DNA from: Candidatus Omnitrophota bacterium
Lineage (GTDB): Bacteria > Omnitrophota > Omnitrophia > Omnitrophales > Aquincolibacteriaceae
Length of the DNA: 64,000 nucleotides
Reading direction: 5' to 3'
Assembly: GCA_030698625.1 (NCBI GenBank)
Contig: JAUYMS010000003.1
Span: forward strand, 83,471-147,470
A program made the position numbers and the translations under genes. Shown here piece after piece: positions 1 to 64,000 of the stretch. Position 1 is the first letter of the stretch. Each line of letters starts with the position of its first letter. The notes beneath the pieces were generated by a model that did not search any database, was not told where the DNA came from, and saw nothing but the letters and a program-made list of their open reading frames with translations.

Positions 1-210
1 TATCCTCAGCTATTAGGCATAGCCGCCTTCGTTGTCGGCTATGCTATGAATGTTTATTTGCCCCTGTTTATGGATGAGTCCGGCAGTGAGGCAGAGGGCC
101 TTATCCCCCTGAGTCTTGCCTTGGCGAAGTTACTCATGATCGGCGGGTTTGCCATGATTATTGCGAGCGGAATTAAGCGGATGCGGAATAAGAAAAAGAA
201 GCAAGGTTGA
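1..210 (+). CDS. 3' end of an upstream gene (partial). It encodes a hydrophobic C-terminus (…GYAMNVYLPLF…LIPLSLALAKLLMIGGFAMIIASGIKRMRNKKKKQG*) of a probable membrane protein.
   Basis: Open frame from the window edge to TGA at 208-210. Hydrophobic helices followed by a basic tail. No homolog recognised. Confidence 0.3.
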   Translation, partial: YPQLLGIAAFVVGYAMNVYLPLFMDESGSEAEGLIPLSLALAKLLMIGGFAMIIASGIKRMRNKKKKQG

Positions 211-217
211 CCGGTTC

Positions 218-703
218 ATGTATGGCAAAATAGGAGCGGTTTCCGCCCGTTTTCTTATAATTGCGCTGATGCTGGGAGCTCCTTTTGTCGCTGCCGAGGA
301 AGGGCCTCAGACAGCATTGGATAAAGCGCTTCAGGCGGCTTGGGATGATCCCGAGCATCAGCTCGAGTACTACAACGTCTTCCTCAATTCCCAGATTCTC
401 ATACCTACCGTAGACAGGCCGGAAACCACAGGGGTTCGTTTAGCCGGCGACGATGAGACCATTTCTCCCGTTATTATCGAGTCCGAAGGGGTTCAGTACC
501 TCATGCTTTTCGACACAGAAGAGAGACTTGCCGATTGGGCACGCCGGCCGATGGGTTTTGCCGGTGTCCCCGGTCATGCCATTGTGAGAACCATGAAGCC
601 GGACTTTTACTGGCTCTTAAATGTAGGAACCGACTACACTAAACGCTTCGTGCCGGAGGAGATTAGCTGGCTAAAAAGTGAGATTGTAGCGCTAGACGAG
701 TAG
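218..703 (+). CDS. SseB-family-like small secreted protein with an N-terminal signal peptide (MYGKIGAVSARFLIIALMLGAPFVAAEEG). The ORF track extends to TTG at 161; ATG at 218 is preferred.
   Basis: Hydrophobic signal-like N-terminus. The core motifs (YYNVFLNSQILIP…VIIESEGVQYLMLFDTEERLADWA) resemble SseB N-terminal domain proteins. Co-oriented with and 200 bp upstream of the giant gene. Confidence 0.45.
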   Translation: MYGKIGAVSARFLIIALMLGAPFVAAEEGPQTALDKALQAAWDDPEHQLEYYNVFLNSQILIPTVDRPETTGVRLAGDDETISPVIIESEGVQYLMLFDTEERLADWARRPMGFAGVPGHAIVRTMKPDFYWLLNVGTDYTKRFVPEEISWLKSEIVALDE

Positions 704-822
704 CGTTTTTCCCCCATTGGCCATCCGGCCGCCGCCTGTCGCAGTTGTCAAAATGACACATATAGCGTGTTATAGCATTTCGCCTCATAGCGTCGCACCA
801 TAAGGTGAAAATCTCCCCAAAT

Positions 823-851
823 TTGTGACCTGAAAAAACTGCGGGTAATCT
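823..851 (+). promoter_or_regulatory. Candidate sigma-70-type promoter for the giant gene: TTGTGA (823-828), 17 nt spacer, TAATCT (846-851).
   Basis: Read directly: hexamers with 17-nt spacing about 55 bp upstream of ATG 906. No other strong candidate in the 200-bp leader. Confidence 0.3.
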
Positions 852-855
852 TTAC

Positions 856-880
856 TAACTTATTATCTCTTAATAAGTTA
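856..880 (+). promoter_or_regulatory. Perfect 10-bp inverted repeat TAACTTATTA-tctct-TAATAAGTTA. Operator-like palindrome overlapping the predicted transcription start of the giant gene.
   Basis: Read directly: 856-865 is the exact reverse complement of 871-880, with a 5-nt spacer. AT-rich, located 26 bp upstream of the start codon and just downstream of the candidate -10. Confidence 0.45.
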
Positions 881-905
881 ACCCAAATACGACAGGATCA
901 AATTG

Positions 906-1025
906 ATGCGGAAAAAGAATTTCAAAAGGGGATTTTGCATCTGGCAAAAACTAACGGCCGCCTTTGTATCGGTCTGCATGATCCTCTTGAGTGTTGTCGA
1001 ATACGTGCCGGCCGCTTATGCCTCG
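906..1025 (+). other. Sec-type signal peptide or signal anchor of the giant protein (MRKKNFKRGFCIWQKLTAAFVSVCMILLSVVEYVPAAYA|ST).
   Basis: Basic n-region, about 20-residue hydrophobic core, A-Y-A motif before a polar stretch. Confidence 0.55.
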
Positions 1026-4000
1026 ACCGCCGCCATCTCCGCAGCCCAACCGAACTTATTTTCACTCCAACTGCCCTCAGCCCTCGGAAACGTAGAAGAG
1101 TCGTTTCGCGGACTCAGTACAAAGACAGTCATTCTCATCCAGGACGCACATGATTCTCTCGAAGCCCAAGAACATATTGCGGAACTCGTCGACCACCTGG
1201 TGGCAGAAAAGGGAATAAAAACCGTTTACGAAGAAGGTTATGAGGGAGAGGTCCCAAGCGATGAGCTTTTTGGTTTTATCGAGGACAAGGATCACCGGGA
1301 AAAGGTGTCCTACTTTTTTATGGATCGCCTAAGAATCGGCGGCGCCGAATATGCCCACATCAACCGTAAAAAAGATTTTCGTCTCATCGGTGCCGACAAT
1401 ATTGACCTGCACATCGAAAACGTATCACGGTATCAGGATCTGTCCAAGACAAAGCGGGAGACGGTTGAAGACCTTCGGGCCCTAATCGGGCAGGTGACAT
1501 CTCTGGCGCACAGGTATTTCCCCCAGCCCCTTAAGGAGTGGATGAAACTCAAGGAGCGCTTTGAAGCGGGGAAGTTGGGCCTTACCGACTATCTCAAGCG
1601 GATGATGGCGCTCAGCGACGGAGTCGAGGAATCCGAAAGCATTACGGTCGGGCCTATTATCACGCTTCTTGTGGCCGCCGAAGCCTCGGGCGACGACAAG
1701 CTCCTGGAGCAGATCCGTGATCTCGATCCCAAAGCGGTATACCGTGAAATCGCCGACCTCGAAGACCGGCTGGCCGGCATCTACGTGGAGACGGACCGCG
1801 ATCGTCATATTTTCCGCTTCTACCGGGACCTGACCCTGCTCGGACGCTTGAGCGACATCGCGGTGACTCAGACCGAGTATGGTGCTGTTCAGAAGGCCCT
1901 GGCACGATTTGATACCCAAGGGTTGGCGGAATTTATCACCAAGAATACCGGGAAGTCGGTCGTGCTTTCGCGGCAGTGGGAGCGTAATATCCGCAATGCG
2001 GTGCGCTTCTACGATGTGGCCCATGCCCGGCACAAGGCCCTGCGCCGCCGCCTTGAAGAATTTAAGTCCGATCCCGAAGAGGAGACTGCCGCGCTCGTCT
2101 TCGGAGGTTTCCACACCGAAGATATTCGTGAGATCCTCAAAGAACTGGATATATCCTTCCACGTTGTTTCACCGCGGATCACCGAGATGAGCGAGCGGCA
2201 TCAGAAATATTACAAGCGCTTGATGTCGGCCGGCTATCATGACTTTGAATTAAACGACAAGGTTCGTAGGGCGTCGCGCGCCGTGACTTACTTTGAGCTC
2301 GATGGCAGCGCCGCAATCATCGCGCGTGCTCATGATTATGTGCGGAGTGAATTGCGGGATTTGCCGCGCGAAATTTTGAATACCAATATTGAAAAGCATT
2401 TGGGCGGCGAGGCGGTCTTACAAGCGGGCGTGAAGCCGGAAGCACAGACGGACGCGGATTTGCTTGGTCCGGCGCCGGGCATCGAGAGCGTTGTCGGTTC
2501 TGAGCGCTCCGAACTTAGGCGTCTGGAGTATGGGGGGACAACGCTGTTATTCACCGCAGCGGCCGGAAGTGCGGCCGCAGGTGCGGTCCTCGCATTCCTC
2601 CTGCCGTGGATGGGGCTGAAGGCTTTGGCCGCTGCAATCGGCCTCGGGGCGGCAATCGCCTTTGCGGGCAGCGCCCGCAGCCGTATCGCCCTTGCGTCCA
2701 AAGTTCGGGCAGCCCTCGGGGAAGTCACCGTCATCGGCAAGGGTTCCTACACCAATGTCATGGGACACGAGTCCCTCACCAACAGCCTTAGGCCTGAAAG
2801 CACAAAACTCTCACGCGGTTGGGTAATCCTGCAGAAACGCGGCGCAAAAGCGCTCAAAGACCTTGAGGAATCCGTCAAAGGACCGCAGAACCGCGATGCC
2901 GAGGAAAAGGCTGTCTATCAAGCGCTGTATAAACGGGGATTGGTTCCGAAGACCGTCTATCTTGGGCTCATGCCGATACGCGACATCAAGATCAAACCCA
3001 CCGACAGAAACATGCGCGGCATTTACGACGATGCCGAAGGTCAGTTCCGTAAGGACCGGAAGGACAAGGACAGCCGGCTGCCGGATCACCGCAGCGCCGA
3101 TATTGTTCGCATTGCCATTCAGGAAGAGGGCCTGCCCCTGCATGAATATTTCAAGCTTGTCACCGCGAAAAAAGGCACGGCCATCACAGCGCTCGTAGAG
3201 TTTACCCAAAAGCTTTGGGGTGAGGGGTTCATCGACCTTGACCTGCGCATTGATAACTACATGGTGAAGCTGAAAAATGGAAAGCCCGTCACGGATGCCG
3301 ATGGCAGCCCGGTCATTCTCCTGCATGACTTCGGGGCCGTTTTTAAACTTCCGCGCTCGAGAGAAGGCATCGAGTCCTTTCTGAAAAGCACGATCAATAA
3401 GTCCGACATCTCAGCCGGATTTTTTCTCCTTAGAAATCTGATCCACGTCAACCGCAGCTTTGAGCAAGCCGGCAAAAAAACTATCAAGGTGTACAGCCCC
3501 ATCGCAGACTCCCATGAGAATGCCATTGCGAAGAAGCTTTTCCCCGGCATGAGCCTCAAGGGCATTGCCGAGATGTATGTGCTGGGCCGCAACGAGGCGA
3601 ATCACGTTTCGACGGGCTTAAAGACCTATCTGTTGGAATTCTTTCAGCGCGACGGGCGAGGAGAAGTGATCGAAGGTCATATCGAGGAACTGGCGCGTCG
3701 TATTTTCTTGGCGCTTACAGAAGCAAGCGGCGATCGTGACGACCGCACCCGCTCGGAATTAAGGGCGGCGGATGCGGGGTGGATGGCAGAGCTTGACGAC
3801 GCGTCGGCGCATCAGCTGGCCGTCGACGTGATGCGCCGCCTGGAGCACGTGAGTCCGGAGACGCCTTACGAAGCCAAGTTAGGGGCGGGCAGTGTCTTTA
3901 AAATGGGCGAACAGAATATTGCGGTCGAATACGGCACAGCCAAAACAGGCGGTTGGTTTAGTAAGGACACCGCGGTGATGCGCATTGGCGCGCTGGTTTT

Positions 4001-7000
4001 TGTTCAGCTGCAGCGCGGATCAGCGCGCTCTCTTACGGCACAGCTAAAAAAGCACATGATAAATCTGGGGGATCTCTATCAACAGAACCGAGGCAACATC
4101 ATTTTCATGCCGCCCGCCGACTACTCACGGCCTTCAGCCCAAGACCCCGTGCACATGATTACGCAGATTGCGGTTGCCGCCATGCTGGCAAGCCGTGAGT
4201 CTTTTCCGGGTGCCGTTGTCACGGATCTGGGCGCCGGAGACGGGTTGCTTTCGCAGATTGCCCTGCGGTTGGGGGCCAAGCGGGTCGTCTTAGTCGACAG
4301 GAAGTACGGACAGCTGAGGAAGGCCGAAAAACTCCTTCGAGGCCAGGGCTATGACCAATTTGAATTACTCGAAGCCGATCTGACCGATACCCGCTTTATC
4401 AAACGCATCCTGGAAGAAAATCTCGACCGGGAATCTACGATTGCGCTCGTGAATATCGGACCGCATAAGCGCCTCTACGGCGACGCGAACCGGATCGTTA
4501 TGGAGCGAATCATGCGGTGGACCGGCTTGGGGTTGATTATCAATGCGGGATACTATGGCTCCGGGTGGATCTTCCCGGAAGCCCACGACGAGGAAATTAA
4601 GTATCTCGAAGAATTGCTTCCGCACCATGGCTTTGAAACGACGGTCTATGAAGACGGTATGGGTTGGCGCCGGGCCCTGACCGCGAAGCGCGGCGCGCAA
4701 CGCTCTGAGTTAAGAGCGGAAGAAGGCAAGGCTGAATTTATCGCGCGTATGGAACAGATCTTTGCCGGCGTGAAGCAGTCGGGAAAAAAGCTCGGCACGG
4801 AAGAGTTCGCAGAGCGCATGGGTTATCCGGGGCGCTGGGTCACGGCAAGAAATCGCGCCAAGCGTCTGGGTTATCCGCCCGCGACCTTGCAGCAATACGT
4901 TGAAACCGGGGCCGGAAAGGGCAGGGCCAGGGAAACCAAACAGGAATTCGCGGCGCGCCTGGAAAAGATTTTTGAATCCGTCAGGAAGTCGGAGAAAAGA
5001 GAAAAGATCTCGCGCAAGCTTTTCATGCGCTTAACGGGTTATACGAATAAGTGGGATGCCTTACTGCAGCGCGCGCGCAAGGCCGGCTACGCGTGGGAAG
5101 CCATCAGTCCCTATGTGGAGGCAGACGAGGCCCCGTCAAAGATTGAATTCTTGAAGCGGCTCCGGGCGATTGCCGACGCGGTGAAGCGCCATAAGAGACG
5201 CGACAAGATTTCGCGTGATTTCTTCATGCGCCTCATGGGCTATCCTGAAAATTGGACTGCGCTTATTCAGCGTGCACGCACAAGCGGCGTTACCCTGGCT
5301 GACATTAGTGAATTTGTTGAGAGTGCCGAAGAAACGGGGGTCGATGACAGAGGCCGCATACGCGAAGAGCAGCTTCGCGATGCCGTCACGACGGCCAAAG
5401 AAGAATTCGGTATAACGGGTCAAAGCATGCAAACCCTGAACCGCGCAAGGCGCGCCGAGTATCTGAACCGCGTTGCCGCACTTGTCGGTTACACGAACCG
5501 AAATAACTTCCTTCACCTTACCGAAAAAATGGGCGTGAATCTCGCGGCATTCGACATTCACCGCCTGGAGCGCCTCGTTCCGTATACGCTGACCGAAAGC
5601 CGCCAGTGGTTGATTGACAATCTGCCGAAGCCGGAGGATACGGAGGGCCGAAGGAAGTGGATCAGCACGATCATGCATCTTACCGGTATGGGGATGCTCG
5701 GCAGGACGGCCGCTTATACCTTGCTGCGCGCTGTAAGCTCGGGAGAATCCGGATTCAGTGAACTCGACAAGCCGGTGGCTGAAGAACTCGAACTGGATCT
5801 CTCGACCGTCTCCTCGTCGCTGCTTGGTAAAGAGCCCGTATCCATGGACCGTTCCCCGAATCTCCTAGACTTTTTTGTCACGGCGGCCAATCGCAAACTC
5901 GAGATCGAGCGGCTCAACCCATCGGCCCGCAGCCGTCAGATTACGATGACCCCGCTGCTCGATAATCATCTCTTTCCGTATCACTTGGAGCAGATGCTCA
6001 CAACACAAAGAACGAGCACAAGGGCAGGGGTGCTGGTCGAAGAAGTGATCGGGGAGTTGGGGAGTGAACTGAATGCGGAGGAGCGTACGTTGCTGCGGGC
6101 CGTTGTGCGGGCCCGTGCCGCGGGCACGCGCTTGCGTTATCAGACACATCGAACCGTTACCGCCGCCAATGAAATCTTGTTTGGGACCCGGGAGACTCTT
6201 GGGAGTACCGGCGTGTATCACAAAGTCAAAGCTGCCGTTGAGAACAGCGAAAAGCTCCGCGCAGCATTTGAGGCTTTGCGGGGTGATCTGGATCTTTCCA
6301 CGGACCGTTTTGACCGCGGCTTTTTCGAGTGGCTTCATACCGGGGGGTATCTCCATGACGCCGAGATTCATGGCATTACGCGGCTTATGGTTTACGACAT
6401 CGAAAACGTACCGTCGCCGCATCTCTTGCCGAAACTATCGCCTGAAAACAAACAAGCCTTTGCCGTCGCCTACTTTAGAAACCATCACTTTCAGCAGATT
6501 GCCGAGAATAGCGCCGCAGTCCTCGATGACCCGGGCCTTCCGGTGCATACGCTCTCAGCCGGGTCTCTGCGGGGATGGATTCAGGGGCGCCGGCCCCGAA
6601 AGATTGTGGGCGGCATTCGCAGGCTCGAAGCCGCTCTGAAACCGGGGAGTCCGGTTCAAGAGGTGCGTGAAAGTTCTACGGAACACGAACGTGAAACAGG
6701 ACAAATACTCGCGGGCGGGGGGCACAATAAGGATCTGTTGAGTTTTATTAACGGCCTGCATATGCGAAGGGCGAAGGTTGTCGCATTCTTTAATTTGGCG
6801 ACAAGGATTTCAGAGTCGGTAACGGGTCCGAAGGCCCTTGAGCTGAAGCATGCCTATCAAACTTTGCTTCTTGGGGTACTCAAGAACCCTGAATTGGAAG
6901 TCGACTCAACGCCTGTCCATCTCATGCTCATGAGCACGATTGTTAACCACCGTCACGACGAGGCGTTTTTAAGAAAATTCTTCGAGACCTTACTCGTGGC

Positions 7001-10000
7001 GGCCCATGGCATGAGCGCGCGAGTTTCGAACAGAGAAGCGGCGAACATGTTGGCCCGGACAATTCAGGGTTCGGCTGTCTATCTTGCGGCCGGCCCCAAG
7101 GGACCGATTACGCGCGAGGGTCTGGTTCACGCCTATCAGCGATCGGCGGCGGAGAAAAAACGTTACCTCAAAGTGCAGACGGTGCGGGACGACGCGGAAT
7201 TTCGTCTCATGGGCAGCTTGGCGGTCCCGGTTGGCTTGCGCCCCGATAATGTTTACTTCTCGAAGCTCTACAATGCGGTCATTGCAAAGGTCTATGCCCC
7301 GGTCCGCGTTATCTCTGACGAAGATGCCGCCGGTCACAAGGTCCGGAACAGATCACCCAAGACGTTGCGGCATGTCCGTGAAAGCCAAAAATTTGATCTC
7401 GCAAAAATTCGCAGTGAAGCCGACGAACACCGCCGGCGCCTGCGGCAGGCAGAGCGGCTCGCCTATGACTTTTGGGGCACCCAAGGCGAGCCGGGGTATT
7501 GGCCGGAAGAGAAGGTGAAGGGCTACATATGGACCCACTACCGAAGGTGGGTTCGCGAGGTCGTGTGGGAAAACGGACGCCGCGACATGGGCAGTCACGA
7601 CGGGGTCGATATGGAGGACCTCATGGATCTCGCGCGGGATTCAGTCGCCTATGTGGGTTACACCTACAATGCGCCGGAAGAATTCACGCTCAATCTCGAC
7701 GACCCGGGCTCCCCCGAGGAGCGTCACGCAATGATCACCGGAGTTGAAGCATTGGTGCAGGAAAAGGATGCGACCCTTAAGGAATTCGAACTCATGGTTA
7801 AGGACAAAGACAAAGATGCGACGGAGCTAAAAAGAGCGGGGTTCGGTTTGAAAAAGGCGGAGCGCGCAAAGGCTTATGTGGAATCAGTGCTGACGCTGCA
7901 TCGGCATTATCTGGAAGGGGATGCCGAAAAGGCAGCTAATGTGTATTTCGACCTCGCCGAGCAGCGTGAGACGATCGAGCGGAATATTATGCGAAGTCTG
8001 TTCACGAGTTATCTCAGGCCGAGTATTTTGCATTACAAGTCACGCCGGGCGGTCAAACAGGCGTTTTTTGAATTGAAGGCCATATCTCTGGATCAGCCGC
8101 TTCCCGACGGTGACGGTGAGCTTATGGACATCGCGATCCCCGTTTTGAGATCGCGGGATGAAGAGGCGGTTATCGTTGATGACCCGAGGCTTGCCTCCTT
8201 CCGCAGCATTGCCATTAAACAGCACTTTGCACAAGTGAGGACATCAGCCTTAAGTGATACGGATCGGGATCAATACATCATGCGGCTTTATTACGGACTC
8301 GAGCCGGCGTATGCGGGTGTTGACCTGACGCAGACAGACATCGCGACTATCGTCGCCTTTCATGGCGGGGCCCTCATTACCGATGAGCGAATCCGGCAGA
8401 TTATCGCCAGGCACGACAAGGATATTTTCCGGAGAGTGGTGCACCTGGCCCAGGCGGATAACCTGAAGTCCTGGGACACCTTTATGCTTCAACTCGGAGT
8501 TAAGGAGCCTGATGACGCTCCGCCGCCGGTTGTGATTCCGATCGAAGAGAACGAGTCTAAGATCTGGCTGGGCTCACACATTTGGATTGCCACATTGGGG
8601 GATCATGCGGGCAAATATCTCTCCTTCAAGATCATCGCCTATGACCGTTACAATCCGCGCTCCGCCGATGCAGGCTACAACAACGTCGAACTGCAAAAGA
8701 GAATCTACCCTTATATGCTCGAGATTGTCGTCAGGGATCCGACAAAGCCGGAAAAGGGCAATGAAAATCTGGTCGCCGTTTTTCACGTGCATGTGATTCA
8801 TCGGCCCACCGGATCCGTACAGCAACTACCCATCATCGCGGTTCGCGGAAAGCCGCATTACTTCCTACGCGTTGATAGCGGTGCGCATGACAGTACACTT
8901 GAGCCGGCGGCCGAGAAGGTCGACCGGGATCAGGGCGAGAGGCCGGAGCCTACGGAAGTTCCCGAAGAGCCCGTTCGGGAGGCCGCGATAGAAGAGCCTG
9001 TCGACCGCTTTAAAGATTGGCACGAGTCGGCGATCCCGCATTTGCAAAGACAGCTGAAGAGCGCGCAGGCGACGTCACTGGGGCACCCCGATTTTGAGGA
9101 ACTGGCACCGGTCGGGGAACACGGAAGAATCTGGGTAGCGTATCAGAAAGGGAACGTCGAACGTAAGGCCTTCTTCCATACCGGTATTGCAGGCGAAGGT
9201 CAGGCATGGGTGGGGCGGCGGTATGATCTGAGTAAGTCTCTTTATGTCTATCGAATCGTGCGCGTCAGCGACACCGGCGAGGCCGAATCCACTCGCTACT
9301 ACAGGCTGGATCTTGACGACCATGGCCAGCCCACCGCGATGGGCTTCCGTGAATTTAAGTACGACGGCAGTGTCTGGGAAAAAGTTTCCATTCCCGGCCC
9401 GTTTTGGCTGAAACAGCGGAGTGAATTGAGATCGGCGTCAAACACCGATGATTTTGATCCCCGATTGATCGATACCTACAGCCGCCTATTTGTCGAAGGC
9501 CTCCTCAATACAGTTGAGTCGGAGGGGTATCCGGAACCTTATCAGGGTGCGGTCAAGGAAGCTCGCTCCCGTCTTAATGCCGTCGATATGCCGAGCCTTG
9601 CGGATGTTCTTCAGCCGGTTGAAGCGGCATTGAAAATTCCGGTCACGCTCGACGGTTTAAGCGGTGCGGCAGACGAAACTAAGGTTTACGAACTAGCGAG
9701 ACTCCAATATAAAGTCCGCGCCCTAAACAAGTTTCGCGTACCTATTCGGGAATTTATCAAGAATCTAATGGAGCGGGCGGAATTTGCGGCAAGGATTCAA
9801 TCGTCGACCGAGGGCCCGGTCCGGATGGGACTCATTCATTTTGAAGAGGAAGGACACAAATCGGGTCAATACAGCAACGGATTGGCAGACATTGTGATTG
9901 ACTGGATGAGCACGTGGGACGCCTCGGTCAACGCGATTGTGTTCAGAAACATACGTTTCGATTACTTCTTCAACATCGTCGGGTTGGCAAACGCACTGCA

Positions 10001-13000
10001 ATCCAAGTTTTTCCCGGATGCCCCTGATCCCGACGCCTTAGTTGTTCTCTTGCGGGAATCCTTGAGAAATGCCGTTGTGTGGGGCAACAAGAGCCGGCCG
10101 GACAATTTAGCGGCAATACGCTGGCGGTTCGAGGGAGAAGAGCTTGTCATCGATGTCATTGACCGGAACCGGGAAGAGATTGATTTCACTAAAAAACCGG
10201 AACCCCCGCGGGGCGTCAAGCCGATCTACTATAGCCCGCGTACGGATCCTGCCTCGGGCGGGTATCCGGGGGACATCAAACCCTTTATCGATCCCGCTTT
10301 CCTGACGGGTGATCGCTACGATTTTCCGATTCTCGATAAATCCGGCCGGCGTCTAGGCCAGGTCCTGCACCTGCGTTACCCCTATCCTCAACGATCCGAG
10401 TTACGGGACGAAGACGATGAAGAAGTACTGGGTTATGTGGCCGATCATGCCGACTTCGATACGACGGGATTTATCACGAGCCGGTTTTCCGGAGGTTCTA
10501 ACGTCGTCGGTTTGGGGGATCTCCACACGAATCTGGCGGTCAAGGCGCAGACGATCGATCTGATACGGTCGGGGGAAATTACGCATCTGGTTATGGAGCT
10601 GAACGGTGAGGATCTGAACAAGGCGCTCAAGAATCGGGAATCATTGCGCGAAGCGATTCGGCGTCATTTTGAAATCCTTGTCATTAATGACGAAGACATC
10701 GAGAGTTTCGTCGACGTGATCCTTGCGGCCCAGACAGCCGGCGTTGAGTTGGTCTTCCCTGATCCTCGCAAGACGAGCCGGCCGGACGATCCGGGCCAGG
10801 AGACGGTCGACATGGAAGCGGCCCTGGCAATCGGGTCTATTGTCAGATCTGATCAGGATGCGAAAGTGCTGGTTCTATTCGGAGCCGAGCATACGCGCCG
10901 CGGTCTGCGCTGGCCGCGCAAGGAAGGCCGGAGCCGCCTTACCCTGGGAGAAAATCTCAAAACCGAAGAGGGTGTGCGCTACTATTCGGTCTATCTTGAA
11001 TCGCCGGACCGCAGGGATACCTCGGATTACACCCTGGTGAGAGGCGATAAATACCGCCAGCAGGGATTCGCCCTTACAAATATGGCGTCCTTCCCGCGGC
11101 AGATGCTGGACAGGGCAGCCGATACCGACTTCTTTCGACCTGAGGAAATCGATGCCTACGTTCAACTGCCTCTCCTTAGTTACGAAGACTACCGGACACT
11201 CGTCGCTGCGGGAGAGGATCTACCCAAATTTGTTTTGCCGGAGTTTACCGAAGACTTGGCGGTCAAAAGCAGTGTCGGCGAAAATGAACCGGAGCGCCGC
11301 CGTGCCATCCGTGAAAAAGCGGCTAGGCTGGTGGCCTTGTTGAGAACACAACCGGACGCCGATTGGCCGATCGAAGAAATGGTTGAGGAGTTTAACGGGT
11401 TCCGTCTTGATGTGAGCGAGTACGCGCCGGAGATCGGAGTCATTTATCTCTGGCTCAGCCCGACCGACTCGTTCACGATATCCGTCCCTACTTATTTCGC
11501 CGTCCCCTCACAAGGGATCGTCGTTCACGCCCCGGAATTCAGCGATGACCGCTATGAGGATGAAATCATTCAACTGCCCATCGAGATCGCGAAACTCCTG
11601 AACGGTAATGAGATTGAGAAAGACTCCAGCGGAATCTTTAGCCCGGCGGGGTCTGATATCTACTGGAAGGAATGGAGACAGCGGCATGCCTATCAATACT
11701 ACCGGACCCTCGTGGGCCCCATTGGGGCGGGTGCGGTGCAGGCGATTCTAGCGCGCGAGAGCGGCAGGAAGTGGAGAGTTGTCGACTTCTTCGCCGGAGA
11801 CGGGAGCTTCTTGCGGTATTTAAGTAAACACTTAGCAACGGTGCAGCCGGACACGGATGTTGATTACGCGATGGTGGAGAAGTTCAGCGAACTCATCGAT
11901 CAAGCGCCGCGTACTTTAGCAGGCACGGCGGTCGAAATTCATCAAGCGGATATTCGACACCTGCAGGACGTTAAAGCGATTATCGGTAAGAAGCCGGTCA
12001 TCGTGACAGCCTTCGGCGGGTTGAATTCCGGAGTCGTCAAGCAGGACGACGCCGAGGCCATTGCGAAAAGAATCTACGCAGCCTTGCCGGCCGGCAGTTA
12101 TCTCGTGCTCGGCGGCTACAGCGCGATGATGGTCAATGCGAAGGAGCTCGCTGCAATGGGCTTCGAGGTGCTCAATACGGGACTGCCGCATTACATGGTG
12201 ACCGAAGACAGAGAAGCTCCCAACCAACTTTATATCCTGCGCAAGCCCTATCCGTGGTATCGCGGCGGATTGTGGCGCTCGGAGTTAAGGAGCGCTTTTG
12301 ACTACGATGCCTACAGGAAGCGTCAAGAAGCCGGTCTTGAGGTAATCCTTGAAGAGATCGATGCCCTGCGCACCGACGGCCGCTGGGAAAAGATGCCGCT
12401 TAGTGCGCGGCTCCAACTGATCGGTGAGCGGGCCGACGTGGTTCCCCTCGACTGGGGCGCTTGGCTTGAGCTCCTCGAAAAAACCGGCATGTGGTTCGGG
12501 CCTGAGCGTGAAAAGATGGAGGACCCCACCGATCAGGTCGAGGCTACGATGACGGGTGACTACCAAATACTTCAGGCGCCCAGCATGCGCCAGCCGCAGC
12601 AAGGCGAAACCTACTCGCGCTATCTGACCTCCTATGGCGCTTGTGACTGTCTTGTGTTGACCCTTTATCATCCGGGTACCAAGGTCGGCATGATTGATCA
12701 TCTGTATCTGGAGCGAAAGAAGAATCCCGCCGAGCGCATCGCCGGTGCGCTAAAGACGATGCATGAGGAGTACGGCATCGATCCGCGCGAAGTCAGGGCC
12801 GAGATTTCCGGCGGTCAGATGGACCTATCGAACTTCAAGGCCATTCAGATTCTCGAAGCGCTCGAAACGCATGAAGTGCCGATCTACTTCTTCCAGGCCC
12901 TGGACTTCCCGCTCGTTATGCTGGACGGCTATTATCCGTATGCCGAGGGTGACGGCCATGTCGCCCTGGATTTAGAAACGGGCCGCCATTACCGGCTGCA

Positions 13001-16000
13001 CGATATTATCCCGCCCGCACAAAAACGACGGCATCGGTCTGAGCTCAGAAAGGGGAAGCCGATTGAGGATTATCTGAAGGAGCTCGAAAACGAGAAGGCC
13101 GTATTCGGACCGGACAACGCAGGGGAATTTTCAGAGAGCCACCGTTATGTGGACGGTATTCTTAAAAAACTGATCCTTACAGCGGGTTTTGATCCCGCAG
13201 AGTACTCTCTATACCTGGTCGATGACCCGGAACCCAAAGCCTGGATTCAGGGGCGCTATCCCGCCGTATTTATCTCGCTCGGCCTGCTGCGCTTTTTCGG
13301 GCGCCATCGGCTTTCACAAGACGCCCTGGCCCACCTCCTGGCGCATGAAGTGCTGCATCTCCGCCAGCATAAAGAGGACGAGCACTATAGCGGGCCGTCA
13401 AGCTGGTCTGAATACTACGCGGAGTACTATGCGAATGAGTACGACGCCGATGTCCGGGCACTCAGGCTTATGGCTGAGGCAGGATTTTCCATTCAGGACG
13501 CCGAATCGACTTTCGAAAAATTACGCGAGGGAATGGGCAAGAATGATTACTCGCCTCTCGGCTCCTACCCGCAGATGCGCACGCGCAGCGACCGCATCAA
13601 ACAGATCCGTGATTACGGGCGCTGGCCCGACAGCGCGCGCGCCGCGCCGCAGGCCATGCCTCAGGAGGTTCTTCGCGAGGCCATGCGTTTCTCGCTCAGG
13701 CGGCAGAAATGGCATCGCGCCAACCGCATTAATCAGGTGAAGGAGCTTTCCGAATTGATCGAGACGGCTGATGCGCTCAATGACCTTACGTTTATCCTAT
13801 GGTCGGGTCTCGGACGGCTCAAGAAGCGCCGGGTCCTGAAGTCGGCAAAGGTGCCGCATGCCGTCGAGTCCGCGCTCGTGACCCGGCTTGCTGCATTACC
13901 GATCTGGCCCGAATATCTCTCGGCCGACACGCGTGACCTCGCCGCGAAACTACTCGGTAAATTCCTGGCGGCGACTGTCTACGGAAAGTTTATGGAAAGA
14001 ACGGTGCTGATCGACCATGAATTGTTGAATGAAAAGGCATTGCTTGACGAGCTTTCGGAGATTTTTCACTCGGCAAAGAACGCGAAAGATGTGCTCGACC
14101 TGATCTCGGCGGCGATCTTTGTGACGATGCCGCAGCGCATCGCGCTCGGGCGTGAGACGGCCGGCGACGCTCAAAAATCCTATGCCGCATACCAAAACCG
14201 GTGGCATGCCGAACCGCGGCGGGGCGGTGACACGGTGGGATGGGTCTATACGTGGGAGCAGTTTCTGGGACGGGCGCTGCTCGAAGAAGTACCGTACGTG
14301 CCGATAGCCGGCCGGCAGGTCCGGTGGGGCCCTTTTATCCGCGTCGTCGGCTGGATTCAAGGGGCCGTCCGGTTCGTTCTCGGCCGGTTCGTAAGTATCG
14401 ATTGGATTCAGGTGCGTGACCCGCTTGCCGGGTGGACGGCGGCAGACCTCGGGCGCGTGTACGAAGCGGGCGCGGGGCGTACCTGGGGCGGGTATCATAT
14501 CGGTCCGATGCGTCATTCCAATGTGGTCGGCATCGACCACTGGTTGTTTCAGGCGGCGATCAATCATCCCGAACTCGTAAAGGCCATGGACACCGATACC
14601 TTCCGCCGTTTTGTCAAAGACGCCACGAAAATCGCGGTGGCCAAGGGGCCCGGCCACAGTGATGATCCCGAGACACAGGAAGCCAAGATGCGCAACATGA
14701 TTTATGAAGCGGCGTCTTTGGATGCCGCCAAGCGTGAGGTGATCCAAAATCTTCTGGGTAATGATTATGATGTCTTCGGCTTCTTCAGAACGGGGATCGA
14801 ATCGTTTCCCGATACCTGGATCTTCGGTGAAAACGCACCGGGTACCGGATATGCATACGCAGAAAAGAGAATGGATGATCTCATCCGGCAGCTGCACGCG
14901 CGGCGCGGGTCGATCAGCGGTATGGTGCTCCACCACTCGGAAGTGCTTCATGCAAGCGATCGTCTTGCGGAGAGCGCGAAACTGACGCAGACCGAACACC
15001 TGCGCCTCATGGCCCACCTTGCGAAGACCGAATGGTATTCGGCTGACATGATGTGGCACAGCCTGCTCGGCTGGGAATCGGGTCGCGTTCAGTGGATACC
15101 CTCTTTTCTCGGACAGGCCGACGACGAGCTGAACGCCTTCATCGACCTCGATTTGAGGGCGCGGCTCGGTGACGGCGTCTGGGAAAGCCTGCCGGTGACG
15201 GGACGGTTCATTTTTTATGCTTACCTGAACGATATCTACCAGTTGCCCGCCGACTGGGAAGCTTGGGACCGGGAAGTACAGTCGTGGAGCACGGAACAGA
15301 TCCGGTTGCTGCACAGGGTGGTTGCACAGAGTACGAACCGGCCCGTCTTCGACACGGATGCGAGGCTTGACCGCGAGGCGATCGACCGCCGGCCGCCGCT
15401 TCCTTACCGCCGTTCGCGCGAAGAGCTCTTGTTGCGCTTGAGTGTGCTGGGCCTTTTGAAGGAACAGGGCGTTTCTCTAAAGAAGTATTTGCCGCCGGTG
15501 GAACTCGGAAGGTCGGCGCCGAGCGGGGCCTTTGGTTTTGCGGATCAGCTGGCTGATTTGCCGCGCGGAAGGAAGGAGGACAATCCGCGCGTCAGGCGGG
15601 CGATGGATCACCTCTTTCACATGTTCCGGCTTGAAAAGGGCCGCTCGCCGTGGATTAACCGAACCGATATCGAAAAGAACGGTGAGCAGGGGATGACCGC
15701 CATCCTGGGTTATGTGTTCGCGGAAACCGGCGAGACTCCCGCAGACATGGCCGATCGTATCGCCCACTGGCTGCCGGCCACGGCTTATCGTAACTGGGTG
15801 CTCTATCTGATTTTCATGCACCACTACCTTGGCCGAACACTCGGCGTTAAGATAGACCGGAAACGGCTGGGGGATACGAGCTATATGGCGGAGGTGTGGG
15901 CAAGCGTGAGTGATAACCAGCGTGAATCCGCACGTCATTTTATTCGGGAAAAGATCGCACCACTCATGGTGCAGGATGCGCGATTGGAAGGCTTGAATCT

Positions 16001-19000
16001 CGCCAGGGTTTTTGACCATTTTATTCATGAGAAACTCCATGAGGTTGACGAAGCCGCTTACGAAAAGGCATTGCCGGGTTTTCAGGATGTAAGGTATTTC
16101 GTTCCGGGCACCGTGTTGACTCAGCTCGACCTCATGATGGGGGGCGTATTCTCCCCGGGAATTTCAGAGCAAATCGCCGATGCGGCAAGCGATCCTCAAG
16201 ATATTCTCGAACAGATCAGTACGGCCTATCCGCGTGCCTCGGCTGAGCGCGACCGTTTGTTGGTCGAACTTGCCGACCACGCGCGTGCCGATAGCGGCGT
16301 CCTCAAAGACATCATGCCGCTGCTTGACGGCCCGTGGTATAAGCAGGAAATCGGAGTGCGGGCACTTAGAAGCATTCGTGCTTCGCAATCCACAACGTCT
16401 GTTGACGATTCCCTGAAGCTCATCGAAAACTGGCTGCCGAGCGCGACGCCGATACGTGACGGGCTCCTTCACGAGGTCATTCAGGAAGAGGTCGGCACGC
16501 TTCCGGAACTGAATGCGGTGGAAGAAAAGCTCTTCGCACTGCAGCCGAACGAACAGAGGCGCCTGCGCGGAAACCAGGCCGTGGCGCTTATGGGCCTCGA
16601 GTTTTTTCAGGCCATATTCGGGTACGGCACTCCGATGGCCTCCAAGCTGGACCTCTTGGATTGGTTTTTCTTTGAGGGCGGCAAGCCGGACATCCTGCGG
16701 CGCTATGAATTTCATTTCCGTATTTCCTTTGAGGGTTTTATCGAGGAATCCGGCGATCTCGCCAAAAACGAACCTGAGGTTGCGCGCGAGGTCAGAAAAC
16801 GGCTTCTCGCGTTTGTGTTGGACGGCGACCAGGGTATTCTTTCAGACGACGATGCGACTGACGAACTTTTTAATCGGCTGCTGGCCCGCTGGCTTCCGGA
16901 AAACACCGAATTCGACATCGTCATCCGCACGGTTCTCGAGAGTTTGATCGGGCTCTCCGACCGTTTGCGAAAACGTGAAATCCTCATGCACCTGTTGGCA
17001 GGCCCCGACGATCTCAGTGCACTCGGAAACGACCCGGAACTCCGGCAAGCCAAAGTGGCGAAGCTCATTCTCGAAGCCAACGGCTTAGTCGGTATCAAAG
17101 TCGGACAGGTGCTCGCGAACTCGGCACTTGTGACCGATATGCCGGTGCCGATGAGGACGGAATTGGCGAACCTGCAGGACCGCGCCGACCCGATGGACCG
17201 CGCCGTGAGCTTGCGGATTCTCGACCAGATCCACAACGGCAAACTGCACGACCATTATCCGCGAATCGGCCGCGTGCTCGGGAGTGCATCCACCAGCGTC
17301 GTTTATGACGCATGGCACCGCAGCGGGCGGCACGTGGCGCTTAAGCTGCTGCGGCCGACCGCGCGAAATCGTACTGTCGGTGATCTCGCGATGCTGAAAC
17401 TCATACCGGCCGATGTCATCGAGCGGCTGAATGCGAAGAATATCGCAATTCCGGAGTGGCTTGAAAACTACCTCGGTCTGCTTGTCGGGCGCGTCGAACG
17501 TCTCGTGATGCCCGAACTCTTTTATACGGTGGAGGCACAAAGCATGGACCGGTTCAGGGTGCGTCAGCTGGCGCGGGGTTCGGCGCTCCGTATTCCCGAA
17601 GTCGTGGAAAATCCGGGTGACGATCTGATTGCGATGGAACTCATCGAAGATGCCGTGCCGGTTTCAGATGAAGCGGGCATCAATACCCGAGGGCGGCAGA
17701 TGGGTGATGTGCGGCGCGACATTGCGCAGGAGATGATCGTCGAAGTTCACGAAGGGGAATATCACGGTGATCCGCATCCCCGAAATTTCCTGGTCGACAA
17801 GGACGGCCGACTCTGGATGATTGATCTCGGTGCTGTCTACGAGGTGAGTCCGAAGAGTGCCGCATTTCTCATCAGCCTCGTCGCCGCCTTGCACATGGGC
17901 GCAGATATACGGCCCATTCTCGCGGACCTGCTTACGGCGAATGCGGATCCGGCCGCTCTTGAGTCGGCGATTTCAGAAGCGGCGCGAGTCGAAACAATTC
18001 CGGAAAAGATTGCCCAGATTTTCCTCACGCTTGACCAGCAGGCGCTATTGCCCGAAGACCTGGCGCTGACACAGCGGCTTTTCCTGCAGGGCGGTCACAT
18101 CTTCGAAGGCCTGAGTCTCTGGGACCTCATGCAGATCGGCGAACAGCTCAAAGACGGGCCTCAACGCTCCGAGCTCGGATCCGAAACCCCCGTCGTGCGG
18201 GAAGGTCTGCGGCCGGATTTGACACCGTTCATCGGTATCGGCGTACACCGTAAGGACCATCTGTCTTATGGGAACTCGGCCGCAATTGAAGGCGCGGAAA
18301 AGTTGACGGACTTTCTTCGGGACCGCGATTTGCTGCATGAGATACAGCTGACCGTCGAGACTGAGGCCCAGTCTCAGATCGGCCGCGAGATTGCGTCCAA
18401 ACTAGACCGGGTTCCCGACGCAACAATGCGTTTGATTGTGGACGGAGCGTTCATGCAAAAGTGCTGCTCCGAGGCCGTGCTGGGTATCTTTGACCACTTG
18501 GAGGCTAAACCCGGGCGTTTCGCGGAGCTCCATCTGCCCCTGGATCTTATCCTTTACTGGGACGACCGCCAGATGCGGGACTCTCCGCCCGAAGAAAAGG
18601 AGGAATATATTGCGATGCAGGTTCTCCCGAACCTTGAGCGCCGTGGTTTTGGATATAAGGCTTACGGTGTCAATCACCAGATCCTGGCCGAGCGCGACCC
18701 GCCCAAGGGAGGCGAAACCCGGCTGGTCGTCAAACTCTGGCATTCCGCCAAGGAAATGGAGAACTGGGCCGACAGCCTCGCGGCAAAACCCCTGAGGTCG
18801 GAGCTGAGGGCGCTCGAGCCGGTGATGCCGGTGAAGAAGGTGCTTGTCATGACGGGCGAATATTCTTATATGCCGTTTGACAAAGAGCGTGAATGGGAAC
18901 GGTACGTGGTCGATTACCTGCGCAAGGCCGGTGTCGAAGCAGAGTTTGTGTACGCCAACGGGGCGGGTGGAACCTTGCGGCGATTCGAAGAGGAGTTCGA

Positions 19001-22000
19001 TGAAATCGGTCTCGTGATCGCAACCGATGACGTCCTGCGCGGCGTCCGCGAACGGGAACGTCTGATCGGGCGGAATCCGGTGCCTTATATCTTAATGAAG
19101 ACGACCTATCTGCGAATGGACGAACCGGAGCTCGAAGAGCTCGGCAATGCGGTTTATGTGCATAGTGGGCTTGGGACATTGGACGAACTCAAGGAAATCA
19201 TTCCCGAGATTGTCGGCAACGCCGAAGGGGCGGTCTATGAGCCGTTTTGGACAGGAGAAGGCATTGAGGCGAAACCGGCGCGGGAAGGGGTCGAACATCC
19301 GGCCGTCGAGTTGCTTGAGGAATTACGGCAAGACCTCACAAATCCCACATTCCTGAAAAAGATTTACCGCGACACGACCGACTACGATGCCGAACCCCTG
19401 ACAGCGCGCTTCACGTTGATTCCCGGATACAGTCTACCGGCTTTTCCGATGACGCCCGCGAGTTTTCGTGACGACGTCCACCGCCGCATTATCAAGGAGG
19501 TTTATTCCATCCTGCCGCATGTCATCGAATTTCCCGTGGAGGCTACGGGCCGCGCGCCCGTGGTCATCGGAGCGGACTCCGATGAAGGCATCGCCCGGTG
19601 GGCGAAGACAATGAGGGTCGGCAGCCGTTTCGATCAGTGGATCAGCGATAAAATGCCTCTGGTCCATATCGAGCAAAGCCTCAACCGGATCATGACCGAA
19701 ATCGACGGAAAAGAACGTGCGAACAAGGCATTGAGGCGTAGTGTTTACAGGAAACTCGGATGGCGTGTCCACGATCTTGAAATCAAGAGCGAAGCGGCAG
19801 GCGATGAGGCGGGGCAGACGATATTTAATGTTATGGGAACGTGGCTCCTTGCGAACCCGGAGGCCGTCACTCGCGCCTGGGTGGCCGAAGACGAAGACGG
19901 CGCAGCGGCCGGTATGCTGGTACTCAAAAGAACGATTGCGAACGAAACCTTCGGTGAGCACCGGGAGATGGTGAATTCAGCGATCGCAATCGCATCGGAT
20001 GCGGCAACTCGCGGCAAGGGAATTGCGCCGCGTATGATTCGCGAGAGTTTCGAAGCCATGCGACAGAGGGGCATACGCTATTACTTCGCGGATATTGATT
20101 ACCGCAATAAACCGTCTTTCCGCACTTTTATAAAAACAGCGGCCGCGGCCGGGGCTACGGTGACTCACTTCCCCGAAATGACGACTAGCCGGGAAGAGGA
20201 ACGGCCGTTTCTGATCGACCTTTTTTCCGACCAACCCGCGCCGCGCGATCTTCCGGAAGCGCTGCCCTCCGATCCCGATGAGGCCTGGGCTTATGTTCTG
20301 GCGCAGGGATTGATGCAGGAGCCGAGCGATGAGTACTCGTGGACGCCACCGGCCGCTGACGGGGACCGGGCGGTCCGCGAGTATCGAGTCAAAGATGTGA
20401 CCGAAGAGATTGAGGCTGACGAAGATGCGGGGACCTGGATTGATTTTCAGGAACTTTATGACGACAAAGTGCATGCAAAACTTAGGGATATCACGGAATA
20501 CCCGGACCCGGCCGGCCATGAAGCAATGATGAGAGGATTTGAAGTCCAACCCGACGGCAGTTTTGATACCGTCAAACTTGAGGATGGGGCCTACTCTGCG
20601 ATTGTCCGCATTGCGGACCGCGCCGCCGTTCAGGATACCCAACAAGCCTTCCGCAAGTTTGTTGATGCGATTGCTAAGGTGTTTCCGGCGGATGTGCGTG
20701 ATCAAGTGCGCGTGTGGGAAACCGGCGAGGACAACCCCCATATCGGAACGGCGGTCTTTCAGGTGCCCGAAGTACTCTTGGGCGGAAAACAGCCCCGCTT
20801 GCAACCGCGGCATATCGAACCTCTGCAGGAACTTGTCCGTGAAATGACTCAGGACGAAGAAACAATTCCGCTCACTTTCTTGGGCTACGGCATCGGAGCC
20901 GACGGCGGCTTTGTGCGGCTCTACAGCGACCCGGCCGGCCGGTTCATGAAACTGCGCAACGCCCTTCTCCTCAAAGGCCACAAGGTGAGCCAGATGTACG
21001 CTTCGGGGCGGGGAACGAACATTATTGCTATGACCGGAGGCCGCATTTTGCATCTGCCCTATTCCGCCGATGCCGCGATTGCGGCCCGGCAGAAGGACCG
21101 CGTTCTGGAAATTGTGCGCGACAGGGCGCAGGCCTTTCAATCGCAGTGGGAACAGAACCTCGCAGAGCCTCAAATTCTTGATGTCGACGGCCTTACCTGG
21201 GTCTTGGAAGACAAGTGGCTGACCGAACGCAACGAACAAGGCGTCGAAGACGTCTTCTTTCCTTTTGGCGGCCGTTCGGAGCTGCGGAGTTTGAGCGAGG
21301 ATCTGTTAGCTGAGTTGGCTGCGGAGTACGCGGTATCACGGTTGACGAGCGGCAGGAATTCGGCCGAAGAGCAGGAGCTGATGCTGAAAACCATGCGGTC
21401 CGATGTCCACAAGGCAATCCTCTGGCGGTACAAGGGCCTTGAGTTTGAACTTCGCGAGCGTATCGAAGAGGTTGTCTTCGAAGCCGTTCAGGCTGCGGTG
21501 AGAACCTATGACGGAGTACGGCTGAGCTATCTCGATTATTTTTACGCGACGGCACAGGAAGCTATTTTGCATTTTTTCGCAAAATCCGTGCCGGCGGCAA
21601 AGCGGCCCTATCTGCTTTCGGAGCCGCTTGAGGCATATCTGAGGTTTCTGAGTCTCGAGAACCGCCGGCCGGAGCTCGACGAGTTTCTCGGTCTGACCGT
21701 AAATGATATGAAGAACGAAGATTACCTCGTCCTGCAGAGAGAAACGGATGCCGCTAACTACGAAGATTCGATTTCGGTGCCGGTTCGTGCGGCGGCGCCG
21801 GAGAATCAACTGCCGAAGCCCGTTCAGATCGCGAACGCGGGAATGGTGCGGCTTGCGAAAGCATTCGGAATTCAGGCGGCCGACATCACGGCAGCCATGA
21901 TCCACAGCGTGCCTAACACCGAATGGGCCGTGCTCTCCTTATTTTTCGGCATCGATGGCGAACTCATACAGGATCCCGAACAGATCGCCCGAAGGCTCAC

Positions 22001-25000
22001 CGAACTGGGTTACCGCGATGCGAATAATGAAGCGTTACGGGGCGAGAAAGTTTCCGACTACGTTGTCCGGGGTTTGAACCGCTTGCAAAATCGCGAAACC
22101 GGGCGCACGCGCCTTGCCGATGCGTTGGGCAAAAAGCCGACCGAAATTACGCCCGATCTCCTGCAGGCCTTGACCTCGCGTGAAGAGGCGCTCATCCGGT
22201 ATAAGTTTGGTATCGGTAAATCGCGTCTCATGACTCATCTTGAGATCGCCGAGAAGTTGACGAAGGAGGGCTTCAGCTTCAACGACGGTGTTCACGTGAC
22301 AAAAACACTCTACCGCATTTTACAAAAGCTGAAGACAGCTCAGACAGGGTGGCAACTGCTCGCCGCCGATCTCGGGAAGCCGGAAGAAGAAGCGAGACGT
22401 GATTTCGAGAAAAATGCGGCAAAAATGACCCAATTGGAAACATTGGCCGTCACCCATTATTACGGTCTCGGGGTCAACCGGATCAAAGACAAAACACGCC
22501 TGGCCAAGCATCTGAGTGATCTGACTCATGAGACCATCCGAAGGAATCGCCTTTACCGTCTGCTTGCGCGAGGCCTTGCCGTGCTGCGCGGCGAAAAGAA
22601 ACGCGTCCGCGTCAAATCCGCCTACCAACCGCCGATCATTTCGGAGATCCCGGAAGAAGTGGGCGTGACTGGCGACGAACTCCTTCAAGTCATGCGCGCC
22701 GCCGCAGGCGATCAATCTCTGGCGGAGGCATTGGTGCCCGTCCGGGATGCATGGTATGCGTTGCATCCGCTCGGGCGGGAAATCCTGATCATCAACTTCG
22801 GCCTCGGAGTTACGGCCGCAAAATCGCTTCCTGAGATCTCCAAACGCCTGAAAGAAAGTCCTTACTGGGTTGAGAAAAGTGATCCGGCAAAGACAACACT
22901 CACACGCCATCGCCGGTTAGCGCTTGCAGATCTAAAACAACGCGTGAGCGGCCTTAACCGCCTTGCCGAAGACACGGGTGTTTCCGAAGAGTATCTTCCG
23001 GGAATCATTTCGCAGGGACTCGCGCTTGAGCAGAAACGTGTTCTCAAGATGACTTTCGGACTCGATACCGAACGAATCGTGCCGGATAAATTAATCGTTG
23101 ATATCTTTCGTGATGCATGGAGCGAGGAAATCAATGCCATGCGGGTGCGGACAGTGCGCAGGGACGCACTGCAGAGGATCCGCGAATTTGCCGTCAACGC
23201 GGGTTATGCCGACGAGTCGGTTCTGACGAAACGGAAAAAAGACATGTCGAAACGGACGCCGCGGCCGCCCAAATGGACGCGCGAACGAGTCGACCAACTC
23301 ATCGCCGAGTCTGCGGACGAAAAGTTGCGCGCTACGATCCTGCATCGCCAAGGCCTGGGCGGGCTTGTCAATGCGGCGTCGGGTTTCTACGGGTCGTGGC
23401 AAAAGGCTCTGGAGGCGCATCACCGCGATATTACGAAAATCAACATACGAAAAACACCGCAGCGTTCGGAACTGCGGGCAGACAGTCCGGAGTTATCGGA
23501 TTCCCGAGATGCGGAATACAAAAAGAGACTGACGGACATTCTCGAACAGCGCGCTTTGATCATGGAGTTAAGAGAGCTTGAGCCCGCGAGCGATGAAATG
23601 GTAGCGGTCATCCTGGAGCGGTTGGGAGAATACGCGGCTTCCGCGAAAGCGAGCCTGGTTGATGTCGAGGATTTTAAGTTCGTCCTGCGCCTTGTGACGA
23701 ATCCCGCTTGGAGGACGGGTAAATTTAGTGAAAAGATGAAGGCGCTTACTCACCTTTGGGGATATGTGGTGTTCACAGCTGTACGGGAACATCGCATGAA
23801 TCCGCAACTCCGAAGCTCGGTAGACCACCTGATCACAGACATGCTTGGTGCGGAGTTTGAGAATAGGGCCCCTCTCCGCAGGATTCTAATTAACACCGAG
23901 GTTGGAAGCCCGTATCACGAAAAACCCCTGCACGGTGAGGAGCAAATGCTGGGCTCCGACTTTGTGTATTTGATCAAGAGTTTGGCTAAGAATCTGAATT
24001 TATCCGGCCGTCTGGCTGAGAGGAACGACCGCCTTGTCGGGCCCATCCTGCGGGCTTTCGAGGGCCGGTATGATTTTACGCTGACCGAGGCGGAGCGGGG
24101 CAAAATTCTGCAGTTGATGGAAGGCAATGACCTCCTGGCCATTTTTGTCTCGGCGATGGACAACGGGCTCACCCGGCCGCCTTCCAGAGAAATGACGCTT
24201 GAAGACATCCGCAAGATCCGCGGGAAATTCCGCGAGGTTGTGGCGGATTCGATAGGGTCGTATCCGGTCTCCGCGAGGGACCGGATCCTCGTTCGCATCC
24301 TGCAGAAGCAGCCCGAGCTTGGCCGTGAGTTGATGGCTGAGGCTCAGGCGGCTGTGAGTTACAGCCGTAAGCCCATCGACTTTGAGGCAGCCGGGGCAAG
24401 TACTGTGAAGAGGCGAAAAGGTGTGAATGTTGCCGATACCGAAGGTTTTGGTGACTTTGCAGTAAAGCACCCCGACCTTCATGCGGTTTTGACGTCCCGT
24501 GAGAGTCTGCTCACGCTCATGCAGACGGCTGCGCTTGTCCGCGACTTCTTTCCGTATACACTCACGGCCCCCGACAAACTGCAGACCCCGGTTCAGTTTG
24601 CCATTGAATACGGAATGTATCTGCCGTTGGGGCATGGCTATTATCTGACACCGATTTCCGGCTCGTTCAAACGTCACCTGCTCTTTACGATGGATGACAA
24701 GAACCGGCCGGTCATGACGGTGCCGATCAAGATTCCCGGAAAGATCCCGGGCCGCCGGCCCGCTCTAAACGGTGATCTCGACCGCTACCGCGATGCCCGT
24801 GAAGTCTTTGGCGACGATATGGAGATTGCCGGAGCGATGGGAACCGTGGAGCCGGCGGGACTCGAGTCCGTTATGCTCTATGGCGAAGAGCGCGAAGTCA
24901 CAGAGAAGGATCATCTGCGTGTTCTGGTCTTGGAAGGGCCCGAAGCCGGGTGGCGCGTCGAATATCTGCGCCATAAAGACCTGCAGCGGATCTCAGACCA

Positions 25001-28000
25001 TTATCCCAAATACCATGGTGATGCCAGCCTCGTTGCCGACGATATTGCCAGAAGTATTCTTCGCGGCGTGGCCCAGTGGCATGCTCTGAACTATTTAGGA
25101 AAAGGCCCGGGAGAGGGATCCGGCACGGACCTTCACACCGGCAATTGGGAACTCCTCACGCCGCCGTTAAACGGAGACCCCGAGCAGGGTATCTCAGTCC
25201 GCAATATCATCGATCTTGCTTCCCTGCATCAATATGTAGAGGACCGGGCGGCGTTTGATGGGCAGCGCATGTGGGATCTCAAAACGGTCATTGATGCCAG
25301 AGATGTCCTGACGGGCCCCGGAGTCACCTTCAGTCTTTTGGCGCTGCACCTCAAGGAGAACGAACACGATTTTCTCGAAGACCCTCACGACCTCTTCGAA
25401 AAGTACACCGCGATCTATTCGGAGGAGTATGAAGCGGTCAAGCAGATAGCCAAGCGGCCGCCGCCGATGAGTTACAGGGAAATCTATACGACAATCCTCG
25501 GAGAGACGCATGAAGCACCCCTGATCATTACGGGGCTTACGGGCGCGGGAAAAACGATCTTGGCAGAAAACTATGAGAAGTATCTGCGGGAAGGGGAGGT
25601 GGAGGTGCCGGCCCACCTCGTGCATAGTGATGGTTTCTTACGGTACTCGGTAATGGCCCTGCTCATTCGCTTGCTGATCACGCTCGGCTGGATCAAAGTT
25701 GATGCGCTTACGAAGGAAGGCTTCATTCAGCGGCATTACTTCGATTTGGAGAAACGCGACCGATTCGTCGATGAAGTCAAAGCCGGAAAGTACGAAGGCA
25801 AGCAGCTCGTAATCGAAGGCATCTTCTCAGACATCCTTTTTGCGCAGGCCTTAAATGCAAAGACGCTTCTTATAGAAGCGAACAGCGCATCGGTCTATGA
25901 GGAGCGGTACGTCGACCGGTCCATGAAAGACAAAAAACGCCTCAAGCTGCCGGCCCAATTCCTGGCGCGTACGCTGATTTCAAATCGCTTAAATCAACAG
26001 CTCCTTGATTCAAGGGAGAATCATGACCTTGTCTTGAACCTTGATGACATCTTTAAGCCGAAGCTGACCGTCAACCGGCCTCCTAAAAAAGCAGAATTAC
26101 GCCGCTCGGGACTTCTTAAAGTCATAGTCGACGCTCTGACTGCCCCGGCGGGAATTCGCGAGCGTCTTACCGCCGACGGGGTGAAGTTCGGCAGCGTGCC
26201 GGAACCCTACGTATCGACATTCGACCTTGAAGGCCTGCCCTGGGTTTTTACGCAATACCGGAATGAGGACAAGGATTCTCCGTTGCTATCGCTTGATGAA
26301 CTCAAGGAACAGGCTTTGACATTGACCGGCACGCTGGAGGTGAAGTTCGACGGCGGTGCGAGAAACGCCGGGGTCTTTCTCGGCTATGTCCAAGAAGTCC
26401 CGCATCCAGTTGTTATCAAATACTTCCAGGCAGGCGTCAGCGATATGGATGCTTATGATCGGGCACTTGAACTTTATATGGCGCAAATAGTCGCGTTCAG
26501 CGGGGTCGGGCCTGAATTTTACGGGGTGCTCGTCGAGGACGGGGAGATTGTCGGGTACGCCATGCAGGCGGCCCCGGGTGCGTTCGCGACCCAGACAAGC
26601 GACCTGCTTTACCTCATGCGCTATCTGTATCAATCGGGTGACGCCGACAACAAGGCCGTGCAGCAGAACGTGATGCGAATCGAAGAGACGATGGCCCGCT
26701 ACGCCATGGTTCCCGTAGACGGGCATTTGAATGTTCTCCTTTCCCGGACCGGGCACATATCTTTGATTGATGCGGGCAATGTCCGGCCGGCTTCCGAACT
26801 TGCGGAATTTCGCATGCCCTCGTGGATGAGTTCCGAAGAAAAAGTCAAGCAGCTGTTCCAACTTATGCAGGCCTACCTGCAAAAACGACGGCCGCTAATA
26901 ACCCGTCGCGGCGCTATTCATACGTTGCTTGATCATACCCAAGCGGAGCACGCAGCACCTCTTGTATCGGTAACAACACGGGAGATGATGAAAGATGGTT
27001 TGCACGAAAGCCTGGTTAAGTACGTAAGGCAGGGAGGGCATCTGGTATTGACGACTCCAGCCTTCAAAGAAGAGGCCTTCCTGAGCGCGATCGACGGCAT
27101 CCACCGAAATTTTGCGGAGACCGGCGAAATCGAATTGCTGGGCCGCATCCACTTCATCGCAAGCGACAATAATCTTAAAGACATTTTTGTCTACGAATCC
27201 GATGCGGGCGGGTACCGGTTGTTGCCGGACGATCCGATGGAACCGGATCCCCTGCTCAAACTCGTTCGCTATCTGAACACGGCAGGCCGCAAGGTGCTGC
27301 CCTTGATGTCCTATGACTATGAGTCTGCCAGCGTACCCCGTCGTGCCTATTTCGATACTGCCCATCGCGTGTTTTCGCAAACCCCACATGCCGGCAAATA
27401 CGTTGCGATATGGGATATCGAAGAAATCACCGAGCGGCTTGCCGAACGCGCCCCCGAAGAACTCGAAAAGGGCAGGAAGGAACTACCGGCTCAGCAGGAC
27501 TTTATGGAATGGACATTCGAAAGCACCCCGTTCGAGGTGCCTGCCGGAAATCAGGTGAAGGTGATCGTCGGGGAAAAAGGACGGGGCGCACCGGGTTTCG
27601 TTTGGGCCGGTGTCAACGATTGGGAAAAGACCTATCTGATTCCGTTGGTTCAAAACCCGGCGACCGGCAGACACGAAGCCGTGCTCCCGGCCGGCACGAC
27701 CGCATTCACGTTCTATTGGCGCGATTCCCCGAAGGCCGCCGGCGAGCGATGGGAAGGCCGCGATTTTCATGTGCGCTCTGCTGAGCGCTCGGAACTACGG
27801 GCAGCCGCGGTCAATATCACGGAAACCGTATTGCCGAATGCGGGGCTCAAAGGAATGGCGTCACAGGATGCAAAGGTGCTGATCGCCGAACTGGACGGCG
27901 ATTTCCTACTGGAAAGTAAGACCTGGCCCGAAAGGAATGCGCGCACGTTTACCGCCGCCGAACGGAAGATCTTCGAAACGGGTGAGGGGCTGACGCCGTT

Positions 28001-31000
28001 TTCGGAATTCGACCTCACGCACGACGACGTTGCTTCGGTTACGCACAGCATCTATGACCGCACGAGCGGTATTATCGGCATACGGGCGGCCGTCGAGGAC
28101 AAAGCGGGAACGGTCCGCTATATCCGGTTTTCGGGCGCAGGCACGAACGAAATGGAGAAATTGAAAACTCTCATGCCACCCATTTCTGAGATGACCGCAG
28201 AGGGGACGGTCCTGCGCGTTTCGGCCGGTAATCAGGGTGACCTGGCCGGGAATTTTACCGTGCACTCACGCAAAGAACGGGGCTGGGAGTTTTTCGGGGC
28301 CAATGACGAGCCTTGGCGGGGAGCGAGATATAAGGCTTTTGTCCAATTGGAAAATGGGAAAAGGATGTTGGGCGAGGTCGAGCTTGTCGGCGAAGCTAAG
28401 GACAACCGCATTAAACAGGTCTTTATCACGCCTGTCGGCGGACGTGAACGAGTCGAGCTCGATGCGATGCAAACGCGGTCGGTCATTGTTGCCTATACGC
28501 TGGGTTGGGGCGAAACGCCGGCGGACGAGTTACTGAGGAAAAATTACGCCATGAGTTCCGATATCCGGCACCTGCTGGCCTTTCCCTTCTTCCGAGGCGG
28601 TCCGCAATTTTACAATCAGACGGTTTTGACCCGCGAGCGCTATAAAGCCGCGATGAACTTCCGGCCGTTGGATTTTGATATTGTCGACATGACCGGTAAC
28701 GCCATTCCCGTCGCAGAGCTTCTCGGCCAACTTGATAAATACGGTTATGTTGCTAAGGATACCGCTGACGAAGTCGTGAAACCGGGCGATTATTTTATTG
28801 CGGACGAAAACAACATTCGTCTTATTTTTCATCCTGCGGTTTATCCCGTCAACATTCTTGTGACGAGTCAGGACGGCGAAAAGGCGGCTTTCGTCAGCAT
28901 CCAGGGTGTTTCCGGAAATCTTGGCGCGAACTATTGGAATGTCTTTGAGTGGATTCAGGAACAGCTGCCCTGGGCCTTTGCCGCCTTTGCCCTCGACAAC
29001 GGCAAGGACCCGTCATGGCAAAGCTACAATGAGGACGGAACCGAAGCGGAGCTGCTTGTTACAGGCCGCGACCTCGTCAATGCGACCGTGCTTGTCACAA
29101 AACGTGACGGTTTTCAACGGTCAGAGTTAAGGCTCCCGGCACGGACCGCTGAGGAAATGATGACGCGCCGGGAATTTATCCCGCGGGCGGCGTTGGCGGT
29201 TGCTGCCGGTCTCGTTGTTCTTTATGAATCGCCCAATATTGTTCTTGCCGCCGACGAAGAGAAGGGAGAAGTGACACTCTTTCTCCTGAGTCACGGCACG
29301 GTTGAGGACTTCGAGACAGTAAAACCGCATGTGGAAGCGGTCATCAAGCGGCTGCTCGATGCGGGTAAGACCGTGCATTATTTTGTTGAAGCCGCCGATC
29401 TCGAAGCGGAATTATCACTGACATCCCTCATTTACGCGGCGCTTGCGCCCGATCAGTCCGCCGACTTGCGCGAGGTCTTTGGCAACCTCTATACGGAGCC
29501 GCTCCCCGAGGCCTTTCTCGAAACCTCTTTTGAGCAAGATCAGCTATTTGTGCCGCTCCTTCAGGGGGTCGAGCGAGGACTTCAATATATGAAGGATCAC
29601 AACGAGATTCCTGCCGACCGTATTGCCGATTACGAGCTGGTCCTCAAGCTTCTGCCTGTCTTGCGGAAGATCAAGGAGAAGTTCCGGGGAATCGTGCGCG
29701 GCACGGCATCGCCGGACTCCGACGACGTCACTCGCGAAGTCGCGATCGAGAGGCTTACGAAACTGTTTGATGAATTTTATGATGCGACCGACCATTCTTA
29801 TGAGCCGGATGGGTTAGCGAAGGCTCCGTTCGCGCATCGATTGCACTATGCCCTTAACCGGGATAAAGACGGAAAGCCCTGGGGATTCTGGGGCGCGCAG
29901 GAGATGTACCTTAGAGAAGGCACGTTTGCCCCGGAACTGGGAACACGACTGCTTGTTCACAGGGAACGCCTGCTTACGCCCGGCCAGCTTGATGCGTATA
30001 CGACAGCGTCGGTGCAATACTCGAAACTATTTGAAGCGCTCGGATTTCCGGGAAATCCCAAATCAGTTATCGAGATCGAAGGAAAATTTCCGGAAGCGGT
30101 TTTCTATGCGACGCAGGGTACCGCGGAGGAGAGATTGGCCCTCGTGCGCAAAGCCTACTACGAGGCCGGCGCCCGATTTGAGAGTGCCGTCATGGGTGGC
30201 CGCGACAGAGCGCTATCGCAAGAGGCGGTCCGTTTAACACCGGAGGACAAAGACGCATCGGTGATTACCCGCGGTTTGGCTCACGTGGCGGCGGGAAGGC
30301 TTCTGGCGGATAATGCCGCGACGGATGTCAGGGACATGAAGCAGATTCAGGGAAGGGCGCAGCCGGCAGTTGACGCGCCCAATACCGAAGCGGAGCTCAG
30401 AGAAATGCGCGGCGGCAATCCGGGCGACGCCATAAAATTAAAGGTTGGGCAGCATATGGTGGTCGGTTTGATCTCCGATCTCGTTCGCGAAGTCCACAAG
30501 GATCATTTGAAGGCGTATCGAGAGCGCTACGAGAACCTCGCGGCCGGAATCCCCGATACCCTTCAAGGTGAGGACCGGGAAAAGGAAATTGAAAAACAGA
30601 TGAATCAGGCCCCTTACTTCCGCGCCATGGATCCTGCACCGCTTCCGAAACGGCTTGAGAGGTTTTTTGTCGAAGACAGACGCAGTATCTGGAACGCAAT
30701 GGCGGACCACCCGGAACAAGTTGAGGAATTCCTGCTTCAGGCCTTTAGGATTCATGCGGCATACCAGCGGGTCGTTGCTGCAACGCTCCGGAAGAAAAAA
30801 GAGACGGAGCCGGAGGAGGATCCTGTGGAAATGGCGGGGAGAATCTATGCGACTTATCTGGCGATGCTGAAGCTGCGGTCTGCCTCGATCCCCACGCCGC
30901 TTGAAGCCGAAGAGCTGCCGTTCAAGTTGATCACAAAGGCCGTTGCCGACGGAGTGTATGAAGGGGATGTGAAGACTTTCCTCGATACCTTCGAAGCAGA

Positions 31001-34000
31001 AGCCGAAAAAGTCATGGATTTCAAACCTTCGCTCCTGCGCCGCGAACGCTATCGCTCCGAGCTGCGGGATGATGAGCCTGTAAAGGAGATTCCTCTTTAT
31101 ATGGCTTATGCGCGGCATTTAAACGCGGCGGACACCTTTGATTTCGCAAAGCCGTTTTTTGATGAGGCAATTCAGAAAACATCTCGCAAAGACGGCCGCC
31201 CGAACGGCATTATGATTATCGAGCATGTGGATTCCAATCTTGCTGCTATGTTCATGAACGCGATGCACCGAGTCGTTGATCCGGTGCAGTTTCCGGACTC
31301 GGTCGTGGGCGCTTGGTTCAGACAACAACTTACTATTCCCAAACAATGGACACCTTATGAAAAGATGGAATCGTTTCTCGTGCAGTACCGGCAAGATCAG
31401 CCGTTCAGGACTGAAGTGGACAACCAGTATCAGGCCTTTCTCAAACATATTGGCGTCGAGAGAATCTATGGCATCTATGACCTAAAGCAAAGGATCGGGC
31501 CGGCCTCTGTTTTACAGCATGCGGAGCTCGACTATTTTATCGAAAAGGGGATAGGTCAGGCCGCGTTGGAGCCCGCCCGCTTTGAAACGGCCGCGACGGC
31601 GTATCTTTTCGGGGAATTGGATAAGGAGATAAGGCAAGCGCTTACGCAAAGGAGATATGACGATGCGGCCAACTTGCATTTAAAGTCGATTGATTTGCTT
31701 GAGGACTCGGGCAAAGTCCGCGACAGGATAATGAATCAATTCGTAGGTGAGCTCATCCGGGAAGATCCTGAGCGTGCCATCTATCACTTTCGCGGTTTTA
31801 ATCATGAGAGAAATCACGATCTCCTTACGGGTGACGGGCAAAAGGCCGCAGGTGTCTTGGTCGGCAGCAGGCTGGGCCAGAGGCCTGTCTTTTCGACAAC
31901 CACCTTTCAAGCCATGGACGGCGCAGAAAAAAACCTTCTCCTCATACATTTTATGAATGAGGTCCTGGATCATTTACTTCATGAAGAGAAACTCAGCTCG
32001 CATCGCAGCATCCAGGAATTCCTGGCTTTTCACCTGAGTCTGACACAGGGGCTTGAGCGGGAATTTAAAAGCCTGGAACAACCTGAAGACTACGATGCTT
32101 GGTTTAGGGAAATCTTTGATGCCGCAAACGAAACAGTACAAAGGAAGAGCCTGTCCCTGGGTCTCGCGCTGCTTGAAGTTTTGGAAGAAAGAAATATCCT
32201 GTCTCGTTCCGAGCTCAGGACCGAAGGCGGCGATAAAGAAAAGCCTCGCGGGCAAATTACGCGAAGGACGTTTTTGGATTGGATGGTGAAAGCCGCCAAT
32301 GCGGCCGCGGCGGCATCGGGGGTTTCGCCCGGGGCATTGCTCGAGGCCGCCGTCTCCATCCCCGCCGAGAAACCAGACTTGTCGCTGGCGGCGTTGGCCC
32401 GGCGATTTGCCCATAATCCCGATTCCCTGAAGGAACTCGAACAGGGTGTTGCTTGGCTTCAGGCATTCACTATCCTATACGGAACTGACAAGAAAGAGGA
32501 AGACTATGAGCTGGGCTTGATAAACCTGAAGCTCGCCGTACTGGACGGCGTGCGCACACGCAAAGAAAGTGAAGGCGTGACCGCGCTTTCCGAAGAGGAA
32601 GCCGCTTCACGGCTTGAGACGGCCCTGAATTCGCTGGAATCCATTGCCCAGTCCGAGGGCCTGAAAAAGGCCCCGCATCTCTTGGAGCGTCTGCGGAGCC
32701 TGATGGCCGAACCGTTCAGCTTCAAAGCTGCGCTGTCTGCACGAACGGCTCTGATACGGCACGCCTGGGGCACCGTACTTGGACCCCGCAGCGAGCTGTC
32801 GAGGGTCGCCAAAGACGTTGCCGAATGGTATGGCCGCGATCTCCGGGCCGCGCAAGCCGTAATGGCGGAGATCGCCGAACAGCTCACGCCGGAAGGATTC
32901 CGAAAAATACGGCAGCGGGAATTGATCTTCGAAAGGAATATGGACAACTACTTTGATCGTTCACTCCTCCCTGAGATTGCGCGCGGCGAGGCCGAGATCG
33001 ATTGGAGCAACCTTTTGGAAGACGACTACCGCGCTCGCATGTCGCGGTTTAAGGATCTGGCCGGTCAGTTGCCGGCAGCGGTGCGCAAGCAGGTGTTTGC
33101 CAATCCTAAAGTGCGGGAGGCTGAACGCAGTTACCGGCAATGGCAGCGCGAAAGCTGGAAACGAAAGGAGGAGCGGGAAACCTCCGCCGATCCCGAATCG
33201 CTCAAGATGATCATCGTCGGCGGCAGGTTCGACGACGAAGGCGGCAGGCCGTCATCATTAGTCAATCAGATTCATGCCGCACTGCCCGCGGGCACGAAGC
33301 GCGTCAACGGCGGCCGCTTTGACGCAATTCCGGGCCTCGCAAAGACCCTCGCCGATTATGACGTGATCATCTGGTTTCCCGATATTCCCAATGACAAGGC
33401 GAAATACCGGAATCTGAAAGCGCGGTATCCCGACAAATTGCTGGTGACCTCGAAGCGCAACCACGAAGGCAGTTATAGCGACCTCGAAGTCGTCGATCAC
33501 GCGCTCAAACTCAAAAGCAATCTCGTCATCGAATTTTCGGATACGATTCCGTTTAATATGAGGCTGCTGGATCCCTTGGGAAATGTCTACGAAGATACTC
33601 AGGACGCGTCATCGCTCGCCAAGTCGATGACAAGGCGCCTCAAGGTGATCGCGAAGGTGCGTCGGCAGGGGACAAAACGCGTCGCGGTCGCCTCACCGGT
33701 CAAGGTACCGGATGAGCCCGAGTTTTTCGATATTATCCGCGATCAAGCCGCGCGATTTCACGAGATCATGAGTGAACGTCGGCCGGAGACGGAAGAAAAC
33801 GAGGAGTTTTGCTTCCGTTGCGAAAGGGGATTCCCGAGTATGCGCGAGGGCGATTTCGCGTTCGTCTCGAAGCGGGGTGCCGCAAACACGGAGCGGCATT
33901 TTACGCGCAAAGATATGGTTCCCGTGGATTTGGCGAGTTTCCGCGAGACGGGCGAAATTAATTTCTACGGCCCCAACAAACCGGCGGTGGATACGCCGGT

Positions 34001-37000
34001 CCAGGTAAGACTCTATAATCAATATCCGGAAGTAAAATATATCATGCATTCGCATGAGTACGTGGAAGGCGCGCCGTTTACCGATGAAGTGTATGCCAGT
34101 GAGGCGCTTCAGGAATTTGACGAGATCGTGAAGGTGGTCGGAAAGGAGCCGGGCGTTAAGAATGTTGCCGTCAATCTGAAAGGGCATGGCAGTGTCGTGC
34201 TTGCCGCCGATCCGGAATATTTGCGCAATACCAAATATGTCTCCCGGACTTTTATCAGCGAGAGGACGGAAATGAACGCTATCCTCGTAGGCGGCCGATT
34301 TGACGGCGAGGGCGGGACGCCGTCGGCACTCATCCAAGAACTTCACGGGGCGTTCCCGCCGGGCGTGACGCTGCACAATGGCGGATCTATCGAAGAGTTG
34401 ACTGCGCTATTCAGCGGGTTGAGCGAGTATGAGGTCATTATGTGGTTCCCCGAGATTCCGCGGGGAGAAGATACCCTTACGTCGAAGATTAAGCTGGTCT
34501 ATCCCTTCAAGAAGCTCATCACGGCGGCCCACAACCGAAGCGGCGACCGCCCGTTCCAGGTGATAATGGACAAGGCGCTCGGCGTGCGGAGCAATTTGGT
34601 TGTCGAATTTTACGACGGCGAGAAGCCGGGCATGCGGCTCTTGGACCCATTATCCAACCAATACGGTGATACTACAGACCCGGCGCTATTTGCCGCTGCC
34701 ATCAGGGAGCGGCTTGAGATCATGAGGAAGTTTACGCGCCAAAGAACGGTTTTGGCGGGTGAAGCCAAAGTGCCGCCGAGGAATGCAGAATTTGAAGAAT
34801 ACCTCGGAATCATCCAGGCGTACGGCGAGAAAGTGCATGAGTTGATTCATCCGGCCGAAGGTGTCAAACGGTTCCTCGGCAATACCTCATTCCGCGCTTC
34901 CTATATGTATCCCGACGCTGGCTACGACGACCTGGTCTACATCTCAAGACGGAACGTCGATAAGCGCAATCTCGATGAAACCGGCTTTATCGCAATCGAG
35001 AAAGACTCGTTTAAAAATAGGCAGATCGGCTACTATGCGGACCGGGATCCCATCACGGGCGAAGAGCAGAAACCGAGCGTAGATACCCCGACCCAGGTGC
35101 GGTTCTTTTCGAAACTGCCGAACGTGAATTTTATCCTGCATTCCCATGTGTATATCGACGGCGCACCGTTTACTGAAGCCCTGTGCCCGTGCGGTTCGCT
35201 CGAAGAAGTCGAAGATGTTCTAAAACTCATCGGTCATGACTACAGCAGGACGAATTTCGCGATCAACCTGCGCGGGCACGGCAGCCTTCTCTTCGCACAA
35301 AGTCTTGATTATCTAAAGGAAGATCACCCGTACACGGCCCGCCCGCTTCCCGAGCTTCTCAATACCGACGGATCCAAGGCGAGAGCCGCTGACTACTTGA
35401 AGAGCCCGTATATTCGCGAAGCCCGTATCGTCGGTGACGGAGAAACCGTTACGGCCGAAATCTTGCCGAACTTCGAAACCCTCGAAGCCTTTGCCCGGGA
35501 GGAAGGGCTCTACACACTGCGTGAAGTCGATCTTCGGAACGATCCCGCAGTTTATCAACTCTTTATGGATATCGCCGGCGGTGTCAACCGGCTGCTCGAT
35601 GAGTCCGAGCATATCCGTAACATTGTCCTTTTAAGTTCTCCGCCGGGCGCGGACAGGCAGCAAATGATCGATACCGCGATAGCCGAAACCGCTCTGGAGG
35701 AGACAACGTCGGCGTACTTCGAGAGCGAAGAATTCGCCCGGGAGATTCTCGCCGTGCCGGGCCGCGAATTGCCGGAAGCCTATGTCAACGTACTGCGCCG
35801 CGATTTTCGTGCCGGCCGGTCGGGGCATTATAAGCGGCTTTTAGGTTTTACGGGTTCCGGCGAAGCCATGTTCGAAAGCATGGAAGAGTATTTCAATAGT
35901 GATGCGGCGGTTAAGATCTATAAAGTTCTGTTTAAAGGGCGCGTGGCGGGCAGAATTGTCGTCAACGAGAGGACTAAGACACTCATTGATGCGATCGTTC
36001 TCGAGCCCTACCGCGGAAACTATCTCGGCGATGCCGTGATCGGGCTGCTCGATCAAAAATACGGCGAATACTCGATCGTGATCCCGACCGGTGTTCCTAT
36101 CTATAATTTTCTCATCAAGCGGGGCTTCAAGGTCCTGCACTCGGAGTCGTTCGGCGCCATTGACCTCGATATCATCAGCCGTACTTCGCATAGCGAAGAG
36201 GATTTGGCGCCGGTAAAGGATGTACACCGTACGATATTCGCGCTTTATGCAAATGCCAAGATGGCTGATTTATCGGCTGCGGCGAAAGACCCGAAAGAGA
36301 GCGGCCTTTACAGGAATTTTCCCGAAGTCTACGATCTGCTCTATCAAAGGTTTTCCAGGCGTTTAGGGGATTACCTGGGCCTTGTTAAGGAGAATACTCC
36401 GGATGGCGGTGCCATCATGGACGCCGCTGCGGGAACGGGCGAGGTATCGGTGCCGCTGCTTCAGGCCGGCTACCGGGTCCTTTCAGCAGACCTTAATGCC
36501 GGAATGCTCGAACAGTTGCAGAAAAAGGCAGGCGAGGGCAGCGTTACGGCAAATACGGCCGTCGCAAGCTTCCATGAATTAGGCGATAGGGAGGACCAAT
36601 TTGATACGGTCAGTGTAAGGCAGGCAATCAATTATCTGGTTGGTGAAAAAGAATTGGTCAGCGGCTTAAAGGCGTTACGCAAGCGGATAAGAAACGGCGG
36701 TAAATTCGTGTTCAACGCGCCGAATTACAATCCCGCGACTTTTACGCCGCCCGAGAGAGGGCCGGATCATATCAAACTGGGAACGATGAATGCGATTGTG
36801 TGGGAGAGCAATGCCATCGATGAAAACGGCATACTAACGCACCATCAGCGCGCTCTCGTGTGGGACGACAACGGCCGTGACGATGTCCGTTACTATCATG
36901 ATAAGAATACGTTTCAGATGTATACGAAGGACGAACTCGACTCCGCTTTGAAAGACGCGGGTTTCTCCGAGATCTCGTATTACTCCGAGCACGGCAAGGC

Positions 37001-37655
37001 CTATGACCCCGACGGCCCTGTCCTCTATGGTGTTGCAACGGCAAGCGAGCGCTCCGAGCTGCGGACAGCGACAACGATTGAGGATTTGGCGGCGCGGAGC
37101 AAGGACCTCTCGGCGTATGAAAAGGTAGCGAAGGCGATGCGTAACCTCAAGCAGGCTGCCACGGTGTTTGTGGACTTCAATGATCTCATCAAGTTCTCGG
37201 ATGAGCAGTTGGAAGAGTTCTTTGTGCTCGGCGCGATGAATCAGCGGGCCGTGAAATTCGTGGTTTACAACTATCACAACCGCGATGTGGACGCCAAACT
37301 CGGTGCCTTTCTCGCGCTGCACAATGTCGAAACACCGCGTATCGATGATGCAACTGCCTTTGAACGTTTCGGGCTCAACGAAAAGCGTACGGCAATTCAT
37401 TTCTCCAAATTTGCGCCGGGTAAGGACCCGAAGAGCCGCTGGAGTACATTCGCGGCTTCTAAGCTCAAGCGCTACTACCGCTACACGACCGAAGAACAGG
37501 GTTTGCTCGGCATTGCCCTGCTTTACGCCAATTTCGCGGAGAACCTGCCGGAACTCGTCGAGGACGAGGGCTACATCATCGGCACAGCTGAGACCATCAG
37601 CGACCTGGTCGAACGCTACCTCGCCGAAGACATTGCCGTCTCCATAGCCGCATAA
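906..37655 (+). CDS. Giant multi-domain protein. It is 12,250 aa counting from TTG 903, but ATG 906 with an AGGA ribosome-binding site 9 nt upstream is the likely start. It has a Sec signal peptide and mosaic enzymatic domains separated by recurrent RSELR motifs.
   Basis: Single uninterrupted reading frame of 36.7 kb in the ORF track. N-terminal positively charged segment plus hydrophobic core and an AYA cleavage-like site. Recognisable domain motifs throughout (see sub-features). RSELR occurs 15 times in frame. Confidence 0.85.
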   Translation: MRKKNFKRGFCIWQKLTAAFVSVCMILLSVVEYVPAAYASTAAISAAQPNLFSLQLPSALGNVEESFRGLSTKTVILIQDAHDSLEAQEHIAELVDHLVAEKGIKTVYEEGYEGEVPSDELFGFIEDKDHREKVSYFFMDRLRIGGAEYAHINRKKDFRLIGADNIDLHIENVSRYQDLSKTKRETVEDLRALIGQVTSLAHRYFPQPLKEWMKLKERFEAGKLGLTDYLKRMMALSDGVEESESITVGPIITLLVAAEASGDDKLLEQIRDLDPKAVYREIADLEDRLAGIYVETDRDRHIFRFYRDLTLLGRLSDIAVTQTEYGAVQKALARFDTQGLAEFITKNTGKSVVLSRQWERNIRNAVRFYDVAHARHKALRRRLEEFKSDPEEETAALVFGGFHTEDIREILKELDISFHVVSPRITEMSERHQKYYKRLMSAGYHDFELNDKVRRASRAVTYFELDGSAAIIARAHDYVRSELRDLPREILNTNIEKHLGGEAVLQAGVKPEAQTDADLLGPAPGIESVVGSERSELRRLEYGGTTLLFTAAAGSAAAGAVLAFLLPWMGLKALAAAIGLGAAIAFAGSARSRIALASKVRAALGEVTVIGKGSYTNVMGHESLTNSLRPESTKLSRGWVILQKRGAKALKDLEESVKGPQNRDAEEKAVYQALYKRGLVPKTVYLGLMPIRDIKIKPTDRNMRGIYDDAEGQFRKDRKDKDSRLPDHRSADIVRIAIQEEGLPLHEYFKLVTAKKGTAITALVEFTQKLWGEGFIDLDLRIDNYMVKLKNGKPVTDADGSPVILLHDFGAVFKLPRSREGIESFLKSTINKSDISAGFFLLRNLIHVNRSFEQAGKKTIKVYSPIADSHENAIAKKLFPGMSLKGIAEMYVLGRNEANHVSTGLKTYLLEFFQRDGRGEVIEGHIEELARRIFLALTEASGDRDDRTRSELRAADAGWMAELDDASAHQLAVDVMRRLEHVSPETPYEAKLGAGSVFKMGEQNIAVEYGTAKTGGWFSKDTAVMRIGALVFVQLQRGSARSLTAQLKKHMINLGDLYQQNRGNIIFMPPADYSRPSAQDPVHMITQIAVAAMLASRESFPGAVVTDLGAGDGLLSQIALRLGAKRVVLVDRKYGQLRKAEKLLRGQGYDQFELLEADLTDTRFIKRILEENLDRESTIALVNIGPHKRLYGDANRIVMERIMRWTGLGLIINAGYYGSGWIFPEAHDEEIKYLEELLPHHGFETTVYEDGMGWRRALTAKRGAQRSELRAEEGKAEFIARMEQIFAGVKQSGKKLGTEEFAERMGYPGRWVTARNRAKRLGYPPATLQQYVETGAGKGRARETKQEFAARLEKIFESVRKSEKREKISRKLFMRLTGYTNKWDALLQRARKAGYAWEAISPYVEADEAPSKIEFLKRLRAIADAVKRHKRRDKISRDFFMRLMGYPENWTALIQRARTSGVTLADISEFVESAEETGVDDRGRIREEQLRDAVTTAKEEFGITGQSMQTLNRARRAEYLNRVAALVGYTNRNNFLHLTEKMGVNLAAFDIHRLERLVPYTLTESRQWLIDNLPKPEDTEGRRKWISTIMHLTGMGMLGRTAAYTLLRAVSSGESGFSELDKPVAEELELDLSTVSSSLLGKEPVSMDRSPNLLDFFVTAANRKLEIERLNPSARSRQITMTPLLDNHLFPYHLEQMLTTQRTSTRAGVLVEEVIGELGSELNAEERTLLRAVVRARAAGTRLRYQTHRTVTAANEILFGTRETLGSTGVYHKVKAAVENSEKLRAAFEALRGDLDLSTDRFDRGFFEWLHTGGYLHDAEIHGITRLMVYDIENVPSPHLLPKLSPENKQAFAVAYFRNHHFQQIAENSAAVLDDPGLPVHTLSAGSLRGWIQGRRPRKIVGGIRRLEAALKPGSPVQEVRESSTEHERETGQILAGGGHNKDLLSFINGLHMRRAKVVAFFNLATRISESVTGPKALELKHAYQTLLLGVLKNPELEVDSTPVHLMLMSTIVNHRHDEAFLRKFFETLLVAAHGMSARVSNREAANMLARTIQGSAVYLAAGPKGPITREGLVHAYQRSAAEKKRYLKVQTVRDDAEFRLMGSLAVPVGLRPDNVYFSKLYNAVIAKVYAPVRVISDEDAAGHKVRNRSPKTLRHVRESQKFDLAKIRSEADEHRRRLRQAERLAYDFWGTQGEPGYWPEEKVKGYIWTHYRRWVREVVWENGRRDMGSHDGVDMEDLMDLARDSVAYVGYTYNAPEEFTLNLDDPGSPEERHAMITGVEALVQEKDATLKEFELMVKDKDKDATELKRAGFGLKKAERAKAYVESVLTLHRHYLEGDAEKAANVYFDLAEQRETIERNIMRSLFTSYLRPSILHYKSRRAVKQAFFELKAISLDQPLPDGDGELMDIAIPVLRSRDEEAVIVDDPRLASFRSIAIKQHFAQVRTSALSDTDRDQYIMRLYYGLEPAYAGVDLTQTDIATIVAFHGGALITDERIRQIIARHDKDIFRRVVHLAQADNLKSWDTFMLQLGVKEPDDAPPPVVIPIEENESKIWLGSHIWIATLGDHAGKYLSFKIIAYDRYNPRSADAGYNNVELQKRIYPYMLEIVVRDPTKPEKGNENLVAVFHVHVIHRPTGSVQQLPIIAVRGKPHYFLRVDSGAHDSTLEPAAEKVDRDQGERPEPTEVPEEPVREAAIEEPVDRFKDWHESAIPHLQRQLKSAQATSLGHPDFEELAPVGEHGRIWVAYQKGNVERKAFFHTGIAGEGQAWVGRRYDLSKSLYVYRIVRVSDTGEAESTRYYRLDLDDHGQPTAMGFREFKYDGSVWEKVSIPGPFWLKQRSELRSASNTDDFDPRLIDTYSRLFVEGLLNTVESEGYPEPYQGAVKEARSRLNAVDMPSLADVLQPVEAALKIPVTLDGLSGAADETKVYELARLQYKVRALNKFRVPIREFIKNLMERAEFAARIQSSTEGPVRMGLIHFEEEGHKSGQYSNGLADIVIDWMSTWDASVNAIVFRNIRFDYFFNIVGLANALQSKFFPDAPDPDALVVLLRESLRNAVVWGNKSRPDNLAAIRWRFEGEELVIDVIDRNREEIDFTKKPEPPRGVKPIYYSPRTDPASGGYPGDIKPFIDPAFLTGDRYDFPILDKSGRRLGQVLHLRYPYPQRSELRDEDDEEVLGYVADHADFDTTGFITSRFSGGSNVVGLGDLHTNLAVKAQTIDLIRSGEITHLVMELNGEDLNKALKNRESLREAIRRHFEILVINDEDIESFVDVILAAQTAGVELVFPDPRKTSRPDDPGQETVDMEAALAIGSIVRSDQDAKVLVLFGAEHTRRGLRWPRKEGRSRLTLGENLKTEEGVRYYSVYLESPDRRDTSDYTLVRGDKYRQQGFALTNMASFPRQMLDRAADTDFFRPEEIDAYVQLPLLSYEDYRTLVAAGEDLPKFVLPEFTEDLAVKSSVGENEPERRRAIREKAARLVALLRTQPDADWPIEEMVEEFNGFRLDVSEYAPEIGVIYLWLSPTDSFTISVPTYFAVPSQGIVVHAPEFSDDRYEDEIIQLPIEIAKLLNGNEIEKDSSGIFSPAGSDIYWKEWRQRHAYQYYRTLVGPIGAGAVQAILARESGRKWRVVDFFAGDGSFLRYLSKHLATVQPDTDVDYAMVEKFSELIDQAPRTLAGTAVEIHQADIRHLQDVKAIIGKKPVIVTAFGGLNSGVVKQDDAEAIAKRIYAALPAGSYLVLGGYSAMMVNAKELAAMGFEVLNTGLPHYMVTEDREAPNQLYILRKPYPWYRGGLWRSELRSAFDYDAYRKRQEAGLEVILEEIDALRTDGRWEKMPLSARLQLIGERADVVPLDWGAWLELLEKTGMWFGPEREKMEDPTDQVEATMTGDYQILQAPSMRQPQQGETYSRYLTSYGACDCLVLTLYHPGTKVGMIDHLYLERKKNPAERIAGALKTMHEEYGIDPREVRAEISGGQMDLSNFKAIQILEALETHEVPIYFFQALDFPLVMLDGYYPYAEGDGHVALDLETGRHYRLHDIIPPAQKRRHRSELRKGKPIEDYLKELENEKAVFGPDNAGEFSESHRYVDGILKKLILTAGFDPAEYSLYLVDDPEPKAWIQGRYPAVFISLGLLRFFGRHRLSQDALAHLLAHEVLHLRQHKEDEHYSGPSSWSEYYAEYYANEYDADVRALRLMAEAGFSIQDAESTFEKLREGMGKNDYSPLGSYPQMRTRSDRIKQIRDYGRWPDSARAAPQAMPQEVLREAMRFSLRRQKWHRANRINQVKELSELIETADALNDLTFILWSGLGRLKKRRVLKSAKVPHAVESALVTRLAALPIWPEYLSADTRDLAAKLLGKFLAATVYGKFMERTVLIDHELLNEKALLDELSEIFHSAKNAKDVLDLISAAIFVTMPQRIALGRETAGDAQKSYAAYQNRWHAEPRRGGDTVGWVYTWEQFLGRALLEEVPYVPIAGRQVRWGPFIRVVGWIQGAVRFVLGRFVSIDWIQVRDPLAGWTAADLGRVYEAGAGRTWGGYHIGPMRHSNVVGIDHWLFQAAINHPELVKAMDTDTFRRFVKDATKIAVAKGPGHSDDPETQEAKMRNMIYEAASLDAAKREVIQNLLGNDYDVFGFFRTGIESFPDTWIFGENAPGTGYAYAEKRMDDLIRQLHARRGSISGMVLHHSEVLHASDRLAESAKLTQTEHLRLMAHLAKTEWYSADMMWHSLLGWESGRVQWIPSFLGQADDELNAFIDLDLRARLGDGVWESLPVTGRFIFYAYLNDIYQLPADWEAWDREVQSWSTEQIRLLHRVVAQSTNRPVFDTDARLDREAIDRRPPLPYRRSREELLLRLSVLGLLKEQGVSLKKYLPPVELGRSAPSGAFGFADQLADLPRGRKEDNPRVRRAMDHLFHMFRLEKGRSPWINRTDIEKNGEQGMTAILGYVFAETGETPADMADRIAHWLPATAYRNWVLYLIFMHHYLGRTLGVKIDRKRLGDTSYMAEVWASVSDNQRESARHFIREKIAPLMVQDARLEGLNLARVFDHFIHEKLHEVDEAAYEKALPGFQDVRYFVPGTVLTQLDLMMGGVFSPGISEQIADAASDPQDILEQISTAYPRASAERDRLLVELADHARADSGVLKDIMPLLDGPWYKQEIGVRALRSIRASQSTTSVDDSLKLIENWLPSATPIRDGLLHEVIQEEVGTLPELNAVEEKLFALQPNEQRRLRGNQAVALMGLEFFQAIFGYGTPMASKLDLLDWFFFEGGKPDILRRYEFHFRISFEGFIEESGDLAKNEPEVAREVRKRLLAFVLDGDQGILSDDDATDELFNRLLARWLPENTEFDIVIRTVLESLIGLSDRLRKREILMHLLAGPDDLSALGNDPELRQAKVAKLILEANGLVGIKVGQVLANSALVTDMPVPMRTELANLQDRADPMDRAVSLRILDQIHNGKLHDHYPRIGRVLGSASTSVVYDAWHRSGRHVALKLLRPTARNRTVGDLAMLKLIPADVIERLNAKNIAIPEWLENYLGLLVGRVERLVMPELFYTVEAQSMDRFRVRQLARGSALRIPEVVENPGDDLIAMELIEDAVPVSDEAGINTRGRQMGDVRRDIAQEMIVEVHEGEYHGDPHPRNFLVDKDGRLWMIDLGAVYEVSPKSAAFLISLVAALHMGADIRPILADLLTANADPAALESAISEAARVETIPEKIAQIFLTLDQQALLPEDLALTQRLFLQGGHIFEGLSLWDLMQIGEQLKDGPQRSELGSETPVVREGLRPDLTPFIGIGVHRKDHLSYGNSAAIEGAEKLTDFLRDRDLLHEIQLTVETEAQSQIGREIASKLDRVPDATMRLIVDGAFMQKCCSEAVLGIFDHLEAKPGRFAELHLPLDLILYWDDRQMRDSPPEEKEEYIAMQVLPNLERRGFGYKAYGVNHQILAERDPPKGGETRLVVKLWHSAKEMENWADSLAAKPLRSELRALEPVMPVKKVLVMTGEYSYMPFDKEREWERYVVDYLRKAGVEAEFVYANGAGGTLRRFEEEFDEIGLVIATDDVLRGVRERERLIGRNPVPYILMKTTYLRMDEPELEELGNAVYVHSGLGTLDELKEIIPEIVGNAEGAVYEPFWTGEGIEAKPAREGVEHPAVELLEELRQDLTNPTFLKKIYRDTTDYDAEPLTARFTLIPGYSLPAFPMTPASFRDDVHRRIIKEVYSILPHVIEFPVEATGRAPVVIGADSDEGIARWAKTMRVGSRFDQWISDKMPLVHIEQSLNRIMTEIDGKERANKALRRSVYRKLGWRVHDLEIKSEAAGDEAGQTIFNVMGTWLLANPEAVTRAWVAEDEDGAAAGMLVLKRTIANETFGEHREMVNSAIAIASDAATRGKGIAPRMIRESFEAMRQRGIRYYFADIDYRNKPSFRTFIKTAAAAGATVTHFPEMTTSREEERPFLIDLFSDQPAPRDLPEALPSDPDEAWAYVLAQGLMQEPSDEYSWTPPAADGDRAVREYRVKDVTEEIEADEDAGTWIDFQELYDDKVHAKLRDITEYPDPAGHEAMMRGFEVQPDGSFDTVKLEDGAYSAIVRIADRAAVQDTQQAFRKFVDAIAKVFPADVRDQVRVWETGEDNPHIGTAVFQVPEVLLGGKQPRLQPRHIEPLQELVREMTQDEETIPLTFLGYGIGADGGFVRLYSDPAGRFMKLRNALLLKGHKVSQMYASGRGTNIIAMTGGRILHLPYSADAAIAARQKDRVLEIVRDRAQAFQSQWEQNLAEPQILDVDGLTWVLEDKWLTERNEQGVEDVFFPFGGRSELRSLSEDLLAELAAEYAVSRLTSGRNSAEEQELMLKTMRSDVHKAILWRYKGLEFELRERIEEVVFEAVQAAVRTYDGVRLSYLDYFYATAQEAILHFFAKSVPAAKRPYLLSEPLEAYLRFLSLENRRPELDEFLGLTVNDMKNEDYLVLQRETDAANYEDSISVPVRAAAPENQLPKPVQIANAGMVRLAKAFGIQAADITAAMIHSVPNTEWAVLSLFFGIDGELIQDPEQIARRLTELGYRDANNEALRGEKVSDYVVRGLNRLQNRETGRTRLADALGKKPTEITPDLLQALTSREEALIRYKFGIGKSRLMTHLEIAEKLTKEGFSFNDGVHVTKTLYRILQKLKTAQTGWQLLAADLGKPEEEARRDFEKNAAKMTQLETLAVTHYYGLGVNRIKDKTRLAKHLSDLTHETIRRNRLYRLLARGLAVLRGEKKRVRVKSAYQPPIISEIPEEVGVTGDELLQVMRAAAGDQSLAEALVPVRDAWYALHPLGREILIINFGLGVTAAKSLPEISKRLKESPYWVEKSDPAKTTLTRHRRLALADLKQRVSGLNRLAEDTGVSEEYLPGIISQGLALEQKRVLKMTFGLDTERIVPDKLIVDIFRDAWSEEINAMRVRTVRRDALQRIREFAVNAGYADESVLTKRKKDMSKRTPRPPKWTRERVDQLIAESADEKLRATILHRQGLGGLVNAASGFYGSWQKALEAHHRDITKINIRKTPQRSELRADSPELSDSRDAEYKKRLTDILEQRALIMELRELEPASDEMVAVILERLGEYAASAKASLVDVEDFKFVLRLVTNPAWRTGKFSEKMKALTHLWGYVVFTAVREHRMNPQLRSSVDHLITDMLGAEFENRAPLRRILINTEVGSPYHEKPLHGEEQMLGSDFVYLIKSLAKNLNLSGRLAERNDRLVGPILRAFEGRYDFTLTEAERGKILQLMEGNDLLAIFVSAMDNGLTRPPSREMTLEDIRKIRGKFREVVADSIGSYPVSARDRILVRILQKQPELGRELMAEAQAAVSYSRKPIDFEAAGASTVKRRKGVNVADTEGFGDFAVKHPDLHAVLTSRESLLTLMQTAALVRDFFPYTLTAPDKLQTPVQFAIEYGMYLPLGHGYYLTPISGSFKRHLLFTMDDKNRPVMTVPIKIPGKIPGRRPALNGDLDRYRDAREVFGDDMEIAGAMGTVEPAGLESVMLYGEEREVTEKDHLRVLVLEGPEAGWRVEYLRHKDLQRISDHYPKYHGDASLVADDIARSILRGVAQWHALNYLGKGPGEGSGTDLHTGNWELLTPPLNGDPEQGISVRNIIDLASLHQYVEDRAAFDGQRMWDLKTVIDARDVLTGPGVTFSLLALHLKENEHDFLEDPHDLFEKYTAIYSEEYEAVKQIAKRPPPMSYREIYTTILGETHEAPLIITGLTGAGKTILAENYEKYLREGEVEVPAHLVHSDGFLRYSVMALLIRLLITLGWIKVDALTKEGFIQRHYFDLEKRDRFVDEVKAGKYEGKQLVIEGIFSDILFAQALNAKTLLIEANSASVYEERYVDRSMKDKKRLKLPAQFLARTLISNRLNQQLLDSRENHDLVLNLDDIFKPKLTVNRPPKKAELRRSGLLKVIVDALTAPAGIRERLTADGVKFGSVPEPYVSTFDLEGLPWVFTQYRNEDKDSPLLSLDELKEQALTLTGTLEVKFDGGARNAGVFLGYVQEVPHPVVIKYFQAGVSDMDAYDRALELYMAQIVAFSGVGPEFYGVLVEDGEIVGYAMQAAPGAFATQTSDLLYLMRYLYQSGDADNKAVQQNVMRIEETMARYAMVPVDGHLNVLLSRTGHISLIDAGNVRPASELAEFRMPSWMSSEEKVKQLFQLMQAYLQKRRPLITRRGAIHTLLDHTQAEHAAPLVSVTTREMMKDGLHESLVKYVRQGGHLVLTTPAFKEEAFLSAIDGIHRNFAETGEIELLGRIHFIASDNNLKDIFVYESDAGGYRLLPDDPMEPDPLLKLVRYLNTAGRKVLPLMSYDYESASVPRRAYFDTAHRVFSQTPHAGKYVAIWDIEEITERLAERAPEELEKGRKELPAQQDFMEWTFESTPFEVPAGNQVKVIVGEKGRGAPGFVWAGVNDWEKTYLIPLVQNPATGRHEAVLPAGTTAFTFYWRDSPKAAGERWEGRDFHVRSAERSELRAAAVNITETVLPNAGLKGMASQDAKVLIAELDGDFLLESKTWPERNARTFTAAERKIFETGEGLTPFSEFDLTHDDVASVTHSIYDRTSGIIGIRAAVEDKAGTVRYIRFSGAGTNEMEKLKTLMPPISEMTAEGTVLRVSAGNQGDLAGNFTVHSRKERGWEFFGANDEPWRGARYKAFVQLENGKRMLGEVELVGEAKDNRIKQVFITPVGGRERVELDAMQTRSVIVAYTLGWGETPADELLRKNYAMSSDIRHLLAFPFFRGGPQFYNQTVLTRERYKAAMNFRPLDFDIVDMTGNAIPVAELLGQLDKYGYVAKDTADEVVKPGDYFIADENNIRLIFHPAVYPVNILVTSQDGEKAAFVSIQGVSGNLGANYWNVFEWIQEQLPWAFAAFALDNGKDPSWQSYNEDGTEAELLVTGRDLVNATVLVTKRDGFQRSELRLPARTAEEMMTRREFIPRAALAVAAGLVVLYESPNIVLAADEEKGEVTLFLLSHGTVEDFETVKPHVEAVIKRLLDAGKTVHYFVEAADLEAELSLTSLIYAALAPDQSADLREVFGNLYTEPLPEAFLETSFEQDQLFVPLLQGVERGLQYMKDHNEIPADRIADYELVLKLLPVLRKIKEKFRGIVRGTASPDSDDVTREVAIERLTKLFDEFYDATDHSYEPDGLAKAPFAHRLHYALNRDKDGKPWGFWGAQEMYLREGTFAPELGTRLLVHRERLLTPGQLDAYTTASVQYSKLFEALGFPGNPKSVIEIEGKFPEAVFYATQGTAEERLALVRKAYYEAGARFESAVMGGRDRALSQEAVRLTPEDKDASVITRGLAHVAAGRLLADNAATDVRDMKQIQGRAQPAVDAPNTEAELREMRGGNPGDAIKLKVGQHMVVGLISDLVREVHKDHLKAYRERYENLAAGIPDTLQGEDREKEIEKQMNQAPYFRAMDPAPLPKRLERFFVEDRRSIWNAMADHPEQVEEFLLQAFRIHAAYQRVVAATLRKKKETEPEEDPVEMAGRIYATYLAMLKLRSASIPTPLEAEELPFKLITKAVADGVYEGDVKTFLDTFEAEAEKVMDFKPSLLRRERYRSELRDDEPVKEIPLYMAYARHLNAADTFDFAKPFFDEAIQKTSRKDGRPNGIMIIEHVDSNLAAMFMNAMHRVVDPVQFPDSVVGAWFRQQLTIPKQWTPYEKMESFLVQYRQDQPFRTEVDNQYQAFLKHIGVERIYGIYDLKQRIGPASVLQHAELDYFIEKGIGQAALEPARFETAATAYLFGELDKEIRQALTQRRYDDAANLHLKSIDLLEDSGKVRDRIMNQFVGELIREDPERAIYHFRGFNHERNHDLLTGDGQKAAGVLVGSRLGQRPVFSTTTFQAMDGAEKNLLLIHFMNEVLDHLLHEEKLSSHRSIQEFLAFHLSLTQGLEREFKSLEQPEDYDAWFREIFDAANETVQRKSLSLGLALLEVLEERNILSRSELRTEGGDKEKPRGQITRRTFLDWMVKAANAAAAASGVSPGALLEAAVSIPAEKPDLSLAALARRFAHNPDSLKELEQGVAWLQAFTILYGTDKKEEDYELGLINLKLAVLDGVRTRKESEGVTALSEEEAASRLETALNSLESIAQSEGLKKAPHLLERLRSLMAEPFSFKAALSARTALIRHAWGTVLGPRSELSRVAKDVAEWYGRDLRAAQAVMAEIAEQLTPEGFRKIRQRELIFERNMDNYFDRSLLPEIARGEAEIDWSNLLEDDYRARMSRFKDLAGQLPAAVRKQVFANPKVREAERSYRQWQRESWKRKEERETSADPESLKMIIVGGRFDDEGGRPSSLVNQIHAALPAGTKRVNGGRFDAIPGLAKTLADYDVIIWFPDIPNDKAKYRNLKARYPDKLLVTSKRNHEGSYSDLEVVDHALKLKSNLVIEFSDTIPFNMRLLDPLGNVYEDTQDASSLAKSMTRRLKVIAKVRRQGTKRVAVASPVKVPDEPEFFDIIRDQAARFHEIMSERRPETEENEEFCFRCERGFPSMREGDFAFVSKRGAANTERHFTRKDMVPVDLASFRETGEINFYGPNKPAVDTPVQVRLYNQYPEVKYIMHSHEYVEGAPFTDEVYASEALQEFDEIVKVVGKEPGVKNVAVNLKGHGSVVLAADPEYLRNTKYVSRTFISERTEMNAILVGGRFDGEGGTPSALIQELHGAFPPGVTLHNGGSIEELTALFSGLSEYEVIMWFPEIPRGEDTLTSKIKLVYPFKKLITAAHNRSGDRPFQVIMDKALGVRSNLVVEFYDGEKPGMRLLDPLSNQYGDTTDPALFAAAIRERLEIMRKFTRQRTVLAGEAKVPPRNAEFEEYLGIIQAYGEKVHELIHPAEGVKRFLGNTSFRASYMYPDAGYDDLVYISRRNVDKRNLDETGFIAIEKDSFKNRQIGYYADRDPITGEEQKPSVDTPTQVRFFSKLPNVNFILHSHVYIDGAPFTEALCPCGSLEEVEDVLKLIGHDYSRTNFAINLRGHGSLLFAQSLDYLKEDHPYTARPLPELLNTDGSKARAADYLKSPYIREARIVGDGETVTAEILPNFETLEAFAREEGLYTLREVDLRNDPAVYQLFMDIAGGVNRLLDESEHIRNIVLLSSPPGADRQQMIDTAIAETALEETTSAYFESEEFAREILAVPGRELPEAYVNVLRRDFRAGRSGHYKRLLGFTGSGEAMFESMEEYFNSDAAVKIYKVLFKGRVAGRIVVNERTKTLIDAIVLEPYRGNYLGDAVIGLLDQKYGEYSIVIPTGVPIYNFLIKRGFKVLHSESFGAIDLDIISRTSHSEEDLAPVKDVHRTIFALYANAKMADLSAAAKDPKESGLYRNFPEVYDLLYQRFSRRLGDYLGLVKENTPDGGAIMDAAAGTGEVSVPLLQAGYRVLSADLNAGMLEQLQKKAGEGSVTANTAVASFHELGDREDQFDTVSVRQAINYLVGEKELVSGLKALRKRIRNGGKFVFNAPNYNPATFTPPERGPDHIKLGTMNAIVWESNAIDENGILTHHQRALVWDDNGRDDVRYYHDKNTFQMYTKDELDSALKDAGFSEISYYSEHGKAYDPDGPVLYGVATASERSELRTATTIEDLAARSKDLSAYEKVAKAMRNLKQAATVFVDFNDLIKFSDEQLEEFFVLGAMNQRAVKFVVYNYHNRDVDAKLGAFLALHNVETPRIDDATAFERFGLNEKRTAIHFSKFAPGKDPKSRWSTFAASKLKRYYRYTTEEQGLLGIALLYANFAENLPELVEDEGYIIGTAETISDLVERYLAEDIAVSIAA
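2520..2700 (+). other. Two predicted transmembrane helices (GGTTLLFTAAAGSAAAGAVLAFLLPWMGLKALAAAIGLGAAIAFAGSA) immediately after the first RSELR.
   Basis: About 50-residue Ala/Gly/Leu-rich hydrophobic stretch flanked by charged residues. Begins 5 residues after RSELR at 2505-2519. Confidence 0.5.
3050..3420 (+). other. Protein-kinase-like fold domain 1 (catalytic-loop-like DLDLRIDNYMV and DFG motif ILLHDFGAV).
   Basis: Order and spacing of D-x-x-x-x-N and DFG motifs typical of ePK-like, RIO, Kdo or LPS kinases. Motif-level only. Confidence 0.35.
4140..4560 (+). other. Class I SAM-dependent methyltransferase-like domain 1 (motif I VTDLGAGDGLLS, followed by an acidic motif II VVLVD).
   Basis: Gly-rich DxGxGxG nucleotide-binding motif, then a hydrophobic strand ending in an acidic residue about 20 aa later. 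Rossmann-like periodicity. Confidence 0.55.
4722..5330 (+). repeat. Three tandem ~68-aa protein repeats (consensus …EF..RL..I…VK…KR.KIS…FMRL.GYP..W.AL.QRAR..G…..IS.YVE).
   Basis: Read from the translation: repeats start near 4722, 4941 and 5141. They are conserved at the amino-acid level but diverged at the DNA level. Confidence 0.6.
11640..12240 (+). other. Class I SAM-methyltransferase-like domain 2 (motif I RVVDFFAGDGSFL).
   Basis: DxxxGxG motif with hydrophobic beta-strand context and a downstream LVLGGY strand. Confidence 0.4.
13250..13620 (+). other. Zincin-like metalloprotease motif region (LAHLLAHEVLHLRQH; HEVLH at 13344-13358), M48/SprT-like context.
   Basis: HExxH embedded in a hydrophobic helix. 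A downstream Glu/His-rich segment (KEDEHYSG…EYYAEYYANEYDAD) could supply a third ligand. Confidence 0.45.
17090..17940 (+). other. ABC1/UbiB-family atypical protein kinase domain.
   Basis: N-terminal ABC1 signature GQVLANSALVTDMPVPMRTELANLQDRADPMD (compare GQxLSxRxDLLP…LxxLQDxVPP). Nucleotide-binding segment IGRVLGSASTSVVYDAWHRSGRHVALKLLRP. Catalytic HGDPHPRNFLVDKDGRLWMIDLGAV (compare HADPHPGN…IDFG). Confidence 0.75.
19900..20160 (+). other. GNAT-type N-acetyltransferase-like domain (motif A IAIASDAATRGKGIAPRMIRESFEAMRQRGIRYYFADI).
   Basis: R/Q-x-x-G-x-G/A acetyl-CoA-binding-like motif followed by a helix and a beta-strand with an aromatic residue. Motif-level only. Confidence 0.4.
22170..23190 (+). 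repeat. Array of at least four sigma-70 region-4-like (LuxR/ECF-like) helix-turn-helix repeats.
   Basis: Repeats LTSREEALIRYKFGIGKSRLMTHLEIAEKL…TKTLYRILQKL; LETLAVTHYYGLGVNRIKDKTRLAKHLSDLTHETIRRNRLYRLLARGL; LHPLGREILIINFGLGVTAAKSLPEISKRL…TLTRHRRLALADLKQRV; LEQKRVLKMTFGLDTERIVPDKLIVDIF…AMRVRTVRRDALQRIREF. All fit the pattern L..RE..VL.LRFGL……TLEEIG……VTRERIRQIE.KALRKL. Confidence 0.45.
25480..25900 (+). other. P-loop NTPase, uridine-kinase or PRK-like (Walker A LIITGLTGAGKTIL at about 25534-25557).
   Basis: GxxGxGK[ST] preceded by a hydrophobic strand. A downstream acidic or hydrophobic Walker-B-like strand (QLVIEGIFSD). Confidence 0.5.
26380..26800 (+). other. Protein-kinase-like fold domain 3 (VVIKYF beta3-Lys-like, DGHLNVLL catalytic-like, ISLIDAGN DFG-like).
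   Basis: Motif order and spacing as in APH, choline-kinase or ePK-like folds. Motif-level only. Confidence 0.35.
29157..29255 (+). other. Internal twin-arginine (Tat)-like signal peptide MMTRREFIPRAALAVAAGLVVLYESPNIVLAA|DEE, located 8 residues after an RSELR site.
   Basis: T-R-R-E-F-I matches the S/T-R-R-x-F-L Tat consensus. It is followed by a hydrophobic h-region and an A-x-A (LAA) signal-peptidase-like site. The position is internal (aa ~9419). Confidence 0.5.
33207..34271 (+). repeat. Duplicated module, copy 1 (~355 aa): a Rossmann-like domain (MIIVGGRFDDEGGRPS…) plus a class II aldolase/adducin-like domain (…YIMHSHEYVEGAPFT…NLKGHGSVVLAA).
   Basis: Clear collinear amino-acid similarity to copy 2 over the full length. 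HSH and GHG metal-ligand-like motifs at positions typical for class II aldolase or epimerase folds. Confidence 0.55.
34272..35325 (+). repeat. Duplicated module, copy 2 (MNAILVGGRFDGEGGTPS… / …FILHSHVYIDGAPFT…NLRGHGSLLFAQ).
   Basis: Same architecture and motif order as copy 1. DNA diverged, so this is an ancient tandem duplication. Confidence 0.55.
36380..37030 (+). other. Class I SAM-methyltransferase-like domain 3 (motif I AIMDAAAGTGEVS; motif II RVLSADLN; post-I FDTVSV; motif III GGKFVFNAPN).
   Basis: All four canonical class I methyltransferase motifs in the correct order and spacing. Confidence 0.65.
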
Positions 37656-37738
37656 GCGCCCCCTCGAGGCAAAAGCAAGCCTGCCCAACGCTACCGAAGG
37701 ACGGCCAGGAAACGCTCCTCCTCCGGCATCTGCGCCAC

Positions 37739-37766
37739 GAGGTGAAAACAAGGCTGTCCGAAACGC
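37739..37766 (+). repeat. 28-bp repeat unit, copy A (GAGGTGAAAACAAGGCTGTCCGAAACGC), inverted relative to copies B and C.
   Basis: Read directly. Its reverse complement recurs at 37859-37884 (1 mismatch) and 38057-38084 (1 mismatch). Confidence 0.6.
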
Positions 37767-37858
37767 TTCAGATTTCTTGGCCTATCTTGCCCATCAAAGT
37801 CTCGCAGAAAACCGGTGACTTTGATAATCGCTGATACGGCCAGAGAACTCCTCCGCAT

Positions 37859-37884
37859 GTTTCTGACAGCCTTGTTTTCACCTC
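37859..37884 (-). repeat. Repeat copy B (GTTTCTGACAGCCTTGTTTTCACCTC), inverted relative to copy A.
   Basis: Read directly. Forms an inverted pair with copy A across a 92-bp spacer. Confidence 0.55.
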
Positions 37885-37973
37885 TTGGGTCGTGCGGCGC
37901 TAAGGCAAAAGGAAGGGCGGACGGGGAATACTCCGGAAAAACAATTAGCGCTGTTTGCGGAGTCGAGGTGATA

Positions 37974-38001
37974 AATTTTTGGGGCGACAGTCCCAAAAAT
38001 T
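37974..38001. terminator. Perfect 10-bp stem (AATTTTTGGG / CCCAAAAATT) with an 8-nt loop. Candidate bidirectional terminator or protein-binding palindrome between the convergent giant gene and nuoI.
   Basis: Read directly. Lies in the convergent intergenic region. The stem is A/T-rich at its outer ends on both strands. Confidence 0.35.
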
Positions 38002-38056
38002 AACTCCGAGCGAAGCAGCGCGTTTTGGTGGTGTGTTTCCTGTCCGTCCTTGTCGA

Positions 38057-38084
38057 GCGTTTCGGACAGACTTGTTTTCACCTC
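38057..38084 (-). repeat. Repeat copy C (GCGTTTCGGACAGACTTGTTTTCACCTC), inverted relative to copy A.
   Basis: Read directly. With copy A it brackets about 290 bp, including a perfect 10-bp hairpin at 37974-38001. Confidence 0.6.
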
Positions 38085-38100
38085 AGCGGAAGCGGATCTG

Positions 38101-38655
38101 TTACGGGCGTTTGGGGTCGATCTGGACGGTGTAGTTGGGGTTGGGGTCGAGAAGCTCATTCATGTTGAGCTTCATGCCTTCGCGGCTGTAAGCCGCAAGA
38201 TTCAGGATGTGAGTATCCATCCGAATGGCATCTTCAGGACAGGCCTCCACACAGAATCCGCAAAAGACACATAGCCCAAGATCAATATCAAAACTCTTGG
38301 GGCGCTTCTCGATCGTAGGATCGGGATGCTCTTCTGCCACAATATAAATACACTTTGCCGGACAAACGGTCTCACACATCATACAGGCGACACATCGCGC
38401 CGAACCGTCTTCGCGTTTTGTGAGCCGGTGGCGGGTACGCGAGCGGGGAGCGAGCGGGCGTTTGTGTTCGGGGTACATAATCGTTACGGCGGCCCGAACG
38501 GCTTTGAAAAGCCCGAAGCGGTGCATGGTGTGAAAAAAGAGATTGCGCCAGAAATGGCCCCCGGTAATACACACCCCGCGGATGATTTCCGGGATGTAGA
38601 TCTGCTGCCAGAATGTCATCTTCGGGCGTTTAATGATTTTTGTCGTAATAGCCAT
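38101..38655 (-). CDS. nuoI: NADH-quinone oxidoreductase subunit I (2x[4Fe-4S] ferredoxin-type).
   Basis: Two CxxCxxCxxxCP motifs (CVACMMCETVCPAKCI, CVFCGFCVEACPEDAI). Collinear with NuoI/NQO9. Confidence 0.85.
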   Translation of the reverse strand: MAITTKIIKRPKMTFWQQIYIPEIIRGVCITGGHFWRNLFFHTMHRFGLFKAVRAAVTIMYPEHKRPLAPRSRTRHRLTKREDGSARCVACMMCETVCPAKCIYIVAEEHPDPTIEKRPKSFDIDLGLCVFCGFCVEACPEDAIRMDTHILNLAAYSREGMKLNMNELLDPNPNYTVQIDPKRP

Positions 38656-38670
38656 AATTACCTTTTGTGC

Positions 38671-40098
38671 TCAGAATAGGGCATGAACGGCGGTACGCGT
38701 AAAAGAAAGGACCGGTTCCTGCCAGAATCCGACCAGGATGATCGACGCGGTCAAGATCACCAAGAGAAAGCGCGAGACCGGGGATACGCCGATAGCCTGC
38801 TCACTGGACGACTCCTCAATATACATCATTCTGACAAGGCTCAAATAATAAAAGAGCGATATTGCGACGGCTAAAGCGCCGAGGAGAGCGAGCCAGCCGA
38901 GGCCTCCGCGCACCGCCGCAAGCAACACGAGAAACTTTCCGAAAAATCCGGCCAGCGGGGGAACGCCTGCCAGTGACAGAAGCGCGACAAAAAAAGTTCC
39001 GGCTAGAAACGGTGATCGCTTGGCCAGGCCCCGGTAGGCGTCGATCTTATCGCTGCCCACTCTCCTGCCGACTTCCGTGATCACGATAAATGCCGCAATA
39101 TTAGTGAGGCCGTAAGCCACGAGATAATAAAGCAGGGCCGAAGTTCCCGCTTCACCTCCCACGGCAATGCCGATCAAGAGATAACCCGCATGCCCGATAC
39201 TCGAATACCCGAAAAGCCGTTTGATATTGGTTTGAACCAGCGCTCCGAGATTGCCGTAGAGGATGGTCATGGCCGCGAGCACCGAAAACATCAGGGTACG
39301 CGCTGCTTCGAAAGGGATAAAGACCGTGAACAGCAACTTAAGGAGAATGGCGAATCCGGCCGCCTTCGAAGCGACCGAGAGGTAGGCCACGACGGGTGTC
39401 GGCGCGCCTTCGTAGACGTCAGGGACCCAGAACTGAAAGGGAACTGCCGCGACCTTAAAGCAGACTCCCGAAAGGATAAAGAGAATTCCGAGCAGGATGA
39501 GCGAATGGGTCGTTCGAAGCGCGAAGACCTCGCGGATCACCGGAAAGCTGGTAGAACCGCATGAGACATAGATGAGACTAATCCCGTATATCATGAAGGC
39601 CGAGGCCAGAGACCCCAAAATGAGGTATTTCAAGCCCGCTTCGATCGAGAGGAGCTCATGCTTAAGATAGGCCGCCATGATATAGAGAGAAAGGGTAAAT
39701 ATTTCGAGCGCTATAAATAGAAGCAGGAGGTCATTGGCCGAGACCAGGAAAAAGAGGCCTAAGAGCGAGCTCCACAACACCAGGTAAAATTCCCCCGGGT
39801 TTTTCAGACGCCGGTCAAAAAACTCGTGACACATGGGCACGACACCGATGAGCGTGATCGCAAAGAAAATCTTAAAAAATGTCGCAAGGGAATCCACCAT
39901 GAAGCTTCCCCCGAAAGTCGAGTCGGTCACACCCAAAACGGAGAAGCAGGCGATGAGCGTGACGAAAGAACCGAGAAAAGTGACCTGTGAGGCCAGCTTG
40001 CCCGAGAATTCCCGCGAAAACATCTCGCCGAAAAGCAGAATCATGAGGAACGCGAATACCGTCCATTCCGGAATTAAGAGGGACCACATGATGTTCAT
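38671..40098 (-). CDS. nuoN: NADH-quinone oxidoreductase subunit N.
   Basis: 14-TM antiporter-like subunit. Position after nuoM. Typical NuoN N-terminus. Confidence 0.85.
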   Translation of the reverse strand: MNIMWSLLIPEWTVFAFLMILLFGEMFSREFSGKLASQVTFLGSFVTLIACFSVLGVTDSTFGGSFMVDSLATFFKIFFAITLIGVVPMCHEFFDRRLKNPGEFYLVLWSSLLGLFFLVSANDLLLLFIALEIFTLSLYIMAAYLKHELLSIEAGLKYLILGSLASAFMIYGISLIYVSCGSTSFPVIREVFALRTTHSLILLGILFILSGVCFKVAAVPFQFWVPDVYEGAPTPVVAYLSVASKAAGFAILLKLLFTVFIPFEAARTLMFSVLAAMTILYGNLGALVQTNIKRLFGYSSIGHAGYLLIGIAVGGEAGTSALLYYLVAYGLTNIAAFIVITEVGRRVGSDKIDAYRGLAKRSPFLAGTFFVALLSLAGVPPLAGFFGKFLVLLAAVRGGLGWLALLGALAVAISLFYYLSLVRMMYIEESSSEQAIGVSPVSRFLLVILTASIILVGFWQEPVLSFTRTAVHALF

Positions 40099-41549
40099 GA
40101 CAGGATCGCCTCTACGGTAGGTCCGATAATCCGGAGGAGGCCCTGTGGCCAGAACCCGAACAAGAGCAGCGCGCCGAGCAAGAGCAGAAAAGGGAACTTT
40201 TCAAAAAGGGTTACGGCATCTTTGATCTGGCTCCAGCGGGGGTTCGGGGGGCCGTAGCAAACCTGCTGGACAGTGCGAAGGAGATAAATGGCTGTGATCA
40301 GAATTCCGAATACGGCCAAACACACAATCAGCGGATAGCGCGGCCAAGTCCCGATAAAGACTACGAGTTCGGACGCGAAATTAGAAAATCCGGGCAAACC
40401 GAGCGACGCCATGCAGGCCATCACAAGACACATGCCCACAAAAGGGATCTGTTTGGCGAGGCCGCCAAAATCTGCGATGCCGCGCATATGCGATTGTTCA
40501 TAGATAAAACCGACGAGTGCAAAAGTGCAGGCGGCCATGACGCCGTGCGAAAACATGAGGAAGACGGCGCCCGAGAGCGCGACCGGCGTTAGCGCCGCAA
40601 TTCCCAGCAGGACGTAGCCCATGTGACTGACACTGGAGAAACCGATGATGAATTTGAGATCCTGTTGGCGAATAGCGGCGTAGCCCGCATAAAGAATTCC
40701 AATTGCGGCCAAAACGGCAAGGGGTGTTGCCCAATGCGCAACGCCATCGGGCAGTAAAGTGACCGCCACACGCAGGATCATATACGGGCCCATCTTTTTC
40801 AGGACTCCGGCGTGAAGCATGCTGACCGAGGTCGGGGCAGCGGCATAACCGATGGGCGACCAGCTGTGCAGGGGCCAGAGGGATGCGATCACCCCAAAGC
40901 CGATCAATAAGAACGGTGCAATCCAGTTCTGGATGCTCTGATCCAACGGCGCGGCCTTAAGGGTGTCGGCCATGCGGATAAGGTCAAAACTGTTTGCTCC
41001 CATCCGGTGGTACAAAACGAGCAGGCCAAAAAGCGCGATGACGGCACCGGCCGTGATAAACAACGTCAGCTGCATCGCGCCGTACTCCTTGTTCTTGCTG
41101 CCCCAGATTCCGATCATCGGATAAAGCGGAATCAGGGTCATTTCATAGAAGAGGTAAAGGAAGAAAAGATCCAGCACGGTGAAGACACCGTAAATCGCGC
41201 CTACAAGCAGAAGGAAAAAAATGTGGTATTCCTTGGCTCTTTTGCTTACCGAGCATGACATAAACGCACCGGCGAGCGAGACCAGTGCGTGAAGCAGGCA
41301 CAGGGTCATGTTGATGCCGTCCAAACCGACCTGATAGGAAATGCCCAGAGACGGAACCCAATCGAAACGCTGCACGTATTGATAGCCGGCATTTCCGATT
41401 TCAAAATTTACGAGAAGGGAGACGGTAATCGCAAAACAGACCGAACATGCACCCAGTGTCAAACGGCGAATCAGGCGGTCCTGAGACTCCGGGACAAAGA
41501 GCATGAGAAAGGCGGTTGCGATCGGGATCCATGGAAGATAAAGGATCAT
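40095..41549 (-). CDS. nuoM: NADH-quinone oxidoreductase subunit M.
   Basis: Mrp-antiporter-like membrane subunit. Conserved motifs and gene order. Confidence 0.85.
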   Translation of the reverse strand: MILYLPWIPIATAFLMLFVPESQDRLIRRLTLGACSVCFAITVSLLVNFEIGNAGYQYVQRFDWVPSLGISYQVGLDGINMTLCLLHALVSLAGAFMSCSVSKRAKEYHIFFLLLVGAIYGVFTVLDLFFLYLFYEMTLIPLYPMIGIWGSKNKEYGAMQLTLFITAGAVIALFGLLVLYHRMGANSFDLIRMADTLKAAPLDQSIQNWIAPFLLIGFGVIASLWPLHSWSPIGYAAAPTSVSMLHAGVLKKMGPYMILRVAVTLLPDGVAHWATPLAVLAAIGILYAGYAAIRQQDLKFIIGFSSVSHMGYVLLGIAALTPVALSGAVFLMFSHGVMAACTFALVGFIYEQSHMRGIADFGGLAKQIPFVGMCLVMACMASLGLPGFSNFASELVVFIGTWPRYPLIVCLAVFGILITAIYLLRTVQQVCYGPPNPRWSQIKDAVTLFEKFPFLLLLGALLLFGFWPQGLLRIIGPTVEAILS

Positions 41550-43465
41550 GATGCCCCCGACAAAATGAGCATGTAGATGCAGACCGTGACGCCTAGGGTG
41601 AATATTAAGGCATAGAACTGAATGATTCCCGTCTGTAGACGCCGGAGTAGATCCCCGGTTCCGCGGGTTAGCTGCGCCAGGCCGTTCATGCCGATTTCGA
41701 CTACGACGTAACGCTCGAATAAGTCCGACAATCTCGCAATGTTTTCCTGCACGAACCGGATGATGAGGTCATAGAAGTCGTCGAAGAAATACTTTCTTTC
41801 CAGAATCGAAACCGGGCCATGCCAAGCTGAGTCGAGGCCGAGAAGACTTGAGCCGCGATTCCGGTACAAGTAGAACGCCGACGAAAATCCCGCGGCAGCA
41901 AGTCCGAGCGAAATAGCGGCAAGTGCCGCCGGCCCGTGCCCGGCGCTATGAGCCTCACCAGTTGCAAGAAATGCGTCCAGCGGTAGATATCCGCCCACCA
42001 CCGATAGAACGGCCAGGGTCACAAGCGGAACGAGGATTCGCCAATCGGGTTCGTGTATATGCGGAGCCGGTGCGCCGCCCGTTTCCTGCCCGTGTCCGGT
42101 CAGGAACACAATGGTAAAAAGCCGCCCCATATAAAAGGCAGTCAGAAAAACAGTGACAAGAGCGATCACAAAAAGAGGCGCCGGGCCGTGGCTGGCCTGG
42201 GCCAAAATGGCCTCCTTGCTGAAGAAGCCGCTCAAAGGCGGGATCCCCATCAGGGCCAGCGTACCCAAAAGAAAAGTCCAACTCGTGACGGGCATTTTCC
42301 TCAAGAAGAGGCATCCCTTTCTTCGGCTATCTTCATGGGTGCGTGCCAGTGTGGACATCTCCCAGATATTCTGAGTATGAAGTACGTGGATGAGACTGCC
42401 GGCGCCCAAAAAGAGAAGCGCTTTAAAAAAGGCATGTGTCGTAAGGTGGAACATGCCCGCGCTTACACTTCCGAGCCCCAGGGCCATCACCATGTATCCG
42501 AGCTGACTCAGTGTGGAATAAGCCAGGATCTTCTTGATGTCCGTCTGCACAATGGCGACGGTTGCAGCTAAAAGTGCCGTGATGCCGCCCGTCCATGCAA
42601 TAACGCCGAGTGCGGTCTCGCTCATGTGAAAGAGAAAAAAGACCCTCGCGAGCAGGAACACACCGGCCACAACCATGGTGGCTGCGTGGATAAGGGCGCT
42701 GACCGGTGTCGGGCCTTCCATGGCGTCGGGAAGCCAGACATGGAGAGGGACTTGTGCGGATTTGCCGACGACCCCGAGAAAAATAAGAAGGCTGATGCCG
42801 CACATGAAACCTTCCGAGATGCCGGCCTGGGGCAGCACTTCCTCGAGTTTAGCAAAATTGAAAGTGCCGAGCCCCTTGTCGGTAAGAAAGCCATAGAGTA
42901 AAAGGATGCCGATCATCATGCCCACGTCGCCGACACGTGTCGTGAGAAAAGCCTTTTTTCCCGCGGTGCTTGCTTCCGGCTTCTCGAACCAAAAACCGAT
43001 GAGGAGGTAAGAGCTTAGGCCCACGAGTTCCCAAAATATAAAAATTTGAATGAAATTATTAGAGAGGACAATGCCCAGCATGGAAAAGACGAAAAGGGAG
43101 AGGCTCGCGAAATAGCGCGCAAGCGAGGCATCTTTTTCCATGTAGGCGGTGGAGTAAAGAAAGATGAGGGTTCCGACTCCCGTAACGATCAACAGCATGA
43201 TGAGGCTCAAGCCGTTTAAGGAAATCCCGAACTCGATATGAACCGCTCCCAGGCGAATCCATGTCAGTGCCGACTCGATAACCGCGGGATGAGCGCTCCC
43301 CGCCGCGAAAAATTGCAGGCATACTGAAACGCTTGCCAAAAATGCGAGGAACATGGCGGCCGTGGCAAGCCACGCGGCAATCCGCGGACGGGTCATGAAT
43401 AAGCACACGATGAGCGTTGTCGTAAGAAACGGAACCCAGAGAATCATCCACGCAAGCGAAATCAC
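41546..43465 (-). CDS. nuoL: NADH-quinone oxidoreductase subunit L.
   Basis: 639-aa antiporter-like subunit with a long C-terminal extension (horizontal helix). Confidence 0.85.
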   Translation of the reverse strand: MISLAWMILWVPFLTTTLIVCLFMTRPRIAAWLATAAMFLAFLASVSVCLQFFAAGSAHPAVIESALTWIRLGAVHIEFGISLNGLSLIMLLIVTGVGTLIFLYSTAYMEKDASLARYFASLSLFVFSMLGIVLSNNFIQIFIFWELVGLSSYLLIGFWFEKPEASTAGKKAFLTTRVGDVGMMIGILLLYGFLTDKGLGTFNFAKLEEVLPQAGISEGFMCGISLLIFLGVVGKSAQVPLHVWLPDAMEGPTPVSALIHAATMVVAGVFLLARVFFLFHMSETALGVIAWTGGITALLAATVAIVQTDIKKILAYSTLSQLGYMVMALGLGSVSAGMFHLTTHAFFKALLFLGAGSLIHVLHTQNIWEMSTLARTHEDSRRKGCLFLRKMPVTSWTFLLGTLALMGIPPLSGFFSKEAILAQASHGPAPLFVIALVTVFLTAFYMGRLFTIVFLTGHGQETGGAPAPHIHEPDWRILVPLVTLAVLSVVGGYLPLDAFLATGEAHSAGHGPAALAAISLGLAAAGFSSAFYLYRNRGSSLLGLDSAWHGPVSILERKYFFDDFYDLIIRFVQENIARLSDLFERYVVVEIGMNGLAQLTRGTGDLLRRLQTGIIQFYALIFTLGVTVCIYMLILSGAS

Positions 43466-43468
43466 TGC

Positions 43469-43774
43469 TTATCCTTTTAAGTGGCGAATGTCATTGGTAT
43501 CCACGGAGTCCATTTTTCGGAAAAGCAGTACTGCGATGGCAAGTCCGATCGTTACCTCTGCGGCGGCAATAACCATCACAAAGAAGGCCGTCAACTGGCC
43601 GTTGATTTCCCCGTGTAAGGCCGAGCCCGCAATAAAGTTCAAATTTGCGGCATTCAGCATGAGCTCGATAGACAATAAGATAAGGAGAATATTGCGGCGT
43701 ATCATTAAGCCGAATAGGCCGATCGTAAAAAGGATGCCGCTTACGATGAGATAATGGCTGAGCGGGATTGTCAT
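43469..43774 (-). CDS. nuoK: NADH-quinone oxidoreductase subunit K.
   Basis: 101-aa, 3-TM protein with a conserved NuoK sequence (…LSIELMLNAANLNFIA…). Confidence 0.85.
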   Translation of the reverse strand: MTIPLSHYLIVSGILFTIGLFGLMIRRNILLILLSIELMLNAANLNFIAGSALHGEINGQLTAFFVMVIAAAEVTIGLAIAVLLFRKMDSVDTNDIRHLKG

Positions 43775-44271
43775 GCCTCACCCTTTTCTTTTTTTGCGAG
43801 TGCAACCGCAGCAAAGACACTGACAAGGAGTAAGAAAGACGTCAATTCAAAGGGCAAAATATAATCCGTAAAAAGGAGCTTGCCCACGGCTTCAACGGTT
43901 CCGGAAACCTCGCGGGCGGGAGGGGATATCAGACCCGAGATAATATAGGTCATTCCCGCCAGCAGAACCATCGCCGCAATGGGGGCAAAGAATAAAAAAA
44001 GAGGATGAAACCGTTGAAGCACGCTGCTGTCTTTTGCTCCGATGCCTTGCAGCATGATCACAAAGAGAAATAAAACCAAAACAGCTCCCGCATAGACGAT
44101 CAGGTTGGCCATGGCAACGAAATGGGCGCCGAGAAGCACGTAAAGGACCGAAAGTGAAAACATGGTGAGCACAAGTGACAGAAGGGCGCGCGTAGGCTCG
44201 GGGAGCAGGATGACGAACAGGGCTGTAAGAATGGCGAGACCGGAAAAACTATAAAAGAGGACTACGCCCAT
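43771..44271 (-). CDS. nuoJ: NADH-quinone oxidoreductase subunit J. The ORF track extends to 44367, but the internal Met at 44271 avoids overlap with atpC.
   Basis: 5-TM NuoJ-like protein. An upstream in-frame extension would overlap the atpC coding region. Confidence 0.75.
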   Translation of the reverse strand: MGVVLFYSFSGLAILTALFVILLPEPTRALLSLVLTMFSLSVLYVLLGAHFVAMANLIVYAGAVLVLFLFVIMLQGIGAKDSSVLQRFHPLFLFFAPIAAMVLLAGMTYIISGLISPPAREVSGTVEAVGKLLFTDYILPFELTSFLLLVSVFAAVALAKKEKGEA

Positions 44272-44275
44272 AAAG

Positions 44276-44560
44276 TTATTCGAGGGGTTTGTCGCCGCCC
44301 TGAAAGGACTGCGTAAAAAATATAGCCTGATTATGGGCGACTTCAAAGAAGCCGGGACCCACCTCAAAGGTTTTCGCTTCTCGTTGATCCTTCTCGCTGA
44401 CTTCGAAACGACCGCCGGGAGAAGACGTCACGTAGGGCGCGTGATTCGCCAATACCCCGACAAAACCGCGTTCCCCGGGAATGAGACAATGACTTGCCTC
44501 TCCCGTGTACGAGACTCCCTGAGGAGTGATAACTTTAACTTGATAGAACGCCGGCATCAA
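44276..44560 (-). CDS. atpC: F1 ATP synthase epsilon subunit, short form (94 aa, beta-sandwich domain only).
   Basis: N-terminal beta-sandwich homology (…VITPQGVSYTGEASHCLIPGERGFVGVLANHAP…). The start overlaps the atpD stop. No C-terminal helical hairpin is encoded before the stop. Confidence 0.75.
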   Translation of the reverse strand: MMPAFYQVKVITPQGVSYTGEASHCLIPGERGFVGVLANHAPYVTSSPGGRFEVSEKDQREAKTFEVGPGFFEVAHNQAIFFTQSFQGGDKPLE

Positions 44561-44567
44561 AAACGCC

Positions 44568-46001
<1,434 letters not shown>

Positions 46002-46036
46002 TCACGCGTCTGCATGTTGAGGTGACTGTCCCTGCT

Positions 46037-46918
46037 TTACCTGAGTTTGAGGGCTTGAGAGCCCGACACAACCTCAATGAGTTCTTTTGTAATAGATGCT
46101 TGCCGCGCCTTATTGCGCAACAGCACTAAGGACTCAATCATTTCTTTTGCGTTTTTTGTCGCCTGATGCATCGCGTTCATGCGGGCGATCTGCTCCGAGA
46201 CAAAAGCTTCCAAAAAAATCATGCGCGTTTTCGCTTCGAAGAAAAGGGGGATCAACCTGTCAAAGATTTCGTCCGTTGACGGTTCAAAAATATAGTCCGT
46301 GCCTGCTCCCGGCGCGTCCTCCTGGGCCGCCTCAGGCTCTTCCAAGGGCAGGACTTTTTCTAACACGGCCTTGTAAGCCGTGCGAGTAAGAAAATGACAA
46401 TAAACAACATAGACCGCGTCGACTTCGCGGTCAAGATACAGCTTTTCGAGGGTCGCTTGAAACTCGCGCAAAACAGGTTCGACCTGGCTCGCACGAGTAT
46501 CGGTAAAACCTCTATGAAATCGGTGGCCTTTGCGCTCAAGGGCACTAATGCCGCTCTTGCCGACCCCGACGAGCAGGCAGCGCTCCTTTTTTCCTGCAAG
46601 AAACGCGTTCGCCATGTTGATGAGCTCCGTGTTATAGGTCCCGCAAAGTCCCGCGTCTGAGGTGATGAGTACCAAGGCGATACGATTTTCAGTCTTTTTC
46701 TCGAAGAACGGGTGCAGCTTCCGCTCGGCGTCACCTTGCGCGCCGTTCAGCCGCTTCAAAAGTGTTTCGATTCCCTCGGTGAAGGGTTTTGCATCCTGCA
46801 TCATGGTCTGAAAGCGCCTGAGTTTGGCGGCGGCAACCATCTCCATGGCGCGCGTGATCTTCTTAGTGTTCTCTACGCTGCGAATTCGATTTTTAAGGAC
46901 TCTTAATTGACCGGACAT
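46037..46918 (-). CDS. atpG: F1 ATP synthase gamma subunit.
   Basis: Conserved N- and C-terminal coiled-coil helices. Position between atpA and atpD. Confidence 0.9.
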   Translation of the reverse strand: MSGQLRVLKNRIRSVENTKKITRAMEMVAAAKLRRFQTMMQDAKPFTEGIETLLKRLNGAQGDAERKLHPFFEKKTENRIALVLITSDAGLCGTYNTELINMANAFLAGKKERCLLVGVGKSGISALERKGHRFHRGFTDTRASQVEPVLREFQATLEKLYLDREVDAVYVVYCHFLTRTAYKAVLEKVLPLEEPEAAQEDAPGAGTDYIFEPSTDEIFDRLIPLFFEAKTRMIFLEAFVSEQIARMNAMHQATKNAKEMIESLVLLRNKARQASITKELIEVVSGSQALKLR

Positions 46919-46924
46919 CCTGGT

Positions 46925-48427
46925 TTACTCGAAAGTGGCTTTAAATTTAGTGACCGCGGAGGTTAATTTCTTTTTTAGGTCATCGCTCAAAGCCTTTTTT
47001 TCACGAATCTCATGCAGGATGTCGTGGTACTGTGCGTCGACAAACTCGAGCAGACGCCGCTCAAATTCTGCGCACTTTGCTAAGGCGACATCGTCGAGAT
47101 GGCCTTCGTTACCCGCGAATACGGCAACGACTTGTTTTTCAAATGGGATAGGAACAAGAATGTCCTGTTTGAGGACTTCGACCATGCGCGCACCGCGCGT
47201 CAGCTGATCTTTGGTTGCCTTGTCCAGATCCGTAGAGAGCTGCGCAAAGGCGGCGAGTTCGCGGTACTGCGCAAGGGCTAAACGTAATTGACCGGCCACC
47301 TGTTTCATGGCCTTGGTTTGTGCATTACCACCGACACGAGAAACCGACAAGCCGACGTTAATGGCCGGACGCACGCCGGCATAAAAGAGATCGGTCTCGA
47401 GATAAATTTGCCCGTCGGTAATGGAGATAACGTTGGTCGGCACATACGCCGAGACGTCACCGAGCTGGGTTTCGATAACCGGCAACGCTGTCAGTGAGCC
47501 TGCCCCTAGATCATCGCGAAGTTTTGCGGCGCGCTCCAGCAGGCGGGAGTGAATGTAAAAGACGTCACCCGGATAAGCCTCGCGGCCCGGCGGGCGCTGT
47601 AAAAGAAGCGAGAGTTCGCGGTAGGCAACGGCGTGCTTCGAAAGGTCGTCGTAAACGACCAGCGCATGCTTTCCGGAATGCATAATCTCTTCACCGATCG
47701 CGCAACCGGCATAAGGCGCCAGGTATTGCAGCGGTGCCGGATCTTCCGAAGAGGCGCACACGATCGTGGTGTATTGCATCGCGCCGTGTTTTTCGAGCGT
47801 TTGTGCCAGGGCTACGACACTTGAGAGCTTCTGCCCGATCGCGACATAGATACACTGAACACCACTGTCCTTCTGGTTGATGATGGTGTCGATTAGGATT
47901 GCCGTTTTTCCCGTTTGACGGTCACCGATAACCAGTTCGCGTTGTCCGCGGCCAATCGGAATCATCGCGTCGATGGCCTTGATGCCTGTCTGCAGAGGTT
48001 CCTTCACCGGTTGACGTTCGATCACCGAAGGCGGAACCGTTTCCATGGGACGTTTCTTATCGGCGGCGATGGCACCTTTGCCGTCGAGCGGTTCGCCGAT
48101 CGGGCTGATGACGCGGCCAACGAGGGCTTTGCCGACGGGAACTTCAGCAATGCGGCCTGTGCGCTTGACCTGATGGCCTTCTTTGATACCCGAAACGGGA
48201 CCGAGAACGACGACACCGACATTGTCCGGTTCCAGGTTCAATACGAGGCCGGTGGTTCCGTTGGGAAAGGTGACAAGCTCGCCGGCCATCACCTCATCGA
48301 GACCATAAACGCGGGCAATACCGTCACCCACCTGGAGCACGTAACCGACCGACTCCATCTTCAGCTTGGTTTCGTACTTTTGAATTTCAGTCTGTATTGC
48401 CTGTACGACTTCTTCCGGTTTTAGCAT
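46925..48427 (-). CDS. atpA: F1 ATP synthase alpha subunit.
   Basis: Walker A GDRQTGKT; full-length homology. Confidence 0.95.
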
Positions 48428-48442
48428 GATTACAACCTCTTC

Positions 48443-48991
48443 CTAACGTGGAATGGACGCCTTGAGTTTCTGTTTCACTTCCGCAAGACGGCTCTGATAG
48501 CTAGCATCGATTTCAGTACCATTAAAGCGAACAATAAGGCCCCCGATGATCCGGGGGTCCACTTCTTTAACCAGACGAATCTCGGCTTTAAGCTTCTTTG
48601 CGAGCATCTCGACCAATCTCTTTTCATTGGCGTCGCTCATGGTTTCGACAGTCACGGCGACGACTTCCTGCAAGCCCTGCTGTTTTTCATAGAGCTTGCG
48701 GAAATGCCGTTGAATCGCCACCAGTTCTCGAAAGCGCTTCTTCTTGATCAGGATCTTGATGAAGTGAAGGACGAGCGATGATGTCTTCGGAGGAAGGATC
48801 TTGCTGATAAAGTCTTCCTTTTCCGGCCGCGAGATGGTTGAGTTCGCAACCAAATTGGTGATTTCAGCATGTTTTTCAACCAGCAGGCACACGGCTTCGA
48901 GATCCGCATCCGTCTGCTTTAAGGCAGCAGCCTTTTCGGCCAACCCGAAGAGGGCGCGCGAATAACGGCCTGTGGCGCGGTGGTCGATCAT
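48443..48991 (-). CDS. atpH: ATP synthase delta (OSCP) subunit.
   Basis: 182-aa helical protein in the canonical position; OSCP-like sequence. Confidence 0.8.
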   Translation of the reverse strand: MIDHRATGRYSRALFGLAEKAAALKQTDADLEAVCLLVEKHAEITNLVANSTISRPEKEDFISKILPPKTSSLVLHFIKILIKKKRFRELVAIQRHFRKLYEKQQGLQEVVAVTVETMSDANEKRLVEMLAKKLKAEIRLVKEVDPRIIGGLIVRFNGTEIDASYQSRLAEVKQKLKASIPR

Positions 48992-49491
48992 CGGGCCTTC
49001 TCAAGCTCCTCTATAATTCCGAGCACCTTGGCTTCCTGCTTTTTGGTGTCGGACATTTCTTCTTTGAGAATCCGCGCGGACACGTTGATGGCGAGATCCG
49101 CGATCTCACGCCTCAGCTCCAGACGGGCCTTGGCAAATTCAACTTCCAGATTCTCTTTTGCTTTTTGAAAGGTCTGTTCCGACTCTTTGCGGGCACCGTC
49201 CTGAATTTCGCGGGCGATGCGCCGTCCTTCATCGACGGCCTCCTGCAATTTGGAGCGGGCCTCGTCATCGATTTTCTGAAGATGAACCGCATATTCCGCC
49301 TTTAGAGTCTCGATCTCTTTCTTCGCGGTTTCAATCCGGTCGAATTCTTTCTTGATTTGGTCTCGGCGCTCCTGGAGCGCCGAGAGGATCGGTCCCCAGG
49401 CCATTTTGCGCAAGGCCCAGAAGACGATCAAAAAAGCCAAGAGTTGAACAATGACCTCTCCCGGAATAATGTTTTGCTTAAAAAAATCCAT
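48988..49491 (-). CDS. atpF: ATP synthase Fo subunit b.
   Basis: N-terminal TM helix plus a long charged coiled coil. Confidence 0.8.
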   Translation of the reverse strand: MDFFKQNIIPGEVIVQLLAFLIVFWALRKMAWGPILSALQERRDQIKKEFDRIETAKKEIETLKAEYAVHLQKIDDEARSKLQEAVDEGRRIAREIQDGARKESEQTFQKAKENLEVEFAKARLELRREIADLAINVSARILKEEMSDTKKQEAKVLGIIEELEKAR

Positions 49492-49509
49492 CGGGATCCT
49501 TTCGCAAAA

Positions 49510-49740
49510 TTAGAGTTTGCCTAAAAGGGAAAACCCGAAGACAAGCGCGTACAGAGTAAGCGCTTCGATTAGGGCGCAACCGGCCATCATATTGACAAGA
49601 ATCTTCGTTGCGGCTTCCGGTTGACGCGCCGTGGCATCCATCGCCGCGGCGACGGCTTTGCCCAAAGCAAGGGCCGAAGCGAAGGCCGTCAAAGCTAATC
49701 CTAAAGGTGCTCCCAATGCAATTGCGGTTTGTACATCCAT
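49510..49740 (-). CDS. atpE: ATP synthase Fo subunit c.
   Basis: 76-aa hairpin proteolipid with the conserved carboxylate helix (…MAGCALIEALTLYALV…). Confidence 0.9.
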   Translation of the reverse strand: MDVQTAIALGAPLGLALTAFASALALGKAVAAAMDATARQPEAATKILVNMMAGCALIEALTLYALVFGFSLLGKL

Positions 49741-49761
49741 CCTGAAACTCCTTCCTTGGTG

Positions 49762-50625
49762 TTAATGAGCCGGAGCAGTTTCTGCTTCGTGCTCGTGGTC
49801 TTCGTGAGGTAATACCAGTGAAATGTAAACAGTCGACAGCAGCATGAAGACGAAGGCCTGAACCAGGCTAAAGATGATCGCCAGCATGTTGCCAAACAAC
49901 TGGAAAAAGAATCCGATATAAAAAGGTGAACCGAGCGTGAGTTGAGCAAAATTTAAGAGCAGTCGGTCTTCACTTGAGATATTGGCAAAAAGACGTAATG
50001 ACAGACTGAACGGCACGGCGCCGAGCTCGAGAATGAGATTGATTACGAGCATGAGCGGGATCAAAATAATACCGAATATGTTCTGCGGATTTCCGGCCAG
50101 GTGCTTGAGGTAATGCCAGACACCCTGTTCGCGTATGCCGGTAATCTGGACATAGACCATGGTGACAAGGGCAATGGCCACGGTTGTCGACCAGGCTGAA
50201 GTGGGCGACTTCATGAAAGGGACGAGGCCTAACCAATTCTGCAAAAGGACATAGAAAAAAAGCGTTCCCAAAAAAGGAGCATGTTTTGTGCCGTGGGGGC
50301 CGAGGATGCCGGTGACAAAGGCCTCGATCGCTTCAAAGAGCACTTCCACGAAATTCCGAATACCCATGGGAATAAGCGTGTCTTTCTTCGCGGCGCGAAT
50401 CGCGACAAGACTAATCAGGCAGGCGATGGCTCCCGAGAAGATGACGTTCTCCCACTGGTGCAGAAAATGGGTCCAGCCCGTGTCGAAGTGGTCGTTTAGG
50501 AGCGTGATCCAGTTGGGGAGCTCATGCGCCTCATGATGCTCCGCCGCATGTTGCACAACTTCATGCACGGCCTCGTGAATGGCCCCGGTAGCGTGGGTTG
50601 TCTCGTGATGAATGGGATCTGCCAT
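49762..50625 (-). CDS. atpB: ATP synthase Fo subunit a, with a His-rich N-terminal extension of about 40 aa.
   Basis: Conserved C-terminal helices including the essential Arg region (…LSLRLFANISSE…). The N-terminus is MADPIHHETTHATGAIHEAVHEVVQHAAEHHEAHE. Confidence 0.85.
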   Translation of the reverse strand: MADPIHHETTHATGAIHEAVHEVVQHAAEHHEAHELPNWITLLNDHFDTGWTHFLHQWENVIFSGAIACLISLVAIRAAKKDTLIPMGIRNFVEVLFEAIEAFVTGILGPHGTKHAPFLGTLFFYVLLQNWLGLVPFMKSPTSAWSTTVAIALVTMVYVQITGIREQGVWHYLKHLAGNPQNIFGIILIPLMLVINLILELGAVPFSLSLRLFANISSEDRLLLNFAQLTLGSPFYIGFFFQLFGNMLAIIFSLVQAFVFMLLSTVYISLVLPHEDHEHEAETAPAH

Positions 50626-50634
50626 GAAAGTCGT

Positions 50635-50883
50635 TTATGGTTTGTTGTGGGATTCGTAATTCCGGATTCTCTGAATCAGTTTAACGGTTTGCATCCCGGC
50701 GGCAACAAAGCCCAGCCCAACCGAAACCGGAAGACAAAACTCACCCCAGCCGAACTTGTCGACAAGAACGTACTGGCCGATCAGATACCCAACGACGGGC
50801 CCGCCAAAGAGAATAAGCGGAAGCATCATGACTGCTCCCAGCATCCATAGCTGATGATTGGAATTTCTCTTTGGGTCGGCCAC
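50635..50883 (-). CDS. Small 2-TM membrane protein upstream of atpB (AtpI/AtpZ-like ATP synthase accessory protein).
   Basis: 82 aa with two hydrophobic helices, located immediately 5' of atpB as in many atp operons. Confidence 0.4.
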   Translation of the reverse strand: MADPKRNSNHQLWMLGAVMMLPLILFGGPVVGYLIGQYVLVDKFGWGEFCLPVSVGLGFVAAGMQTVKLIQRIRNYESHNKP

Positions 50884-50953
50884 AAATCCAAATATGACAA
50901 ATAGTTACAGCGATTTTTGTAAGTCCTTATTATCCAAAAACATGCAAGAGATG

Positions 50954-51880
50954 TCAAGCAGATAAGGAAAGGACTGTACGGACGACACCTTCGGTGACCC
51001 GGGTGAGAAAATCGAGGTCGAGGGTATCAATTCGGTCTCCAGGGCCGTGATAATGCGGGTTGCGAAAAAAAGAGGTGTCGGTGACCAAAAGTGCCGGATA
51101 ACCGGCATCCCAAAAGGGAGAATGATCGCTTAAGCGGCATTCGGGGATCAACCGGCCTTTGGCGGGCACCTTCAGGGCCTCGACATGCAGTCCTTCAACC
51201 GTTTTAAATGCGGCCTTGGTCTGTTTTAAGAGCGCAGAAGCACGGTTGTCGCCGACCAGGGCAATAAAGGTCCCCGTGCTGGGGTAGAAGGGTTTTAAGA
51301 AGATCGGCAGTTTCTGACTATTGGGTTCGCGGCTTGTGTATCCGATCATTTCCAGCGATAGCATGCCGCGCAAGCTGGTTTTATTTTCCTGCAATTGACG
51401 GACATAGTGAGAACTTCCGACCATCCCGTACTCTTCAGCATTAAAGGCGATAAAATCGATGCCGGCAACCTCGTCGAATGTCGCAAGGAGTCGAGCGGCT
51501 TCTAACAAACCTGCGACACCGCTGGCATTGTCGTCCGCGCCGGGGGTTGAGGGAACGGCATCGAAATGCGCGCCGATGATAAAACGCGCCGATTTGGGAT
51601 CGGCAGTACGGGTCCGGGCTAGAAGGTTGTGAAACGTTCGGCCTTGAAACTCGAAAGGGATCGGCCGCGTGTCGTACCCACAAGAAATTAACTCTTCGCG
51701 AATGTAGGTTTCGATTGCCGCTAGACCTTCAGGGTTTTCAAACAGATCGCGCGGTTGCGAAATATTTTCCAGGTGTTTCTTCAGAAGGGAGGTATCCGCT
51801 TCAACGATTGGCATGTTGGACATGAGTCCATCATAGAAGGTATACGTGGATTTTTCCAGAAAATTGGGATAGATTAACAT
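50954..51880 (-). CDS. M28-family zinc aminopeptidase.
   Basis: Metal-ligand motifs (…IIGAHFDAV…DDNASGVAGLLEAARL…EE…) typical of peptidase M28. Confidence 0.75.
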   Translation of the reverse strand: MLIYPNFLEKSTYTFYDGLMSNMPIVEADTSLLKKHLENISQPRDLFENPEGLAAIETYIREELISCGYDTRPIPFEFQGRTFHNLLARTRTADPKSARFIIGAHFDAVPSTPGADDNASGVAGLLEAARLLATFDEVAGIDFIAFNAEEYGMVGSSHYVRQLQENKTSLRGMLSLEMIGYTSREPNSQKLPIFLKPFYPSTGTFIALVGDNRASALLKQTKAAFKTVEGLHVEALKVPAKGRLIPECRLSDHSPFWDAGYPALLVTDTSFFRNPHYHGPGDRIDTLDLDFLTRVTEGVVRTVLSLSA

Positions 51881-51882
51881 CC

Positions 51883-52701
51883 ATGAAGTCCCTCCTCCGC
51901 ATCTCCCTGATTTTTGTTCTGGGCGTCGTTATTCTTCTTGGGGGTCTGTATTACTGGCGCAACCAGCTGATCGAAAAGCTGTTCGTAAAATTTGTTGCCG
52001 GCAAGCTTCAATGCGAAGTGACGCTAACCGAAGCGCAACTCGACCTCTTCGCGGCCAAGGCCACTTTTAAGAACATTAAAATTTCCAACCCCGAAATCTT
52101 CAGCCGCGGCACACTGACTGCCATTCGTGAGCTTTACCTGGATTGGGATTTTCCGGCCTTGTTGGAAGGAAGACTGCATTTCTTCGCGGTAAAACTGGAA
52201 GTCGGGACCCTGCGCATTTTGCGCAACAAGCAGGCGCTGATTAATATATTGGAACTGAACGTTTTTAAGGAAGCGGACGGGGCAGAAGGCGAAGAAGCGC
52301 AGCCGAAACGCGATATCAACCTGCAGGTGGACGAGTTTATCCTTATTCTAAATCACGCGACTTATACCGATTTGTCGGGCATCGTACCGCTGCAGAGAAG
52401 CTTCAATTTACACATGAAGGAAATCGCATTTAGTAACCTGACAGACCTCAAGATTCTTGTGAAGATTGTCGGTTGGGAGACGCTCAAGGCAATGGGTATT
52501 GAGGACATGACCAACCTCAACCCCAACCTCCGGGCGCAGCTTGAAAAGATTCGTCCAAGCGCGTCGGAAGGCTTCGTGACTAAGTTTGTGGAGAAGGTGA
52601 AACAGATTGGTGAACCGGGAGCCGTTATCACTGACGAAGCGACTGCTGTTCAAGAGGTGTTGGAGAAGAGTAAGCGGGCAGAGGGAATCGAACCCTCATA
52701 A
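51883..52701 (+). CDS. Hypothetical protein with an N-terminal transmembrane anchor (possibly AsmA-like).
   Basis: MKSLLRISLIFVLGVVILLGGLYYW signal anchor. No catalytic motif recognised. The 3' end overlaps the tRNA-Gly on the opposite strand. Confidence 0.45.
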   Translation: MKSLLRISLIFVLGVVILLGGLYYWRNQLIEKLFVKFVAGKLQCEVTLTEAQLDLFAAKATFKNIKISNPEIFSRGTLTAIRELYLDWDFPALLEGRLHFFAVKLEVGTLRILRNKQALINILELNVFKEADGAEGEEAQPKRDINLQVDEFILILNHATYTDLSGIVPLQRSFNLHMKEIAFSNLTDLKILVKIVGWETLKAMGIEDMTNLNPNLRAQLEKIRPSASEGFVTKFVEKVKQIGEPGAVITDEATAVQEVLEKSKRAEGIEPS

Positions 52702-52743
52702 CGAGCTTGGAAGGCTCGGACTTTACCATTAAGCTATGCCCGC
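52673..52743 (-). tRNA. tRNA-Gly, anticodon UCC.
   Basis: The reverse complement folds as a cloverleaf: acceptor GCGGGCA/TGCCCGC, D-arm GCTT-AATGGTA-AAGT, anticodon arm CGAGC-CTTCCAA-GCTCG (anticodon TCC), T-arm GAGGG-TTCGATT-CCCTC. No encoded CCA. Confidence 0.85.
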
Positions 52744-52758
52744 ATGGCGGTCCGTGTT

Positions 52759-53604
52759 TTACGAGTACGTGTTCGCTATAGCGCGTTCAGTCGGGACTTT
52801 GACAGCTTTCGCTAAGCGAAAAAATTCTAACACCTTGATCATCCAATAAGTCGTATCAATTTCCCACCACTTCAACCCGTGCCGCGCCGAAGTCTGGAAA
52901 GCATGATGATTATTATGCCAGCCTTCCCCGTAGGTCATTAACGCAACCCACCAGAGATTTTTCGACCGCTCTCCGGTCTTGAAGGTTTGATATCCCCAGA
53001 CGTGAGCGGCGGAATTTACAAACCATGTGGAATGGTAAACGAACACCGTTCGCGCAAATATTCCCCATGTCAGAAACGGCAACCCCCCCCACGCGTAGAG
53101 CGCAATAGCTAGCAGAAGGGTGCTCAGCATGTGATAACTGTTGAGGAAACGATGAACCGGATCCTTGGCTAAATCCGGGGCGTATTGCTTGTATTCATTG
53201 TAATCATCAATCGTCTTATTCCGGCTCATGCACCAACCCATGTGGGCCCAGAAGAAGCCGTGAACCGGGCTATGCGGATCGAGCTCTTCGTCGGAGTTCG
53301 CATGGTGTAAGCGGTGGGCTGCAACCCAAGATATAGGCCCGCCCTGGCAAGCTAGAGTTGCAAAAAAGGTAAGGATGTATTCCACGAATTTAGAGGCCTG
53401 AAAACTGCGATGCGTTAGGAGGCGGTGATAGCAGAGGGTAATTCCCAATCCGCCGGTCACCCAGTGAAGTGCGACGCACAGAAACAGTGCTGACCAGGTA
53501 AAGTTAAAGATTGCCCCGATTGCCAGAATGTGGATGGCTGCAATAAAGCAGAGGGGAACCCAATGCGGTTTGGCGGATTTTTTTACCAGAGCCTGCCCTG
53601 ACAT
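52759..53604 (-). CDS. Membrane fatty-acid desaturase (acyl-CoA/acyl-lipid delta-9 type).
   Basis: Three histidine boxes (HRLLTHRS, HRLHHANSD, HNNHHAF) with characteristic spacing, plus TM helices. Confidence 0.85.
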   Translation of the reverse strand: MSGQALVKKSAKPHWVPLCFIAAIHILAIGAIFNFTWSALFLCVALHWVTGGLGITLCYHRLLTHRSFQASKFVEYILTFFATLACQGGPISWVAAHRLHHANSDEELDPHSPVHGFFWAHMGWCMSRNKTIDDYNEYKQYAPDLAKDPVHRFLNSYHMLSTLLLAIALYAWGGLPFLTWGIFARTVFVYHSTWFVNSAAHVWGYQTFKTGERSKNLWWVALMTYGEGWHNNHHAFQTSARHGLKWWEIDTTYWMIKVLEFFRLAKAVKVPTERAIANTYS

Positions 53605-53824
53605 TTCCGTAACTTATTCTCCCATATAGACTTAAGTGTAATCGGCTAGTCTTTAATCCTTACATAATAGAGGATTCTGGCTTCCGTGGCCAGCTATTTT
53701 TAGCCGGTTGTCCACATGGATTAGCATCTTTGCGACTATTTATGATCAATAGGGTAATGCGAGTTAACAATTTCTATCAGCCAGAGGAGCCCCCCCATCG
53801 GCAAATAGGTCAAGGGGGCCTCAA

Positions 53825-53853
53825 TTGACATACGACCTATTCTGCCCTATAAT
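53825..53853 (+). promoter_or_regulatory. Consensus sigma-70 promoter TTGACA (53825-53830), 17 nt spacer, TATAAT (53848-53853), upstream of nusA.
   Basis: Read directly: both hexamers are perfect consensus with optimal spacing, about 95 bp upstream of the nusA start. Confidence 0.6.
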
Positions 53854-53890
53854 GCTGACACTTTTTTACGACGGGTGTGCGCGATGATGA

Positions 53891-53923
53891 AGTGGGCCTA
53901 TTTGTAGCCCACTTTTTTGTTTC
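53891..53923 (+). terminator. Leader hairpin (AGTGGGC-ctatttgta-GCCCACT) followed by a TTTTTTGTTT run. Candidate transcription attenuator in the nusA leader.
   Basis: Read directly: 7-bp GC-rich stem, 9-nt loop, T-run. Lies between the consensus promoter and the nusA start codon (53949). Confidence 0.45.
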
Positions 53924-53948
53924 TTAAGAAGGCTATGCGAAAAATACT

Positions 53949-55073
53949 ATGAACGAAGAACTCCTATCATCACTCGAATATATTGAGAAGGAAAAGGGAA
54001 TCGGGAAGGCTGTTCTCATCGATGCCCTTCGCCAGGCGCTTCAGTCTGCCTGCCGTAAGACCTTTCCTCAGCGCGCGGAGATCGACGTTCGTATCGATCC
54101 CGATACCTGCAGCATTCATCTCTTTGATGGTGAAGAAGAGCTTCACGACGCCGATTTTGGCCGCATTGCGGCGCAAACAGCCAAGCAGGTCATTATTCAG
54201 AAGATCCGCGAGGCAGAACGCGAACATATTTTCGACGATTACGCTAAGAAAATTGGCGACATCGTATCGGGGACAGTTCATCGCGTCGAGCGAAAAGCGC
54301 TGATCGTTGATTTCGGCAAGACGGAAGGTATATTGCCGGCCCGCGAACAGTCTCCGCAGGATTTCTTTCGTCAGGGCGATCTCATCCGATCCTATGTCCT
54401 GGAAGTCAAAAAGACATCAAAGGGCCCCGAGATTATTCTTTCGCGTGCGCATGCCGGTTTGGTGAAGCGACTCTTCGAGCTTGAGGTTCCCGAGATTCAC
54501 GACGGTATCGTTCAGATCAAAGGATCAGCGCGAGAAGCGGGTTCGCGCACCAAGATCGCTGTTATTTCGTCCGATGATAAAATCGATTGCGTCGGGTCTT
54601 GCGTTGGCGTGCGCGGTCAGAGGGTAAAAAATATTGTACGGGAACTGGGCGGTGAGAAGATCGATATTATACGGTACAGCTCGGATCTTGAGACGTACAT
54701 GAAAAATTCCCTGGCCCCGGCCCAGATCGCCGAGATCAAGATGGACGAGAAAACCAGGTCCGCCCAGGTTCTGGTAGAGGATGACCAACTGTCGCTGGCC
54801 ATTGGTAAGAAGGGGCAGAACGTGCGCCTGGCATCCAAGCTCCTTGGCTGGAGGCTTGACGTGCGCAGTGTTCACAAAAAGATTCAGTTGGCAGATCTTG
54901 ATGGTATTGGTGAGAAGACCGAAGCTATCCTGAAAGAGGCCGGCATTAAGACGCTCAAAGACATCATCAAGACGACGGCCGAGGAGTTGAAAAAGATTCC
55001 CGGCATCGGAGATAAAACTGCCGAGAAAATTATTATCTCAGCCCATAAAGCCATATTGGAGAAGTCGGACTAA
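53949..55073 (+). CDS. nusA: Transcription termination/antitermination factor NusA.
   Basis: NTD, S1, KH1 and KH2 homology; C-terminal HhH. Canonical position before infB. Confidence 0.9.
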   Translation: MNEELLSSLEYIEKEKGIGKAVLIDALRQALQSACRKTFPQRAEIDVRIDPDTCSIHLFDGEEELHDADFGRIAAQTAKQVIIQKIREAEREHIFDDYAKKIGDIVSGTVHRVERKALIVDFGKTEGILPAREQSPQDFFRQGDLIRSYVLEVKKTSKGPEIILSRAHAGLVKRLFELEVPEIHDGIVQIKGSAREAGSRTKIAVISSDDKIDCVGSCVGVRGQRVKNIVRELGGEKIDIIRYSSDLETYMKNSLAPAQIAEIKMDEKTRSAQVLVEDDQLSLAIGKKGQNVRLASKLLGWRLDVRSVHKKIQLADLDGIGEKTEAILKEAGIKTLKDIIKTTAEELKKIPGIGDKTAEKIIISAHKAILEKSD

Positions 55074-55078
55074 AGACC

Positions 55079-57124
55079 ATGAGAGTTCACGAATTAGCCA
55101 AGGTGCTGGGAATGACAAGCAAGGATCTGATGGCCCGCATTAAGCAGCTGGGCGGCAGTGTGAAAACGCATATGTCCGTGGTTGACGAGGAACTCTTGAG
55201 CCTGATTCAAGGCAAGATTGAAAGCGGTCAGCAGACAGGCGGGCAGGCCGGAGAGGCTGTAGAGAGTACCGGAGCTAAAGCGGGCGCCGCCGAAGCAGGC
55301 CCGGGCGAAGAGCACAAAAAACAGATTGCGGCCGCAATCAAGGAAGAGGAAGCGACCGTCGAAGGCGGTGCGATCCGGATCAAATTCCCTATCACCGTCG
55401 GGAATTTCAGCAGTGAAATCAAGGTCAGGGTTCCCGAACTGATCAAGGCTTTAATGGGGATAGGTATCTTTGCCAACATCAATCAGCTCTTAAATGAAGC
55501 AATCGGTGCCGCGGTGGCCGAGAAATTAGCCATTAGTATAGAAGGAATTCCGGACGAAGCCGATGCCATCCTCAGCAGAAAAGATAAGGATGAGTTGCAC
55601 GAGAATCTCAAGCCGAGACCGCCGGTCGTGACCATGATGGGTCACGTCGATCATGGTAAGACCTCGCTTCTGGATGCGATTCGCAAGACCAATGTAGCCG
55701 GGGGCGAGAGGGGCGCGATCACGCAGCATATCGGTGCTTATAATGTCGAGATCCCGGGAAAAGGTCAGGTTACGTTTCTTGATACACCGGGCCACGAGGC
55801 CTTTACCGCCATGCGCGCTCGCGGAGCAAATATTACCGACGTTGTGGTTCTTGTGGTGGCCGCCGACGATGGTGTCATGCCTCAAACCATTGAGGCTATC
55901 GATCACGCGCGTGAAGCCCAATGCCCCATCGTTGTTGCCATGAATAAATCCGATCTTCCAACCGCAAATCCGCAAAAGGTGCTTCAGCAATTGCAAAAGC
56001 TAGATTTGGTTGCTGAGGAATGGGGCGGAAAGACTATTATTGTAAAGGTCTCAGCCAAGACGGGCGCAGGCCTGGATAAACTTCTTGATATGTTGCTGCT
56101 CGAAGCCGAAGTTCTGGAACTGAAGGCCAATCCGGACCGGGAGGCCATTGGTACGGTTATCGAAGGGCATCTATCGAAAGGTGCCGGTCCGGTAGCAACC
56201 GTGATTGTGCAGAGGGGAACGCTCAGGCAGGGCGAAATGGTTGTTTGCGGACAGCACATGGGCCGTGTCCGCTACATGAGAAATGACCAGGGGCGAAATC
56301 TAAAAGAGGCCGGGCCGTCCGTTGCCGTCGAGTTGAGCGGTCTTAGCGGAGTTCCGGGCTCGGGCGATATTGTTTACGCCGTTCCGGACGAAAAGACAGC
56401 GCGCAAAATTACTACTAAGAAGGCCCTCGAGATTCGCGAACGTGAGATGAGCGGCGCGGCCAAGCATCTGTCGCTAGCTGAACTCTACGACCGGATCACA
56501 GAAGGTAACTTTAAAGAGTTAAAGCTCGTGATCAAAGCGGATGTGCAAGGGTCGGTAGAGGCCTTGACGCAATCGCTGGAAAAGGTGAGCTCGGAGCGTT
56601 GCCGCGTTCGTGTTATTCACGGCGGCACCGGAGGTATTAATGAATCCGACATTATGTTGGCGGCGGCTTCTGATGCAATCATTATTGGGTTTCATGTAAA
56701 GGCCGATTCGCAGGCCGAGCGCCTCGGCCAAAACGAGGGCGTCGACATTCACTATTATCACATTATCTATGAAGCCGTTGAAAACGTTCGCTTGGCTATG
56801 GAAGGGCTTTTAGACCCGACCCTGAGCGAGGTGACCGAAGGCCGGATTGAAATCCGTCGTATTTTCACATCCTCCAAAGTGGGCACGATTGGTGGCGGCA
56901 TCGTTATTAAAGGAAAGGTGACGCGCACCCATCCCGTACGTGTCCTCCGCGACAATGTGGTTGTGCATGAAGGAAGACTGGGAGCCCTTCGCCGGTTTAA
57001 GGACGATGTGCGCGAAGTTGCCGAAGGTTATGAGTGCGGTGTGTCTTTTCCGAAGTTCGACGATCTCAAAGAAGGTGATGTCGTTGAATCCTATCGAATA
57101 GAAAAAACCGCCACTAAACTTTAA
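55079..57124 (+). CDS. infB: Translation initiation factor IF-2.
   Basis: GTPase motifs [21 protein letters not shown]. Full C-terminal domains. Short N-terminal region. Confidence 0.95.
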
Positions 57125-57149
57125 AAAAGGGTGCAAAAGCCTTTTTGAA

Positions 57150-57199
57150 CGAGACACCACAGGGATTCGAATAGTCTTGTCGGGCAGTCTCGTTTTTTT
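57150..57199 (+). terminator. Candidate intrinsic terminator or attenuator between infB and rbfA (CGAGAC…GTCTCG stem followed by T7).
   Basis: Read directly: outer 6-bp stem 57150-57155 / 57187-57192 with imperfect inner pairing, then TTTTTTT 57193-57199. Confidence 0.3.
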
Positions 57200-57228
57200 A
57201 TCTCCGCAGAGGGGACAGAGGTCAGCGG

Positions 57229-57600
57229 ATGCAAGGAAAAAGATTAGACCGTGTTGGTCATTTGATTCAAATGGAGTTAAGCCAGCTTGTGCTGACGCGC
57301 GTTAAGGATCCGCGCCTTGGATTTGTGACTGTGACGCATGTGGATGTCACACCCGACGTGCGATCGGCCTGTGTCTTTTATAGCGTGATGGGTGACGACA
57401 AGGCCAAAAAGGAAACGCAGGGTGTTTTAGAGCGTGCGGCGGGCTTTCTCCAAAGGGAGATTGGCAGCAACTTGAAGTTGCGTTTCACGCCGAAGCTGAT
57501 CTTCCGCAGGGATGATTCCATTGATATGGGCATAGAAATCGATTCGGTTTTGCGCAGTGCTAAGGGACAGGGAAGTACATCAAGTGAGAAAAAACAGTAA
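57229..57600 (+). CDS. rbfA: Ribosome-binding factor A.
   Basis: KH-like RbfA sequence (…RVGHLIQMELSQLVL…); canonical position. Confidence 0.85.
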   Translation: MQGKRLDRVGHLIQMELSQLVLTRVKDPRLGFVTVTHVDVTPDVRSACVFYSVMGDDKAKKETQGVLERAAGFLQREIGSNLKLRFTPKLIFRRDDSIDMGIEIDSVLRSAKGQGSTSSEKKQ

Positions 57601-58582
57601 TACGAGCCTAAAAACATTCTGTCAGGCATTGAAGCGTTATGACCGCTTCCTGCTTTCCTGTCACGTAACTCCGGAAGGGGATGCGATCGGAAGCATGCTG
57701 GCCATGGATTCGCTGCTGCACCGTCTCGGAAAGCAGACAACGGTTGTTTGCCAAGATGAGTTTCCGAAGCGGCTGCCGTGTTTATCCGACAAGCGCTGGA
57801 AGCAGGTCGAAGAGGTTCGCAAACCGTTGGGCCACTATCAGGCTTTGGTGGTGACTGACTGCCCGACCATCGAACGTATCGGAAAAGTAAGGACGCTGCT
57901 TACCCCCGAGACCGTGATTTTCAACATCGATCACCACATCAGCAATCTCTATTACGGCCATTACAACTACGTTCGCCCCGAGGGTTCGGCAACCGCCGAA
58001 GTCGTTGTCGATATATTCAAGGGTTTGAAGCAAAAGCCTACAAAAGAAGATGCGCTGAACCTTTATGTGGGGATTACGACAGACACCGGTTCGTTCAAGT
58101 ACAGCAACACGACGGTGCGCAGCCATCAGGTCGCAGCGGAGCTCATTAAGACGGGTATCGATATTGCGAAGATTAACGATCAGCTTTACAGCACTTATTC
58201 ACTCAATAAAATTAATCTCTTGAGCCGTCTTTTTTCACGCGTGCGTACGACGGCTAACGGAGCCGTGGCGTGGGTGGAGATGCGGAATCAGGATCTCGTG
58301 CACTCCGGGGCAACCTATGAGGATGCCGAAGGTTTTATCGATTATCTTCGCTATATGAAGGAAGTGCAGATTGCCTTTTTTATGATTGAGATGCCCAAAA
58401 GCAAGACGGTCCGGGTTTCGTTTCGTGCGAAGGGTGACTATGATGTTAACAATATCGCGACCTGTTTTGACGGGGGCGGTCACAAAAAGGCATCGGGATG
58501 CGTTGTGTCGGGATCGCTGAAAGACGTGGAGCGTGAGATCTTGCAGCGCGTCCGCCTCGAACTTAAGACACCGCAGAAATAA
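57557..58582 (+). CDS. nrnA: DHH/DHHA1 phosphoesterase (NrnA-like bifunctional oligoribonuclease/pAp phosphatase). The true start is probably downstream of 57557, possibly GTG near 57584.
   Basis: DHH motif (IDHHISN) and DHHA1 motif (GGGHKKASG). The listed start overlaps the 3' end of rbfA. Confidence 0.7.
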   Translation: MLRDREVHQVRKNSNTSLKTFCQALKRYDRFLLSCHVTPEGDAIGSMLAMDSLLHRLGKQTTVVCQDEFPKRLPCLSDKRWKQVEEVRKPLGHYQALVVTDCPTIERIGKVRTLLTPETVIFNIDHHISNLYYGHYNYVRPEGSATAEVVVDIFKGLKQKPTKEDALNLYVGITTDTGSFKYSNTTVRSHQVAAELIKTGIDIAKINDQLYSTYSLNKINLLSRLFSRVRTTANGAVAWVEMRNQDLVHSGATYEDAEGFIDYLRYMKEVQIAFFMIEMPKSKTVRVSFRAKGDYDVNNIATCFDGGGHKKASGCVVSGSLKDVEREILQRVRLELKTPQK

Positions 58583-58583
58583 C

Positions 58584-59306
58584 ATGAACCAAATAGACGG
58601 CTTTCTTATTGCAGACAAACCCCAAGAATGGACATCGCACGATGTCTGTGCCTTTGTGCGCAAGCACTTCAAGATTAAGAAAGTGGGGCATGCCGGTACG
58701 CTCGACCCGATCGCGACCGGTGTGTTGGTGCTGCTCCTCGGACGCGCGACGAAGCAATCGATTCCTCTGAGCTCCTGCGAAAAGGAATACCAGGGAGTTA
58801 TGGAACTAGGAATAAAGACAGATTCGCATGATCGCTCCGGAAAAGTCATCGGTGAAGCCCCGTGGGAGTCTGTAACTCTGGAGGATGTACGCGAACGAGC
58901 GAAAGATTTCACCGGCGAAATTATCCAGGTCCCGCCGATGGTATCAGCGCTTAAGCACAAGGGTGTGAGACTTTACAAACTGGCGCGGCAGGGAAAAGAA
59001 GTTCACAGGGATGGCCGCAGTGTCACCGTCCGCGAATTCAATATTGTAAAGAAAGAAGGTGCACGGGTCCATTTTTCCGCTACCGTATCGAAGGGAACTT
59101 ATGTGCGGACACTGGTGCATGACCTCGGCGATGCCTTGGGCTGTTTTGCGACGCTTGCCGCTCTTGAGCGCATTCGCAGCGGGACTTTTCACGTGAAGGA
59201 TAGCGTGAAGGTCGACGCCATGAAGAAAATGAGTTTCGATGATCTGTGCGGGCGTATGATCCCGATTCATCTATCCCCCGTGTATTCCTTCTCTCTGGAA
59301 TCTTAA
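58584..59306 (+). CDS. truB: tRNA pseudouridine(55) synthase TruB. ATG at 58584 is preferred over the in-frame upstream extension from 58533.
   Basis: Catalytic motif HAGTLDPIATGVL; canonical position after rbfA/nrnA. Confidence 0.85.
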   Translation: MNQIDGFLIADKPQEWTSHDVCAFVRKHFKIKKVGHAGTLDPIATGVLVLLLGRATKQSIPLSSCEKEYQGVMELGIKTDSHDRSGKVIGEAPWESVTLEDVRERAKDFTGEIIQVPPMVSALKHKGVRLYKLARQGKEVHRDGRSVTVREFNIVKKEGARVHFSATVSKGTYVRTLVHDLGDALGCFATLAALERIRSGTFHVKDSVKVDAMKKMSFDDLCGRMIPIHLSPVYSFSLES

Positions 59307-59312
59307 TCCCTC

Positions 59313-60335
59313 ATGCAAATTCTAAGCAATATTGATTCTTACCAGCGTAGTTCTGATTGCCCGCTTATTCTGGCGATCGGTAATTTCGATGGTGTGCATC
59401 TCGGTCATCAACTCATTCTGAAACGGGTTACCCAGAGGGCACATTACCTGCGGGGAAAGGCGGCTGTCCTGACCTTTGTCGAGCATCCTCAGCGGGTGCT
59501 GCATCCGGGATCGAAGCCCCTGATGCTTAATTCTCTTGAGCAACGGCTCTGGCTTTTGAAAAAGACGGGTTTAGATATATGTTTTCTAATTCATTTTACA
59601 GAATCGTTCTCACAGCAGGAGCCGGCTGACTTTGTGAAAAATGTTTTGGTCGATCAACTCGGCGTGTGCGAGCTCTATTTAGGGTCCAACGCAAGGTTCG
59701 GAAAGAACCGCGTTGGCGACGCGTCATTGATGCAGAAGATCGCTTCAAAACTGGATTTTGCGTTTGAAGAGGTCGGTCCCGTGATGGTTGGCGAAGAGGT
59801 CGTTTCAAGCTCGCGTATTCGTGAGTTGGTGCGTGAGGGGCAGATCGAGAAAGCCTCGGCTTTTTTGGGAAGACTGATGACGATTCTCGGAATGGTGGTT
59901 GCCGGCGACGGCCGGGGCAGAGAACTCGGTTTTCCGACCGCCAATCTGAAAATAAGAAGTGACGTGTTGCCCCCGGAAGGGGTCTACCCCGTGCTGGCGC
60001 GGCCCGTAGAATTGTCCATCGAAGACTCTTGTGCCGAGGCCTCCAAGCTTCATGCAAAGCGCGAGCCCACCTGGCATCAAGGATTGCTCAACTATGGCCG
60101 AAGACCTACCTTTAAGGAGGGAGAATCCGGTGCTATCGCTGAGGTCTTTATCCTGGATTTTGAAGGTGATCTATACGGGCAAACCTTGGAGTTGTGCCTT
60201 TTTGACCGCCTGAGGCCCGAAAAGGCCTTTTCGGGAGCCGAGGACCTCAAGACGCAGATCTCTGCGGACGTCCTGGAATGCCGAAATTTCTTTAAAAACA
60301 GGGAAAATAACAACTTTACAAGCCTCGTGGATTAA
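59313..60335 (+). CDS. ribF: Bifunctional riboflavin kinase/FMN adenylyltransferase.
   Basis: N-terminal nucleotidyltransferase motif (IGNFDGVHLGHQ) and C-terminal riboflavin kinase motifs (…GFPTANL…E…). Confidence 0.9.
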   Translation: MQILSNIDSYQRSSDCPLILAIGNFDGVHLGHQLILKRVTQRAHYLRGKAAVLTFVEHPQRVLHPGSKPLMLNSLEQRLWLLKKTGLDICFLIHFTESFSQQEPADFVKNVLVDQLGVCELYLGSNARFGKNRVGDASLMQKIASKLDFAFEEVGPVMVGEEVVSSSRIRELVREGQIEKASAFLGRLMTILGMVVAGDGRGRELGFPTANLKIRSDVLPPEGVYPVLARPVELSIEDSCAEASKLHAKREPTWHQGLLNYGRRPTFKEGESGAIAEVFILDFEGDLYGQTLELCLFDRLRPEKAFSGAEDLKTQISADVLECRNFFKNRENNNFTSLVD

Positions 60336-60396
60336 CGTATACTAACAAACTAAAAATAGTCTAAATAGAGACGAGACAAGGAGTTAGGTAAGGTTT

Positions 60397-60666
60397 ATGG
60401 CTCTTGCGAAAGAAACGAAGACAAAAGTTATCGCAGATTATAGGCGCTCAAAAACGGACGCGGGTTCACCCGAAGTACAGGTTGCTGTTCTGACGGAACG
60501 AATCAACGGGCTTTCGCCGCACTTTGAGGCCAATAAGAAGGATCACCATTCCCGTTATGGGTTGATCAAAATGGTGAGCCGGCGTAAACGTCTTCTTAAT
60601 TATCTTCGAAAGATTGCCCCGGACCGCTATCAGGATTTGATTAGTCGCCTGAATTTGAGGAAGTAA
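60397..60666 (+). CDS. rpsO: 30S ribosomal protein S15.
   Basis: 89 aa; conserved S15 sequence. Confidence 0.95.
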   Translation: MALAKETKTKVIADYRRSKTDAGSPEVQVAVLTERINGLSPHFEANKKDHHSRYGLIKMVSRRKRLLNYLRKIAPDRYQDLISRLNLRK

Positions 60667-60700
60667 CTCCTTCCAGAACCCCCCAGACAAGGATCCGACC

Positions 60701-62887
60701 ATGGCCATCGAGAAAGTAACCGCTCAAGTAGGAAATTCCGAATTTATTTTTGAAGCAGGACATATAGCTAAGCAGGCTCACGGTTCTGTGACTCTACAAT
60801 GTGGGGGCACTGTCATTTTGGCGACGGCCGTGGCCAAGATGGAGCTCGACATAGGCAAAGACTTTTTCCCTCTTATGGTTGATTACCGTGAGAGAACATA
60901 CGCCGCCGGTAAGATTCCCGGAGGATATTTCAAGCGCGAAGGCCGGCCGACCGAACGTGAGATTTTGACCTGCCGTTTGATTGACCGTCCCATACGTTCT
61001 CTTTCCAATAAAGACTGGAAATACGACACCCAGTTAATCATTACGGTACTCTCTTCGGATGGTGTGAATCCGCCCGATATCCTTGCCATGAACGGAGCCG
61101 CTGCCGCTCTCTTTATTTCTGACATCCCCTTCGAAAATGTGATGGGTGCCGTACGTGTCGGATTAATTGACGGTGAGTTCATTATCAATCCAAGCTTCCG
61201 GGAGGTGGAAGAAGGCGATCTGGATCTAATCCTTGCCGGTACTGACGAAAGAATCGTCATGATTGAAGCGGGCGCTAACGAGCTTAGTGAAGAAAAGATG
61301 ATGGAAGCGCTGAAGTTCGGTCATGAACATATCAAGAGCCTTGTGAAGGCCCAGAAGGCGTTGCAGGCCAAGGTCGGTAAAGCGCGTCGCGAAATTCCGA
61401 AGGTTGAAATTTCGACGGAGATTCAAGAGAAGGTGGCGTCTGCCATCAAGGGAGAGTTCGACAAGATCTTCAAGCTTCCCAGCAAAGAGGAACGGGAAGC
61501 AGCCACAGAGGCGCTTAAGGCAAAGGTCCTGAGCCAGTTCGACGAAACCGCAGATGGTTTTAATTCCGGCCATGTAAAAGCAGTCTTCGGTAAACTTGAA
61601 AAGGAACATGTCCGCGAGATGATTTTAAGCGAGGGCAAGCGCCCCGACGGCCGTGGCTTTGGCGACTTGCGTAAAATTACCTGTGAAGTCGGGGTTCTGC
61701 CTCGGACCCACGGGTCAGCTGTTTTTACCCGCGGTCAGACGCAGGCCCTTGCCGTGACCACGCTCGGAACAGGCGGTGACGAACAGCGCATCGATTCTCT
61801 GGAAGGCGATATAACGAAGCGTTTTATGCTTCACTACAACTTCCCCCCCTTCAGCGTTGGCGAAGTCGGTAGAACGGGCGGTCCCGGACGGCGTGAAATC
61901 GGTCACGGAGCCTTAGCCGAGCGTTCCTTGAAGCCCATCATTCCGCATCAGGATGATTTTCCGTATACCATCCGCCTTGTTTCCGATATTTTGGAATCCA
62001 ACGGTTCCAGCTCTATGGCCTCGGTCTGCGGCGGTACTCTTTCTTTGATGGATGCCGGCGTTCCTATTAAGGCCCCGGTAGCCGGAATTGCGATCGGTTT
62101 GATCACTGGGGGAGACCGCTGGAAGGTTCTCACAGACATCGCAGGCATCGAAGATTATCTCGGCGATATGGATTTTAAAGCTGCCGGAACCGCCAAGGGA
62201 TTGACGGCTCTTCAGATGGATCTCAAGATCGCAGGTGTTACCGATGAGATTCTCTTGGAAGCATTCAAGCAGGCCAAGGATGCGCGGTTCAAATTACTCG
62301 ATTGCATCAAGGAGACCATTGCGGCGCCACGTGAAGACCTATCGCAATATGCGCCTCGAATTACCACGATCCGCGTCAACCCCGAGAAAATCGGCATGAT
62401 CATTGGCCCGGGCGGAAAAGTCATTCGCAAGATTTGCGAAGACACGGGTGCAGAGATCAATATTGAAGACGATGGTCGCGTGCATGTCTCCTCTGTGGAT
62501 GCCGATGCCGTTAGTGAAGCGCTTGCGCAGATCGAGCTCATCACGCAGGATGCCGAAATAGGCAGGATCTATGAAGGAAAAGTGCGTAAGCTGATGGGTT
62601 TTGGAGCCTTTATCGAAATCCTTCCGGGCAAAGACGGCATGTGCCACGTATCTGAAATCGCAGACGGCTTTGTGAAGAGCCCCGGCGACTTTATGCGTGT
62701 CGGCGATATCGTGCCTGTCAAAGTCATTAAGGTCGAGGATAATGGCAAGGTCAGTTTGAGTATTAAAGAAGCCAAGGAAGGCGGTCTGTCCCCAATTCCC
62801 GAAGGTGAAGAGAAGGGGGTTGTCGAGGAATCAGCCGGCCGCGGCGGAGGACGCGATCGTGGCAGCAGGCCGCGCTCGCGCAGGTAG
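60701..62887 (+). CDS. pnp: Polyribonucleotide nucleotidyltransferase (PNPase) with a C-terminal Arg/Gly-rich tail.
   Basis: Two RNase PH domains, KH and S1 domains. C-terminus …GRGGGRDRGSRPRSRR. Confidence 0.95.
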   Translation: MAIEKVTAQVGNSEFIFEAGHIAKQAHGSVTLQCGGTVILATAVAKMELDIGKDFFPLMVDYRERTYAAGKIPGGYFKREGRPTEREILTCRLIDRPIRSLSNKDWKYDTQLIITVLSSDGVNPPDILAMNGAAAALFISDIPFENVMGAVRVGLIDGEFIINPSFREVEEGDLDLILAGTDERIVMIEAGANELSEEKMMEALKFGHEHIKSLVKAQKALQAKVGKARREIPKVEISTEIQEKVASAIKGEFDKIFKLPSKEEREAATEALKAKVLSQFDETADGFNSGHVKAVFGKLEKEHVREMILSEGKRPDGRGFGDLRKITCEVGVLPRTHGSAVFTRGQTQALAVTTLGTGGDEQRIDSLEGDITKRFMLHYNFPPFSVGEVGRTGGPGRREIGHGALAERSLKPIIPHQDDFPYTIRLVSDILESNGSSSMASVCGGTLSLMDAGVPIKAPVAGIAIGLITGGDRWKVLTDIAGIEDYLGDMDFKAAGTAKGLTALQMDLKIAGVTDEILLEAFKQAKDARFKLLDCIKETIAAPREDLSQYAPRITTIRVNPEKIGMIIGPGGKVIRKICEDTGAEINIEDDGRVHVSSVDADAVSEALAQIELITQDAEIGRIYEGKVRKLMGFGAFIEILPGKDGMCHVSEIADGFVKSPGDFMRVGDIVPVKVIKVEDNGKVSLSIKEAKEGGLSPIPEGEEKGVVEESAGRGGGRDRGSRPRSRR

Positions 62888-62917
62888 TCTCGCCGTTCTG
62901 GTGCCCCTCGTTTTTTC

Positions 62918-63373
62918 ATGCCAGAACTCGAAGTTCTAATTAAAGTCCATCCTCATTTTGAAGGCCTGAGTCTGCCTGAATATAAGACACACGGCTCCAG
63001 CGGAATGGATCTATTGGCTGCTTGCACGGAGCCTATTGTTCTCCATCCCGGCGACCGTGCTCTCATACCGACTGGCCTGTCGGTTGCCATCCCCGAAGAT
63101 TATGAAGCGCAGCTCCGGCCGCGTAGCGGACTTGCCCTTAAATTTGGCGTTGGGCTTCCCAATAGCCCGGGAACGATCGACTCCGACTACCGTGGCGAAA
63201 TTAAGATAATCCTTATCAACTACGGGCGTGAGGATTTTACGGTAACCCGGGGTATGCGAATCGCACAAGTAGTGATTGCGCCTGTGGTTAAGGCGAGGTT
63301 ACTTCCGGTCGATAATCTAGACGAAACTCATCGCGCGAGCGGGGGGTTTGGCCACACCGGCTTGCATCACTAA
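62918..63373 (+). CDS. dut: dUTP diphosphatase.
   Basis: Conserved dUTPase motifs (…GSSGMDL…, …RSGLA…, …GTIDSDYRGEI…). Confidence 0.9.
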   Translation: MPELEVLIKVHPHFEGLSLPEYKTHGSSGMDLLAACTEPIVLHPGDRALIPTGLSVAIPEDYEAQLRPRSGLALKFGVGLPNSPGTIDSDYRGEIKIILINYGREDFTVTRGMRIAQVVIAPVVKARLLPVDNLDETHRASGGFGHTGLHH

Positions 63374-63379
63374 GAACTC

Positions 63380-64000
63380 ATGCGCAAAGAACGAATCAAC
63401 GAGATATGGGGTGTGCTTTTTTTGCTGCTAGGGCTGTTCACTCTCGCGAGTCTCGTCTTCTATCATTCCGGCGATCTTAGTTTCTATAGCTCCCATCCCA
63501 ATCGGCCGGTGCTCAATTATACAGGGCTTACAGGTGCGTACCTGGCCTTCGGTCTGTTCCTGACCTTCGGCGCGAGCGCTTTTCTGATTCCGCTTATATT
63601 CCTGCTCTGGTCGAGCTGTTTTTTTATGCAGCGCATTCCGGAACGAAAGTTTTTTAAATTTCTCGGCCTGGGTATCGCGATGTTTTCCGCAGCGACGATT
63701 ATCGCAATTTCCGTAAACCCGGAGTTGCGCCTGGAGCGCGGCGGCGCGATCGGCTATCTGGCTGGGACGCAGCTTCTACGCTATTTCGGGCACTTGGGCA
63801 GTTTTATCCTGGCGGCATCGTGTTTACTCTTATCGATGTTACTGGCGACCGATTTTCTTTTGTACCCGCTCTTTAAGAATGCTATGAAGCGGCTGCAGAA
63901 AATGACGCGCGGGTTTTCGGACTTCAGAGAAAATTTTCAGGAACTCTTCGCTGGGATCCGGATTCCCAAGCAACGCCCCACGATGGAAAATCTGGCTGAG
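63380..64000 (+). CDS. ftsK: 5' end (partial) of an FtsK-like DNA translocase: N-terminal polytopic membrane domain.
   Basis: Begins MRKERINEIWGVLFLLLGLFTLASLVFY… with at least four TM helices, as in FtsK N-termini. The ORF continues past the window end. Confidence 0.5.
   Translation, partial: MRKERINEIWGVLFLLLGLFTLASLVFYHSGDLSFYSSHPNRPVLNYTGLTGAYLAFGLFLTFGASAFLIPLIFLLWSSCFFMQRIPERKFFKFLGLGIAMFSAATIIAISVNPELRLERGGAIGYLAGTQLLRYFGHLGSFILAASCLLLSMLLATDFLLYPLFKNAMKRLQKMTRGFSDFRENFQELFAGIRIPKQRPTMENLAE

Follow-up and report, generated by a model that had tools for sequence, protein, structure and literature searches.

A conserved export signal behind a recurring RSELR motif suggests processing of a giant Omnitrophota protein into products with different cellular destinations

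Giant multi-enzyme ORFs are known from the Omnitrophota (West-Roberts et al., 2023, 10.1101/2023.11.21.568195; 10.64898/2026.06.07.730766; Seymour et al., 2023, PMC10066038), where post-translational cleavage has been raised as a possibility and C39 or S8 peptidase domains have been proposed as the processing enzymes; one published pipeline for these giants deletes internal signal-peptide calls as artefacts. The stretch of DNA analysed here (64 kb, hereafter the window) comes from an uncultured Candidatus Omnitrophota MAG and contains one ORF that runs for 12,250 codons without a stop and encodes a protein of 12,250 residues. Besides the phylum, it shares with the described ORFs a length above 10,000 aa, an N-terminal signal peptide followed by a few hydrophobic segments, methyltransferase, GNAT and kinase domains dispersed through sequence that is largely unannotated, and a small rotamase gene nearby. 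With at least 10,000 aa, SP/TM segments and methyltransferase/GNAT/kinase-type Pfam content, we assign it to the Omnitrophota multi-enzyme class. It differs from the ORFs of those papers in a strict RSELR punctuation and in a Tat-type signal behind one of these motifs, and the searched literature gave no description of the motif or of internal signals in giant Omnitrophota proteins. No C39 or S8 peptidase domain was detected in its modules with Pfam/NCBIfam.

The ORF is chromosomal: its neighbours are ATP-synthase, nuo and nusA-infB genes, the proteins encoded on its flanks have the entries MDP39193xx of a Ca. Omnitrophota MAG, and a viral context is absent. Its GC content is uniform (0.53-0.58), and no catalytic RNA or intron was found inside it. 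The 17 segments into which RSELR divides it have no significant similarity among themselves, and different ones hold different enzyme domains, namely methyltransferase, ABC1/UbiB kinase, GNAT and aldolase-II domains at scattered places (Pfam/NCBIfam), the rest of the sequence having no match in these collections. Unrelated units in one ORF, with a short motif recurring at the unit boundaries, are features of a polyprotein, and a bacterial polyprotein is what this ORF most likely is.

Three kinds of processed precursor offer themselves for comparison. In the polyproteins of the Flaviviridae, internal Sec-type signals act co-translationally in the uncut chain to send individual products across a membrane, and host signal peptidase trims them. 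The likeness to viral polyproteins lies in many unrelated products per ORF, short (here putative) protease sites at the boundaries and internal signals for individual products; theirs are of the eukaryotic ER/Sec type, whereas the present one is of the twin-arginine type and lies in a bacterial chromosomal gene. MARTX toxins, which leave the cell by type I secretion, are autoprocessed by cuts after Leu in loosely defined linkers. They too are very large bacterial proteins with unrelated enzyme modules, which are freed by site-specific proteolysis and then relocated; in contrast to them, the giant ORF has an N-terminal Sec signal and a strict pentapeptide, and Pfam/NCBIfam found neither a Peptidase_C80 (CPD) domain nor RTX-type repeats in any of its modules. 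In RiPP multi-core precursors and fungal Kex2-processed repeat proteins, short recognition repeats flank cassettes that a dedicated protease frees. Motif-bounded spacers of 15-35 aa in the related giant P0002 (described below) and the 54-aa module 1 recall this arrangement, but in the giant ORF whole enzymes of 200-1,900 aa take the place of short cassettes, its recognition sequence bears no relation to theirs, and enzymes of RiPP maturation were not found in its neighbourhood.

The ORF and its motif copies are located in the window as follows.

906 to 37655, + strand: giant ORF, 12,249 aa from ATG 906 or 12,250 from TTG 903; 17 modules between 16 RSELR
2343 to 2357, + strand: RSELR site 1, exact peptide match
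2505 to 2519, + strand: RSELR site 2, exact peptide match
3750 to 3764, + strand: RSELR site 3, exact peptide match
4701 to 4715, + strand: RSELR site 4, exact peptide match
9417 to 9431, + strand: RSELR site 5, exact peptide match
10392 to 10406, + strand: RSELR site 6, exact peptide match
12276 to 12290, + strand: RSELR site 7, exact peptide match
13035 to 13049, + strand: RSELR site 8, exact peptide match
18795 to 18809, + strand: RSELR site 9, exact peptide match
21273 to 21287, + strand: RSELR site 10, exact peptide match
23463 to 23477, + strand: RSELR site 11, exact peptide match
27786 to 27800, + strand: RSELR site 12, exact peptide match
29118 to 29132, + strand: RSELR site 13 (CGG TCA GAG TTA AGG; aa 9406-9410), putative cleavage site ahead of the signal
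31053 to 31067, + strand: RSELR site 14, C-terminal boundary of module 13, 645 aa after site 13
32205 to 32219, + strand: RSELR site 15, exact peptide match
37050 to 37064, + strand: RSELR site 16, exact peptide match

The 16 exact copies compare with 0.035 expected from composition, and only 79 of 2000 shuffled sequences contained at least one. Considering that the copies are written with many different synonymous codon combinations, while their flanks are unconserved, the motif is under selection at the peptide level. Other variants of R-x-E-[LIVM]-[RK] are absent from the giant ORF (0 found vs 2.6 expected). In the searched literature, RSELR has a context only in PL7 alginate lyases, whose domain of about 250 aa combines R(S/T/N)E(L/V)R with QIH and YFKAGxYxQ. 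This assignment was rejected, as there is no YFKAG in the giant ORF and both QIH matches are away from the RSELR sites. An action of RSELR on the ribosome, in the manner of a viral 2A peptide, seems to us scarcely probable. In the reading that we favour, the motif would be the strict recognition site of a putative endoprotease, which would separate functionally unrelated modules at a time and a scissile bond that are likewise putative.

Site 13 is followed by a segment with the full architecture of an export signal (site and segment together, nt 29118-29255). After RSELR 13 of 16 come eight residues (LPARTAEE) and then MMTRREFIPRAALAVAAGLVVLYESPNIVLAADEEKGE, the whole signal stretch being MMTRREFIPRAALAVAAGLVVLYESPNIVLAA; the twin-arginine signal thus begins about 9,420 residues into the giant protein and not at its encoded N-terminus. 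A first-pass annotation of the DNA had placed a signal eight residues after the thirteenth RSELR, some 9,400 residues into the chain, with a T-R-R-E-F-I motif and a hydrophobic h-region, all of which we recovered:

29133 to 29162, + strand: n-region LPARTAEEMM, unconserved; in-frame ATGs 29157 and 29160 preceded by GAGGAA
29163 to 29180, + strand: T-R-R-E-F-I, the twin-arginine motif; neither arginine varies among the 4 family members
29187 to 29225, + strand: h-region AALAVAAGLVVLY, 13 uncharged residues, mean Kyte-Doolittle (KD) value 2.41; 4 K/R in the N-flank, C-flank net -4
29226 to 29249, + strand: c-region ESPNIVLA, closing with a conserved V-x-A site for signal peptidase I, whose cut is predicted to fall between nt 29249 and 29250
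29250 to 31052, + strand: predicted mature module 13, about 601 aa, conserved in P0001, P0002 and P0003, with the motifs LFLLSHG, KTVHYFVE and TRGxxH

The Tat consensus S/T-R-R-x-F-L-K at the n/h boundary is matched by T-R-R-E-F-I-P. The 13-residue h-region agrees with the uncharged stretch of about 12-20 residues expected of a Tat signal, and V-L-A|A with the small or aliphatic residues expected at -3 and -1. As an isolated peptide the segment passes the curated NCBI Tat-signal HMM TIGR01409 with 17.5-18.1 bits (cutoff 16.7), and three control peptides of the same format, from the ORF's own Sec signal, the module-2 hairpin and the module-15 N-terminus, fail it. This model matches only isolated peptides of 41-70 aa; queried with the complete 645-aa module, it gives no match. 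Only one of the four family members had a reported match to Pfam PF10518 (E = 0.011). The position relative to the motif is also non-random: [STQ]RRxF[LIVMA] occurs twice in the 12,250 aa, both times within 20 residues after an RSELR, and of the four places where two arginines are joined to a run of 12 or more uncharged residues, three come no later than 14 aa after an RSELR (binomial P = 7e-5, with 2.6% of the giant protein falling within 20 aa after an RSELR). Tat signals typically, although not obligatorily, have an h-region of moderate hydrophobicity and a c-region in which a basic residue serves Sec avoidance. The present h-region is rather hydrophobic for Tat (KD 2.41), and its c-region has no basic Sec-avoidance residue, with one K in the C-flank; routing by Tat specifically is therefore only putative, and Sec/SRP is possible.

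The two ATGs in the n-region raise the question of translation starting internally at 29157 or 29160 (MMTRREF...), which would yield a separate protein with an N-terminal Tat signal and no need of proteolysis. Both stand in frame immediately ahead of TRREF and have GAGG 2-5 nt in front of them. MTRREFI... would make a textbook Tat N-terminus (18.1 bits), and no other Tat-like N-terminus beginning with Met occurs in any reading frame of the window. We nevertheless hold an internal start to be very improbable: SD-like motifs precede 20 of the 256 in-frame ATGs of the giant ORF and many genes in the window have none, the related P0002 has no ATG between its motif RSEVR and its signal SRRDFLK, the product would reach the ORF stop and be 2,831 aa long if cutting at RSELR did not shorten it, and the 16 RSELR sites would be left unexplained.

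Module 13 has no Pfam, NCBIfam or PDB match. Its evolutionary conservation was examined by an exhaustive phmmer search of 1.84 billion representative proteins, with the module of about 640 aa behind site 13 as query. Only three relatives were found, P0001, P0002 and P0003, at identities of 25-34% across the module and 33-43% across the initial ~140 residues. Each of them retains both arginines, the h-region, S33, the -1 Ala and the V/L-x-A site, and their peptides also pass TIGR01409 (18.5, 20.1 and 18.6 bits). In the alignment S33 and A39 of the c-region are invariant; the latter is A9449 of the giant protein, with V/V/V/L at -3, so that the conserved predicted signal-peptidase site is V-L-A|A-D-E-E. 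The AxA site of the first-pass annotation is inexact: the sequence reads I-V-L-A-A-D, and the conserved V-x-A cut lies one residue before the DEE noted there. Its module of about 600 aa agrees with the next RSELR being 645 aa away. As the family comprises four sequences only, this conservation rests on few independent lineages.

The boundaries of homology coincide with the motif, starting at the signal and stopping at the next motif. In both relatives that embed the module in a larger ORF, R-x-E-[LV]-R lies 10-14 residues upstream of the two arginines: site 13 aligns with RNELR of P0001, which ends 10 residues before TRRDFI, and with RSEVR of P0002 (4,466 aa), which ends 14 residues before SRRDFLK. 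The counterpart of site 14 in the alignment is RAEIR in P0002 and the C-terminal residues in P0003, a stand-alone gene that ends 6 residues beyond the module 13 end and has AT-rich non-coding DNA upstream. P0002 contains 21 R-x-E-[LIVM]-[RK] sites vs 1.04 expected, has no Pfam domain at all, and has two of the 17 modules in common with the giant ORF (modules 0 and 13, for neither of which a recognisable fold was found).

Such a pattern might also be an evolutionary relic, in which a once-independent Tat-exported gene was fused in and its functionless signal persists while the module stays attached or cytoplasmic. The stand-alone homologue P0003 makes it plausible that the module began as an independent secreted protein, and the differing modules of related giants suggest frequent fusion and shuffling. 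We consider a relic improbable all the same, since over such divergence one would expect a hydrophobic peptide that has no function to decay or to be deleted; the arginines, h-region and -1 Ala are kept at 25-34% identity while the adjacent n-region has diverged fully in sequence and length, and 4 of 4 peptides still pass the curated Tat HMM.

Further hydrophobic segments were assessed for the topology of the chain:

906 to 1022, + strand: module 0 N-terminal Sec-type signal peptide MRKKNFKRGFCIWQKLTAAFVSVCMILLSVVEYVPAAYA|S, Kyte-Doolittle peak 2.14-2.49, N-flank net +5
2541 to 2666, + strand: Ala/Gly-rich hydrophobic stretch of 42 residues, a probable TM hairpin, 8 residues after RSELR site 2, both flanks basic
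32259 to 32342, + strand: Tat-like segment TRRTFLDWMVKAANAAAAASGVSPGALL, the second and weaker of its kind; its start is 13 residues past RSELR site 15

[quoted passage not shown] Every hydrophobic segment behind a motif has a basic N-flank and an acidic C-flank, the N-in/C-out orientation of a signal peptide. P0002 likewise has three segments of the same orientation in succession (aa 14, 2191 and 2780), with no clearly reverse-oriented TM between them as read from hydrophobicity peaks. Since consecutive segments are all N-in/C-out, one uncut membrane-threaded chain does not fit. The second Tat-like segment, in module 15, fails TIGR01409, and the aldolase-II and SAM-methyltransferase domains that follow it argue against export of that module.

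These data bear on the alternative that the segment works in place, without prior cleavage at RSELR, either as a co-translational SRP/Sec start-transfer or signal-anchor sequence of the flavivirus kind, bound while it emerges from the ribosome, or as an internal Tat signal. The chain would then be threaded through the membrane so that modules 0 and 13 are outside, leaving RSELR for another role or for a later processing step. Functional twin-arginine signals away from the N-terminus are in fact established in dual Sec-Tat membrane proteins, such as the actinobacterial Rieske protein Sco2149 and others, where the Tat-dependent last TMD follows Sec-inserted helices, has low hydrophobicity and is succeeded by positive C-terminal charges (PMC5449189, PMC3471235). 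The experiments on Sco2149 and related families (PMC5449189) also make the premise of the first-pass annotation, that a signal peptide functions only at an N-terminus, too absolute. The internal signals of flavivirus polyproteins tell against it as well. The P0003 order of hydrophobic segment, basic linker, RR peptide and globular domain is like theirs, and the additional N-terminal hydrophobic segment and basic linker ahead of the RR peptide mean that this peptide may itself be internal. An h-region sufficiently hydrophobic for Sec (KD 2.41), a V-x-A site that could by itself free the downstream part, and published pipelines that treat such proteins as single SP+TM chains all speak for action in place, and an out-in-out-in arrangement is conceivable if aa 547-588 form a single span and aa 10464-10480 insert.

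The giant ORF nevertheless lies outside the dual Sec-Tat class: its signal has no nearby upstream TMDs (the nearest clear hydrophobic segment upstream, aa 547-588, is about 8,800 residues away), is highly hydrophobic and has an acidic C-flank (net -4) in place of the nearby Sec-inserted TMs, low-hydrophobicity final TMD and positive C-flank of that class. Moreover, the N-in/C-out orientation throughout contradicts an uncut topology after the N-terminal signal and again between aa 9429 and 10464, the same holds for the three like-oriented signals of P0002, and action in place leaves unexplained the constant spacing of 8-15 residues from motif to RR in three polyprotein contexts. On balance we judge it unlikely, although less so than the relic.

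A search for processing and export machinery gave one protease candidate within the giant ORF.

13140 to 13367, + strand: weak M48/HtpX-like region with a zinc-metalloprotease motif (AHEVLH), at the beginning of module 8, PF01435 with 22.2 bits (cutoff 20.3)

Its HExxH is at aa 4148, the matches to HtpX/Lit are weak, and it has no equivalent in P0002, which uses the same motif class. The ~77 kb searched, made up of the 64-kb window plus about 13 kb of additional flanks, yielded neither tatA nor tatC, and the window and its upstream flank L004 showed no further N-terminal Tat signal. The putative nature of the cleavage, with this weak M48-like region as the sole protease candidate in cis, is in agreement with a reading in which the segment is neither signal nor boundary but a buried hydrophobic helix, RSELR being a non-proteolytic motif such as a site of partner docking or modification; the AF2 model of module 13 (pLDDT 48) has a low-confidence helix at residues 12-22. 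To this reading we attach very little probability, given that the complete n/h/c architecture, the invariant RR and the -3/-1 peptidase site are hard to ascribe to a buried helix, that signal-like segments cluster just behind the motifs, and that the homology blocks and the stand-alone gene end at the motif.

We therefore favour, at roughly even odds (about 0.5), that cleavage at RSELR separates the modules of a giant polyprotein and exposes the export signal of module 13. A cut at site 13 would give LPARTAEEMMTRREFI... as a free N-terminus, which is a complete twin-arginine-type signal peptide with n-region, T-R-R-E-F-I, 13-residue h-region and V-L-A|A peptidase site. The module of about 640 aa would then cross the cytoplasmic membrane, by Tat if the organism has it, although the h-region also suits Sec/SRP, and trimming by signal peptidase I would leave a mature protein starting with ADEEKGE. 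Module 0 carries a Sec signal and module 2 the hydrophobic hairpin 8 residues past its RSELR; most other modules would remain in the cytoplasm, given their lack of a signal and their SAM-, ATP- or acetyl-CoA-type enzyme domains. The first-pass idea that cutting at RSELR releases an independently exported module is partly supported: the motif coincides with module boundaries and the signal is conserved in all three relatives, while the N-terminus-only premise is too absolute and the AxA site inexact.

In a wider and more tentative proposal, which we find possible but rate below even odds, R-[SA]-E-[LIV]-R would be a general separator code of Omnitrophota multi-enzyme giant ORFs, which would act as protein-level operons with products sorted by the signals they expose. 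The product would be cut, probably co-translationally, by the putative protease into a dozen or more proteins, and the exposed Sec signal, TM hairpin and Tat signal would direct products to the cytoplasm, membrane or periplasm; modules 0 and 13, common to otherwise unrelated giants, may be conserved machinery of such a system.

Whether Omnitrophota giants act as single chains or as cut pieces is the question posed by West-Roberts et al., and a strict boundary pentapeptide next to a conserved export signal provides concrete candidate cleavage points that make it testable. It also points to a methodological blind spot, in that at least one current pipeline drops internal signal-peptide calls and then reads single membrane-anchored chains. 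A separator code, if real, would give the first bacterial polyprotein system that is cellular, being neither viral nor toxin-related, and that targets its products to different compartments. If the polyprotein reading is true, gene-poor, ultra-small bacteria would produce ordinary cellular enzymes in the way viruses do, as polyproteins, and RSELR and its protease could serve as a useful orthogonal processing system.

The giant ORF (903/906 to 37655, + strand) is unbroken over 12,250 codons and contains the pentapeptide RSELR 16 times, against 0.035 occurrences expected from its composition; even a single RSELR appeared in only 79 of 2000 shuffled versions of the ORF. Synonymous codons vary across the 16 sites (CGG/CGC/CGT/CGA/AGG, AGT/TCx, GAA/GAG, TTG/TTA/CTT/CTC/CTG/CTA, and others), implying selection on the peptide and not on DNA or RNA. 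A nucleotide-level element such as a recombination site or an RNA motif was rejected, given this site-by-site codon difference and the lack of any match in an Rfam search of the ORF. The residues flanking RSELR are unconserved, with a mere preference for Q or E ahead and for small, polar or acidic residues behind. Other R-x-E-[LIVM]-[RK] variants are absent from the ORF (0 against 2.6 expected), and the sole near-cognate variants are RSILR, RSELG and RSELS, present once each, which may be decayed or non-functional sites:

25050-25064 (aa 8050), + strand: one-off near-cognate variant
18165-18179 (aa 5755), + strand: one-off near-cognate variant
32787-32801 (aa 10629), + strand: one-off near-cognate variant

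The ORF falls into 17 segments of 54 to 1,920 aa, whose mutual relatedness is below detection. Their domains differ or are absent, and include SAM methyltransferases, an ABC1/UbiB-type kinase, GNAT, a class II aldolase and a weak M48-like HExxH. Judged from its sequence, the RSELR-punctuated ORF is organised like a polyprotein that would be cut at RSELR by a protease with strict site recognition. The only protease candidate in cis is the weak M48/HtpX/Lit-like HExxH (AHEVLH; window 13140-13367), which scores 22.2 bits (cutoff 20.3) and opens module 8, the module that also holds the ABC1/UbiB-type kinase domain. The metagenomic giant P0002 carries the same motif class yet lacks any HExxH or Pfam domain, so a conserved protease would have to be one of the two modules that both giants share or be encoded elsewhere.

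Several modules show features of their own. The shortest, a domain-free mini-module of 54 aa (window 2358-2519) between RSELR sites 1 and 2, would yield a small free peptide if it were cut off at both ends, and module 2, right behind it, opens with an Ala/Gly-rich hydrophobic hairpin of 42 residues (nt 2541-2666). Module 14 (window 31068-32219) has a GC of 0.495 and a GC3 of 0.555, clearly below all other modules (GC 0.53-0.58), and may have been acquired more recently. Module 10 (window 21288-23477) contains a sigma-70 region-4-like helix-turn-helix at residues ~285-325 (TIGR02997, 32 bits, far under the family cutoff), the rest of the module being unannotated.

RSELR 13 of 16 is located at aa 9406-9410 (nt 29118-29132), and eight residues further on the protein reads MMTRREFIPRAALAVAAGLVVLYESPNIVLAADEEKGE, exactly as described in the first-pass annotation, which had proposed an internal Tat-like signal peptide here. 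T-R-R-E-F-I fits the S/T-R-R-x-F-L core and is followed by an uncharged h-region of 13 residues (mean Kyte-Doolittle 2.41) and a c-region terminating in V-L-A↓A; the Tat-type features of the proposal are borne out, with the peptidase site shifted by one residue from the one it gave. The isolated peptide scored 17.5 bits in its post-RSELR form and 18.1 bits in a Met-initiated form against TIGR01409, the NCBI curated Tat-signal model (cutoff 16.7 bits). Controls in the same format (the Sec signal of the ORF, the module 2 hydrophobic hairpin and the module 15 N-terminus) were unmatched, and the full 645-aa module as query gave no match. Pfam searches with all members of two alignments, one of them comprising the four sequences of the module-13 family, yielded a single TAT_signal match, in one of the four family members (E = 0.011), and nothing else. 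For Sec/SRP the h-region is sufficiently hydrophobic, and no basic Sec-avoidance residue is present in the c-region. On balance, the peptide is supported as a putative export signal of the twin-arginine type, which may travel by Tat or by Sec. A search of the ~77 kb of window and flanks turned up no tat genes, and neither the window nor its upstream flank holds further Tat-type N-termini; these negatives are uninformative. A second Tat-like segment, after RSELR 15, was not counted as a signal because it falls below the HMM cutoff and precedes SAM-dependent enzymes.

Searched exhaustively with HMMER, 1.84 billion cluster representatives yielded exactly three relatives of module 13, the segment headed by this peptide:

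P0001, 337 aa: fragment from another Ca. Omnitrophica MAG
P0002, 4,466-aa ORF: on a 96-kb metagenomic contig (locus L002)
P0003, 682-aa gene: stand-alone on a 2.3-kb contig, preceded by AT-rich non-coding DNA that includes no open frame into the gene, an in-frame stop lying upstream

Word-indexed protein searches with module 13, with the family alignment or with its trimmed version returned nothing and missed the known relatives too; two genome-contig scans and a first metagenome scan gave no match, and a second metagenome scan recovered only the contig of P0002 itself. All module-13 alignments start at the signal, and identity among the four sequences is 25-34% over the module and 33-43% over the first ~140 residues. 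Residues invariant in all four include both arginines, S33 and A39, which is position -1 of the peptidase site, with V/V/V/L at position -3, and the n-region is wholly different in sequence and length. The peptides of the three relatives score 18.5, 20.1 and 18.6 bits with TIGR01409, all above the cutoff, and our own HMM of the four signal peptides matches only the orthologous site in each giant. The signal could be the relic of a fused gene, an explanation that the conservation pattern speaks against and that we regard as unlikely.

A motif of the separator class precedes the signal in both relatives that are part of larger ORFs: RNELR ends 10 residues ahead of TRRDFI in P0001 and RSEVR ends 14 residues ahead of SRRDFLK in P0002, where R-x-E-[LIVM]-[RK] sites number 21 against 1.04 expected and one motif has a different RRR-plus-hydrophobic segment 14 residues later. 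The next motif, RSELR in the window and RAEIR in P0002, marks the end of the homologous block, and P0003, the stand-alone gene, runs six residues past that end column. This argues that the stretch between two RSELR sites acts as a single unit of evolution and function, one that also occurs as an independent gene. Only this module and the N-terminal Sec-signal module (module 0) are common to the window giant and P0002, all else being different. Recent insertion of module 13 was rejected, its GC and GC3 agreeing with the rest of the ORF. P0002 also contains short motif-bounded spacer peptides in three near-identical occurrences, for example RSEIR-SETYASDTAEHSKTGRFGERQGSRMFAVQGSQEPA-RSEVR, which would become free 15-35-aa peptides if the motifs were cut:

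L002 ~9782-9916 (P0002 aa 2696-2740): spacer
L002 ~11795-11869 (P0002 aa 3367-3391): spacer
L002 ~13952-14086 (P0002 aa 4086-4130): spacer

Segments of the giant with a Kyte-Doolittle value of at least 1.7 (19-residue window) comprise the N-terminal signal peptide and three others, starting 8, 30 and 19 residues after an RSELR. A TATFIND-like rule gave four matches, three of them 14 residues or less after a motif (P = 7e-5, with 2.6% of the protein within 20 residues after a motif as baseline). All post-motif hydrophobic segments are flanked by basic residues on the N side and acidic residues on the C side, indicating an N-in/C-out orientation, as in a signal peptide. P0002 has three such elements in succession (aa 14-31, 2191-2210, 2780-2792), and the weaker hydrophobic peaks that separate them do not look like reverse-oriented membrane spans. 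[quoted passage not shown] From the positive-inside rule we infer that these same-oriented elements cannot all work in one intact chain but could if each headed its own polypeptide. Enzyme modules requiring SAM, ATP or acetyl-CoA carry no signal, consistent with a cytoplasmic location. That the hydrophobic segment is a buried helix and the motif non-proteolytic seems to us very improbable.

The first-pass annotation reasoned that a signal peptide is functional only at an N-terminus, a premise that is too absolute because internal Tat signals occur in the dual Sec-Tat class (PMC5449189). An internal signal acting in place, with no prior cleavage, as in such dual-targeted proteins, is in our judgment rather doubtful: the hallmarks of the class (adjacent Sec-inserted helices, low hydrophobicity, C-side positive charges) are missing here, and the constant motif-to-RR spacing would be left unexplained. 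Translation could also initiate internally, at ATG 29157 or 29160, behind a GAGGAA; an SD-like motif of this kind is not significant, being found at 20 of 256 in-frame ATGs, and the equivalent position in P0002 has no ATG, so the start codon is unconserved and this origin of the module is highly unlikely. Exposure of the export signal by a cut at RSELR is the best-supported interpretation, indirectly so, even as the original argument for it leaned partly on the over-strong premise. In P0003 (L003 257-2305) the TRRQAI peptide is preceded by an additional hydrophobic segment at the N-terminus and a strongly basic linker of 45 residues, an architecture resembling dual Sec-Tat-targeted proteins; alternatively, its true start is Met38.

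AlphaFold2 models built for module 13 from 4 sequences and for module 0 from 2 reached a pLDDT of 48 each, and a Foldseek search of the PDB with the low-confidence module 13 model gave a meaningless best E of 1.0. A profile search against PDB sequences returned 0 matches, and neither module had a Pfam, NCBIfam or PDB match. A ChaN/TraB/Tiki-type look (strand-x-H, strand-E-G, G-G-x-H) had suggested itself for both, an idea that was dropped when hhalign between their profiles gave a probability of 0.1%.

On one side the giant ORF is bordered by ordinary chromosomal genes (nuo subunits, an F1Fo ATP synthase operon, an M28 peptidase and nusA-infB-truB-ribF-pnp-dut), and on the other by a secreted SseB-like protein; by exact sequence match, the flanking genes encode proteins MDP39193xx of a Ca. 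Omnitrophota MAG that contains MDP3919288-MDP3919306. Sequencing run SRR13727534 includes this organism.

218-703, + strand: SseB-family (PF07179) protein carrying an N-terminal signal peptide, directly upstream of the giant gene
52673-52743, - strand: tRNA gene (Rfam, 70 bits), the sole Rfam match within the window

The SseB-family gene has no equivalent upstream of P0002 in L002, and no conserved synteny was found upstream of the two giant genes. Past the left edge of the window, ~1.2 kb before the giant gene start, the upstream flank (L004 9454-9729) encodes a parvulin-type rotamase of 91 aa; a conserved Rotamase_2 PPIase has been reported near Omnitrophota giant genes (West-Roberts et al., 2023, 10.1101/2023.11.21.568195).

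Giant ORFs are a known feature of the phylum Omnitrophota. Autoproteolysis of these giants via C39 or S8 domains has been considered possible, with the cleavage points stated as unknown (West-Roberts et al., 2023, 10.1101/2023.11.21.568195). A 2026 preprint in which 916 long Omnitrophota proteins are classed as single SP/TM chains describes a multi-enzyme class with many methyltransferase, GNAT and HATPase domains (bioRxiv 10.64898/2026.06.07.730766), into which the window ORF fits. According to its Methods, its chunked DeepTMHMM pipeline recodes signal-peptide calls on non-first chunks as 'outside', by which internal signals like that of module 13 would be systematically erased. In 8 million searchable full texts, whole-word 'RSELR' and its variants occur only as a PL7 alginate-lyase motif, a context unrelated to the present one and rejected because the companion PL7 motifs are missing; the separator motif and the Tat-type signal behind it thus appear to be undescribed there. 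Polyprotein products with their own targeting signals are a kind of mechanism already known, of which this would be a novel form in a cellular bacterial setting, and the finding speaks directly to a question that is still open for giant bacterial proteins.
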